Below, one piece after another: positions 1 to 64,000 of a stretch of DNA of 64,000 nt. Within the stretch, counting starts at the first letter, position 1. Each line of letters begins with the position of its first letter. The notes beneath the pieces were generated by a model. That model was not told where the DNA came from. It saw nothing but the letters and a program-made list of their open reading frames with translations, and did no database searches. The translations under genes and the position numbers were made by a program. This stretch comes from Oculina patagonica (lineage: Eukaryota), in the NCBI RefSeq assembly GCF_052425735.1, contig NC_135758.1, positions 25,978,001-26,042,000 on the forward strand, read 5' to 3'.

Positions 1-96
1 GAAACTGTGTACAACGCCCTACATGAACCAAAAGAAGTACGATTATGTGCTGTTACTGTGACCTTATTTCAATTTTACTACTTTTTATGTCGTTAG

Positions 97-293
97 GTTT
101 AAGGAAGAGGACTGATAAGAGGCATGCCGACCAGACAGTAACAAGGGAGATAGAATCTGAAAAGCGGGAAAAAGAGAATGACCGCAATGGAAATTGCGAT
201 AAGGAGAAGTTGATGGAGCTAAATGAGAAGCGAAGTATTGCTTTTCATCTACATTTTATAATATGTAACAGATACAACTTTAAAATCAAATAA
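97..293 (+). CDS. Possible terminal exon of a gene starting left of the window (charged peptide, unknown)
   Basis: Pyrimidine tract + TTAG at 93-96, open purine-rich frame (GLRKRTDKRHADQ...), AATAAA near 289. No recognisable domain. Confidence 0.25.
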
Positions 294-1426
294 AAATCAT
301 TTTTACATACCGGTGGCCCTCTGTCTCCTTTTTCCCCTTTGATACCCTGAAAGAGAATGTTTTAAAAACAATTGCATTTTGTGTATTTTATTATGCCGTT
401 TTCTTTCGTCTTTTCATAAAAAGCTCTCTCTTTGAGTCCTTTCATTTATTCTGATAAAGATACATCTTTCCCAAGATTTCGAGTCGGTTTTTTCTAGTGA
501 CAGAACTTGAATTGTACTAAGATGCAATGATAAAATTAGTATATGAAACACTTTCCTTCGCAGAGGCTTGTTTAGTATTCGCTTACAAGTACGCTTATGC
601 TTTTCATATAAAGCGAGGGAGATTGGGGAGTGAGAACTACAATGATTTTGCTGGAAAGTCGGGAACAAAGAAAAAATAAACTCACTATCATTCCATGCAA
701 TCCCGCTAAACCTTGTGGCCCCTGTTTTTCCTGGCAGAAAAAAAAGACAAGAGAAGGGTTGTGGCTACAATGTTGGGATTTGCAATGCAAGAGGACAACC
801 TGTTGGGTGTTAAAAAAAGCTACAGCGCATCTTTCGCAAGCTGCCATATTATCAAGAGTCCCTTTACAAGTTGTTTGTTCGGCCATTTTCGGGAGATAAA
901 GGGTGTGGGACACATCAGAAAATAAGCACCTCTCGAGAAGTAAATTATTTAAAGCTCTACCAAAACAGCACAGAAGAATTACATGGGTAATGAAAAGATT
1001 GACGAAGGCCGGGGTCTTTTCCCCTTTATTATTACCCAGTTTCCTCTTTTCAATTTTTTCCCGCCTTTCTTTGAAACTGGCCTTTCCCACAACAAATGTC
1101 TTTATAGCAGGCTGCCTAGACGAACCTGGACTTAAACAAGGGTCAATCCCCCTTATTACTCTAGCTACTGTACATTTTAGATAGCAGCTCTCGCACTGCA
1201 AGGTCTCAAAGAAATGGCTCGCTTCCGTACAAAAGAACAATAAAACAAACAACAGGAACAATGCCACTAGCCCTCAAAACAACGGCAACTGCTACACTAG
1301 AGAACCAGTAGAATTACAAGCTAACGAGAGCTGCTACACTAGTGCTTCTGTCTCTAGCTCGGTGATCATTCTTCTAGGGCTTTCAGTACACTCTCCGGGA
1401 AAAGGTAACAAACAAATGCATGCTGA

Positions 1427-1700
1427 TAGAGCAGTTTTCAATGAGTGTCGTAAAACCAAAACCAAAGTAATACTCTAGCCAATCATAAAGGACACAGACA
1501 ATCCAGTGAATCTCAAAACTCGAAGCAAATACATGTAGCTGGCACAAGCGGGGAAACGGCGCGGCGAGTCACGATTGGTTTTGGTTTACTCCTCATTGGC
1601 TAAGAAAGTGGCGCGAGATTTTTAAGCCAATCACTAAGCGTAGCAATGCAAAACCAAAGCAAACGCAATTTACTTCGGCTCTCAAGTGAAAACTGCTCTA
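1427..1700. mobile_element. MITE with TA ends (Tc1/mariner-type non-autonomous element)
   Basis: TIRs TAGAGCAGTTTTCA ... TGAAAACTGCTCTA; 274 bp; no ORF. Confidence 0.8.
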
Positions 1701-2045
1701 TAAAAGATGCCTTTGCAGATTTTAGAAAGCTGGTTTTAAAACAGACCAACCAGGTAACCAGTGATCCAACCACACCCTTTTGCTACCTTATATTTAAACT
1801 ATAACATTTCCATAATACTGTATTACTTATCTCATATAAAAAGTGGAATACTAAATTTACCCGTGTTTTGTAATGAAGTAATGTCAGAGCAAAAACAATC
1901 TTTATACTGAATAGTTGACAGAACAGATGGTCATACCACACTTACAATGTCGCTCATACTGCGCATGTATATTGTGCTTTGGGATCTTACTTTCTGTAAT
2001 TCCTAAGGAGGTGAGGAAGTAGTGTTAGCGCATTGCAAAATAAAC

Positions 2046-2228
2046 TATACTGCTCACAGCCCTCTATTTTCGCGTATTTTTCTTTGATCGCTAAACGCGA
2101 GAAAGGATCGCGAGAGAACTGGACACCAGCGCATAACGAGAAGCGCGAAACTTGCCTCGCTCGTCGTTTCTCTTCGTTTCTCTCGCGTTCCTTTGCGTTG
2201 AAAAAATAGAGAGGGTGTGAACAGTCTA
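2046..2228. mobile_element. Short MITE
   Basis: Imperfect TIRs TATACTGCTCACAGCCCTCTATTTT ... AAAATAGAGAGGGTGTGAACAGTCTA. Confidence 0.55.
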
Positions 2229-3800
2229 AAAATAGGCAACTATATAGAACTTTCAGTATACAAGCTCAAAACATTAAACTTTAAGAGTAAACTGTTACTA
2301 TCGAAAAATAATTACAATGACGTAAGGTTCAGTAGCACTTTAAAGTGACTGCGACGCAAGTAGCAATTATGTACAAGAAACGTCTTTTACACCATTCACA
2401 GCAAAGTTCAAATTTTTTTTTTCTTCATAAAATTTGCTGACTAAAGTTTGTCGACTTCAAATTTTGCACAATGAAAGCACAAGTTAGAGCTTACTGAAAT
2501 CCTTTGTAAAATGTTGTCTATCAGTTTTCTGGTTCAACTAAACATGTATTTTTGGTGTGAATGGGAAATTAGACAAGTTCTTATCGGAACACAAGGACAT
2601 AAGATGTGTCATCGCAAATGGCCTTTCAGTGTTTCATTCCCAATTATAGTGATACAGTATAACTCCGATATACGAACTTTCGACATATCGAACTTCCTAG
2701 ATTTAGCTCGCAAACTTCGTAAAACCAGTCATTTCTCGACTCAGCAAGGCCTTTGACTGAACTCTGTCACAATTATAACGAGCATACGAACCTATTGGCC
2801 CAAAACTTCCAGTCCATAACTGCTGTCTCTGTAGCGAGACCCAACTAGGATTGGAGCATTACTTCTCCCATGCAAAGAATGGCTCACTAATCCAACGCAA
2901 CCCTCGTAATCATCAATCTCCCAATAAGAATTAGCTGTTACCATTTATACACTTGGATCAGTTGAGAGATGCAGTGCAGTGGAAGTGTCTTGCCTTCTTG
3001 CCTTCGAGACAACTTAACACGAGAACCAGAGAACAGATTTTAAGTCGAACGCCTTAACCGCACGACCATGGTGGATATAACGACATAACAAAAATAGTCT
3101 TCCGGCGTCGAGCACGTTTCTTATATCGTGGTTGTAATGTAGTAGTCAAAATATGAAAATATAAACGGTCTTCAGTATAGAGTGAATGAAAGTTTTTTTT
3201 TGTGTTGATATCGATTAGTATCAGTCAAAAAATTTCATTCCTCGCGAAGTCAAAGCAAGAGCAGGTTTATAATTTAATACCACCTGCCATTCAATATTTG
3301 TTTCCAAACATGTTAGGGAAAATGTTTGCTTTCCTTGCCTTCAATTTCCTTTGCTTTCCTTAGTGAAACTGTTGAAGACCAATCCGAACACAAAAAAGGA
3401 GAGAAAAAAATATTCCATATCACATATATCTGAAGGACTTTAATGTTTATATTATGAATCAACAGTGCTGCGCAAGTTGTCCGGCTCCGAGAAGCTTATG
3501 GAAAGACTGTTGGTAATTGATATGAGTGGCAGTTGTTAGGTTTTGAGTTTTGTTTTTGTTGTTGTTTTTGTTGTATTTTGTCGGTTGTTGTCTGTTGTTT
3601 TTGTTGTTGTTGTTCAAAAGTAGAATTTATACTTCCTTGCATCTTCCAGTCTCTTGATCTTTGCCTCCATTTCTTTCCACTCAGCCGTACACCTGAAATA
3701 AACTGGTGGAAAATAGAGTAGATGACACTAAGACTAGAACTTACCAGAGTGGTGGTGGGGGGAGGAGGTGGGGATGTGAGTTATGGCCTCGTAAAGAATA

Positions 3801-4065
3801 TACCGTATTTTCTCGATTAAACGCCGGGTACCGAACAGACGCCGGGTCTCCAAGGTGGAGTTGAAAATAGGCCCCTCTGGTATTTATTGGGCCTATAAAA
3901 GCTGCAGGCATATTGGCCAGATACATGTTTGTCAAATAAAATGAATTTAAATCTTTCCTTAATGTAAACCAGGCTAGGATAAACTGCAGGAGTAAAATAA
4001 ACGCCGGGTCCACCAGGCTAAGTTTGAAATAAAAGCTGGGGGCGTTTAATCGAGAAAATAAGGTA
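3801..4065. mobile_element. MITE (TACCGTA-type ends, Tc1/pogo-like)
   Basis: TIRs TACCGTATTTTCTCGATTAAACGCC ... GGCGTTTAATCGAGAAAATAAGGTA; internal AAACGCCGGG repeats. Confidence 0.7.
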
Positions 4066-6519
4066 TTATTTTTAGGTAAGTTTTTTTAATCTAAAACCAC
4101 ATAAATTAACGAAATCGAGTCAAGTTTGACAAGCCTAAATACGAACGCAGTGTTTCACACGAACAACAAATTTTTAAGAATTATTTTTTTTCAGCCAAAG
4201 CCGGATCAACCCTTTCCCAATTAACGTAACCTGCCATCAGGCGTTTTTTTTTTCGTGGCGCCGGAGGAAAGAGATAAAAGGACCTTTTTCCCTCCCGCAA
4301 ACAAAAAAGCACGTCTGATCGCAGGCTACATAAACTGCAAGTCTCTAATTGAATTTTTTAATGAACAATAAAATCAATAAAACCACAACAGTAGCAAGAA
4401 ACTCACACCTTCGCAACTTCTTCATCAGCAGCAAGAATGTAGCCTGATCGACAGCTGCAAACATAGCTCCCAGCTGTGTTCTTACAATAATGACTGACAA
4501 TCCCCATTAGATATTGAGCACTCGTTGGTATCTAGAACAGAAATGAAGACAATTCAAAGTAGCTTTCATGACGTGTATTTCTCGATGCCAGCAACGCAGC
4601 CTTTTGACTCACCTTGACTACAGTCCTCCCCCAGTCCATCCTCGTACACACTGACATGTACTGGGCCCGATGCAGATGCCGCCATGTTGACAGGATTTTT
4701 CACAAATAGCTAAAATATAAACCAGTACTTCAGTAGTGGAAAGTCTAGCTCGCTTTTGTAACGACCCATAAGACTATTTGGTTTTGGGTTGTCTTTGCCA
4801 GCAAATAAGCATGAATATTGATGCAGCTCCGAAAAGGGATATTTTCGGCAGAGAAACTTTACGTGTAAGTAAGCACCCGAAGTATCAAACTCTACTGAAA
4901 AGTCTCTCTTAAGTTTGAGTAAATCTTTGTCCACAAATAAGAGCTTGTCCAATGTACCAACCGGGCAAGAGCAAAAATGCAAATAGAATTCAATGCTATG
5001 GGGTACTTTAGTAGCTTAAGCAATGGTAAAAAAAAATCTTGTTTATTAAGGGCATCAACACTCCCCGTGAAAACCTCCGCTTTGTGCCCTCTCAAAGTTT
5101 TTCATCTCTGGGTATTTTTTTAATTAGACATGGAAGAGTAGTTCAAAATGTAGCAGCCTTCCTAAATTTGAGTTACATAAGTTTCTATAAAGACAGTTTT
5201 ACTACTCAACAATAAAAGGCAAATGTTCATCCACGTCAAGAAAGAGGTATTTGTATTTACCGAGCGACTTTGTCAAAGAGGACGAGCGCCGAAATTCATG
5301 CAAGTTTCTGCCCTTCAAAAGTCTGAAAAGTGCTGGTGAGATGGGCGCATTGCGTATGCACTTGCGTCCACAACTGAACGCAAGTATTGTTTAATAAGTA
5401 CTTCATGTCTGATTTTCATATTACTTCATATTAAATTTCGACAGAATTGTGTGTGTTTTGGTTAACTTTAATCAATGAGAAGACTTTGTGATGCCTATAT
5501 CATAAAACGTGCATCTTATTAGCGTTTAATTTGAGACATCTGTGCGAACGGCGGCGCGGCATGCACTTTGGCGGGAAACTGTTTGCCGCCAAAGTGCTCG
5601 CCGCGCCGCCGTAGGCAAAGCGCCCATCTCATCAGCACATTCAGGTAACTTCACGGTCAAAAAACTTCTCCTTGAATTACTGCAGGGGAACGTCATTGCT
5701 TTTTCATGTTTTTCACCTATCCCAAACACAACTCATGCTTGCAAACCACTAACTAATAAAGCTGGCTTTTTAATTATTTTCAGTAAACTTCTCTTACGTT
5801 TCGTACATCCAGATTTTTCCAGGCTCCCTGGTCCAACCTGAACAACAGACATGCATATGTGACTCTGTAGGTACCATCTTGCTTTGCACTGTGGTCCGAT
5901 ACATTGTTTTATAGATTGTTCTAAGACATTCCATAAAAAAGATGGTTAAAATGGATCAAACCTAATGTCTAGCAAGGCTGCCGCCAAACAGACCTTTGAA
6001 CAATGTAAAACCCGCGAAAAACTAGCCGGCTTCTGTCAAATCGCATGACCTCAAGCGTAATTTTCAAGAAAAAGTTCACGGAAAACTATCTTCTATTTGG
6101 TAAATAGAACTACGGCTTTTACCACGCTCCTTCGTATAGTTTTTTTTTTCTTAAATGTAATAAACGGTCACTGAAAATTTTCACAAAAATCCACAAATTC
6201 GTCGAAATTTTAGTAAATCTGGTATGCTGTCTCGGGTCCAATCCGTTACTTTTTCAAGGAGCGGTCAACATTCAGTCGGTTTTCATTATTATCCTTAATT
6301 TTTTTTTAAAGCCAACAGCTGCTGAACCCATTACGAGCTCTTCACTGTTTCGATAATAAACTAACAAACACTTACTTCTGATACCGAATACTTTTAAAGG
6401 TAAGGGTCGAGAGTGTGCTGAGGGCAACGAACACTCAAGCAAGCGCATTCCCCAATATTCATTTTCCATATGCTATTATATTTCGTGTTTTACAGCCCTT
6501 GTTTCTTTTTGATTTTCAA

Positions 6520-7338
6520 AAAAAAGGAACGTCGATTAAGGTTCAAAGTATTTGCAATATAGCTGACAAAAAAAAACTTTAGCTAGCTCCTGGCTTGAGC
6601 GAACTCTTTTTACCACGAGAATCGAAAAGGACATGGATTAAATGCTCCTATTTGCTTTGTTGATCATTCGTTCCTGCAACGTGTTTCATAGCAAGCGAGG
6701 TTAAAAATGCGCGTTTATAACAAAAAAAAACTAAAATTCAATATCTTATAATCACTTGACCTTACATATAATTCAGAAAAGCGCTTAAAGTATGATCGAC
6801 ATGCAAGTTGCTAATCGCCTAATAAACACATCCCTACAAAAAGATAAACAACAAACTAGGGAAAGATTAAGACAGGCACGATTGAAAGCTAAAGAGAATT
6901 TATGAGAATTTTTTAACTGTTTTCTTACATTTTCGAACTTAATAACTTTAAGACGGCCTAGAAGCATTTTACTGAAAACACTTTATCATTGGATAAACAG
7001 AAACAGCAGGGGCTTTGGAAGTACAGGAATTGAGGTTTTTGCTAGTGACTGAGTTTATCATGTTAAAAAAAAAACTGACTTATATATTGACTGTAAACTT
7101 AGTCGAAGGAATGGAATCATTCCAAGTTAAGACTCTCACTGAATCGCATTTAGTTTAAAAACTAAATGCCACGTCCTTCTCTCTTATATACGGCTCTACC
7201 TCATAGCGATATTTTAAACTGCAAACCATATCTGCAGTTAATTGAAACATCATTCATCGCAAATTCTCAAAGTTTACTGGATAGCTTTCAACACTCCGTG
7301 CAGTAAGGTTCTTCAGTCCACCGATAAATAAATAAAAA
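6520..7338. mobile_element. Degenerate intronic element with a decayed ORF ending in GFGSTG (+) and a minimal hammerhead-like motif (-); possibly Penelope-like or retrozyme-related
   Basis: Plus-strand ORF remnants (MQVANRLINTSLQKDKQQTRERLRQARLKAK; RNSRGFGSTGIEVFASD*, stop 7050-7052). Minus-strand UGGA-CUGAAGA-...-GAAA-GCUA-UCCA at 7278-7320. (TAAA)n-like tail at 7324-7338. Left boundary approximate. Confidence 0.45.
7278..7320 (-). ncRNA. Degenerate minimal type I hammerhead ribozyme motif
   Basis: Stem I UGGA/UCCA, core CUGAAGA, weak and bulged stem II, GAAA, palindromic stem III (AGCU), CUA cleavage triplet. Confidence 0.4.
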
Positions 7339-9990
7339 CTCTTTCTAAGTCCCAAAATATTTTTAAGGGGTTCTTAAAATCGTCAAATTGGCCCCAAAGG
7401 CCTAGCCTAAGACACAAAAGGGAAGTTTTTACCATCAACTGTCAATAGAGTGGAAAGTCAACTAATTAAATGGAAAGGAAACTCTTAAACAAAAAAATGA
7501 ATGCAATTTTTTACCGCAACGCCAAAGAAGAGTCTCAATGGATTGTTTATGCATCAAGAGTCAGCAACGGATTTAAATAAATAAAAAGTATTCTTTATTC
7601 AGGACAGTCGACCCTCCTCAGTCGTCTTTTTTTCGACCCTCCCTCTGCCTGTCAGCATGTTATAAGTTTGATAGCCTCGTTCGTCACACACCTGTAATTT
7701 GTGCACATCCGCATAGTCCATCCTTCACATCGTTGGAGATAAGGTTGGAAAACTGGGTTGGCAGAAACTTTTTTACAGTCTGAACATGACGAACTTCCAT
7801 ACGCTTCTTAACGCAGACATGTCGCCTAATTGATAAAAAAAAATAATCACTACCGGTTAATCCCCGGCCTTGATACGTTAAGCATTAACGTGATTCATCA
7901 AAACATTTAAGGTAATTTTTTGGCATAGTAGTCGAATGGCATCAAAACTTCGAAATAATGAGTAGATCTGTAAAACTCTACGTGCATTTGAAAGTTTGTT
8001 TTGCGCATTACGTAGGTCAGTGCTTTATACGGATTAAATAATAGTTAATTTCTGAAATAACAATTTACCCAGGACTTGCAAACGTTTGTGTAGTTGCGCC
8101 AAAGCTGAAAACAGACGGTTTGCCAAAACACGACAAGACCAACAGAGCCATGGTGATAACTTATAAAGTTTTATATTGAGTTGAAGTGTTTTAATATTTA
8201 TTTTTTTTTGTTTTTTGGATTTTTAAAAAAGAAGCTTCGTCATTGCCGCGGATAACTCCGCAACGCCGGTTCTTTTTTTGCTTTTTTTTTTTTTCCCCCT
8301 GGCTTTGATTTCACGTACGTACCCCGGGATCGAACGGAAAATCCTTTGAACGTGCGAAGAAGTAGCGAGTCTAAAATGCAGACAGACTTGTTTGAATGAT
8401 TGTATTGAACTTCGTGTAAGGTCAGTTGACTTACCGACATTGCTGTCAAGATGGATTTAGAATCCTGTTGGTCTTGGAAGTAAGTCGGATATCAAGATAT
8501 TTGGTATTGAAAGAAGAACGTGAAAAAGATGACCCATAAAAGCAATCTTGTTTTCCGGCCGTAGACACGCCATCATAAGTCAGTTTTCTTGTGAAAGTTC
8601 GTTTTAATCTCATTGTTGCTAATTGCGACAGGTAAAGCAGTAGTGAAACAAGTAAACCATCGTTCGATAATCAATCCTTAATATGGCCGAACTGGAAACA
8701 TAAACACCGAACACTAAGAAGATTATAGAATCAGTTTGGCTTTTATCAGGAAGGGCTTATGACATTACATAAACATCGTGACTAGCTAATGGCCTAAAGA
8801 GCGATGAGAAACTAATTTCTCCTTGAACTAATATGCAAAAAAGCATAGAGATAATGAGAATTCAGAAAGTGATCACTCAAGAAAATATCTTAGAAACTTG
8901 CTCTCTTTAATAGAAACGCATGAAGATAATTCGTGTAACTCACGGCATTCAGAACAAATTCGGTTGGCCCAGCACTAACAGCACGAGGTTTTTGCAGATT
9001 AAAAAAGATTGCAAGCGAAAAGGAAAGAAAACAGCTTGAAAATATATTACTAGGATCGATGTGCTTCTCGAGGCCTGTTGATGATTTACTGTGATCATCA
9101 ATAAGGGGAACGCAAGTTTGATTATTTTCAAGCATGTCGTATAGGCTCAGCGTCAACTGTTTGCAATTTATTTTAAGCGATAATTAATGAAGTCATCGCT
9201 AAAATCGAGATATAACACCAATGTGCCAAAATATAAAAAATCAAGTGTCAAGCGTAAGTCACGCACAGGACAGCTTTGGATTCCCGCCCGAGTTGCCCTG
9301 GCTGGCATTGGGATTAATTTGCAAGATCGTCGGTTGATTTTATAAGGGTGAAACTTGGAGCCTTCTAAGAAGGGATTATCGTAAGGAAATTCAGAGGTAT
9401 TTCCTCTGTTGAAGAACAAAGCTGTTTGTCACGTTACAGCAATCTGTAAATACATCCTTAAATGGGCTTTGTACCTTTTCCGAAATATTACAATTCGAAT
9501 CTTCCTAAATGGTTAAAAAACAAAATAATAGAATTACTTAATAAATCATAGTTCTATCACTAAGGATCTTTAATGTTCAAAATCTTGCATATAACATAAT
9601 ATTTTCCCCTTGACCGAAAAGTAAAATTAAAAAAGATCCTGTTTAATCCGATGGGAGTAGTAACCCTTCCCTTCACTGAAATCGACTATTGCATTGGGAA
9701 TCTTGTCACTACTTCCTATCTTGTAATGATTTTAACGGAAGACGTTGTAAAAAAATCCCTAAAAATACATTCCACGGCGTCTTCTTCAGCGGCATTGTTC
9801 GCATTACCGCAGAACGTGTTTAACATGTGTGTCTCCAACATTGCATGACGGTATATATTATTAATCTATCAGCAACCGAAAATATTCGTTAAAGGCAAGC
9901 CATGTGCTAAGCACGCGTTGCGAGCCTATTTCACCACCCAAAGGGGTCAGTACCAGGGTGCAAAATACAGCATGTGACATTTCAATCACA

Positions 9991-10378
9991 TAATGCATCA
10001 GTCTCCAGCAGTGCCCATCCCGCCCCCGGGCACCCCGGGCAAGACAAAAAATTGGAATTCTCGGGGTGGGGAGAAAGAACCGGGCATGCGATCCCGGATT
10101 GATCCGAAGGTGAAGAAACAGTGGCCAGCAATGAAGAAAACAATGGAAAATAACCAAAAACATCCACGAACATCCACGAGCTCAGTCCCGGAACAGCAAT
10201 CGAACGAGTCCACGCTGGCCAAAAACGCCCCACACGAATACGGACTCACTCACGGTTGAAAGTACGTGTAAAGCCCGGGGGTCAACCGAGGACGCAAAGC
10301 CCCACCCTCGGGACGGGCAACATAGGAAATGCCCCGGGGGCCGGGGGGGGGGAGGGACGCTGGAATGATGATGCATAA
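9991..10378. mobile_element. MITE
   Basis: Imperfect TIRs TAATGCATCAGTC.CCAGC...CCC / GGG...GCTGGAATGA.GATGCATAA. Accounts for the overlapping short ORFs at 9982-10259. Confidence 0.6.
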
Positions 10379-10709
10379 CGACAGCGGCTGACAAACCGTC
10401 TAGTATCCAGATCACTCAATTTTAATATCTAGCCTGCGAACAGGTTTTCGGGAGCGCCCGACCGGGGGGGGAAAAAAAAAAAGGGAGAGAGTGAATGTGT
10501 ACCAGTATAAAAGAAGTCCTAACCTTGGTGAAAGCACAAGAAGAAAAAAATAAACAGCCCGTGAAACAATCAAGAGGGGACTTGTTTCATAACTTCGCTC
10601 TTAGTCTCTATCAAATCAATAACAAAAATCTGAAGCTCTTTATACAATATAACCGTCCTTATTGGGAACGTTAACTTACCTTTTAGCTTTTGTGATCTTT
10701 TGTTCATGT

Positions 10710-11077
10710 TTGTTATGTCAGGGAACTGCCGGTCCCACCAGAGATTTGCCGGGAAGTTCAAAATTCCCGGCTCTCTCGAAAATCAAAGGACAAATCAAAG
10801 TTTTTTTTTCAGTAGATTGGTCAGCGGCTAGTTGCAATAGAGATATTTCCTTCATATAATGAAAAGCGATTTTATATCCGGGACATTGCTTATTGTTCTC
10901 GTGGCCTTCGAGGGTGGTTCGCTTTATTGAGGGATGGCCGCCATTTTGGTGGGAATGAAGCAAACGAAGAAACTTCGAACCCCCCTCTAAAAAATCGTCC
11001 AGACAATCACTTCCGTCAACAACATTCGAACGAACGATCACTTCCTGTGGAAAAACAAGAACGCTCACACTTCAGCC
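10710..11077. promoter_or_regulatory. Putative bidirectional promoter between the EGFL7-like gene (or another minus-strand transcript) and the HMG20 gene
   Basis: YY1-like GCCGCCATTTT at 10937-10947 and ETS-like ACTTCCG/ACTTCCTG near 11009 and 11040, lying between a minus-strand ATG/donor exon (10680-10708) and the HMG20 ATG (11078). Confidence 0.4.
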
Positions 11078-12899
11078 ATGGACCTTGGAGAAAATCCGAC
11101 TTTACACGCCGACACATCGCTGGAAAATGGAACGACTTGCGCTACGGCTACCGCTTTGGCACAAGTGCTCGACTCACAGGCTATCTCTAGCACCTCTCTT
11201 GCTACTTTTTCCGTCACTTCTGTGCCCGGATCTACTGGTTTAGCCGTGTCTAACTCCAACACTTGATGGAACAACGACTGTTACGTCTTTACCCGGGTTT
11301 ACTCTGTCAAGTTTTGATTCTGTAGACGTCAAACACGTGGGTGATTCCAGTGAATTAGCTGTGGCAACTGTTGGAGAAGACGGCAGGTTTGTACCTATTG
11401 CCTGTTTGTAATATTGCAACAGTCTTTTAATATATGAAACTAAGGTTACTTCTGAAGTTTAATCTTCTGGGTGCATGGATTTTCCAATCTAAATTATTGA
11501 TATTTTGTACACAAATAGGCCCCTGCAGTATCAAAGTTGTTAACATTATTTATTTTAGTTATCAGGTAATTTTTAATTTAGTTTTAATAACTGTTTGTTC
11601 AACTGTTATAGTAGAGAGTTGTAATAAAAATTACATTCGTATAAATTCTTAAGGAGAGGAGTCAGAGTCTCTAGAAGAAAGCTAAGCAAATACACATTCA
11701 TGGCTGGTGCCGTCAGTTGCTGTACCAGGCACTACTCTGACTATACTGAGCGAGTGCACATGCAATCTGGTGGGGAGGGGGAAATGGAGGTCTGTACTAT
11801 CCCACTTCCCATCCCTTCTACTCCAGGTTCCCACCCTGATCGTAGTGGCTTCCTGCCTCTTTGTGCTATTTCTGTTGCAAAATATTATGAAATGTTGCAA
11901 AATTTTTCTCAATTTCTCCTGGTTCCAGTGACCTTGGGAACTGTGCTTCTCGCCCTCTCTTCTCCAGCCTACCATACACCTCCCACCCCTTTCTCCCCAG
12001 CTCCCACCCCCTGCCCCCCTCCACAAACTAGTTCTAGGCCAGCTGGCTGGGCATCCATAAAAATATTGTAGACCAATGCCTCCTTGTCCCAATCTTCTGT
12101 CTTCTCAAGTGTTAGGTCTCAAACTTATACCCATGCTTGGGAACCATGCTTGGGCTCTTATGAAATGCTACAATATATTGTGCAGTTCCAGAAAATATCT
12201 TTACCCACACAGGGCTATAGCCAGGGGGGATGCGATGGGTACGTCGCCATCCACTCACAGGCCACAAAGGTTCCACCTAATTGGGAAGTGAGGGTTTAAA
12301 TGACTCTCACAATGCAGGAAATGTGGACTTAAACAACTTGATTTTTCAAGATTTCCCAGGGAGAATACTCCCAGACTCCCCAAGACGCTCGTACGCCTCT
12401 GGCGCTCACACCACTCATGGAAATTTCAATTGGGCAATGTAAAGGATTAAATACTAAAATGAACTGGATACTTGGTTGAAAATACAGTGTTTTGTAACAA
12501 GTGTTTTGATGTTTTATTATTTTGTTTCTGCAGTCTTCATTTCACAGCAACCACTCACAATGGAGTTACTAGTTATCACACATCCCAAGGAAGTCAAGCT
12601 TTACCAACATCTGAAGCAGATTTTGTATCAGACCTCAGTCAAGGTAAAAAAAATTAATTAAGACCTTTTTGTATTTGTGAATATTGAATCTTTTACTGAG
12701 CATTTATTACGGATCAGTCGCATGTGTAGTCTTAGCTCTGGTCAGTATTCTTAGAAGTATTAAACCTAATAAACCTCTACCATCTCATTAACTTGTGAGG
12801 AGCAGGGATGGCGCAGTGGTGAGAACACTTGCCTGACCATGCACAAATGTGGCCCAGGTTCGATCCCCGGGCCTTGCATCATTGTGGGTTAGGTGTTTG

Positions 12900-12932
<33 letters not shown>

Positions 12933-15900
12933 GTTTGTTTTTGGTTCTCATCTGGGTTCTCCAGTTTTCCTTCCTCCGCAAAACACAACACTTTTAAATT
13001 CTAATTCAATCGGGAACAGTAGATGAAGAGCCACTCTGTCGACTGTGGAAATATGCCACTGTAAAATTTCATTTTATTATTTTGATAATATACCGGTAAC
13101 CTGAACTGTTGTATTTTCAGTTGAGATCCTGAGTGGTGGAGAGAGTGAAGGGGGTTCAGTGGAAGAAACTGTCTGTCAGGAAACACAGACACCAAGAGCT
13201 GTGTCAAACTCTCATGGTGACGTGGACAAGTCAGTGGTAAGATCTAGATGCCCAATTTTCAAACTTTCTGCTGCCGAAATTAGCATACAATTCCCTATAC
13301 TAACAGTAGAATTCTTATTTCTGGAACCTCCAAGGGAAATGAAAATTTGTTCAGGAAATCAGAGAGTTTGAGAAATCGGGTGTAAAATTGCAGTCTTTGA
13401 CTGAGGAAGGGAAACAGCTTTTAGTACGAGTTATCAGATGGCACAAGAAATCAAGGGTTTAGCAGGGCTGTGCTCTAAGGGTGCACGGGTGCCTCAGGCG
13501 ACTAACTTTTGTTTCTGGGCGACCAGATAATCTTATTTCTTTCATAAAAGCTTTATGCTAGGCACCCTGGCCATGGATCTCATAGTTTGGAACCTTTGGG
13601 TTCCTTGTAATTTTTCTTACAGCACAGCCTTGGTTTAGAGAACAGGCGCAGATCCAGACGAGTTCCCACCATTTAACAGAAATTGGTCACATTTTTTTTA
13701 TGAAGTATATATTTTTAGAGCCACTCCATAATCATTAATTACAATATGAAAATTAATATTGACAAAATCAAAATACCCATAAATGGCACTTCAGGTTTAC
13801 TAGCCAAAATCTAAAACGTTTTCTTGGGGAGCATACAGTGAACCCTCAGTCAGACCCCCATCTGCCCTTCCCCTCCAATCCTTTACAGCACACACCTTCG
13901 GCAATGATGTGTTATTGGAAAATGGTCACTATTTCCTAAAAATAATAATAATATACATAATATTTTAAGAGGAGGCCTCCAATCACCTAGGGGTGGTTTT
14001 CAGGAGGGTCCTCTGGATCCATGCCTGGAGAAACTGGGATTCTACTGGTCAGGAATCAAAAGTGGATCCAGGGGTTCGGCCACATACTTTTTCAAACCCA
14101 GCCAACCCCACCCCTCCCTGGGAGAGATGACAATATTGTTTTTAAAATTATGTTATTATCTCATTTATCTGAAATTTCATGTAGTTTGTCACTGAACCTC
14201 TTTCTGTTTCTTAATATGCTTTTAGAAAAAGAAAGGTGGATGGCCAAAAGGTAAGAAGAGACGCAAGACGTTCCGTGACAGCAATGCACCAAAGGCCCCC
14301 CTGACTGGGTATGTGAGGTTCCTGAATGAGCAGCGAGAGAAAGTTAGGTCAGAACGTCCTGAGTTAAATTTTCCTGAAGTGACTAAACTGCTTGGTGCCC
14401 AGTGGAGTAGACTGTCTGCTGAAGAAAAGCAGGTACTTGTTTGTTCATAGATCTTTATGAAAGGAAAATTTGATAGAGAGGTGATCGTTTCTTTTTCGGT
14501 AACCAGACATCATCATGTACTCAGGTGTTAACACAGGGAGCAGCTCTAGGAACTAAATTTGACCTTTGTGACTATTAAACTGTTCAATCTGTATCATGGC
14601 GCTTGCCATTCATTGGGATCTTTTTGTTTAGGCAACGGTTCAAAGGCGCTAGTATCCTGATGTGCTTGATATAGCCGCCGGCCAAAGTGTCGAACAACAT
14701 CGTGATCGTATTCAGTTTTATTTTATTTTTATTCTTTATAATTTTAATCAAGCAAATAAAATTAGCACAAGCAAGACTGGATCTTAAGTCAGGTTGCACT
14801 TTGCTGGTGCCTATAATCTTTACATACACTACTTTTGGGTAGAAAGTGGAGGGGGACAGGAGGTCACTATCCATAGAGAATAAGGGTGGGAGAAGAGCTA
14901 AGGAAGTTAGATTTTACAGGTGGTGGAACAGGATAAAAGGGAGAAATGGAGAAAAATTTAAAAAAGATGACTTTAAAAAAAACCTACTTTAGCTTTGTAG
15001 GGTAACACAATTACTCGTTTCCCAGTAGTTTTAATTGTGGCCGTGAATCGCCAATCGAATGGGAATTAAGAAGTGTTGATTATTTGTGGAGGGAGGAAAA
15101 CTGGAGTACCCAAAGAAAACCCCTCGAAGCAAAGACAAGAACCAACAACAAACTCAACCCACATATGAGGTCAGGTCTGGGAATCAAACCCAACCACAAT
15201 GGTGGGAAGTGAGTGCTCTCGCCACTGTGCTATCCCTGCTCCCCAAGAATGAAAATAGTGTTGCAACATTGTGCAATATTTTGTAAAAGAAGTTGTACAA
15301 AGAGGCAATAGCCACTAAGGAAGGGGTAGGAAGTGAGAGTAACAGGTATTAGTAGCAAGAGGATCAGACAAACCCCCCCCCCCCTTACATTAGAGTACCA
15401 CACCTTTCCATCAAGCTTTCCATGGAAAGCATTGTCATTTAATCTTCCAGTGTTCAACTTCAAACTGAGCATTATTTTGCCTGTTTCAGAGATACTTGGA
15501 TGAAGCAGAAAAAGACAAAGAAAGATACATGATGGAATTGGAAGCATATCAGAAAACAGACACTTACAAAAACTTCTTGCAGAAACAAGCAGATAGAAAG
15601 AGAAAAAGTGAAATACCATTCCCTGCTTCCTTTGTACACCTATGTATAACATCCCACGCATTCCCCCTCTCCAGGATCCCTTGACATCTCCCTCAGGGGG
15701 GTACTTGGGACTTCAAGTGACGTGGATGATCGAATGGGGGCAAAAATCAAGACCCAGAAAAATCCCTAGGGCTTCCAACAAAACGCAAAAAAATCCCTGC
15801 ACCAAAAATAACCCCCCTAAAAACACTTATGCCAAATTTCTGACCCTTAAATTTCCAGGTAGGGGGAATATTGATATAGCCAATATAACACACAAAAAAA

Positions 15901-18097
15901 CGTTAGAAATTGAACGCTCGTGTTTGTTTATTCATCATATCATCTGAATTTACCTTTTTCTCATTTGGTAGTCTTTTTAAAAATACTTGCCAAATTTTCC
16001 TACCCTGGCCATTAAAATCCCGGAATCGAAGTTTTGTAACCCCCATAAATCCTTCCATCATCCCCGTCACTTGAAATCCCGTGTACCCATTACACTGATC
16101 CAGAACGCCTGTAGGGAGGTTTATACATGTTTATAACAGGATTTCTTACCTCTGAGACTTTAACTTTTATGTTGGGTTGTTGTAGGATGTGTCCTGGCGT
16201 CTCCAGATAGAAATGTTTCGTTTTGTTTGTTTTGATTCTCATTTAGATGAGGGGGTGAATAGATTCGCGGATCGACGGATTTGGCCTTATATGTAAAATG
16301 CGTACATACGAATTGTGGATTTTTGCAATACCATTGAGCGGATTCGCGGATGTCAAAATACCACGGATCGCGGATAAGCTGAGAATTTTGACGCAGGTTC
16401 CGGTCGACTCCTCATGTCAGGAAGTTCGGATTGTGGATACTAAACGAAGTACGGATCACTTTGGTCGGTCTTCGTCGGTATGAAGCAATGATGCGAAACT
16501 TCTTAAAAAAAGACATAAAAACAACTATACCATTCAAAGTTTTCAAGTAAATTGAACCGATTTGAACGAAAATAGTTGCGAATTGAAGAATTTAGCCAAA
16601 AATTAGAACAGATCGGTGGATTTGCGTACCCCTAGCCTGTTCGTGAAATGTGAAAAATATTCCGAAGCCAGTGATTATGAATGTTATTACGTTGGAAAGG
16701 AAAATCATTTTCATAACGAACCTTACCAAGAGCATTTACCTTATCGGATTCCAAAGGGTGACGTGTAAAATATGTAATTCCAAACGTGGCTGCCATTTTT
16801 AATTTTCCTGCGTCTTCCCAGAAAAGACTCAGAAACGCTTTCCCGTCCGAATTTCAAGGGAGAGGAAGGCCGCCTTACTCTTCCCATGCCTGCTCGCCTT
16901 TTCCCTGACACCAGTTCAGTCGTTTTTTATACAAAAACCTGAAAGCGTAGATCATGTTATCATCAAGCTGATGATAAGCTTGGTTTTCTTTCAGATTTGG
17001 AGAATTCTGACGGATTAGACGGGATGTCCAATGGGATTGAGGTAGAATCGAAATCTGACGAATTTCATAGTTTAATTTATATATCACTGAGTGAAATGCT
17101 ATTTGTGCTCCGTTGCAGCTCTGTGCAGAAGACGACCTCTACTGCAAACCTTGTAATCAGTACTTCAATAACCTTCACAACAAAAGAGAGCACATCTTTG
17201 GACGCAAACACAAGCAGACAGTGTCAGGAAAGTTAAACGAAAGCGAAGAAGAGGAAGAGTTACCGGGATTTAACGCTCCTGTCTTCACGGAGGAATTTCT
17301 AAAACACAATGAAAGTGAGTAATGTCCTCACTTGAGCCAAAGAAGTGTACACCACCGTACAGTCTTATATAAGTGAGTAAATTAGTCATAGGTAAAGACT
17401 GCGTTCAAGTCAAGTGGCCTATATGGGCTGTCCCGGTCTCTGTAGCATGAAGCGACTAGAAGTATTTCTTCTCCCCCCTGGATGGGATGCTTATCAATCG
17501 CAGGTATATTTGTTAACCTCCCAGCATTAGTTTGCCGGTACCCATTTATACACCTGGTTGGAGAGAGACACTATGAGAGTAAAGTGTCTTGACCAAGAGC
17601 ACAACACACAGTGACCCCGCCAGAGTTTGAACCCGGACCGCTAGATTCGAAGTCCAGTGCGCTAACCATTAGGCGACCGCGCTTCGCTTATATCTATCAT
17701 GTGAGTACTTTTTAACTTGCTTTTCCTTTTCTTTACAGTGCGTGAAAATGAACTCAGACAGCTTCGCAAAGCAGCCACTGAATTTGAAGAACAAAACTCA
17801 GTCACCTCTAAACACGTGGACAGCTTGAAACAAGCGATAGGAAAAATCGAAATGGAGACAAACCAACAACGAAACGCCAACATGGTGTTACTCAATCACT
17901 TGAGCAATCTTCGGGCGGCTCTTGTTCAAGCGTTTGCAAACTTGGTGCTTCCAGGCACAAACGAGGTTCCGACATTAGATACTATTGACTCTTATATGAC
18001 CAGACTGTATTCAGTTATACTGGACTCTCCTCAGGAGAATGAGGGACTTATAACGAATGTGCGAGAGATTGTGTCACGTCTTGGCTTTCCCAAGTAA
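11078..18097 (+). CDS. HMG20A: HMG20A/B-like HMG-box chromatin protein (BRAF35/iBRAF family) with an additional U1/matrin-type C2H2 zinc finger
   Basis: Exons 11078-11386 (one apparent +1 frameshift near 11263), 12534-12643, 13121-13236, 14226-14432 ([36 protein letters not shown]...[10 protein letters not shown]), 15490-15607 ([23 protein letters not shown]), 16995-17041, 17119-17314 (zinc finger; PVFTEEFL), 17739-18097 ([10 protein letters not shown]...[17 protein letters not shown] coiled coil). Splice phases are consistent; ~486 aa. Confidence 0.93.
12797..13075 (+). mobile_element. tRNA-derived SINE
   Basis: Pol III A box TGGCGCAGTGG and B box GGTTCGATCCC followed by a non-tRNA body; a reverse copy lies at ~15055-15244. 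Confidence 0.75.
15055..15244 (-). mobile_element. tRNA-derived SINE (same family as 12797)
   Basis: Reverse complement of the GGGAGCAGGGAT.GC.CAGTGG head and the GAGGAAAACTGGAG body. Confidence 0.7.
15692..16089. mobile_element. MITE (GGGGTACT.GGGA.TT.AAGTGAC family; also at 20073 and 58401)
   Basis: TIRs GGGTACTTGGGACTTCAAGTGACG ... CGTCACTTGAAATCCCGTGTACCC; internal similarity to 20073-20535. Confidence 0.75.
16250..16634. mobile_element. MITE with GCGGAT repeats
   Basis: Imperfect terminal inverted repeats AGGGGGTGAATAGATTCGC ... GTGGATTTGCGTACCCCT; internal GCGGAT motifs. Confidence 0.45.
17390..17686 (-). mobile_element. tRNA-derived SINE (second family, core CCAGG.GTATAAATGGGTACCGGC)
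   Basis: Reverse-strand tRNA-like head with B box (GGGTTCAAACTC); related copies at ~19836-20580, 21463-22172, 42770-43000 and 2830-3066. Confidence 0.75.
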
Positions 18098-18123
18098 GTT
18101 GTAGATGGAAACGATAATGAGGT

Positions 18124-18433
18124 CAGGGTTCGTACGCGTCTTGAAAACCCTGGAAAACCCTTGAATTTCAGAAGTTCGATTTCAAGGCCTTGAAAGTACT
18201 TGAAATTGGTTTTTGGTCCTTGAAAGTCCTTGATTTTTGTTATTGAACGTCAAAAGGCTTCAAAATAAGCGATTTTTTTAGTTCTTCAGCAAGCACATCA
18301 ACGGCACAACAGACTGAAATCGTTGGTTTGGGGTAAATTTTATGAAAAAAAGTCCTTGAAATTTCCAGGAAGGATCCTGGAATATCCTTGAAAAGTCCTT
18401 GGATTTTTGGCCTGAAAAAGTGTATGAACTCTG
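18124..18433. mobile_element. MITE just downstream of the HMG20 stop codon (family copy at ~25280-25773)
   Basis: TIRs CAGGGTTCGTAC ... GTATGAACTCTG; TGAGGT duplicated at both flanks; internal AAAGTCCTTGA repeats. Confidence 0.7.
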
Positions 18434-19941
18434 TGAGGTGACTTAGCTACGTCCCGAAGACGCATATTGAAAACTTTACCCGGCTAAATTTGTTGTTTGA
18501 CAGCTTTCATAGTAACCCTTAGTCTCTCTTTTTTTGAGCTCCCCGGCTGTTCTCGCTGACGTGTATCGGCTACCATATTTGTAGTCAATGGTATATGAGC
18601 TCATAAACCACTGCCTGTCAACCAATTAAAGGGCAGGAGCTGCAATATACCATTGCTAGTTTTTAATAATTACATGTATCCCATCAGTGTCCAACGAAGC
18701 AAGAGAGTAAAGTTTTTATGAGTCATGAGTCAATGGGTCAAATTTTTAATTAGAGTTATTAATTTAAAAATTAGTGCTATTCTTACTAACAAATAAAAGC
18801 TAACCGCAAGCAAACCAGAGTAGAACTAACTTTAAGCAAAGTGGAGGGTTGTAAGCTTTCTTGTATAAAGGTAAACAGTGGTTTAATAGATAATATCCTA
18901 CTTTGTGTAAAATTCACCTTGACTCATTGACTTATGACTCGTAGACTCATTTGACTCATAAAACAGGGAACCTCACGAAGCAAACATGCACTCGCCTTCC
19001 TTGCAGACATTCTAGTACTATGAAAGAAGTAGAATTTGACTGTATTTATTTTGTTTTTCTTTCAGCGATGCAGATAAAGGCTTGAATTTGACGGAGTAAA
19101 GTTCCAACACAGGTTTTCAACCTTAAGTGGACTGGAAATAAGGAAGGATCTTTTTCCGCTTGAACGGCACACAGACGCTCTAAGCAGGAGTCAAATCATC
19201 CAATTGCAAGAACAGTATTGATCCTGCAGTATTTTCATATGCGACAGGCTTATTTTGCTCTTATCATTCGTACATTGCAAGCAGAAAGGCGTAATCTTCT
19301 CTTGCGGCCTCAATGTTTGTCAAGTGGTTTTGTTATATCTCACTCCTCCGCTGGGAGACTCCAAGTGAGTCTGGGAGGATCCGCTAAGAAAAGTCAGTCT
19401 TGGCGGCTAGAGGAAGACTGAACTACAGATGCACGAACGCAGGTATGAAACGTCCTACTTTGGAACCTGAAACCGTGCATGTAAAATTGAGGTACAATGA
19501 TCAGCTTGTACGAAATCAAATTTCGTTTCAGATGTCCATTCATTGTTTATGTGTTTTTGAACCTTAAAGGTTACCCATAATGGTCTTTCGTAATGAACAA
19601 TTTACGTGAAAAAAAGTGCAAGTTATTTATGGAATTTTTCGGAAGATATTCTGTATATGTTTTAAATAAAAAAGACAGAATTGAAATGAAGTTAATAACT
19701 TAACTTCCGCTTGATCTAATAATTAGATTACTAGCTGGAAATTTCTGTGAGGTGATGCGGCCTCATCAACTGTCACCTCGTACAAACTAAGGGCGAATAA
19801 TCTATTAAGTACGTCCAATTGAACGATTTCCAATCTTGGGCTCATTGTGCTTCTCTCCACCCAGGTGTGTAAATAGTAACGCTGGGATGGACTAGTATCC
19901 TATCCAGGGGGAAGTAGAAATACTCCCAGTCGCTTCATGCT

Positions 19942-20032
19942 TAGTCCAGTCCCTGAACTCTCCCTACCCCCGCCCTGCATGGTTCAACCCCTACATAGGG
20001 CTCGAAAAAGAGCGAGTTCAAGGACTGGACTA
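19942..20032. mobile_element. 91-bp MITE nested in a SINE, 9-bp TSD
   Basis: TIRs TAGTCCAGTCC.TGAACTC ... GAGTTCA.GGACTGGACTA; TSD CTTCATGCT at 19933-19941 and 20033-20041. Confidence 0.8.
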
Positions 20033-20072
20033 CTTCATGCTACGAAAACCGAGATAAGCTCCGGCCTGAAAG

Positions 20073-20535
20073 CCCAGGGGGGGGGGGGGGGGGGGGGTCG
20101 GGGTACTCGGGATTTAAAGTGACGGGGATGATCAAATAGGGGCAAAAATCGAGACCCAAAAAATCCCTAGGTATTAAACAAAACCCCAAAAAATCCCTGG
20201 ACCAAAAATCAACCCCTAAAAAAACCCCATGACAATTTTCTGACCCATTAATTTTTTTCAGAAAGGGGGAATGATCTGAAGATATAACACAAAGAAACAC
20301 GTTCAGTATTTGTAGTTTATTCGCAGAACTACATGTATGCGGCCAAGGCACTACCACGAATCTTCAGATTGTTTTTGATACCAAAAAGATCCCTACTTAA
20401 AATCAAGCTGGCCACCCAAAAAAAATACTTGCCAAATTCTCCCAGCCAAAAAAATCCCAGAATCGAAAATTTCAAACCCCAAAAAATCCTTTGATCATCC
20501 CCGTCACTTCAAATCCCGAGTACCCCCCCCCTGGG
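20073..20535. mobile_element. MITE with 8-bp TSD nested in a SINE
   Basis: Ends CCCAGGGGG... / ...CCCCCTGGG with ~45-bp TIRs; TSD CCTGAAAG at 20065-20072 and 20536-20543. Confidence 0.85.
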
Positions 20536-21462
20536 CCTGAAAGGCCGCTAGGCTCGTATACAGGCTTTACCTACCTTACCTCTTTAAAAGTCGCAGGTTC
20601 ATTCGCAACTTTTGTTACTTTTTTCCTTGAGTTTCCCCTCCCGTGAATGAAAGGTTAATATCTAATGTCTCTCATAATCATTTTCTACTAAAACGTACAC
20701 AATAGACTACTTTGATTTGGTAATTTGACAGAAATTCGCTTGCAGTTGTACTAGGTTCCGTTTGCACAACTCTATAACGCGGCATGTATGTTGCTGTGAC
20801 TATAATATGATGGCCATAGCAACATGTAATAATAGTATGACAGTAACTGGAGAGTGTGGATTACAATACAAATTAAACGGTAATAGAGTCAAAAGCGATT
20901 AACACAATTTTGTTGTTTAACCCCCGTAAGGTTTTTTCCAAATTTTGAAAAAAGCATTTACCCTACAATGCTGAAACTTTCGGTAGCTGTTCATTCATCC
21001 TTTGCGGAAATTTTGATATGTCAACCATGTGCCCATGGTCTATGACGTTGCCATGGCAACGTCATAAATACAAGCAGGTCTTGCCAAAAATCGTCATTTT
21101 TAACATTTTTCTTGATTTTTTCCAATTTTTTAAAACAGAAGTGCAAGATTTGTTTATTTTTACATTCCATAAGCATTCTAGCTTGATTTTGCATCAATTT
21201 CCGTTATTTCGTGACTTTCTAAGAAAATGTTGAAATCCAAGATGGCGGCTCTTATGACGTCACAGCCAATTAAAATTATGTCATCTTGTAGAGTACGCTA
21301 AGGGCTTTCTTGTCACAGCAAAATAATTTCGCTACGCCTTAATATAACGAAAACTCTGGGGAGGGGTTCCATCCACCCCCCCCCCCCCCTTGTACGATGA
21401 TGGGGGTATGAGTTTGCTTGTACGTCCGAGGGTTAAATTAACTAATCACGAGTACATAAAAA

Positions 21463-22172
21463 GTTAAGTCTGCGTCGAGCCAAGTGGCCCATACCGCCGG
21501 AGTTATCCCGGTTTCCGTGGCGTGAAGCGACTAAGAGTATTTTTACTTCCCACTAGATGAAATGCTAGGTCATCGCAGGGTTACCCCCCACCATTACTTT
21601 GCCGGTACCCATTTATACTCCTGGGTGAAGAGAGGCACAAGTGCCTTACCCCCGGGGGGGGGGGTACTCCATATAACGGCCTATACGGGGAGGCTCCGCC
21701 CGAAAGGGGTACCTTTTTCAGGCTTCAGGTATATGAAAGGGTAGCGATTTCACAAGTTTAGGTATATGAAAGGGTATGAAAATCCGTCATTAAGGTTTTT
21801 TAAAAGGCCTGTAAAATATTTCGAACAGACGCACTTTATGGCTGTATTATTTTAATTTATTAGGCACTACATAAAAATGACAAGCAAACGTCCTGTTCTA
21901 AGGATATGTCACGTCTTTTAGGTATATGAAAGGGGTACCTTTTTTCAGTAAAAGGTATACGAAAGGGGTACAATTTCTGTCAAAATGGTATATAAAAGGG
22001 TAAGGGGTAAGAGCATGGGGCGGACCCTCCCCGTATAAAACTTTTTTGAGTGCCCCCCCCCCCCCCCGGGGCCTTACCCAAGAACACAACACAGTGACCC
22101 CGTCCAGAGCTCGAAACCGGACTGCTCGATCCGAAGTTCAGCGCGCTAACCCTTAGGCCACCGTGCCTCCCA
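21463..22172 (-). mobile_element. tRNA-derived SINE interrupted by a MITE
   Basis: The two halves (21463-21650 and 22071-22172) join into the same SINE seen at 17390-17686. Confidence 0.75.
21651..22070. mobile_element. MITE with 8-bp TSD
   Basis: Termini CCCGGGGGGG / CCCCCCCGGG; TSD GCCTTACC at 21643-21650 and 22071-22078; internal AAAGGGTA repeats. Confidence 0.8.
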
Positions 22173-22546
22173 CAATCACGAGTATGATTACAGAGGAAAT
22201 CGGACGACAAAAAGCCTGGTACCAATAATCGTTTGCTGTTCATGGATCGGTTCAACGTTTAGAAGGCTAAAAAAAAGTTACATTTGTTCCGTCAGCGAGA
22301 GGCGTGTCGTTTAGTGGCGTGAAGTGTATATGCTGAAAAAAAAAACTGAAATCTACAGGAATCAAAAGTTATTCTTGCTCTTAAAAATAATTTGTGTAAT
22401 TTTTCAAAAATAGTGTGCTGATGTAATGCTAACGAAAAATGCTATGAAAACTTCTAGAATAATAATATTGGAGTGCTTTTAAACCGTTTGAGAGAAGTAA
22501 TCAAAAAACTGGCCCCTGGAGTAACCTCTGGAGAGTAAACTGTACC

Positions 22547-23134
22547 TAGGGCTTTCCACAAGTTGCTCGAGATTTCCAAAAAAGTTGCCCGTAATTTCTC
22601 AAAAAGTTGCTCAAAAGTTGCTCCAAAAATACAAAAAAGTTGCTTCTGATAATAAAAGTTGCTCGAAAGTTGCTCCAAAACGCTGCTTCTTATCTCTAAA
22701 TATATGCTAATTTATCTTTGAGAGTAAGATTTCTAAGCAGTTTTATGCACTTTTACAGCAAAAGAAGTATCTAAACAACATATTAGGGGGAAAATTTGTC
22801 AAATAACAAGGAATTCTTGAACTGAGAAAAATCGTGATGATATCGATGACGTCATGTTTGTGACGAGTTTTGTAATGTTTTAATATGCAGAATGAGCCGA
22901 AAGGTGGAACGTCTTCAGATGTTCCTCGAAAATCTTCGGCAAACTTCGTAAATCTTCGGAAACGTTCGTATTGCCTTTGAACAACACTCGGATTATCTTC
23001 GGAGATCTTCGGTCTGGAAATTGCTTAAAATGCAAAAAGTTGCTCGAGAGAGAAAAAGTTGCTTGAAGGGGAAAAAGTTGCTCGAAACATGAAAAGTTGC
23101 CAAAAAGTTGCCGAGCAACTTGTGGAAAGCCCTA
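22547..23134. mobile_element. hAT-like non-autonomous transposon in the DNAJA promoter region
   Basis: TIRs TAGGGCTTTCCACAAGTTGCTCG ... CGAGCAACTTGTGGAAAGCCCTA; 8-bp TSD ACTGTACC; subterminal AAAAGTTGCT repeats. Confidence 0.85.
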
Positions 23135-23324
23135 ACTGTACCATCAACTGGAACCTAATCTCCTTACTCTGGTAGCCACAAACGAGAAGTACTGGGACCA
23201 ATATTGCGACATTCACATGCGGAAAGCTCAACACACATGCGTCAGCGGAAAACGAAATTGTGGCAGATTTTCAGAGTTGAGGAACTCAATTTCCTTGAAA
23301 TAAAGACAACGTTTCACTCTAGTT

Positions 23325-26300
23325 ATGGTCAAGGAGACGAATTTTTACGGTAAGGCTTTGAATTTACTTTTCTTTAGCGTGATTGATCTTTTTTTCGTTA
23401 GAAATTTCAAGCTGTACGTCGAGATGTTTGTTCGCCGGGTGTTTCATTTTCATGCCTGACAACGAAGCACATGATGGCTTGTGTAATTCCGTGTTCTTTC
23501 CACAGATCTTCTCGGCGTTGATCCGTCTGCTACTTCTAGTGAAATAAAGAAGTCTTATCGTAAACTTGCGCTGAAATATCATCCGGATAAAAACCCCGAT
23601 GCCGGTGACAAGGTAATGCTACTGTTAGTCAAAAATAATTTATACGTTAACGGCGTTCCTTCAGTTTGCTGTATTTCATTTCAGGAAATTGACATCATAT
23701 TCAAGATTTATTTAATGGCGCAAAAAAGACTGTCTTTGAAGCTACCTCCGTATTGCTTACTTATCAAGATGAGATTGAGTTAATTGAAATAAACGAGGAC
23801 TTTGTTTTTGTATATATACCCAGACAGCTCCACGACCGGTTCAATATAATTTCATGAACTTACTTCCAAACTTGTCAGCTTTCTTGGCGCTTGGCTACTG
23901 ATAAAGGCTACTTCAAGAGTTACAAATAAAGTACAATTGGCGATAAGCCCGCTTCTTAATCGTCTTTAAGCTTAATTCTATTAACAAAAGTAACAAGAAA
24001 ACACCATAATCCAAGACATGTCGAAACAAGCTGACTCATTCTTTTAATAATAGCTACACGTCGAATAATCGAATTTATAATCAGCTTAAAACTCAAACAT
24101 CAAAACATTTCTTTTGAATTCTTAGAGAAATGTATCTCCAATGCCTTAACATGTATTTTTAGGACATTAGGCATTTGTATAAGGTTTTTTGCAGAAACAG
24201 ATAATGGTACAATTACATTCTGTAGTGCAGTGATACCCTGTCTGTTGCTCCTTGAAATTCTGGATTTGTAATATTGTAATTAGACTGAGTGAAGTGCAGT
24301 TCTGCGAGAAACTGGGAAAGTGATAATTTTAAATCCCATAAGGCCGATTTGAAATTTCAAGCGGGTTACTCCCTGAATTGTACAGTCAGGGCTCAAAAAA
24401 AAAAAAAATGAAAAGTTACTTGACCAAAAGGAAAATCTACTCGTCCTAGATGACCACATATATGGCACATTTTTTTCAAGCCTTGTACAATGGAACCTTG
24501 ATTTAACAAGGTCTAATAACCAAGTCTGTAACCAGGTCCGTAGTGGTGGTCCATGCACAAGGTCCAAATGGTTGGTCCATGTTTTGTATGATTTGAATTG
24601 TTTCAAACTGGAAAGTTGCTTAGGAGGCAGCTTAAAATTAAAATAGCCAACTGGTTTGCCTCCTGCCAGTTGGGATTTGTAACCTTGTTAATCAAAAACA
24701 ACGTTAATATTAATTTGTTCATATGTTTGAATACTCGGCCCTATTATATCACATGTAGCACTAGTTGTGCTAAGGCAGTTACCAATGGTTAACAAATGAC
24801 TTTTTTCCTTAAATTTTTTAAATCGTTAAACAAAGAACCTGTTTTATTTCCCCTAATTAGTTTCAAGTTACTAGAGTTCAAGCATTAATTTTAAGTCTTC
24901 GATTTACAGTTTAAGCAGATTTCCCACGCTTACGAAGTTCTATCGGATGAGAAGAAGAGGAAAATTTACGATGAAGGAGGAGAGGAAGCTCTGAATAGTG
25001 GCGGTGACATGGGTGGATTTCATTCACCTATGGATATCTTTGACATGTTCTTTGGAACAGGTCACGGTCGAAGCAGAGGGAATCACAGTGAAAGGAAAGG
25101 GAAGGACATGATTCACCAGCTCAAGGTATGTGTACATGAACTTCTAGTTTATATAAAGAATTATTGCTAAAAGTCTTGAAAAGGTACATGTACGTGATTT
25201 ATGGTTTACTTTTTTTTTTTTCGTGGTGGTTTCTAAAAGAAATAGAAAACATGTTTTTCGTGTTTCTGTCGAGTTATACCAGGGTTTGCACAGTCTTGAT
25301 AAGTCCTTGAATTGTAGGGGGAGTCCTTTAAAAGTCCTTGAAATTTATTCCGTTTTTCCTTGAAAAGTCCTTGAATTTTCTTCAACTTTGAATGTTGTGC
25401 GGTAGAAAGAGAATTGCTTAACATAGACTTTGGTCTTTTCCTGCATAAAGCAGCTTCAAACACTGAAAAAGGCCGGGTGTAAAAGCAGCTGATGAAGGGA
25501 AATTGAGAAGCAAAGTAATCCAACCACGCAAGTGAGTTCAAATGTCAGTGAAACAAATTCACCAGCGGGTTTGTATAGAACTCTTAATTATTGTCCTGTG
25601 CATGCCGCATGCATTTTAGGTATTTTAAAACCTTTTAAGCCTGTTAGCTTGGACTGGAAATGTGCATTAATGTACCATCTGTGAAATTACATTCCTGGTA
25701 GGTGGTCCTTGAAAATTCAGTTTGGTCCATGAAAAGTCCTTGAGAAATGGTTGCAATTATTTGTATTAACCCTCTCCTCCAAAACTTTCACAAGTGTTTC
25801 TACAATGTATAATACATTGTAGAAACACTTTTTTTCGAGAACTCACGTTTTTTTTGAGAACTCAAAAAAGCTGTGGAAACACTCGCCTTTTGGCTCGTGT
25901 TCTCACAGAATTTCTCGTTCTCAAAAGACGTCTATAACTCAATAGAAACACATAACATGTTTTCTAATAATTTCTTAAGTAGATTTGCCAAAACTCGCAC
26001 TTATTCCCCCAAATGTATAAATTTATCCTTTATTTAACAATATATTTTAACTTTGTCAGGTTTCCCTGGAAGACATGTACAATGGTACAACAAGACAGTT
26101 GGCCTTGCAGAAAAATGTGATCTGCTCCAAGTGTGAAGGACGAGGTGGAAAGAAGGTGTGTGGTAACAATTAAGATTGTTTACATTATAAATCTGTGAAA
26201 ATTTTAAAGGTCAGCAAAAAGGAAATTATTGAATTTGATAATTTGTTTTTACTGGATCTGTGCATTCAGCTGAACACACGGCAAGCAAACGTACAAGAAG

Positions 26301-29300
26301 CTGGTTGATGAGCTGTTTTGCCCAGATACTGTGAATGGCTGCGTGGATGTAAAAAAAAAAATTCAGTTGAACGGCTACACAGATGGAACTGGAGAAGAGT
26401 ACCCTAAAACCACAACTACAGTTAATTTTGACTGCTGATCTTTTTGTGGTAACTTGGGATACAAAAATATTAATTTTATTATTACTTAATTGTAACTTGA
26501 GTTTATTGTCTGTCATCCCCAGGGTGCAGTTGTAACTTGTAACACGTGTCATGGAAGTGGGATGTATGTCAGGATCAATCAAATTGCTCCAGGAATGGTG
26601 CAGCAAATTCAAACTCAATGCAGAGATTGTGGTGGAAATGGAGAAAGAATATCAGGTATTAAAAGTTTTCATATAATTAAGTTATCAGGTCAGACAAGTA
26701 ACTGACCTTTTTCGACTTTTTTGCTTGTTTACAAGCAAAAGGAAGGACAATAGCGGTTAAGTTGGGTAATCTCGAACCACATTCTTGTTAACTCTCAAGG
26801 GACTGTTTTAATTTCTCAAGGGAATACTTTCCGCTGTGGGTGATCAAAGCGCGTGACTTGTAAAGTGTCACTCTATAGTTGTGCTTTAGCACTTCCGTTC
26901 TTGTAGAAAATATGTGGCTTGTCAAATTTACAAACGTTATATACCAATTACAAACGTGAGTAGCCCAAATCTTACGTGGCATAACCAATTAAGAATGTGA
27001 GGGGTTTAGAGCTCGAAGGCAGCAAAGTTTAAAACGATTAAGAACGCAATTTGTGCTGGTACAAGTCTTTAGGCGCTAATATTAATTTAACCTAAAACGA
27101 ATAACAACGCAAATTTGTACTGGTACAAGTCTTTCACACACTAAAACGTTGCTAATAGTTAACCAAAGGGAACTCATTTCGTGATAATTGATTATTCCTG
27201 CCGAGTTGCACAATTTAGAATTGCAACATTCAATGCAGGTGTGAAGTGATATTTACAAGTTTTTTTGTAGCCTGTTGTGAAATTACTTCCGGTGCATGAG
27301 GACCCGCATAGGACATTTTTCTGCTCGCTGTTGGAAGCCAACGTTGCTACAGACGCCATATGTAATTATATAGCAGAATCGCTTAAATGTGTGAATCCTC
27401 GCAGTTGGAGGTGAATCTCATCTTGATTGACAATTTCAGCGTAATCACAGCTTGCATTCTATTTGGTTTTTATTTTATTTTTTAACAGAGAAAGATAACA
27501 GTTGTACCAGTAAGCGGGATAGCTGAATAATAACGGATTATACTGATCAGTGTACAGTTCTAAAAATCATTTAAAACAATGTTTAAATCTTTTTATCGTT
27601 CACTTTGGTTCATTTCACGCAGCAAAGTCACTGCGGCACGGCGTGAAGCCGCGATATCGATTGTAAGTTTTTCTGGAAAACAACGCGTGAAAAATTTAAT
27701 TTGAGGATTGATTCGATAGTAGTTATATCAATTGTTCGCTATGTCAGTTTTCATTCTGTGTTTGCTTCAGTGACAACTGATTTCGTTTTTCTTCAATGCG
27801 AGATGCCCACGTATTTAATTCAGTTTCAGTTTATTTGTCTTCATCGTAGTCACAACCTTTTATGTTGACTGATAACAGACCTATCACGTTAATAACCGCA
27901 AGCAGAGCGCCCGCTAACGTAAACATTATCTGAAAACACAAACTGCACAGTAAGTGATCATATGGCAATGTTTTTGTTTGCTATTTATAAGCGCGTATCA
28001 AAAACTGTCCATGTCGCTAAGGTGTCCATCCATTATTAAATGCAGACACTCTTTCAGTTTGTCGTGAGCTGGTGTGTACAAGAATAGCGAGTATTGTGTT
28101 ATGAATTTTCACGCCTCGAATAAGTTAGCTGTGCGCCAGAAAATTACCCAGCAAGTTATGGAATAACGAATAAAAAGACGCGAAAAACGTACCACGACAC
28201 ACTGAGCCCAAAGGGGCTTTTGATCCTTTATTTGTATGAATGTAAAAACATGTTTCATGCGATCAATTTTCTAAATGTCTTCGCACGGAAAACACGGAAA
28301 GCAAGAAAAAGGTGCATTCTTAACAAGCACAATATAAAATCATGGCACTATCAAATCTCTTCAAACTCGAACTACCAAATTATATGCCGATTTCACTTAG
28401 GAGTTTTGTAGAAAATCATGGCATTAGCAAATATCCCCACATTCGGATAGCCCCAATTCCCCCTGCCCCTTAAAAACAAAACCTCTTAGAGTTGGATAAA
28501 ATCGGGAAAAATTTCATAATGCCATAACGTCCTAACTCACAGAATCACGGGCGTGCCACCTAGTGTTTCTGTTGCAGTTCTTGCACTTAGGAGTTTAATA
28601 GAAAATCATGGCATTAGCAAATATCCCCACATTCGGATAGCCCCAATTCCCCCTGCCCCTTAAAAACAAAACCTCTTAGAGTTGGATAAAATCGGGAAAA
28701 ATTTCATAATGCCATAACGTCCTAACTCACAGAATCACGGGCGTGCCACCTAGTGTTTCTGTTGCAGTTCTTGCACTTAGGAGTTTAATAGAAAATCATG
28801 GCATTATCAAATATCCCCACATTCGGATAACCCTTATCCCCCCTGCCCACAAAAAAACCCCTTCGCGGAGTTGAATAAAATCGGGAAAAAAATGCAGGAA
28901 GTTTCATAATTCCATAACGTTCTATAAACTCACAGAATCACGGGCGTGCCACCTAGTGTTTCTGTTGCAGTTCTTGCACTTAGGAGTTTAATAGAAAATC
29001 ATGGCATTATCAAATATCCCCACATTCGGATAACCCTTATCCCCCCTGCCCACAAAAAAACCCCTTCGCGGAGTTGAATAAAATCGGGAAAAAAATGCAG
29101 GAAGTTTCATAATTCCATAACGTTCTATAAACTCACAGAATCACGGGCGTGCCACCTAGTGTTTCTGTTGCAGTTCTTGCACTTAGGAGTTTAATAGAAA
29201 ATCATGGCATTATCAAATATCCCCACATTCGGATAACCCTTATCCCCCCTGCCCGTGAAAAACCCCTTCGTGGAGTTGAATAAAATCGGGAAAAAAATGC

Positions 29301-32300
29301 AGGAAGTTTCATAATTCCATAACGTTCTATAAACTCACAGAATCACGGGCGTGCCACCTAGTGTTTCTGTTGCAGTTCTTGCACTTAGGAGTTTAATAGA
29401 AAATCATGGCATTATCAAATATCCCCACATTCGGATAACCCTTATCCCCCCTGCCCACGAAAAACCCCTTCGCGGAGTTGAATAAAATCGGGAAAAAAAT
29501 GCAGGAAGTTTCATAATTCCATAACGTTCTATAAACTCACAGAATCACGGGCGTGCCACCTAGTGTTTCTGTTGCAGTTCTTGCACTTAGGAGTTTAGTA
29601 GAAAATCATGGCATTATCAAATATCCCCACATTCGGACAACCCTAATTCCCCCTGCCCCGTGAAAACCCCTTCGTGGATTTGATTAGAATCGGGAAACAA
29701 ATGCAGGAAGTTTCATAATTCCATAACGTTCTATAAACTCACAGAATCACGGGCGTGCCACCTAGTGTTTCTGTTGCAGTTCTTGCACTTAGGAGTTTAA
29801 TAGAAAATCATGGCATTATCAAATATCCCCACATTCGGATAACCCTTATCCCCCCTGCCCACAAAAAAACCCCTTCGCGGAGTTGAATAAAATCGGGAAA
29901 AAAATGCAGGAAGTTTCATAATTCCATAACGTTCTATAAACTCACAGAATCACGGGCGTGCCACCTAGTGTTTCTGTTGCAGTTCTTGCACTTAGGAGTT
30001 TAATAGAAAATCATGGCATTATCAAATATCCCCACATTCGGATAACCCTTATCCCCCCTGCCCGTGAAAAACCCCTTCGTGGAGTTGAATAAAATCGGGA
30101 AAAAAATGCAGGAAGTTTCATAATTCCATAACGTTCTATAAACTCACAGAATCACGGGCGTGCCACCTAGTGTTTCTGTTGCAGTTCTTGCACTTAGGAG
30201 TTTAATAGAAAATCATGGCATTATCAAATATCCCCACATTCGGATAACCCTTATCCCCCCTGCCCACGAAAAACCCCTTCGCGGAGTTGAATAAAATCGG
30301 GAAAAAAATGCAGGAAGTTTCATAATTCCATAACGTTCTATAAACTCACAGAATCACGGGCGTGCCACCTAGTGTTTCTGTTGCAGTTCTTGCACTTAGG
30401 AGTTTAGTAGAAAATCATGGCATTATCAAATATCCCCACATTCGGACAACCCTAATTCCCCCTGCCCCGTGAAAACCCCTTCGTGGATTTGATTAGAATC
30501 GGGAAACAAATGCAGGAAGTTTCATAATTCCATAACGTTCTATAAACTCACAGAATCACGGGCGTGCCACCTAGTGTTTCTGTTGCAGTTCTTGCACTTA
30601 GGAGTTTAGTAGAAAATCATGGCATTATCAAATATCCCCACATTCTGACAACCAAATTGTTTGTTCGCCCAATTCCCCCTGCCCCTTAAAAAAACATTTA
30701 AAGTTGGATACAACCTGGAAAATTATGCAGGAAGTTTCATAATGCCATAACGTTCTTACTCACAGAATCACGGGCGTGCCACCTAGTGTTTCTGTTGCAG
30801 TTGTTAAATATTTGCACTTAGGAGTTGTAGAACAGTATGGCATTATCAAATATCCCCACATTCTGAAAACCAAATTGTTTGTTCCCCAATAAATTTAATG
30901 AAATCGTTGGTTTAGTAACAGTAAAATAATTGAATTTCTCGCAATCATCGATATTTTCGATTTTGACTTTTCGCATCACTCGGTTTGACCACGTTGTAAA
31001 CAAAGCACGGAACAGACTTACCTGGACATAGTGCATTCAATCCGGCCCATCGATGTGAAAATTCTATCTGATCGAAACAAAATTAAGAAAATCCGCAGGC
31101 AAGCTTATACAGGCCTAGGTGCCTTTTGCATAACAGACACAACAAACCTTTTCTACTACCGACAGAACAATTCTCTCTCGTGCGCCAGTAACATGAACGA
31201 TTTGGCATATTATGTGAAGTATCTTCCTGGCGCCCGGTCCACGCCGCTTCATGCAACTTCGTAAGAATGATGACCGATTCAGTTGACCAATGTCGATATG
31301 ACCATGTGCTATTGAGGCATACAATTCTCAAATCAAAATATGTTTGTAGTGACATACCTGACTTTTTTTCCGCCAAGCGAGTTCGCGCGCCGCTTAACAT
31401 AATTTATTCTACCGCCAGACACGAAAATTGATCCACGTAACGTATAAGTGTTGACAACATCATCTTACGAGACCGCGCGCAGCTTCAGTCCAAGAAAATC
31501 TGGAGCTTTTCGTCTTCTCATTCTGCGATACAGTGCTCAAGAGCATAATTTTAAAGCGACGAAAACGAAGCTGTGGCCCAGTTTTGCGGACTACATTCTT
31601 GAAAGCAGGGGAATTAATTTTAAATTTATTTTTCCCCTACAAATGATTGATGTTATATACAAATGCTTTCTGGTGTTTTGTTTTGTTTTTTGTTCGTCAA
31701 TTATTATTACTTTAGATCCTTGTTATTCACATTTAATATTGACTTGCATAGCGCGGCTAATAAAAAAATACTATCTCCACACATCACTTTTATTGCCGAA
31801 TCCTGCAGATTCATTAAGTTATTTATAGCGAAAGTCTTGGCGAACATCTCATTACATCTGTCAAGTGATGAGTTGTGACTGATATTTTGCACTCCTCCTG
31901 TGAGCTTTACCGAGCTTCAAATTGCAAGATCTGTCAACGCGCCTATTGTTTACTATTGCGAAATCGGTGCACTGAATGTACCCATGGCCGACACTATCGC
32001 AGGTTGCTAAGGCGTGCGGGTCCTCATGAAGCAGTAAACACTAAAAGTTTTTGCTTCTGTTCAGAAGTTAATGCATCGCCATTAGACAAAAAAACAGCAA
32101 CTGTTTTACTGGAAATGTAGTCGTTAGAAACGGCATGTGTAGCCTTAAGGTAAATAATAACTCGAGGAGAAGCGGCTTTTGGTAATATCCAAACGAAAAT
32201 TTACTTCTCAATGTGGGGTTAAGATTGCATGACGAGACAAAAGGTAACTCTGTCATGCGTAACCTTTATCGGGAACCCTGCATTAAGCCGAGTAGAAATC

Positions 32301-35300
32301 TTTCTAACTCGAAAGGAAACAACTATTTCGATTTAAGGCAAGCGTCAAAGTTTTAACCAACCATTTTAACTAACCATTTTTAACCAAGCCAAAGTATATG
32401 AGTCGCAAAGTGCCCAGCCGTCGCGACTGACAAATACAGCATTTCCTTCGCGAAAATAAAAATAGTGCTTGAACTGAAAGACGTTTGAATTCATCCATGA
32501 TATGTTCGAACAACAATGCCCAGGATAAACCTTCTACTCATACTAACTTCTTGCAAAAAGACGAATATCTCGAAGAGATCTTTGATTGGGTGTTTGATCT
32601 GAGACCTTCCTTTTGTCTGGAACACTAGGAAATAGCCAACCGTACAATTCATGTACATGTACAATATTATGCAAAAAGAGTTGAAGCACTTACATCTGTG
32701 TGTGTGTGACTTTTTTTTTTGTTGCTCCCCTGTTATTTTCACATGTGAAGATATCGATTTCGAAACATTTTCTGACAAGTTTGCCCTGTTTCAATGCTGA
32801 ATGAGCCAAAGTAAATCGATATTAAGTCGAAACATCTTCGGATCTTCCTCGGCAATCTTCGGATATCTTCGGAAATTTTCGGAAAAGTTCGGAAACATTT
32901 GTACGACCTTCGGACAACATTTTGCAAATCTTCTGAAATCTTCGGAAATGGTCGGCAAGCATCGAAAATCGTCAAAAACATCGTAATTAGTAGGTTTATA
33001 TGATAAACAGAATATTACATGGTTTCTTGGAGATTTCATATCTCCGCGCAACCATGTAATATCCTCTATTTATTTTCATGCGAGTGTTTCAAGAAATTAA
33101 CAAAGAGTTGTAGTCAGCTTCCTAGCACTTAAAATGAAAAATGAAAAATGCGCTTGATGGTAGTATATTGTTTCCATACGTTTCGGGGCTACTGTCCCTT
33201 CTTCAGTGGAAAATGTGAAATGCATTTCACATTTTCCACTGAAGAAGGGGCAGTAGCCCCGAAACGTATGGAAACAATATACTACCATCAAGCGCATTTT
33301 TCATTTTTCATTTTAATTATCATTTTAAATTCACTAGTTATATGCGCTACACAGTCACACAAAATTTCTTTAGAGATTTCTATTTTCCTAGCACTTACAT
33401 GTACACAGGGCCGTAGCCAGACTTTTAGCTTAGATGAGGCAAGATCTTGCTAGGGGGTGTGGGGGCATTTCCCCCAGAAAGTTTTGAAGTCTAGAAGTTC
33501 AGAAACGCATTTACATTAACATTTTCATACATGTAAGTTATTTCTTGAGAAAAAAATTAATTTTGTTCAATTGGGAGTTATTTTCCCAAATAAAGGTACT
33601 TTGTTTTTAACTTTAGGTTAAAATCTAGACGAGGCAAGTGCCTCATCTTGTCTCTTGCTAGTTATGGCCAATTAATATATACCGTAATGATTCGATTTAG
33701 CGCCCCCCTTCCAATAAGCGCCCCCTTCCGAATAAGCGCCCCCCTTCGAATGTGTTTTTGTTAATAAGCGCCCCTATTTCAATAAGCGCCCCCATTCTAA
33801 TAAGCGCCCCCATTCTTATACGTGCCCCTATTCTAAAAAGCGCTCCTATTGTGGCTAACTGGCCCTACTGAAGTTGTTGACGTCAAAAAGGTAAACTCAT
33901 GAACATTCACCGTACCCTACATGTATATACATTTACTGCTAAAATGAAGAATTCTTGTAAAAGTAACTGAACTTTCAACAATTTGTCAATGTTACAGTTT
34001 ATGTTATTGTTAGTTATTTTAATACATATTTACCGGTAAGTTTTGTTTTGAACATTTGGTTGTTTCGCAAGAAATTAAATAACCACCCTGTCCCGAATAA
34101 GGTGCCAAAGGTAAATAAGCGCCCCGGGCGCTAAATCGAATCATTATAATGGTTATCATGTACATTTGTTTGTTTTTTAACATGTACATGTAGTGTTTGC
34201 AATTAGTACTGGTCCTTTTGAGCACAGTAGGGCCCTTTTCTCCTGCCGCCACCAATGACTAATAAAGGGCTCCTTTGAAACATAAACCTGATGTATTAAA
34301 CGGTTCTTGAACATAACCCTGTACTGATTTCCCCTGTTATTAGATAAAGATCGCTGTAAGAACTGCCAAGGCAGGAAAACTGTAAAAGAACGCAAAATCC
34401 TGGAAGTTCACATTGACAAAGGAATGAAAGATGGACAGAAGATCTCATTTACCAGTGAGGGAGACCAGGAGCCTGGTATTGAACCAGGAGATATCATCAT
34501 TATCCTTGATGAAAAGAATCACCCAGTCTTCAGGCGTGAAGATTTAGACTTGCACATGAAAATGGTATGTAAATATTACACCTGTGTTATGAGGGCTTTC
34601 ATATTTTGGGGTGTGGTGAAAAATAGGGGCATAGTACTTTGGGGAAGGTGAAAAGAATAAACATGGAAAAATTATGTTAAATTTTTGGTCCCTACCTCCT
34701 TACCCTCTTCCTTCCCTTCACCCTCCCCCCTGATATACCCTTCACCCCCCCTGACTATACAGTACTCTCCCCACTACCCCCCCTATACACACATACATAT
34801 TTCTTTCCTCAAACCTTACCGGGACTTGAACGTCTGAACTCTTGCTCTGAAATCCTGCGCCTCTAACCACTTGACCACAAAGGATTTGTTATTATACCGG
34901 TAACTTATTTGGTCCCAGACTCCCCTTTGCTCAACTAATTTTGTATTCAAAAAGAGCACAGCTTTGCTTTCACTTTTTCTTGCTGCCTTGATGTGAGTTT
35001 TGTATTACATGTTGGTGTTAAAGTCATTTCCTGTTAGTAGACTGTGGACACCCTTGGATCAAAAAAAATGTCCATCTAGGAGAAATTAACCAGGACTGAA
35101 AGTAATTGAAGGTCATTAAACAGTGGCCGACCAAAATTTGCTCATACCTGACAAAATCGCAGTCAGACATACGTGTAACATCCGTGTCTGGTCAATTTTT
35201 TTTCCTTTTCTTTTAAATATGGCAAATTGCTTTACACAGTGCTGTAAGTCAGGAGCAATTGTTTTCTCTTTGTGTACAAAATTAATTAGTTGGACATGAA

Positions 35301-37104
35301 ATTGAGGATTAAGAAGAGGGTAGAACGCTTAAGAAGGCTGTAAATAGCCTAGGGTTATTGTATTGTAAGTTATTATTGCTGCATCAAATTGTTCATTGCC
35401 ATGAAAGGTTATAATTTTATTATATCTAACACATGATCAATTCCCTTTTCCCTATGCAGGAAATCGATCTGGTTGAAGCACTTTGTGGCTTTCAAAAAAC
35501 AGTTGAAATGTTAGACAAAAGGCATCTTCTCCTTACATCTCACCCTGGAGAGATCATTAAACCTGGCAAGTGTCATCTTTTTCAGCTTTTCTCTTCTCAG
35601 AGTGCTAAAGTAAACCTTTGAAACATAAATAAAATAATGCAAATAATGAAAATTTGCAGTGGCATTTCCACAAAGTGGCTCTTCATCCAATAACAATGTA
35701 AATCTGAGGAAACAGTTATTGTAAATCAAACAGAAACTTGTTAAAAATCCCAGCTGCCAGAAGACTGCAAAAGTGTGGAGGAGTTGACCACCAAAGACAA
35801 ATCCATCTAGTGGCATAGAGGAGATTTGAACCCCGGGACCCCCATGTTACAAGTCCAGCACCCTAGAGAAAAGAATTGTTGCTGCAAAATTATGTCAATT
35901 GACCATGCTTATACACAGATTACTGACTGTCATTATCTGTAGGTGAAATGAAATGTGTGAGAGACGAAGGAATGCCTCGATACAAAAATCCATATGAGAA
36001 AGGACAACTCATCATTACATTTTCGGTAAGAGTGAGTGTATGTGCAGAATGTAACAAATGTAAAGTTGAGAAGGCATTATAATTAAGATCAAAGTAAATC
36101 ATTGATGCACATGTAAATAGTGAGAAAAGTTTAGCCAACTTCAAGACAGCTTGTCAAGGTTGAACTGATATTACTGCAATGCCAATTTAAAGTATTTCAC
36201 TGTTTAAATGTCAGCTACAGAAATTGCGGAGAGTTTAGCACTCAGCAGCAGCACAATGTTTTATGTATTTTTTTTTTTTCGCCCCAGCTTCATTGTGGGG
36301 TCTTGTGTGGTATGTTGTGTGTCAGCACATAAATTTTGCAGTCTTATTTGGAAAAAAAATTAGGAAAATCAGCTTTGCTCATGTGGTCAGGTGTACAAAA
36401 TACCATAATTGCATGTTGTTGTTGTTGCTTTGTGTTGTTGTTGATGATGTTTTACTCTGTGAACAGTGACAGTATTGTTTGTTATATTTACCAGATAAAC
36501 TTTCCTGCGGATGGCTTCATTTCTCCAACCAGTGTTCCTCAGCTGGAGCAGCTGCTGCCTCCCAGGGAAGAAGTGCTGCTTCCCGAGGAGGGAGAAGAAG
36601 TCACCCTTGTAAAAATCGATCCCGAAGAACAAGCAAGGAATCGCAGGCAACACATGGTAAAGACTGAAACACCCTTCCACTTAGATTTTAAGTTATAAAA
36701 AATAACTTTGTCAAAGTTAACTGTCTGTAACAAGTAAGAAAATTTGTAAAACCAGTAAATGAATACTTAAGGAATCCTGAAGGGGTGAAAAACAATTGGT
36801 TTATGCTTTTAGTTATGAACTTCCAAGTCATGGTACATGCAGGAAGTTAGGATAGTACTTAAGAAGCATGCATGCACCATAACTCAAAAGATTTAGTGCA
36901 CACTAAAAGCAAAAAAAATTCTAATTAAATACACTAGTTGGTTCTTTAAAAAGGTAGCTGTGTCTTCAATGACCAACTGTTATACAACAGGATATCATAA
37001 CAAATGTTTGACTGTAGATCACTTTGTGTTTTTAGGGTAATGCATACGATGACGATGAGGACTTTGGTCACCCGAGGGGAGGAGTGCAGTGTCAATCTCA
37101 ATAG
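23325..37104 (+). CDS. DNAJA1: DnaJ homolog subfamily A (DNAJA1/DNAJA4-like Hsp40 co-chaperone)
   Basis: Exons 23325-23349, 23506-23612 (J domain, HPD), 24910-25125 (G/F region, DIFDMFFG), 26060-26155, 26523-26655 (CxxCxGxG repeats), 34344-34564, 35460-35565 (GC donor), 35943-36025, 36495-36656, 37036-37104 (ends GGVQCQSQ*, CaaX motif). Phases are consistent; 405 aa. Confidence 0.96.
28394..30890. repeat. Intronic satellite, 190-220-bp monomer, 12 full units plus a partial unit
   Basis: CACTTAGGAG recurs at 28394, 28584, 28774, 28977, 29180, 29382, 29584, 29786, 29989, 30191, 30393, 30595 and 30815. Confidence 0.97.
32740..33068. repeat. Dispersed repeat with TCTTCGGA-rich core (related segments at ~22905-23012 and ~42295-42680)
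   Basis: Shared blocks such as TCTTCGGATCTTCCTCGGCAATCTTCGG and CAACCATGTA.TATCCTCTAT. Confidence 0.65.
33171..33212 (-). ncRNA. Mirror copy of the minimal hammerhead ribozyme (one stem II mismatch)
   Basis: Left arm of the palindrome; stem II reads GGGAC(AGUA)GCCCC. Confidence 0.65.
33233..33274 (+). ncRNA. Minimal type I hammerhead ribozyme (Penelope-type)
   Basis: UUUCCA-CUGAAGA-A-GGGGC(AGUA)GCCCC-GAAA-CG-UA-UGGAAA: 6-bp stem I, conserved core, 5-bp stem II, palindromic ACGU stem III, GUA cleavage site (after 33268). Confidence 0.75.
33680..34155. mobile_element. MITE (TACCGTA-type ends) with AATAAGCGCCC repeats
   Basis: TIRs TACCGTAATGATTCGATTTAGCGCCC ... GGGCGCTAAATCGAATCATTA. Confidence 0.75.
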
Positions 37105-37567
37105 TTACTTACAACACTCCCCAGTATTAACACAGACTGTTATATGAGTAGACTTCACAGTACATACCTTGGATTCTCTTCAGTATATCCTTCTCAAAAA
37201 TCACAAATTCTTCTTTTACTTTTGTTTTCAAACCAAGAAAGGCTCAAATAGGCCTTTTTTGAGATGCCTAACGCCTCTTTTACAACTGAAACGAATCCTT
37301 GTGCAAAAAATTCATGTGAAAACGAGTCACATTTGCATGAAAATGTGTGAATGATTTTGAACGAAAACTCGTTTTGATACACTGAGGCTAGGGGCATCTG
37401 GAAATTGGCCAATTGTCACATTATGGCATGTTACTTTATTTAAGTAACATGATGTATCCTCCTGGCTAGTTGGTTGTGGGTAATAAATCAAAAATTGTCC
37501 AAAACTAAAAGTGCTTTTAATGGTTGAAGCTGTTTCCAACTGAGGGTTTCTGTGCAAGTAATGTCTG

Positions 37568-37829
37568 CAGGGCCGTAACCAAACCTTTGGCACAGACAAG
37601 GCAAAATATTGCTAGGAGGTTCTGGGAGCATGCCCTCCAGGAAATTTGGAGAACTAGAAGCTCTGATACTCTTTTTTTTAACATTTTTCATAAGGTATTT
37701 CTTGAAAAAATCAATCTTGTTCAACTGGTAATTATTTTCTTTCCAACTAAACATATTTTGTTTTAAATTCTGGGTAAAAATCAAGACGAGGCAAGTGCCT
37801 TGTCTTGCCTCTTGCTAGTTATGGCCCTG
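37568..37829. mobile_element. hAT-like MITE (related copy at ~33406-33670)
   Basis: TIRs CAGGGCCGTAAC ... GTTATGGCCCTG; shared GACGAGGCAAGTGCCT..TCTTG segment. Confidence 0.65.
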
Positions 37830-39938
37830 GACTGGCAATTCTGCAAGTAGCTTAATGCTGTAATCATTTGCAATTATTGTGAAAAAAGACTCGCCACTTA
37901 CTAGCTCTTTCATCAAAATGAAATGTTTGTTATTAATCTTTTTAAAACTAATCTACATTCTTGCCATGGTCTGCCTCACAGCCATAATAACCCAAAGTCC
38001 TTGAATAAACAGTTCTTGATACGGTATGGGTTTTCGTTATTTTTATTAGGTGCTTGTGGTTGCCTCTATTTATTTTGTCAACTTTCTCTAAGGCGTTTCT
38101 CGAATAGCTTCAGAAATCTCCGTGTTTTTCTTTTCTTTTTTTCTTTCTTTTTGATTTGGAGTGTTCAGTCACATCCGAATAATTAATTATATGGAATGAA
38201 TGAATTAAGTGATTTTATTGTCAATGAACTAATGAAGAATGTAAGGCAAAAGGAGAATCGGATTCTATAGTCTCTGTCTTATTATTAGCTATAATTTTTT
38301 TCCTTCTTCGAGTCACGTAACGAATTGTAGCACTGACGTGTTTGTATAATTCTCTTAAAAAGCCTGATATAACATTGCTGAAATTACTAGGCACTTTATA
38401 GATCCGTTTAACAGGAAATGGTAAAAATTAATTTTGATATTGCCAAATGGAATTAACCTTTTTTTTTTTTTTTCAAAACTACAGTAGTTAGATCTTTGTT
38501 TCAATCACTAAAATTTCTTATAAAGAATTTCAGTTCAATTGATTTATTTTTTATTACTGAATGAATAGCACCCATTGTATGAGACGCGAATGCCTGATTA
38601 AATTCGTTTTTAATTGACTTTTGGTTATTGCTGGCTCTTGAAGACAACGTTTCAGTTTTAACTTCTGTTTGACACCACTCGACTGCGAGGGTCACTGCAT
38701 TACTCTTGAAGATGTCAGACACTGGTAAACTTCCAACAAGCAAATAAAACAAGCAGACTACGTTGAGTTTAAATTAGTTTAAAGAATACAGTCAGTTACG
38801 TTTTTCTTAGATTTTATTTATTTAGGTTTTTTACAAGGCAGTTTACGTAAGTCAGATGTACTTGAAAATTGTGTGTTCAGTACTACTTGTGCAGTAATTT
38901 ATAATGTTTAGGAGAAATAAAACAACTTTTAAACGAACGAAAGGTTGTACTCTGTTCCTGGTTGAGTTACTTTAAGCTAATGCACAGCAGAAGGAGTAAT
39001 GACTGGAGAGGCAGAGGGCCCTCTAACGCTTTTTTAGGCCTTGAACCATGGTTATACCCCGATGCACTTCATTCCAGGGGGAACATTCAAAACAGTATCA
39101 AATGAAGGGGAATAATGACGATTGTCTATAAATAAAATGTAAACCAGGATAATTTGTGCCGTAAGCTTTCCCCATCCCAGGGGAAAATCGAAAACACTGC
39201 TGTATCACATTCATAGGAACATAAATGGGCAATTGTAAAGCCCACGTAGTTAAAACCTTAGTCTTGTGCTGTCTAATTTTACAACCTATTAAAACGTCCA
39301 CGTACACTTTTAAGTGAACCGACTATTCAAAGTCAATTTGAATTGGTAATAAATACCCTGGGGATGAATCAATGATAGGCAAACATTTATATAAAAGGCT
39401 GGCACCTGCTCCTTATTGTGCATACTCTAGTTCGCGGTAGCGAGTGGTTCAGATGGTACACCGCCCCAGACGACCCCAGACATCCCCCAGACGACCCCAG
39501 ACTCGTTCCCAGTCGCTCCCTTGGCGGTTTTGGCTAGAACGCATTGCATCAAGGGAAGGCCTTATTGCATCAACCCTTGCCTTATTCGCCTCAGTTTTTT
39601 ATCGCCTTTAGAAACAAATAAGTAGGGACTGGAAACGAGTCTGACACCGCCCACCCTCCCGCCGAGGAATTAGAAGCCGGGTTTGAAGTCTCCGCTAACT
39701 CTGGTTTGGGCGTGTCCCAGGCCAGGGCAATTTCCCATACCTTAGGCACATTTCATGAATAACAATATCCAGGGCAAAATATTACACTACCAAAAGGAAA
39801 ATTTTGGAAATGGCGGATGTTAGAAGTCCCTTTAGCTTTAAGAAAGGTGGGACACTTCATGTTGGCTTACACGATGCAAAACGTGTTTTACGCCGTGGAA
39901 AAAGTCATGGGAACAAGCTATTGCATAAGGAAATCAAC

Positions 39939-44269
<4,331 letters not shown>

Positions 44270-45125
44270 CATCTGACTTAATAAACCATCCATGGCAACG
44301 AAAGCCGTTATATTGCACACGTTGAAATAAATCATGAGAAATTGCTAGGCAAAAACAAAAAGGATCCGATTGACTTGCAATGCTCTTTGATCAACATCTG
44401 AACACCCAATGTTCGCCAAAACGTAGAGTCGCATTTGATAACAGCTCTGCTCTTTTAAAAGAACGCGTTGAGTTGGACCCTGCCTTACTTCAGTCGTTAA
44501 TTTGAACTAAACTGAAGCACTCTTTTAGAGGTCGAAAAACCTCGTCCATTGGCCTGATCAGTAGCCTTCTACGCAGACGCTCTTTGTGCTCGACACGTAA
44601 TAGAATACGTGATGGGCACAACGAGCCTCTGGGTAGGGGACTACCTTATGTGACATTAGTCACGGAAGAGATAGCTAACGCTATCTGTAGACATCAAATA
44701 CCTCAAAGAGCGGACAGTAGATGTTGAACGGCTCTCCGAATGTGGAATCCTTCGAGAAATTGTATTTACCTATAAAATTCGGTGAAGTTTGTCATTTTAT
44801 GTTTTCAGTCACTACTTGTATATAGCGACCACTTATGTAGAAGCAATGTACAAAATATTACTGTTTGTACTATGAGTGAGATATCACTGTTTTCCCATAA
44901 GCCTGCATTACGAATCTGGCTTTGCATTTCGCTTTTGTCTATCTTGCTCAGCTTCGTGCCTTGCGACGGTAACCTGATTAATTCAACTTGACAAATAATA
45001 AACGCGTTTCCTTAGAATCTCCACAACGGGCACCCACACGGCAAACACGTAAAACAGTATTATAGATATTTTTGTATCATTTTTTTACTGATGTTTTAAC
45101 CGTGGTTAAATAAAGTTTTATCCAA

Positions 45126-45183
45126 TTCTATTCTGTTCTAGTCTAGTCTAGTATTTTCTAGTCTATACTATTCTATTCTATTT
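45126..45183. repeat. Degenerate pentanucleotide microsatellite (TTCTA/GTCTA)n
   Basis: Direct reading. Confidence 0.7.
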
Positions 45184-47677
45184 TACTTAATCTCACGCAG
45201 TTATCGCAGGCTAGACTATCTGTGAAGGTTTGTGATAAAACAGAGACCACAAGAATCCTCATAGCTATGTTTCTATTCCAGGTCGTACAAATTTTTACAT
45301 GGATAGTGGGGTCGGTAGGGTAAATAAAAGCAACCGAAACGTTTCTGACCCCCTAAACGTAGAGACTCCTCTAAAGTAAATAACCGTTACCTTTTTAAGT
45401 CCAAAGTCTCCTCATTATTTAAAAAAATTTTGCAAACTCCTGTGGACAAACACCGATCTGTGAGAGTTTCCACCACGTAACACAACTGGTATAGGTACTG
45501 AGTGCCTATCTCCATGTGCACCCAGGAGTATAAATGAGTTTTGCATCTGATTCCTCTGATCTGGAGTTATCCTTCCTTATCTTTCTACCACCAAGACGTT
45601 TTGTTTGTCGTTAAAATATCGCTAGAAGTCGAATGCTCGTAGCAAAAGAGGGAAGACCGAAGGGCTGGGAAACAGTACCCGAGTCGGACAGGGAAGCAGG
45701 CGAGATTTAATATGTGGATTGTCTTTGTAATGTGTCATTTCCCTTCGTTCTCTTCATTGTAGAAATATTGTACTTAATTGAGAAATAGCAGGGACTAATG
45801 CAGATATGGTGCTTAAAGAATCTTGCCCAACCCTAGAAAATTACCGCACAAGTTTCCAGGTGCAAAATGGCACTTCATTATTTGTTCGTCAGTAGCAGAA
45901 ATGCCGACGTGTTAGATACCATAAAAAAGTTTAGTGTCCTGGCGAGTGAATTAATTGACTATTATATTAGAAATGACCATTGTATCAGAAAGGTATAACG
46001 AATGCTACGAAACCTTTTTGAACTTTTCAAATAGCTGTACAACGCATCCTAGAATGGGACCTCCAGATCGGAGAACGTGTACGCCTTTCGAATTTCAATC
46101 CAGTTACGTTTCTAGAACCCTCACTCGTCCCTGGTGTTGACCAGTTGAAAAGGAGACGAGATTGGTGTGAAATGTGATATTCGAAAGCATAGGCACTAGG
46201 CCAAAGTCGTGCTCGTACTCAATCTCGTACTCGTACTCCAATCTGAAGGTCCCTATGAGCGAGCAATGCGATGCTCGATCTCGACAGCAAAATGATAGCA
46301 GTTGTAAAAGTGCATAGTAATAACGCCTCAGCTCCCCCCCCCCCCCCCCCTACCCCCTCTCTCCCCAAAGTCCCTGAAAAAAGGAGTTTTCTTTGAAAAA
46401 CAAGAGACAGGTTTGGGTATCCACCATCGGTTTGTATTTTATTCTCGTGCATGGTTAAAAGTTGCAAAAACCAGGCAGCATTCTTCTGTCTCTACGATCT
46501 AAAAAGGCACGCCTTTCCCCTCTCATCCGCATCTTTCCAAACATCATAGGTTATCATGAAACAAGGATGAACTGATGGCAGAAGTAACTACAGATCAACA
46601 AGACTATTCTCATGAAAGTACGTCAATTCCTTTATTTAACATTGTTGTTCTGTAGTTAAACTTTAGAACATTGCTCAAAAAGTCAATCCTGTTTTTTTTG
46701 TATCTGTACATCCTTCATACTCAATGATATCGTTGTATACATATCCTGTAACCTGAGCCTGAATTTGTTTTGGTATTCATTTTCTCCTGCCATAAGTTTT
46801 TTGTCAATAGCCATTTTTTTGTTTCCTTGAATTTTTGCCGCCATAAGCCATAAGTCAGTTTCATGTTTTTTTTTGTACTTGATAGAGTTTTTACCGCCAT
46901 AAGTCAATACGTATTCATTTTTTTGTTTCGTCAGTCAAAAGTCGTAAGTATTCAATGTTTTTGTAGTCCGCCATGAGTTTATGTAGTCAATTTGTTTGCA
47001 CTTGGTTTTGTTTCTTGTTTCACTTTGTTTCTTTGCTCTTCTTTGTTAATGTTTTGTTCTTCTTTCGCTTTTGCTTGTATTCTTTTTGTTTCTTTATGTA
47101 ATCCGCTTGTTCACATTGTTTCAATACACTTTCAGATGTCTGGAAATTCTCAAATTGCATCACTTTTATCACGTCATAAATTTCAAAATTGTTTAGTTTC
47201 GCAGTTTTATAATTTTCCTCATTCTTTGAATATTAAACAATGGTACGTCAATGTTGATGTTTCAAACCACAACCAAAATTTCACACCTTTTCAATACCTC
47301 GTTTTTCATTTTTTTTGTAATTTTTCTTTTTCGTTTTTTTTTTTTATTTTTTGAATTATTTTTTGTTGCTGTTGTTGTTGTTGATGTTTTGCGCAAGTCC
47401 TTTTGTCTTCGTTTCAGTGGGATAGAGACACAGTTATTCTAGACAGCAAGTAAAGGCTAGTACTAAAACGCAGAACGTCGGAACACCATGGCACAGCCCG
47501 GCTGGAACACCCTTGAAAACGCTGACCACTAACCACAAACCGCTAGCACTTATCCTAACCCACAACACCTTGTTTTGGGTGCTCCGCCGTTCCTGGTTTT
47601 GGTACAAGCCGAAAAAAAAAGAAAAAAAATAAGGATTAAAGAAAGATAGAAACACAGTGTTAGCTACCCTACAGAAC

Positions 47678-47829
47678 TGGCCCGGGTTGTTCAAGGGGTG
47701 GATAACGTTTTCAACGGGATAAATCACTATCCAGTGGATAGCGTAGATTGTTTTTCTCAACAGTTATCCACTGGATAGCGATTTATTCGGGGATAGAGTT
47801 ATCCACACATTGAACAACCCGAGCCCAGT
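47678..47829. mobile_element. Palindromic MITE
   Basis: CTGGCCCGGGTTGTTCAA...GGATAAC / GTTATCC...TTGAACAACCCGAGCCCAG with internal TATCCA.TGGATAG motifs. Confidence 0.75.
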
Positions 47830-47973
47830 TTTTTTTCTTGCGCGGCCGGTGACAAAATGAACCTGGAGGGGAATGGAGAGGAGGCTTCCTCACCATTCCT
47901 CTCGCAGCTTCACCGCTATTTTCTTAGTCGCGCAAGACTACTAACTACGCAGCAGACCTAGTTAAATGTTTGT

Positions 47974-50223
47974 CTACCGAAAAAAAGTGGATTCCTTCAA
48001 CTTTTGAACCACTTCAGCTATTTCCTTCTTGACAAGCAAGCTGCTGTGATCAGACTCTGAATTCTGTTGATGCCACACAAGATTGTATCGCTCTTCCACA
48101 TGGTTACAGAAATCTTCCTGAAAAGAAAAGAATTGTATAATATAAACAAAAAGCTTGTTTAATACAGTCGAACCTCTCGCCTAGAAAAAAACTGTGACCT
48201 TAAAAATATGTTTGTATGCAAAAGGAATCGTCCTATATTGAAAGTTGTTTGTTTTGTTAAAACATACAGTGTTTAGTTTTTGTTGTAAAGATCAGATCTT
48301 TACAAGTGTATTGAAACCTTAATTTTGGGAATTGTTAAAAGTGTTGGAATGATAGTTATGTAATATTTTGTGAAACCAAAATATTGGTTAAAAATGTAAA
48401 CTCGCGTTTTTTGCCTCGATAATTCTCTCATTTCGAGATAAAACGGTTAAGCCACAGATGTCCGTATTTTTCCCGGCAAAGCCATAGATGTTTGTATTTT
48501 TCTCGGAGTAATTCTTGGTGCTTCTGCTTCGCCGATTCTTCGCAAACAATGTTCTTGAATGGACCATAACAGTGATTTTTCCGCCGACGCAAGCATCCTC
48601 GCCGAGCCAGTAATCGTTTTGATACGTCCTGAAAACGCTGAGTGCATCCCGGGAGTGCATCTCGCCTTTCCAGCTTTCTATGAACTCTCACCGCGCAGAA
48701 TTATGAACAAATAAACGCAGAGATCTAGTTGACCGTGGGGCATGTACTAAAACCCGAAACAACGAAACGAAGCCACCGAAACGAAACAACCGAAACGACC
48801 GAAACGAAACCGCCGAAACAACCGAAACGGCCGAAACGAGCGAAACTAAACGAAATCACCGAAACAAGCAAACCCATTACAATTATTAAGAGCTAACCGT
48901 AAACAGGCTAACCGGATTGCATAGTAGGCTAACCTAAGTGAAAAGAAGGCTAACCGGAGTGTGTAGTAGGCTAACACGAGTGTATAGTAGGCTAACCGGA
49001 GTGTATAGTACAGGCTAAACTGAGCTTGTTTCGGAACTTTTGTTCCGTTTCGGCCGTTTCGGTTGTTTCGGCGGTTTCGTTTCGTTGTTTTGGGTGTTAG
49101 TACATGCCAACCATGGATAGTCTATGAGTTAACTTGCAGTAGACTCCCAGGGGGGAAATACGTTACGTTCATAACGGCAAGTTTGGATTCTGCAGTAGGA
49201 TACACTATGATCCGTTCCAGTTTCGATTCAGGGAGAACCTTACTCCACGAATTCAAGGGGTCTTTGTTAGATTTCAATGATCTTCGTTTACCAGACACCC
49301 TGCGGTGACATGTCTAGTAGACTCGCCTTTCCATTGGACGACGATATGAATCGAATTGTTCAAGAACGTAACACTCTGAATTGATATGCAGATTAGGGCA
49401 ACAACTTCCGCCTTTCAGTTTCGCTTTGGACGTATTACTGGGAATAAGTTGCGCAGTTCTAGGAAAAATGAGACGTTTTGCGAATTTTATAAAAAAAAAA
49501 AACAGTTAAAATAAATTAAAGAGGACTCATTTTTATTAAATTTATTTTTTAGCTTACCCAGTTTCCCAACTTTATCATCCGTGCGCTGAGTTTGTCAGCC
49601 GCAGTGAAACACAACTCCATCAGTTCATTCCGGCGTCGTTCTGCGTTCGCTGAAGCTGCGAAGATAACTTCTCCGGCAATAACAACGAGCATAGTTAGTT
49701 TACTCCAAGGCGAAGATTTTTCACTGCGTCGACCAATTTCTTCTTCAAAATCATTCAACACTTTTTTGATGTTCTTGCTTGATTCGACAAATGTTTTAAC
49801 ACTTGTGATATCAAATCCATCTCGAACGATTTCCTTCAGCAGATATCCGACTGTTTTCTCTACAGAATCCGAGCGATGACATAAATCCAATCCTAGCCTC
49901 TTTCTCGTGTAGAAATCTAAAAGAACCGTTAGATCTCTTTTAGTTTCAAACACGGTCAACTCTTTGGCAAGATCCAATCGCTGAATTGCAAGCAGACCTT
50001 CCTTCAAACTTCTTACATCTTCCCACGAAATCATTCCAACATGTTCTAATGAATTAAGAGTGTTTAAAAATCCAGTATCTTCCATCGGAATCAGACCAGA
50101 TCTAGAATAGTAGAAACGAAGCTCCTGTTGCTGAGCTTGATCCAAATTGCGAGCAATCTGGAGCAGAACTTCAGCGTACGTTTGTCGAAGTTTATTGTTA
50201 GTACCCTCGTTAGTTAGTGACAT
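47974..50223 (-). CDS. DED-containing protein, A-type copy 1 (N-terminal death effector domain plus an uncharacterised helical C-terminal region), 269 aa
   Basis: Exon 1 49558-50223 (GCCGCCATG start, donor GTAAGC); exon 2 47974-48117 (EDFCNHVEERYNLV...FFR*). DED pattern Y..LL.I..NL......L.F......L..LE....IS..DV..LKE.L..I.RLDL..EL, including the RxDL motif. Confidence 0.8.
48739..49108. mobile_element. Foldback-like MITE in the DED-A1 intron
   Basis: Long TIRs GGCATGTACTAA.ACCC.AAACAACGAAACGAA...; internal ACCGAAAC and TAGGCTAAC tandem motifs. Confidence 0.75.
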
Positions 50224-50499
50224 GGCGGCGTCATCTACGGCGGAGAGGCCGAACGAATGCATACCTAACCTTTTATATCCAAGAATTGTAAACAAACACT
50301 CTGATAGGGCATTGCTATGTGTACGACGAAACCACGGCAACAAAACACTCTAAAGATAGGCACGCAAAGCATGCAAAATTATTTTTAGATGAAGAGGAAG
50401 TCCCAGAGGCTGCGATCCTTTGGGTCACTACCAGAGAATCGGAGCCTGTTGGGGTCGGTAATGACCGTGCACAGGTCTTTTGCCACCAGAAAAATTTGG

Positions 50500-50720
50500 A
50501 ATTATGGCATCCTTTTCACTTACGTACTGCATGTTGAAGTACCAGGTTGTTTTCAAGTTGTTTGTCATCAAGCGTTTTAGGTCATTACTCAACGATAAGC
50601 GAGAAGCAATAAGGCACTGGTGAATTGGGTATAGTCGATGTTAGATCTATGATGTAAGCATATAGTGATGGTGATATATGTTCAGGTTTATTGAGTTTTT
50701 GTATAGTGATGCGCATGCGA
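50500..50720 (+). pseudogene. Decayed B-type DED gene copy, head-to-head with DED-A1
   Basis: Aligns by eye to 61430-61606/62335-62360 (YCMLKYQVVFKLFVIKRFRSLLNDKREAIRHW* ... FRFIEFL); stops and frameshifts present. Confidence 0.65.
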
Positions 50721-50889
50721 ACACTTTCAGAAGACACTCAAACGTGTTTTTTCGCAATCCACGAGTCTGATTGGTTCTCCCATTGTTGGAAGACCATATC
50801 AAGTTCAATAAAATTAAAAAAAATAAGTAAATGTTGTTTTATAGTGGTCATGCACTTAGTTTCAAGATAGCTAGTTTACAGGCATGCCA

Positions 50890-51103
50890 CTGAAACAGAG
50901 GAAACAAATATTTCATATGAACATAAAAAGGTTAAAAATCCCCACTGGCAGGAGGCAGACCAGTAGGCTATATACAAAGCGTGATCGAGGATTTGAGCTC
51001 GGGACTACCGAGAAACAAATCTAGATAGTGGAAGGGGCAGGTATTGAATCCTGAACCTTCGGATTACAATACCAGCGCCCTAAATCAATCGGTCACGCTT
51101 CCT
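50890..51103 (-). mobile_element. tRNA-derived SINE (third family; related copy at ~35680-35865)
   Basis: Reverse tRNA-like head and AAAAATCCC..CTGGCAGGAGGC body; absent from the paralogous segment near 63170. Confidence 0.6.
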
Positions 51104-52281
51104 TAAAGAAAGTGGATGAATTTCGACAAGGCATATAAGTCAGGAGATTTTGGATAGCGCGATTCTGACTTTTCAGTTATTGTAAGTAGTCTTTGGTTAC
51201 TGACTACATTGCTGATTAAGGGTCAATGTATGCTTTGTTAATCAGTATATTTAGCAGAGAATAAATGTGCCCGGTAACAAATTAAACGCAAGAAACTACG
51301 ATTCCGGACAAAAGCTTGGTACACTTCACCGCTTTGACGAAATTGGGCGTTGTCGTCACCTTCCGCTCCCCACCTCCCAGTGCAATGCTGATTTCTATCC
51401 ATCCAACCATGCAACCATATGTCATCATTGTTTTAGGAGGAGCGTGGTTAGGAAAATTTAACTTAACTCGAAAGGATGTGTCACTGGTCACTATCTCGTT
51501 AACTTAACGAGATAGTGACCCATTTTAAGGACTTTTGTTTAGAACTGTAGACAAGGTATATTTATAAAACTGCCCTGACAGTGACAAACTCCAGCGCCAG
51601 CATCTATAAAAAGCTACTTTGTGAATGAGACCACAAACTATTATATCCACGGGGTGTTTCTAGGCTACTGAAAATAATAACAAGTACAGACACTGTAAAC
51701 GTAGTATCGTTTATTGAAAGTTCCTCAAACGGTTCATTAACATGACATGACAATCTATAACCATTATTACGACGAGTATTTTTATTATATTTGTTTCAAC
51801 TGTTTGACATCAAAATATTTCCATTTTGTTTGCACTTGGTTTTTGTTTCAATTCTTTGTTACGCTTTGTTTCTTTGTTAACATTTTGTAATTCTTTGAAA
51901 TTATGCTTGTATTTCTCTTATTTACGTTTTTAGGTCTTTTCCAATACCTTGTTTTTCAATTTTTTTTTTATATTTTTTAAATTTTCATTTTTATTTTTGT
52001 TTTTGTTGTTGTTGTTTTGAAAATTTCCTTCCATTTGCTGTTGTCCCGTTATTTTAAGGCACCAAACACTCGCCTTATCACGTTGCATTTTGCCGTTGTC
52101 GCTTAGCTGCAGTAGGACTGCATTACCAGGGTTACGACGAGGACGTGCGACAGCCGACTTGGTAGCAGAGCCTATGATATGGTGGGTTATTCTCAACACT
52201 TACAAAGTACAGTGCATCCCACCTAGACCCATTACCACCCTTCAACCCCGCAATCTATCAGTCTGTTTGTCTTAACATGTC

Positions 52282-55200
52282 TTAAGTAATCTCGTTGAGA
52301 TTACTTTTGTCTATTCTTGAAAAGAATTCTGTTAGTTTTTTGACCACTTCTGCTCTCTGCTTCCGCAAGGATAAGCCGGGAGTGGGCTCCATGTCCTGTC
52401 GATGGTAAACAAGACTGTATCTTTCCTTCACTTGGGAGCAGAAATCTTCCTGTAAATAAAATAAAAAGGATTTATTCAGAGCAAAAATATCTGCTCTCGG
52501 TTTTTTCCAATAAAGGCTTTGCGATGTAGCCCGTATTTGGAGCTTGTAGGTTGCGCTCAATTCCAGTATTAGCTGTAGACTCTTAGCCAATAAGAAAACA
52601 GGTATTGACTACAATGTATAACTAGCAGTAACCAATAGTTAGGAGGTGCGGGCAGCCTGTTTTTTGCGCGATTGAGGATAGCGTGGGAGAAGCGAGGGAG
52701 ACGCGCAGGGCTACGGTTTCCTGCTGTTGATGCGTATTTGAGTTCCTTCTTAGATGTATTTGATGGTATTCTTATGCGAATTTGCGCCCTAGAAATTTTA
52801 ATTATATAAAAAATATGTTTATGAAATGCATTATTACTATTATTATTAGTTGTTGGTAATATTATTACTCTTACTATGATTTTTGTACGGATTACACAAA
52901 GTGTGTAGAGAAGATTAGAGAAGATTGAAAATATTTACAAATCACGGCGGCGTGAAACAGCGTAAAATCGCTTACAATACTGCAGAATTCCTAGGACAAA
53001 ATGAACACAAGCAACGCTTTCAACGCTTTCCTTTACTTTTAATGTTAATAAACATACTCCTTTGTATTTTCTGAAGCATTGTAGTAACAAAACAAAGCGG
53101 CTAAATAAACAACTGAAGCAAGTCCCGATAAAAGATGGGTGTCAGATAATAAGCAATTATTGGATGAGGTTGAGCATGATATCGTGAATTATCAAAACCG
53201 AGGTCTGTGTTATCTGCCGAAGCCGGAGGCTGAGGCAGATAATACAGACACGAGGTTTTGATAATTCACGATATCATGCGAAAACCGAATTCAATAATTG
53301 TTTTATTATACGTTTTTAAACAATTTGCCATCACTTTTTCTAGCGCCGGCGTAAACTTCGTAAGAATATTGGCCAAAGCGGTTTTATCTTGTGGTTCCTC
53401 CAGGTTCTTCTTTCTCAAATAATCATTCAGAGTTTTTACACTTGTTTTGGTTGTTCTCTTGGTGTTTTTTAGAATCTTTGTTTTCGATCGATCTTTAAAT
53501 TCCTCTTCGGAATCGGAGGCGAATCGCTCAGCCATATTTTCGAAAGTTTGACAGCACTACACGGACGAGGGGTTTGGAAACTAGGCGGACTTTGAACTCG
53601 ACATGATAACCCAATCATGTCAAGTTCACATGCTACTGTATATTGACTGAATGCTCTCGACCAATCACATGTTTCAAAGTAATTCTAATGTATAATAACA
53701 ACAAATGCGTGTCAAATCTGTTTGGCTTCACCGTGAAGTCTAAAATTCCGGACTTAAGATGGAAAAAGGGAGAAACTTGAAAGAAACTTTGTTTCATATT
53801 AATTTTCGGTTAAGAGGAAGCCAAGAAATGTAAGCTTATTCAAAAGCGTCAAACATCGAAAATTTCAAAGCCGTGCAATTCGGCATACAAGAATTATTCA
53901 CTGTGTTCACGGTAAAGCGAAAGTTTTGATTTCAGCCAACGGCTTCTGCAGTCAATTATTTACTCAATGGCTTTACCGATCCTTCTGACAATTCCATCCA
54001 AACATTACCATTTTGTTCTCAGAAGTCTTTAGAAGCCGCATTAAGTCTGTGTTCAAGTCTGTGATGTGCATTCAAAACGCATTTGGAAGTGCCATGACAC
54101 CATGTCTTCGCGGCCGTGGAAGGAAGATGCATCCTTCGTCAGCGGCAAGGTTTTAGCGTTCTGTACTCGATGATTTTCCATTTGACAGCTATATCTTACC
54201 GAGATTTTGCAGTTTAGCCTCCCGTTGCTTGTACAAGTAAACGCCAAACGTGACATTCGGAACAGACCTTGAACTCAACACCAGGGCCTTTGCTCCGCCG
54301 TTTAATTTGCTCACATTCCAGTTGGAAGAACAAAGGAATATCAAAAATGTGCCCACATTTTGCTTCAAGTCGGCTAAGAAAGTGCCGCTGACTCCAAGAA
54401 TAGTCTGCGGGCTTGCTTTTGCTCGCCCGCAATAATATATCGTATACATCAGCAATGTAAATAATGTTCACCGAGCACGACGCGTTTTAGCCTGCGAACA
54501 GGCGGAAGCCTGTTCGCAGGCTAGACGCGTTTATAGTTATAAAGTTCTAGATTCGAATCTAGATAATCCTGCATAACATATCTTTTAAAAAGATATAACT
54601 TCACTGAACTCGGATTTGTGTTTTTTCTTCTCAAAGTACTCTACTTGTTCGATTGGAATGGATAATGGGTCATTAAACGAAAGAGATAAATGTGTTAAAC
54701 AATTGAATACACGGAATAAAATATGCAAATTCGCCTTTCGGTCCCGTTCGGACCAACGGGGAACTAAGCAGACGAGAGCAGACGACACTGATCGCAATCT
54801 AGCATTATCGGCATCAAAATCGATTAAAATTGTAATATAACGTAGTGCCACCGACGAATGGTATTCGTCATGGACAATGTTCTGTTTTCATAAACCTATA
54901 TCGATCGCTAAAATGTCTTCCGCCTTGGACCTGGTTTTTCTTTCGCTTTCGTTCTGGATCATTATTCAAAGCCTGTGTGGCGCACAATGACACATTTTAC
55001 AAAATACAAATTACCTTACATTTGTTATATGTCGGTTAGCTTACCCAGCTTCCCAGTTCCGTCATTCGAGAGCAAAGCTCATCCGCCGCAGTAAAACACA
55101 GCTCCACCAACGGTTCTTGTCGTTCTTCGTTCATGGAGGCGGCAGCTATGATTTCTCCAGCAATAATAACAAGCATAGTAAATTCACTCCAAGAAAACGT

Positions 55201-55704
55201 CAGTTCTCTACAGTCGATCTCCTCTTCAAAATCCACCAACACTTTTCTCATGTCTTTACTCGATTCCACTGTAAAGCTGATCTCTGTGATGTCAACTTTG
55301 TCTCGAACCACTTCCGCAAGTCTCGCTAAATACCCAGCTACTCTTTTCACGGCTACAGAACAACACTGTAACTCTGATTGTAGAATTTTCCTCGCGTGGA
55401 AATCCAGAAGTAGTGTCAGATCGCGCTTGATTTCATACTCGGTCAACTCTTTAACGATGTCAAATCGTCTGATTTCATGCATAGCTTCTTTCACGAAATT
55501 CACATCTTCCCACGAGATCTTTCTCTCGTGCTCTAAAGTATGAAATATGTCAACAGTATCAGTAACGTTTGTCGAGACAAGTCCGTTGCAGTATTGACGA
55601 AGCTTTCTCTGATGTTTTTTACTCAAATTAAATGAAATCTGAAGTAAAACACCATTGTAAGTTTGTCTCAGTTTGTCAGTCACAGTATGTGTCGAAGGTA
55701 ACAT
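52282..55704 (-). CDS. DED-containing protein, A-type copy 2, ~275 aa
   Basis: Exon 1 55045-55704 (GCCGCCATG; in-frame upstream ATG at 55716); exon 2 52282-52449 (EDFCSQVKERYSLV...). Same intron position as A1 and clearly paralogous to it (KLRQTY..VLLQI, ISWEDV, RFDIVKEL, KRDLT.LLDF, W...TMLV.IAGE.I, ELCFTAAD.L..RM..LG.W). Confidence 0.8.
53148..53697 (-). mobile_element. Non-autonomous Crypton-like (tyrosine recombinase/DUF3504-type) fragment in the DED-A2 intron
   Basis: ORF 53266-53535 MAERFASDSEEEF...KNTKRTTKTSVKTLNDYL...LANILTKF, continuing after a frameshift as YAGARKSDGKLF; resembles the N-terminus of Crypton/DUF3504 proteins. Boundaries approximate. Confidence 0.5.
54488..54523. mobile_element. 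36-bp minimal TIR element with 9-bp TSD
   Basis: TAGCCTGCGAACAGGC-GGAA-GCCTGTTCGCAGGCTA flanked by GACGCGTTT at 54479-54487 and 54524-54532. Confidence 0.8.
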
Positions 55705-55746
55705 GGCGGCTGTCATCAGTCAGTTGTGCTAAGCGAGTGCATTCCC

Positions 55747-57079
55747 CAACCTCGTTCCCAGGGCCTCTCTCCTTTTCCTCCCTTGTCGTCGAGGAGAGAG
55801 ACCCTGGTTGACCCTGGTCACGTGACCACCTAAAATCTGGGTGGTAAAAAAATAAGCTGGTAGGGAGGGGTAACAGAGTCTTTTTTCGTCCATGTGACAA
55901 ATCTACCATGCCGGGGTGAGAGGGTTTAAATAATTGTTCCCACCCGTCAGCGGGTGTTTTAAATTGGCGCTTTGTTTCCAAAAAAAAAGGACCACCAAAA
56001 AAGTTCTTCTTTTACTCCGTTGACTCGAGTTTATGCCGGGTTTGTGCGGAGGTATGTGACAGTGATCGCAGCAATAATCTGTTCAGTGAAGAAGTGAACG
56101 GAACAGCGTTCTTCTTGCCGTGGCCGAAGCGCTTCACGGAAAGTTGCTACTTCGAGGAGATTTTCCTCAGTTTAGTAATAGTGTGTAGGCATTTAGTTTT
56201 GAATCGCGATTCAACTATTCTTTTTGAAAACTAAGCGGGCAATATTATTTTAGGTTCAAGTTCTTACTACGTGCGAAGAGTTGTACACGAATTTAATTTT
56301 CGGCTTCGCAACGAGTTACTTTAATTTCGACTTTAAGCCGTAAATTTTCCCACAGAAACTAAAAGAAATTCAAATAGTGTATCTAAGCAAGGTTTTCCGA
56401 AGTGCTGAGCAACGACAAAACAGAAAAGATTAACCAAAATTAACTTTATTTAACGTGAACTTGTTCTAGATCTGACAAACAAGATTAATACGCCATCTAT
56501 CGCGAGCAAGCGCACGCTGTAAATTACAAACTGACTGTTTTGAAGTATTTTCAAACAATTACCTGCCTTTCCTCGTCTTCATCAAGCCTCCTTTTACTCT
56601 GAATAACTCGTAGAGATGAATAAGTGTACGGCAAAAGTTGTTTGAACTGTGCAAACGGCAAGAGAGAAGGAGCTTATTGTAAAAGTTTTGAATTTCCATG
56701 CGTACGTGAGCGGAACCCGATACAGCGCAGCGACATCAATTTCAATTTTAGAACCAAAAAGGCCCGGGAAAAGGCTGTTTCACTTTTAAGGTAATATTGA
56801 CGTCGTATCCAGAAGAACACAACGCTTTCAGAAGACAACTGGCTAGAAGAAAAACACACTTGGTCTATCAGCCGCCATTTTAAACCAAAATCTTGCATGT
56901 CCCTTCAATACCCTGGAGAGTAATTTTTGTTCATCTTGACAAAATTGGTTGAATGACCCACCCCCGCTGCGGTATTTTTTTGCCACCCAGATTTTGGGTG
57001 ACACGTGACCAGGGTCAACCAGGGTCTCTCTCCTCGACGACAAGGGAGGAAAAGGAGAGAGGCCCTGGGAACGAGGTTG
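55747..57079. mobile_element. Non-autonomous DNA transposon with ~110-bp TIRs and 9-bp TSD (Mutator-like by TSD length)
   Basis: Ends CAACCTCGTTCCCAGGGCCTCTCTCC... / ...GGAGAGAGGCCCTGGGAACGAGGTTG; TSD TGCATTCCC at 55738-55746 and 57080-57088. Confidence 0.9.
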
Positions 57080-57158
57080 TGCATTCCCGACCTTTTATAT
57101 CCTAGAATGTTAAACAACTCCAAATAAGGGAAGTGCGATGACGTGGTTTAGAAAACCT

Positions 57159-60100
57159 CAACCTCGTCCCCAGGGGCTTCTCGGTAAATGGCAGTCGTTA
57201 CGAGATGACCCTGGCCAAGGCTGATATAACGGCATCGCAGAGTGGTCTATTCTAACCTCAATCCTGATTGGTTCATGTAATCCAAAACAAATATGGCGGA
57301 CAAGAGTGGGTCTTAATGGGGTCGATTTTACTTGAAATTTAAGCCATTTACAGCTGCAAAGGTAAGTCTTTTCCAATATATTTATAATTCTTAAGATTCA
57401 AATAATTCGGTAGAAGTAGAAGCGTTAAATTCACTTCATTGCGAACTTTTCGCTTTGCTGTTTTGACTGTTTTATAACTTAATATTCCTGCCGAAAGTAG
57501 AACCTAGTTCTGTCGGAAAGTAACATTCAAGATGAAAGAGTCATTTCGACACCGGGCTGCAGCTATGTACGAGATGCAAATCTAAAACGTAAAGGAATTT
57601 CTGCCCGTCGTAGACATAGTTGGACCTAAAGTGCTCGTGTTCTTTTTCGGAGGAAATTCGATTTCAATTTGTCGCGTTCGAACACATATCATCACCCATT
57701 CACTGTCTGCATTCTTCCGAATATGATATTGGTGCTTTCTAAGGGTCTGTTCTCATTATGAATTTATTTATACCACTCCTTTTTTGTAGGTCCTTATACA
57801 AGTGGTGGACGTGTTTTAAATCATGCTCAAGTAGTGCTGGAGAAAATAGGTGACCAAAGGAGATAAATTAAGCGTGTTAATAAGGGATCTATTAAAATAT
57901 TAATTAATTAATGTGAAGGATAAAAAAACTTTGGTCAATTTAATTTCTTTAAAAAATTAAAGTTGTATCGTGTACTGTTCTCAGAATATGTTGTCTCAGA
58001 CTTGCTTGCTTTCCCTTTTACAGTTACCTCATGATCAGTAAAGGCTGATTGCAAACATGACAGACAGAGTATATTGAAATTTAAAAACAATTTGTAACAA
58101 AATATTTCTGATGAAACTTGAGGTATTTGAAAATGTGATCAAACACTTAAATGAGACTAAAAAAGAGAAAAATCAGGAAAATAAAACTACAAAATATGTT
58201 CTTTGTGAGGTCATTTACCTATCTCACTGTCATAGTTTTGATTTGTCTTTAGGTTCCCTAAATGGATATTTTATAAGGAAAACCTTATCAGTGTACTGTT
58301 TTAACGTGGCTCATTGCACATCAAAACCTGAAAGCATTGTACTGTGGAAATGTTTGGGAAGTCATGTGTCACTTGGATGATGAAGCCCAGCCCTGTTTGC
58401 CCCAGCAGGGGTACTTAGGGTTTCAAGTGACAGGGATGATAGAAGGATTTTTTTGGGTTTGACAGTTTCGGTTCCGGGATTTTTTTGGGTAGGAAAATTT
58501 GTAAGTATTTTTTTTTTAATAAAAATAAGGGAATTAATTTTTGGTCCAGGGATTTTTTTGGGCTTCTGTGGGAAGCCCTAGGGATTTTTTTGGGTCTTGA
58601 TTTTTGCGCTCATTCGATCATCCCCGTCACTTGAAATCCTGAGTACCCCCTGGGCTGTTTGCAGCCTTTAATGCCTATGCTAGATAAGATGCAAAACATT
58701 TCTTCCTTTCACAAGATTTGCTATTTTCCAAAAACTTTGCTGTGGCAGTGCATTGCTTTAACAGTTCATACTTTTTTTAATTTCAAGTATTATTTTCTAA
58801 TCTTTTTCATGCCAGCAATAGCTACTTAAGGCCAAAATGGCTCTGATTTCTTTACCCTATCCCAGACAAAATTGGTTAAAACCCCTCCTCCACATACAGC
58901 AATACGCGCCTATGTAGAGCTTCAAATTAGATATTATGTACCACCTTCACTCTCTTGTGATAAAACAGGCAGCATTTTTTTGAAACTAACAGAACATGAT
59001 CATCATAAAATTAATATTTACAAGGCTGAAAAGTGATTAAAATCCACAGATGCCATCTACGCAAAAATCCATTTCACTCTCTTGAGTGATTAATTATTTG
59101 CACAGCACAATCTTTTTACAAGTATGGGATCACTGGAGGCCAAATGATCCAACAATGGCATTCAGAACTAACAAGTCTATTCTTATGTTTTAGAGCTCTT
59201 TTCATGGGGATAAACAGTGTCTGTGTGGACAGTCTCACAAATTTTAAAGATGACTGTTTTGAGTCAAAACAATTTTTTTGCTCCTGTTTAAAGAGTGTAG
59301 CTGGGGGTTGAGGCATGGGGCGCCCTTTACATCCCTCTGTGAGACAATTTAAGAAGCGAGTGTAAATTGTTTTTAGGTATTTTAAAACAGGAATTTTCTA
59401 CACAAATTATGCCATTTTGGAATTTATGACATCAATGTATTGCCCATTTGTTTCACGCAAAGAATGCATGCTTCCTAACAATACAGTGGAAACACACTGA
59501 TGTCAAAAAGTCCAAAATGGCAACATGTGGGAAATGTAAAAGTGATCATCTTTTAGCATTTTGTATTCTGATAAAATGTTAAATCATCCTTCTCCTGTAA
59601 AATTTGTGATTTAGACATCATTTCAAGCAACACAACATTAACTAGCCTGCCATATGTGGTCACAGGTGTAATCCCAAGTTCTACACCCTGTTTAAGTCTA
59701 TTATGTGCATAACTATGTGCATAACATATTTGAAATGAAAGTGTCAATATTTTAAACTGCTGTGGTAAAAAAGTTAAAACTAATTCCAGAAGATTACAGT
59801 TATGTGGGTTCACCTGTTTTGATGTACAAAATAGCCACTCAAGTGGATGTAAATATCTCAAAATTTCAGTTAGAACTTCACCTCATGTAAAAGTTTGTAA
59901 AACAAAGTGAAATTGGCCTCAACTAAGGTAAGCTTCAAACATGTATAAATTTGAGTTTAAGCTTTCAGGGGGAGCGATTGCAGAATACCCGGTCACTTCA
60001 TTTACATGTGTCCGAATGCTTTAAAGAATGAGGCATAACACAACAGGCACTTTGTTATTCAATGAGATGCAAAAGAGTGGCCGGGTATATGGCCATAATA

Positions 60101-60951
60101 TGGATATGGATATTTCATAATTTCAGTTACAACTTCACCTTATGTAAAAGTTTGTAGAACAGAGTGAACTTGGTCATATAAAAGCGAAAATGTATGAGTT
60201 TAGTTAAAGCTTTTAGGGTCAAGGTTATGTGTATCACTGTAATAAGTTAGAATGAATTATAAAGCAGAAAAATTTGCCACCGAAATCGATTGATATGTTG
60301 ATCATACATTTGTAGGGTATTAAGCACACATTTTGCCTCTTTACCTTTAAGCAGCTAAGTTTTAGTTTCTCTTGCACTCAATCAAAATACAGAAAGTAAA
60401 TATATTAAGACTTAAATAACAGTACATAGACTACATAAGCTTACAGACTGTGTAACATTTAATTTTTTTACTTTCCGTACCTTCCCGATTCTCATACCTC
60501 ACGGTCTACATTCGAACACCTGGCGAAAATAACAGGGTTTTCAAAACAAGCGGGCAGCCGCCGGAGTTCCACCAGCTACTTGATTTTTGTCACCAGTTTA
60601 ATGGTCGTAGCAATCAGCTTGTAAGAAACAAGCTTGGCTTGTCACAGTCGCCTACTCTTCCAGTTGCTGACGCCTACTTCAACATTTTGAAATCCCTGAA
60701 ATAATATCTATGCTTTACGAAGTAATCACTGCCTCCTGCATGAAGTTTACGCCCTCAAACGCCGTCGAAGAGTCAATTCGAATTCAAACTGGACCGCCAT
60801 TTTGTTTTGGCTTCTCTGAAAAGTCACGTGACAAAAATCTCCAAGATTTTTGGAGATTTTGTACCACGTGACCCAGCCTTTGCCAGGGTCTTCTCTCGAC
60901 GAGCCGCCATTTTGAAAACTCGTCGCCGAGAAGGCCCTGGGGACGAGGTTG
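57159..60951. mobile_element. 3.8-kb non-autonomous DNA transposon with related termini and 9-bp TSD
   Basis: Ends CAACCTCGTCCCCAGGG / CCCTGGGGACGAGGTTG; TSD AGAAAACCT at 57150-57158 and 60952-60960; no intact transposase ORF; contains a nested MITE. Confidence 0.88.
58401..58654. mobile_element. Nested MITE (same family as 20073), 8-bp TSD
   Basis: TSD CTGTTTGC at 58393-58400 and 58655-58662; TIR GGGGTACT.AGG.TTTCAAGTGAC. Confidence 0.8.
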
Positions 60952-61375
60952 AGAAAACCTCTTAGCAACCATGAATAATACATTTTGTTGGGTAGGAATG
61001 AGTTGCTCAGTACAATTTTATAAAATGGCAACCTCGTTCCCAAAGCTCTCTCCCTTCATCGAGAAAATTCTTTTCTTTCTAAGAAGAAGAAAGGGCACTC
61101 TGGTTGATTAGTTGCATTTTTTTTAATATATGATTTGGGTTAACCATGAAAAGGCCTTATATCAGTCTCTTCCATTTATAAGGACTTCCGAAAGGAGTTC
61201 TATAAATAAACATGGATAAATACAGACAAACATCAACGAAGCAAGACACTACAACTGGTGCCCAGGCCACTCCCATTCACGAGAAAGTGAAAGTGCTATG
61301 CATAACGATTGCCCGGATGTTTTCTGAGTATTTATTCTTGCGCAATTTTTTGCACGAATAACTGTTCTTGAATCA

Positions 61376-62611
61376 ATGTCAGTCATGGCGTTGCGTCCGG
61401 GTCCAGAAATTTCAAGATTGAAATCGTCTCATCCACTTGCGTACAGCATGTTTAAGTATCAGCATCCTATTATTTTTAAAAAGTTTGTAGTCAATTTTGT
61501 AAGGTCTTTAACTATCGATGATCGTGCAGCATTTAAGCACTGGTGTATAGATCTAGTTCCGGGATCGAAGTTAGATGTTAACGTGGAGAGCGACAGTGAT
61601 ATTTTTACGAGGGTCCTGAAGGGGGGGGGGGGGGGGTACAAAATCCTATTTCCCAGCCCAGATTTTGCCCAAATCCCATTTCCCAGCCTATTTTTTGTCC
61701 AAATCCCATTCCCAGTAGTAAAATTCCCAGTGTATGGAAAACCGGGCTTAAGCATAATATATTTGTTGTTTTGATTGTAATAAATGTAGTCCACTCCCTG
61801 AACTCTCCCTTCGGTGAACCCAGGCACAGGCGTCGTTGAGCGAGTCCAAAAGTTAATATTGACCTGCATGCGCATTCTCAGAATTCTGTCAGCCCCAGCC
61901 CCCTCGCCCCCAAAAAATGGGGGGGGGGGGACGGGGGGGGGAGAGCTGAAGAAACTAAACCATAATCGACAGCACGTTTGGAAACGCACGCACAGATGTT
62001 AAATTAAAAAATTTAGTACTTGTGGGTTTAATACCTATTCATTATGGCTTTAGACAAAGGTTCCGACAATTTTTCTTGCAGATGTCGCGCTAATTAGTTG
62101 CGTAGTTGAATTTTTCATTTTAGCGAACTATTTTTACCCTAGTGCACACGTTGCATTAAGAAACGCCACACAAATATGCAGGTTTAGTCATGTACGGACA
62201 TGCTTCCCATTCCCATTTTTTGTTTCCGAATCCCAGTCCCAGTGACCTAAATCCCATTTTCCCAGTGAAAAAATAGGCAAATCCCAGTCAAAATAGGCAA
62301 ATCCCAGTTCCCATTTTACCCCTTCAGGACCCTCTTTTAAGTTGATTGAGTTTCTACTTTGTGCTAATGAGTTATCCTTTACTAATATGTCAGTTCTTAA
62401 AGAGTTTCTGTCGAGTGTTGGTCGCTTTGATTTTTTAAAAAAGTTGAAACGAGTCGAGTTGCGTATCTCTATTGGAAGCATTTTAGAGTGTTATGTTCTG
62501 CGTAAAGGTAGTTCTGATATGAAATATTTTGATTGTTATGCGAATATCGTTGAGTTTTTGCTAAGAACCCGAGAAGAATACGGCGGAGAGACCGAACAAA
62601 TGCATGACTAG
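61376..62611 (+). pseudogene. B-type DED gene, interrupted by a MITE and truncated at a rearrangement breakpoint
   Basis: 61376-~61606 (FKKFVVNFVRSLTIDDRAAFKHWCIDLVPGSKL...SDIF) joins in frame to ~62339-62580 (KLIEFLLCANELSFTNMSVLKEFLSSVGRFDFLKKL...) once the insert and its duplicated flank are removed. After RTREEY the sequence switches to a copy of the A1 upstream region. Confidence 0.75.
61609..62334. mobile_element. 726-bp MITE inserted in the DED-B coding sequence
   Basis: TIRs GAGGGTCCTGAAGGGG ... CCCCTTCAGGACCCTC; flanks TTTTAC/TTTTAA; internal AAATCCCA repeats. Confidence 0.85.
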
Positions 62612-64000
62612 CCTTTTATATCCAAGAATTGCAAACAAACACCCTGATAGGGCATTGCTATCTGTACGACGAAACCACGGCAACAATAGTCTAAAGATAA
62701 GCACGCAAGGCATGCAAAATCATTTTTAGATGAAGAGGAAGTTTCTCTCCCAGGCGCAGCGATCCTTTTGATCAGCACTCAGAGCCAGAGTCCTGGGACG
62801 ACAATGATCATGCGCACTTCCTCTATCCTCCTACGTAAATTTACAGTCATGGCGTTGCTACCAGAAATAAATGAAAGCGTCCTTTTCACCTAAGTACTGC
62901 TATTGAAGGGTCCGGTTGCTTTCAAGTTGTTTGTGATCAAGCGTGTTAGGTCATTACTCATCGATAGGCGAGAGGCAATTAGGCACTGCTGTATTGGGTG
63001 TAGGTCTGGAGTCGATGTTAGGTGTAATCATATAGTGATGTTCAGATTTATCGAGTTTTTGTATAGTGATGCGCATGCGAACCCTTTCAGAAGACACTCA
63101 GACGTATTTTATTCGAAATTCAAGAATCTGATTGGTTCTCCCACTGTTAGGAGATCATATCAAGTTAAAGCCCGTGGATTAATTTCGACAAGGCACAAGT
63201 AGTAACGCAAAAATTCTGGAGATTTTGGATAGCGCGATTTTGACTTCTCATTTATTGTCAGTAGTCTTGGTGAATTTTTATTATTAAGGACACTTAAATA
63301 ATGACTTCTCAACTCGAAAGGACGTGTCACTAATCACTATTCCGTAAGACTACAACCTTGGAAAAGACTGTTGAAACACTTAGCAAATTTCCACTAATTT
63401 AGCTAACAGAGTTCAGTTTTGCACCCCTCCCCCCTCCCCCATTTCAATGTTGTTAATGCTGTAGTGCTTTTAAACCAAAGCCTGTCGAACCGCAAACCCC
63501 AAGACACAACATTGAGTAGGGGGAGAGGGGGATAAAATATTTTTACCCGCTTACAGTTCAGGATATTTGTGAAAAATGCGTGAAATGCGTTTGTTTCAAC
63601 TAGTTTTGTCCAAGATTGTAGGTATGTTTAACGAACCGCCCTGACAGTGACAAACCTCAGCGAAAAATAAAGCATCTTTAAAAAGCTTTTTTGTGAATGA
63701 GACCATAAATTATTATATCTGAGGGGTGTTTCTAGGCTAATTGAAACAATAACAAGACACTGTTAACGTCGCATCTTTTATTGAAAGTTCTCTAATGGTT
63801 CATTAACATAACATAACAATCTATAAACATTTTACGACGAGTCCTTTTATTATATTTGTTTCAACTCAGTTTGACATAAAAAAATATCCATTTTGTTTGC
63901 ACTTGGGTTTGTTCAATTCTTTGTTACGCTTTGTTTCTTTGTTAATATTTCGTAATTCTTTCAATTATGCCTATATTCCTCTTGTTTAAGATTTTAGGTC
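62579..64000. repeat. Segmental duplicate of 50236-51936
   Basis: Similarity starts at TACGGCGGAGAG in both copies and continues, with indels, to TTTTAGGTC at the window end. Confidence 0.9.
62849..63080 (+). pseudogene. Third, decayed B-type DED copy
   Basis: FKLFVIKRVRSLLIDRREAIRHCCIG...MFRFIEFL is homologous to 50500-50720 and 61376-62360; disrupted start region. Confidence 0.6.

Follow-up and report, generated by a model that had tools for sequence, protein, structure and literature searches.

The window, a 64,000-nucleotide stretch of an Oculina patagonica chromosome, contains between 46.6 and 64 kb the start (proximal end) of a ~70-kb tandem array of genes of two types, A and B. The array is best explained, with good confidence, as part of a stony-coral family whose members combine one N-terminal DED with a divergent Bcl-2 fold lacking a tail anchor, and whose A and B genes lie head-to-head under continuing duplication and decay; such proteins would couple two death pathways. 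No earlier description of a DED-Bcl-2 fusion architecture was found. In a single protein, this architecture would physically join the two principal routes to cell death, and it is a more interesting result than the C-terminal domain of unknown type originally described. The structural part of the original prediction, a repeating module of A and B genes, was confirmed overall, with corrections on details.

Domain content and distribution of the A and B proteins

The N-termini are DEDs, as had been proposed. Pfam DED scores 40.8 bits in A2 (over the cut-off), 30.7 bits in A1 and, as a partial match, 19.3 bits in the C-terminal half of B2. Fold comparison returns the DEDs of PEA-15, MC159, caspase-8 and FADD with Z values of 11.5-13.4 (best 13.4 for A1 and 11.5 for B5, an intact B gene further along the array) and rmsd of 1.3-2.0 Å over 84-88 residues, and an RxD(L/I) motif is conserved.

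The ~170-aa A-type C-terminus had been taken for a domain of unknown type; in both A and B it is a predicted divergent Bcl-2 fold, and thus belongs to a family already described. Mcl-1, NRZ, Bcl-xL, BAX, BAK and CED-9 are the top Foldseek matches of this domain, and VIA-align, applied to the A1 and B5 models, gives Z values of 9-11 across 130-144 residues, a range which, by the tool's own note, helical bundles can attain by chance. Such middling values, together with a Pfam Bcl-2 gathering score that no member reaches (24.9 bits at best vs 31.4) and a HMMER search of 1.84 billion representatives in which the C-domain profile recovered no canonical Bcl-2 protein, would be expected if the domain were a generic helical bundle, Bcl-2-like by convergence, in plain single-DED adaptors of the PEA-15/DEDD kind. 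This is nevertheless highly improbable. Among the best 50 structural matches of two independent models (A1 and B5), all those outside the death-fold are cellular or viral Bcl-2-fold proteins. When the A+B domain profile is aligned by hhalign with a profile of 11 canonical Bcl-2 exons from the coral's own genome, the probability is 89% (E 2.3e-6), with the Trp of BH1 and the final GGW, at BH2, in register. Besides, the intron is in phase 0 and immediately follows the codon for the BH2 Trp/Leu, exactly as it does at 13 of 14 canonical Bcl-2 loci in the genome, where the exon ends in GGW followed by GT (12/14) or GGL followed by GT (1/14); the corresponding ends are W(I/M)LENGGL in B and LG(S/N)W in A, again followed by GT. 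B has the textbook W-x-x-x-N-G-G motif. Of the BH1 NWGR motif, the Trp alone is kept; at the Arg position, A has Lys and B has Thr.

Pfam Bcl-2 also speaks for the fold, being matched, although below threshold, in 21/67 A members and 16/33 B members, with a best value of 3e-5 in a distant member. No membrane anchor was detected, the highest 19-residue hydropathy in the A1 tail being 0.11. A and B are two old paralogous subfamilies, the proposed kinship beyond the DED being borne out.

The C-domain profile retrieves 91 clusters from the 1.84 billion representatives, with an N-terminal DED in 20/20 tested, suggesting that this domain is found only in fusion with a DED. All named members belong to stony corals, namely Oculina, Desmophyllum, Stylophora, Montipora and Acropora.

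Layout of the array and its A genes

The array holds 8 A-type and 5 B-type loci, of which 6-7 A genes have open frames vs one fully open B (B5, ACROYT_G002228, 24 kb further along). A genes lie on the minus strand and B genes on the plus strand, head-to-head, with a spacer of ~0.2-0.5 kb. A1, A2 and B5 each match a GenBank model from Oculina patagonica at 100% identity. The features of the A genes and of the A2-B2 spacer are:

47977-48117 (47974-48117 with stop), minus strand: A1 exon 2, 47 codons plus stop; tblastn match to P0001 residues 236-282, 100% identity
48118-49557, minus strand: A1 intron, phase 0, directly 3' of the BH2-like Trp codon (TGG, then GTAAGC)
49558-50223, minus strand: A1 exon 1, DED (~residues 25-112 of the 282-aa model) and Bcl-2-like domain
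50269-50280, minus strand: TATA-like box GGATATAAAAGG, 5' of A1
52285-52449 (52282-52449 with stop), minus strand: A2 exon 2, 55 codons plus stop; tblastn match to P0036 residues 225-279, 100% identity
52450-55044, minus strand: A2 intron, phase 0, same position as the A1 intron, after ELGSW
55045-55716, minus strand: A2 exon 1, 224 codons, DED and Bcl-2-like domain; identical to P0036 (ACROYT_G002221)
55714-57078: transposon-like insertion with 108-bp TIRs (55747-55854 and 56973-57079; 96%), missing from the colinear A5-B5 module
57149-61028: second insertion in the A2-B2 spacer, 3.9 kb, with imperfect inverted ends (57157-57223 and 60874-60953)

A1 is an intact two-exon gene of 269 aa, as predicted, when read from the ATG at 50223; the GenBank model ACROYT_G002220 has 282 aa, its start codon lying 39 nt upstream of this ATG, at 50262. 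The start at 50223 seems the likelier one, because the TATA-like box sits 7 nt upstream of 50262 and 46 nt upstream of 50223; the same box is conserved 5' of A2 and A5. Exon 1 of A1 contains PWSKLTMLVVIAGE, which resembles BH1, and finishes in the BH2-like KLGNW; exon 2 encodes alpha-8 and an amphipathic tail. A2 is likewise an intact two-exon gene, although its length is 279 aa and not the ~275 aa first given. The common intron position reported for the two genes is correct, both first exons finishing in G(N/S)W followed by GT. In A2, the first insertion places 1.36 kb between the start codon and the conserved TATA-like box (57091-57102). The distance of 5.7 kb between A2 and B2 is due solely to the two transposon-like insertions, which fill an original spacer of ~0.5 kb.

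The three disrupted B copies, the A stub and several transposon insertions, including that in the A2 promoter region, might suggest that the entire cluster is junk in decay, with the open A frames as functionless young pseudogenes. Very little probability can be given to this, since dN/dS among A paralogues is 0.19-0.43, even for paralogues with dS ~2, orthologous subtypes with open frames exist in all five genera, which represent both major coral clades, and spliced transcripts are present in other corals, as uninterrupted exon 1-exon 2 frames in public-run contigs of 1-2 kb. In 8/8 A paralogue pairs, the Bcl-2-like domain has a lower dN/dS than the DED. A1 and A2 thus keep open, selectively constrained reading frames.

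Decay of the B genes and turnover of the array

All three B copies in the window are broken, as originally claimed, by stops, truncation or insertion located in each:

50486-50808, plus strand: B1 relic, N-terminal DED part, with 5 stops in a 64-codon match (50516-50701)
61376-61608, plus strand: B2 N-terminal part, DED helices 1-3; 64% identity to B5 residues 1-72
61609-62334: 726-bp non-autonomous element inside the B2 exon, with perfect 16-bp terminal inverted repeats
62335-62578, plus strand: B2 continuation after the element, DED helices 4-6 plus the beginning of the Bcl-2-like domain; 65% identity to B5 residues 69-154
62579-62713, minus strand: A-type 5' end stub, leader and first codons only; start of a block similar to 50236-50808
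62849-63202, plus strand: B3 relic, ~first 78 codons recognisable, 1 stop; truncated like B1
63620-64000, minus strand: A3-associated 3' flank, 84% identity to the A2 3' flank (51554-51936)

An additional faint B relic can be seen at 51148-51261. The block 50236-51936 is duplicated at 62579-64000 with 76-84% identity. B1 and B3, previously counted as two separate decays, represent one old pseudogenisation copied once, because both carry the same truncated relic inside this duplicated block. The resemblance of the window end to the A2 3' flank is real, and the third A gene that it predicted was found 0.6-2.7 kb beyond the end (exon 2 at 581-706 and exon 1 at 1986-2672 bases beyond).

The disruption of B2 is recent and, as had been stated, combines a MITE, i.e., the small inverted-repeat element, with a truncation at 62578, where colinearity with B5 ends. 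The ends of the element are highly repeated in read sets (depth 13,000-24,000 in run X19). Translation of the adjacent stub resembles the A1 upstream frame, and the junction would result from a deletion which removed the rest of B2 together with the body of an A gene. It is less probable, but a reading of some weight, that the 62578/62579 truncation, possibly along with the element, belongs to one haplotype or to an assembly misjoin, B2 being intact in most Oculina genomes. Contigs of runs X6 (98-99% identical) and X2 (92-97% identical) join 61602/3 straight to 62335/6 without the element and, beyond 62578, run on for 502 and 142 bases, respectively, unlike the window sequence; among the matches listed for four runs, no contig spans the junction, X1, X2 and X6 have a depth of 0 at 62601-63000, and a near-identical intact exon is present in another NCBI genome (P0072). 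On the other hand, the window is drawn from a 49-Mb contig and the junction coincides with the exact edge of the duplicated block, as a real deletion predicts, whereas run contigs lose rare variants, some records were filtered out, and the runs may derive from other species or populations.

Duplication, transposon insertion, deletion and decay have all shaped the array, in line with the birth-and-death evolution initially suggested. The contrast between intact A and repeatedly disabled B does not characterise the system: B5 is intact, and two other coral contigs have a pseudogene A beside an intact B. With B intact elsewhere and A sometimes the broken partner, the disabling of B here reflects local birth-and-death and not a rule.

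Proposed function and comparison with known systems

The A and B proteins would be soluble cytosolic regulators. Their DED could join DED assemblies of the FADD/caspase-8 type, while the Bcl-2-like domain could engage BH3-type helices or other Bcl-2 proteins; with each domain engaging its own partners, one polypeptide may couple the extrinsic and intrinsic death pathways, a mode of action put forward tentatively, at somewhat less than even weight. The shared spacer might act as a bidirectional promoter, leading to co-expression of one A and one B.

Whether A and B form an obligate two-component module, binding each other (DED-DED or groove-helix) and working only when paired, like plant NLR pairs, is more doubtful. 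The short-spacer head-to-head layout, expected from the original prediction in other genomes, is indeed kept on four other coral contigs (Desmophyllum and three more, spacer 0.2-0.5 kb) as in Oculina, A and B are both retained among stony corals, and B tails have a common BH3-like motif, (I/F)(K/E)LLG(N/H)R(V/I)D, read by eye, as a candidate groove ligand. A genes beside a dead B would then rely on the remaining intact B, and one fully open B is left in the array vs 6-7 open A. However, no positive evidence of A-B contact was obtained, nor any of a sensor/executor division between them, and the layout can be obtained from inverted duplication alone. Since either partner may decay while the other stays open, and copy numbers are unequal, independent or loosely coupled paralogues would fit too.

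The closest structural matches of A and B are found in the multi-BH Bcl-2 family, i.e., zebrafish NRZ/Bcl2l10, Mcl-1, Trichoplax trBcl-2L2, Hydra HyBcl-2-4, Bcl-xL, BAK and BOK. Common to both are the helical fold with a central hydrophobic hairpin, the BH1 Trp, the BH2-type W...GG(W/L) end and the phase-0 intron after it. Unlike these proteins, A and B have an N-terminal DED, no C-terminal membrane anchor, Lys or Thr for the NWGR Arg, a degenerate BH3 region and sub-threshold Pfam scores.

Regarding DED proteins, comparison was made with FADD, PEA-15 and DEDD and with the DEDs of cFLIP, vFLIP MC159 and caspase-8. The fold, the RxDL-type motif and an aromatic residue at the FADD L26 position are in common with this group. 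At the FADD F25 position, the A1 type alone keeps F; A2 has Q and B has H. A and B have one DED, not a tandem, and it is joined to a Bcl-2 fold instead of a death domain, a caspase or pseudo-caspase domain, or the DEDD tail.

The plant NLR head-to-head pairs RGA4/RGA5 and RRS1/RPS4 are divergent paralogues with a short shared spacer, in birth-and-death clusters. The A and B proteins are unrelated to them, without NB-ARC or LRR, and either partner can be lost, but the divergent transcription of paralogue pairs, the short spacer and the birth-and-death clusters are alike.

In vertebrates, caspase-8 signalling is linked to Bcl-2 proteins by BAR (BFAR), BAP31 and Bid. BAR and BAP31, both membrane proteins, contact Bcl-2 non-covalently via other domains; Bid is a BH3-type protein cleaved by caspase-8. 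None of the three is known to be a covalent fusion of a DED with a Bcl-2 fold. While homology with them was not found, the role proposed for A and B is logically the same, connecting the DED/caspase-8 side with the Bcl-2 side.

One DED and a soluble Bcl-2-fold domain in each protein

The N-terminus of both paralogous subfamilies, A and B, is a DED. Matches to the Pfam DED family (PF01335) are found in 66 of 67 A members and in all 33 B members, with scores of 40.8 bits for A2 (cut-off 35.9), 30.7-32 for A1 and 21 for B5, a B locus beyond the window. Residues 25-112 of the AlphaFold model of A1 match the DEDs of PEA-15, MC159, caspase-8 and FADD with Z of 12-13.4 and rmsd of 1.3-1.5, and the B5 model matches the FADD DED with a Z of 11.5. 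The RxDL charge-triad motif of helix 6 reads RLDL in A1, RFDI in A2 and R(L/F)D(V/F/L) in B; it aligns to RHDL of FADD, and across the aligned A members D97 does not vary and R95 hardly does. The hydrophobic patch of helix 2, which serves in DED filaments and comprises F25/L26 in FADD, is not retained in full, one aromatic residue being kept: the alignment has Q-Y there for A2 and H-W for B, and A1 has F-Y when read by eye.

The original prediction had left the C-terminus as an unrecognized domain, whereas structure matches, hhalign and intron position all point to a divergent Bcl-2 fold. A caspase or a death domain at this end is ruled out, as no such matches were found. Against PDB sequences, neither single sequences nor family profiles gave a significant match besides the DED; Bcl2l10 and Bak appeared at E 0.1-0.8. 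Residues ~100-250 of the A1 model, which was built from 67 relatives (pLDDT 76.6; 75-77 for the A1 and B5 models), match the Bcl-2-fold structures of NRZ, KsBcl-2, Trichoplax trBcl-2L2, Hydra HyBcl-2-4, CED-9, Bcl-xL, Bfl-1, BOK, BAK and Mcl-1 with Z of 9-11 over 130-144 residues, and the independent B5 model matches Bcl-2 proteins with Z of 9-10.9, values near 10 being reachable by chance among helical bundles. The top Foldseek matches belong to the same families and, death-fold proteins aside, every structural match of A1 and B5 among the best 50 is a Bcl-2-fold protein spanning the whole domain. Both models are globular and all-helical, with a hydrophobic hairpin of helices at the center as in the Bcl-2 fold.

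At the sequence level, the best score in the family against Pfam Bcl-2 (PF00452) is 24.9 bits, short of the 31.4 cut-off; A1 has no match and B5 reaches 14.9 bits. Of 100 members, 37 have a match below threshold (21/67 in A, 16/33 in B), and one distant member is matched at 3e-5. In B, exon 1 ends with W(I/M)LENGGL, a textbook BH2, which in A is reduced to RMxxLG[SN]W. The BH1 position is occupied by SQLSWSTVISSLVI.GE in B and by PWSKLTMLVVIAGE in A; relative to NWGR, the Trp is nearly invariant while N, G and R are replaced, giving PWSK in A and SWST in B. As a comparison set, the 14 canonical Bcl-2 loci that the O. patagonica genome has above the Pfam Bcl-2 threshold (L032-L045) were used. 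Two of these, L041 and L042, are near-identical copies lying 40 kb apart on the contig of the window, and L044 and L045 give identical matches, the latter on a small unplaced contig.

At 12 of the 14 canonical loci, the BH1-BH2 exon ends with GGW followed by GT(A/G)AG; at one it ends, as in the B type, with GGL followed by GTAAGC. In genomic sequence every A and B frame passes from W or L at the end of exon 1 into VS, and their single intron thus lies at the hallmark Bcl-2 position and phase, i.e., a phase-0 intron right behind the BH2 Trp codon. When the profile of the A and B domains is aligned by hhalign with 11 canonical Bcl-2 exons from the same genome, the match (probability 89%, E 2.3e-6) covers 68 columns comprising alpha-4, BH1 and BH2, and it places the BH1 Trp and the terminal GGW of the two profiles in the same columns. 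A C-terminal transmembrane anchor, typical of the Bcl-2 family if not universal, is absent from the last 60 residues (top 19-residue hydropathy -0.24 to 0.61), and the sole hydrophobic stretch in the proteins is the core helix. From the models and the sequence evidence together, it is concluded that the C-terminal domain is a true, very divergent Bcl-2 homologue. Each A or B protein combines one DED carrying an RxDL motif with a soluble Bcl-2-fold domain.

Family range, divergent layout and constraint

A HMMER search with a profile of the C-terminal domain against 1.84 billion representatives retrieved 91 clusters. A DED stands in front of the domain in 20 of the 20 clusters scanned, and this exhaustive search did not retrieve any canonical Bcl-2 protein; the domain therefore seems to occur only in fusion with a DED. 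Going by the named members, the fusion family has so far been recorded from stony corals alone, in both major clades (Oculina, Desmophyllum, Stylophora, Montipora, and Acropora), and its range may be wider. The database entries of these members are all labeled "uncharacterized" or "DED domain-containing"; standard annotation therefore overlooks the Bcl-2 part, and published repertoires of coral Bcl-2 proteins lack it. A DED-Bcl-2 fusion was not found described in full-text literature searches, nor in studies of cnidarian apoptosis repertoires (Zmasek, 2007; Kaur, 2021), and no mention of it is made by Moya et al. (2016; PMC4715348).

The paired layout is found on four other coral contigs, where A (minus) and B (plus) lie head-to-head and 190-460 bp separate their start codons. 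In Desmophyllum pertusum and on one further coral contig, both partners are open; on two more, an A gene with stops lies beside an open B, one of these contigs also harboring the reverse case. From this, the head-to-head layout is old and conserved, with loss affecting either partner; the asymmetry described in the original prediction, intact A and disabled B, is a local accident of the window. Constraint is apparent among the A paralogues, with dN/dS of 0.19-0.43, and the value for the Bcl-2-like domain is below that of the DED in 8 out of 8 A pairs.

Several proteins encoded on 1-2 kb contigs from public runs have the exon 1-exon 2 junction within one open frame, whereas on genomic contigs the frame always reads into the intron as W-V-S. 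This suggests that A- and B-type genes are transcribed and spliced in other corals. For O. patagonica, the search of listed runs gave none recorded as RNA; in the runs marked "RNA?", depth is even over non-coding sequence and thus DNA-like.

The O. patagonica array and its decay

The window covers 25,978,001-26,042,000 of the chromosome-scale contig NC_135758.1 of Oculina patagonica. The minus-strand open frames of A1 (49549-50343) and A2 (55036-55716) are 52% identical to each other. Both genes have GenBank models with 100% identity, namely ACROYT_G002220 (282 aa) for A1 and ACROYT_G002221 (279 aa) for A2. In both, G(N/S)W closes exon 1 and GT comes immediately after, the A1 donor reading TGG and then GTAAGC.

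Elements of A1 and A2 in the window
47977-48117, minus strand: A1 exon 2
52285-52449, minus strand: A2 exon 2
50269-50280: conserved GGATATAAAAGG box, 7 nt upstream of the GenBank start codon of A1 at 50262 and 46 nt upstream of the ATG at 50223

As the box would lie at 46 nt from 50223 and only 7 nt from 50262, the former is the likelier A1 start codon, and the length of 269 aa first given for A1 holds when counted from it. A 7-codon second exon right past the A1 donor was dropped, its place being taken by the conserved exon 2. No convincing alignment was obtained between the 3' flanks of A1 and A2 beside their stop codons. Neither a ribozyme nor any other credible RNA family was revealed by Rfam, whether across 44000-64000 or in the 3' flank of A2.

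Searching the same genome, eight A-type exon 1s are found over ~70 kb, all on the minus strand. A third A gene just outside the window, anticipated from the A2-like flank at 63620-64000, is indeed present as A3, with exon 2 at 581-706 and exon 1 at 1986-2672 bases beyond the window end. The array includes five B-type loci, among which B5 (ACROYT_G002228, 282 aa) is fully open and lies head-to-head with A5 across ~0.5 kb, and B6 is frameshifted. Two additional A1-like DED fragments, with 63-67% identity to A1, represent further debris from array turnover.

A1-like DED fragments beyond the window (contig NC_135758.1)
26044683-26044892 (2683-2892 past the window end), minus strand: just upstream of A3
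26069275-26069475 (27275-27475 past the window end), minus strand: facing the frameshifted B6 head-to-head

Once the insertions 55714-57078, 57149-61028 and 61606-62335 are removed, the stretch from A2 to B2 is colinear with the A5-B5 module, and A2 and B2 therefore formerly made up a normal pair whose spacer measured ~0.5 kb. Of these insertions, the first (1.36 kb, with 108-bp inverted ends 96% identical) separates the A2 start codon from a conserved TATA-like box (57091-57102). The frame of A2 is unbroken, but its core promoter is now 1.38 kb distant; split from this box, A2 may be mis-regulated although open. A short repeat at 58408-58650 recurs at 15697-16088 and 20100-20526 with 78-89% identity and is hugely abundant in all four public read sets considered here (X1, X2, X6, and X19), with a depth of up to 48,000.

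All three B copies of the window, on the plus strand, are damaged. B1 (50486-50808) has 5 stops within a 64-codon match at 50516-50701, and B3 (62849-63202) retains just the first ~78 codons. Both are contained in a duplicated block (50236-51936 versus 62579-64000, 76-84% identity) as the same truncated remnant; separate decay is thereby ruled out, and B1 and B3 are copies of a single old pseudogene. B2 lies in two halves, 61376-61608 and 62335-62578; between them sits a 726-bp element whose 16-bp inverted ends are perfect. The homology of B2 to intact B breaks off abruptly at 62578. The duplicated block opens at this point with an A-type 5' leader (62579-62713, minus strand), after which no gene body follows. 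The simplest reading is that one deletion took the 3' half of B2 together with the entire body of the next A gene.

The B2 element is flanked by a GT and an AG, and splicing between them (61596-62327) would remove it in frame with 5 residues exchanged. Isoform X3 of RefSeq LOC144643445 (P0070) has such an in-frame intron, from GT 61596 to the AG ending at 62327, and the model continues after B2 into B5, 25 kb off. Here a transposon may have become an intron, or the predicted intron may be an artefact of annotation.

Contigs from the four runs were compared to the window at 58001-64000. Position 61602/3 is joined straight to 62335/6 in a 971-base contig from X6 (98-99% identical) and in a 593-base contig from X2 (92-97% identical), a join that reads as the empty insertion site. 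In P0072, from another NCBI genome, a near-identical B2 exon is without interruption, and the B2 damage is therefore recent. The X6 and X2 contigs run 502 and 142 bases beyond 62578 into sequence absent from the window, the junction 62578/62579 is spanned by none of the contigs listed for the four runs, and depth is 0 at 62601-63000 in three of them. The damage may be polymorphic, lineage-specific, or partly an assembly problem. As regards contig depth, X19 shows ~210-300 over 58.0-60.7 kb versus 11-16 over the B2 and B3 pieces (60961-63172), and X1 and X6 have like depth in both regions (~17-97 versus 27-32). Either a single genome may have many copies of the 3.9-kb insertion, or RNA may be present in X19.

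The window is the decaying edge of the array, where transposons in promoter, spacer, and exon, and one deletion by which two genes were lost, illustrate how fast the turnover of an immune-type cluster can be. The observation behind the original prediction, a tandem array of head-to-head DED gene pairs, stands as a whole; its interpretation was right in part, the pairs encoding a DED-Bcl-2 fusion family.

Possible functions and relation to known death pathways

Apoptosis in animals rests on two pillars, the DED proteins of the extrinsic pathway and the Bcl-2 proteins of the intrinsic one. In vertebrates the two sides are not known to communicate other than indirectly, via Bid cleavage or scaffold proteins. 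A conserved and constrained family that fuses both domains in one soluble protein, and also retains two paralogues as divergent pairs, offers a directly testable link between the pathways. In corals, bleaching, symbiont sorting, and disease are under cell-death control.

A possible function, put forward tentatively, is that the protein couples both death pathways. The DED would give access to FADD/caspase-8-type assemblies, the Bcl-2-like domain would bind BH3-type helices or other Bcl-2 proteins, and a single protein would then connect the two, acting as recruiter or decoy. Lacking an anchor, the proteins are predicted to be cytosolic.

With regards to the partners themselves, complex prediction for A2 (P0036) and B5 (P0068) gave a score of 0.00 with the verdict "no answer," which is evidence for neither side. 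All five spliced B tails (P0068, P0085, P0092, P0115, and P0151) have (I/F)(K/E)LLG(N/H)R(V/I)D in common, a motif that fits the BH3 pattern save for an Asn in place of the conserved Asp and that A tails do not have. In canonical Bcl-2 proteins the Arg of NWGR binds BH3; its position is occupied by Lys, also basic, in A and by Thr in B. Given the Lys in the A groove and the BH3-like motif in the B tail, a contact between the two is conceivable, speculative as it may be.

A far bolder reading, which we consider improbable, is that of a soluble DED-Bcl-2 switch private to stony corals, formed by co-expressed and heterodimerizing A and B. The BH3-like helix of the B tail would dock in the A groove, with the DEDs either free or masked, and a FADD/caspase-8 DED filament would, upon assembly, recruit and open the A/B pair. 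Death-receptor signaling would in this way be coupled directly to Bcl-2-type regulation without a Bid-like intermediate. If such a switch existed, the array would be turning over quickly as part of an arms race with pathogens or symbionts manipulating host cell death.

Among known systems, proteins of the cFLIP or caspase-8 type harbor a tandem DED pair and, behind it, a caspase or pseudo-caspase domain; the A and B proteins differ in having a single DED and no peptidase C14 match. With the plant NLR pairs, to which they can be likened by analogy, the common feature is the divergent layout on a short spacer.
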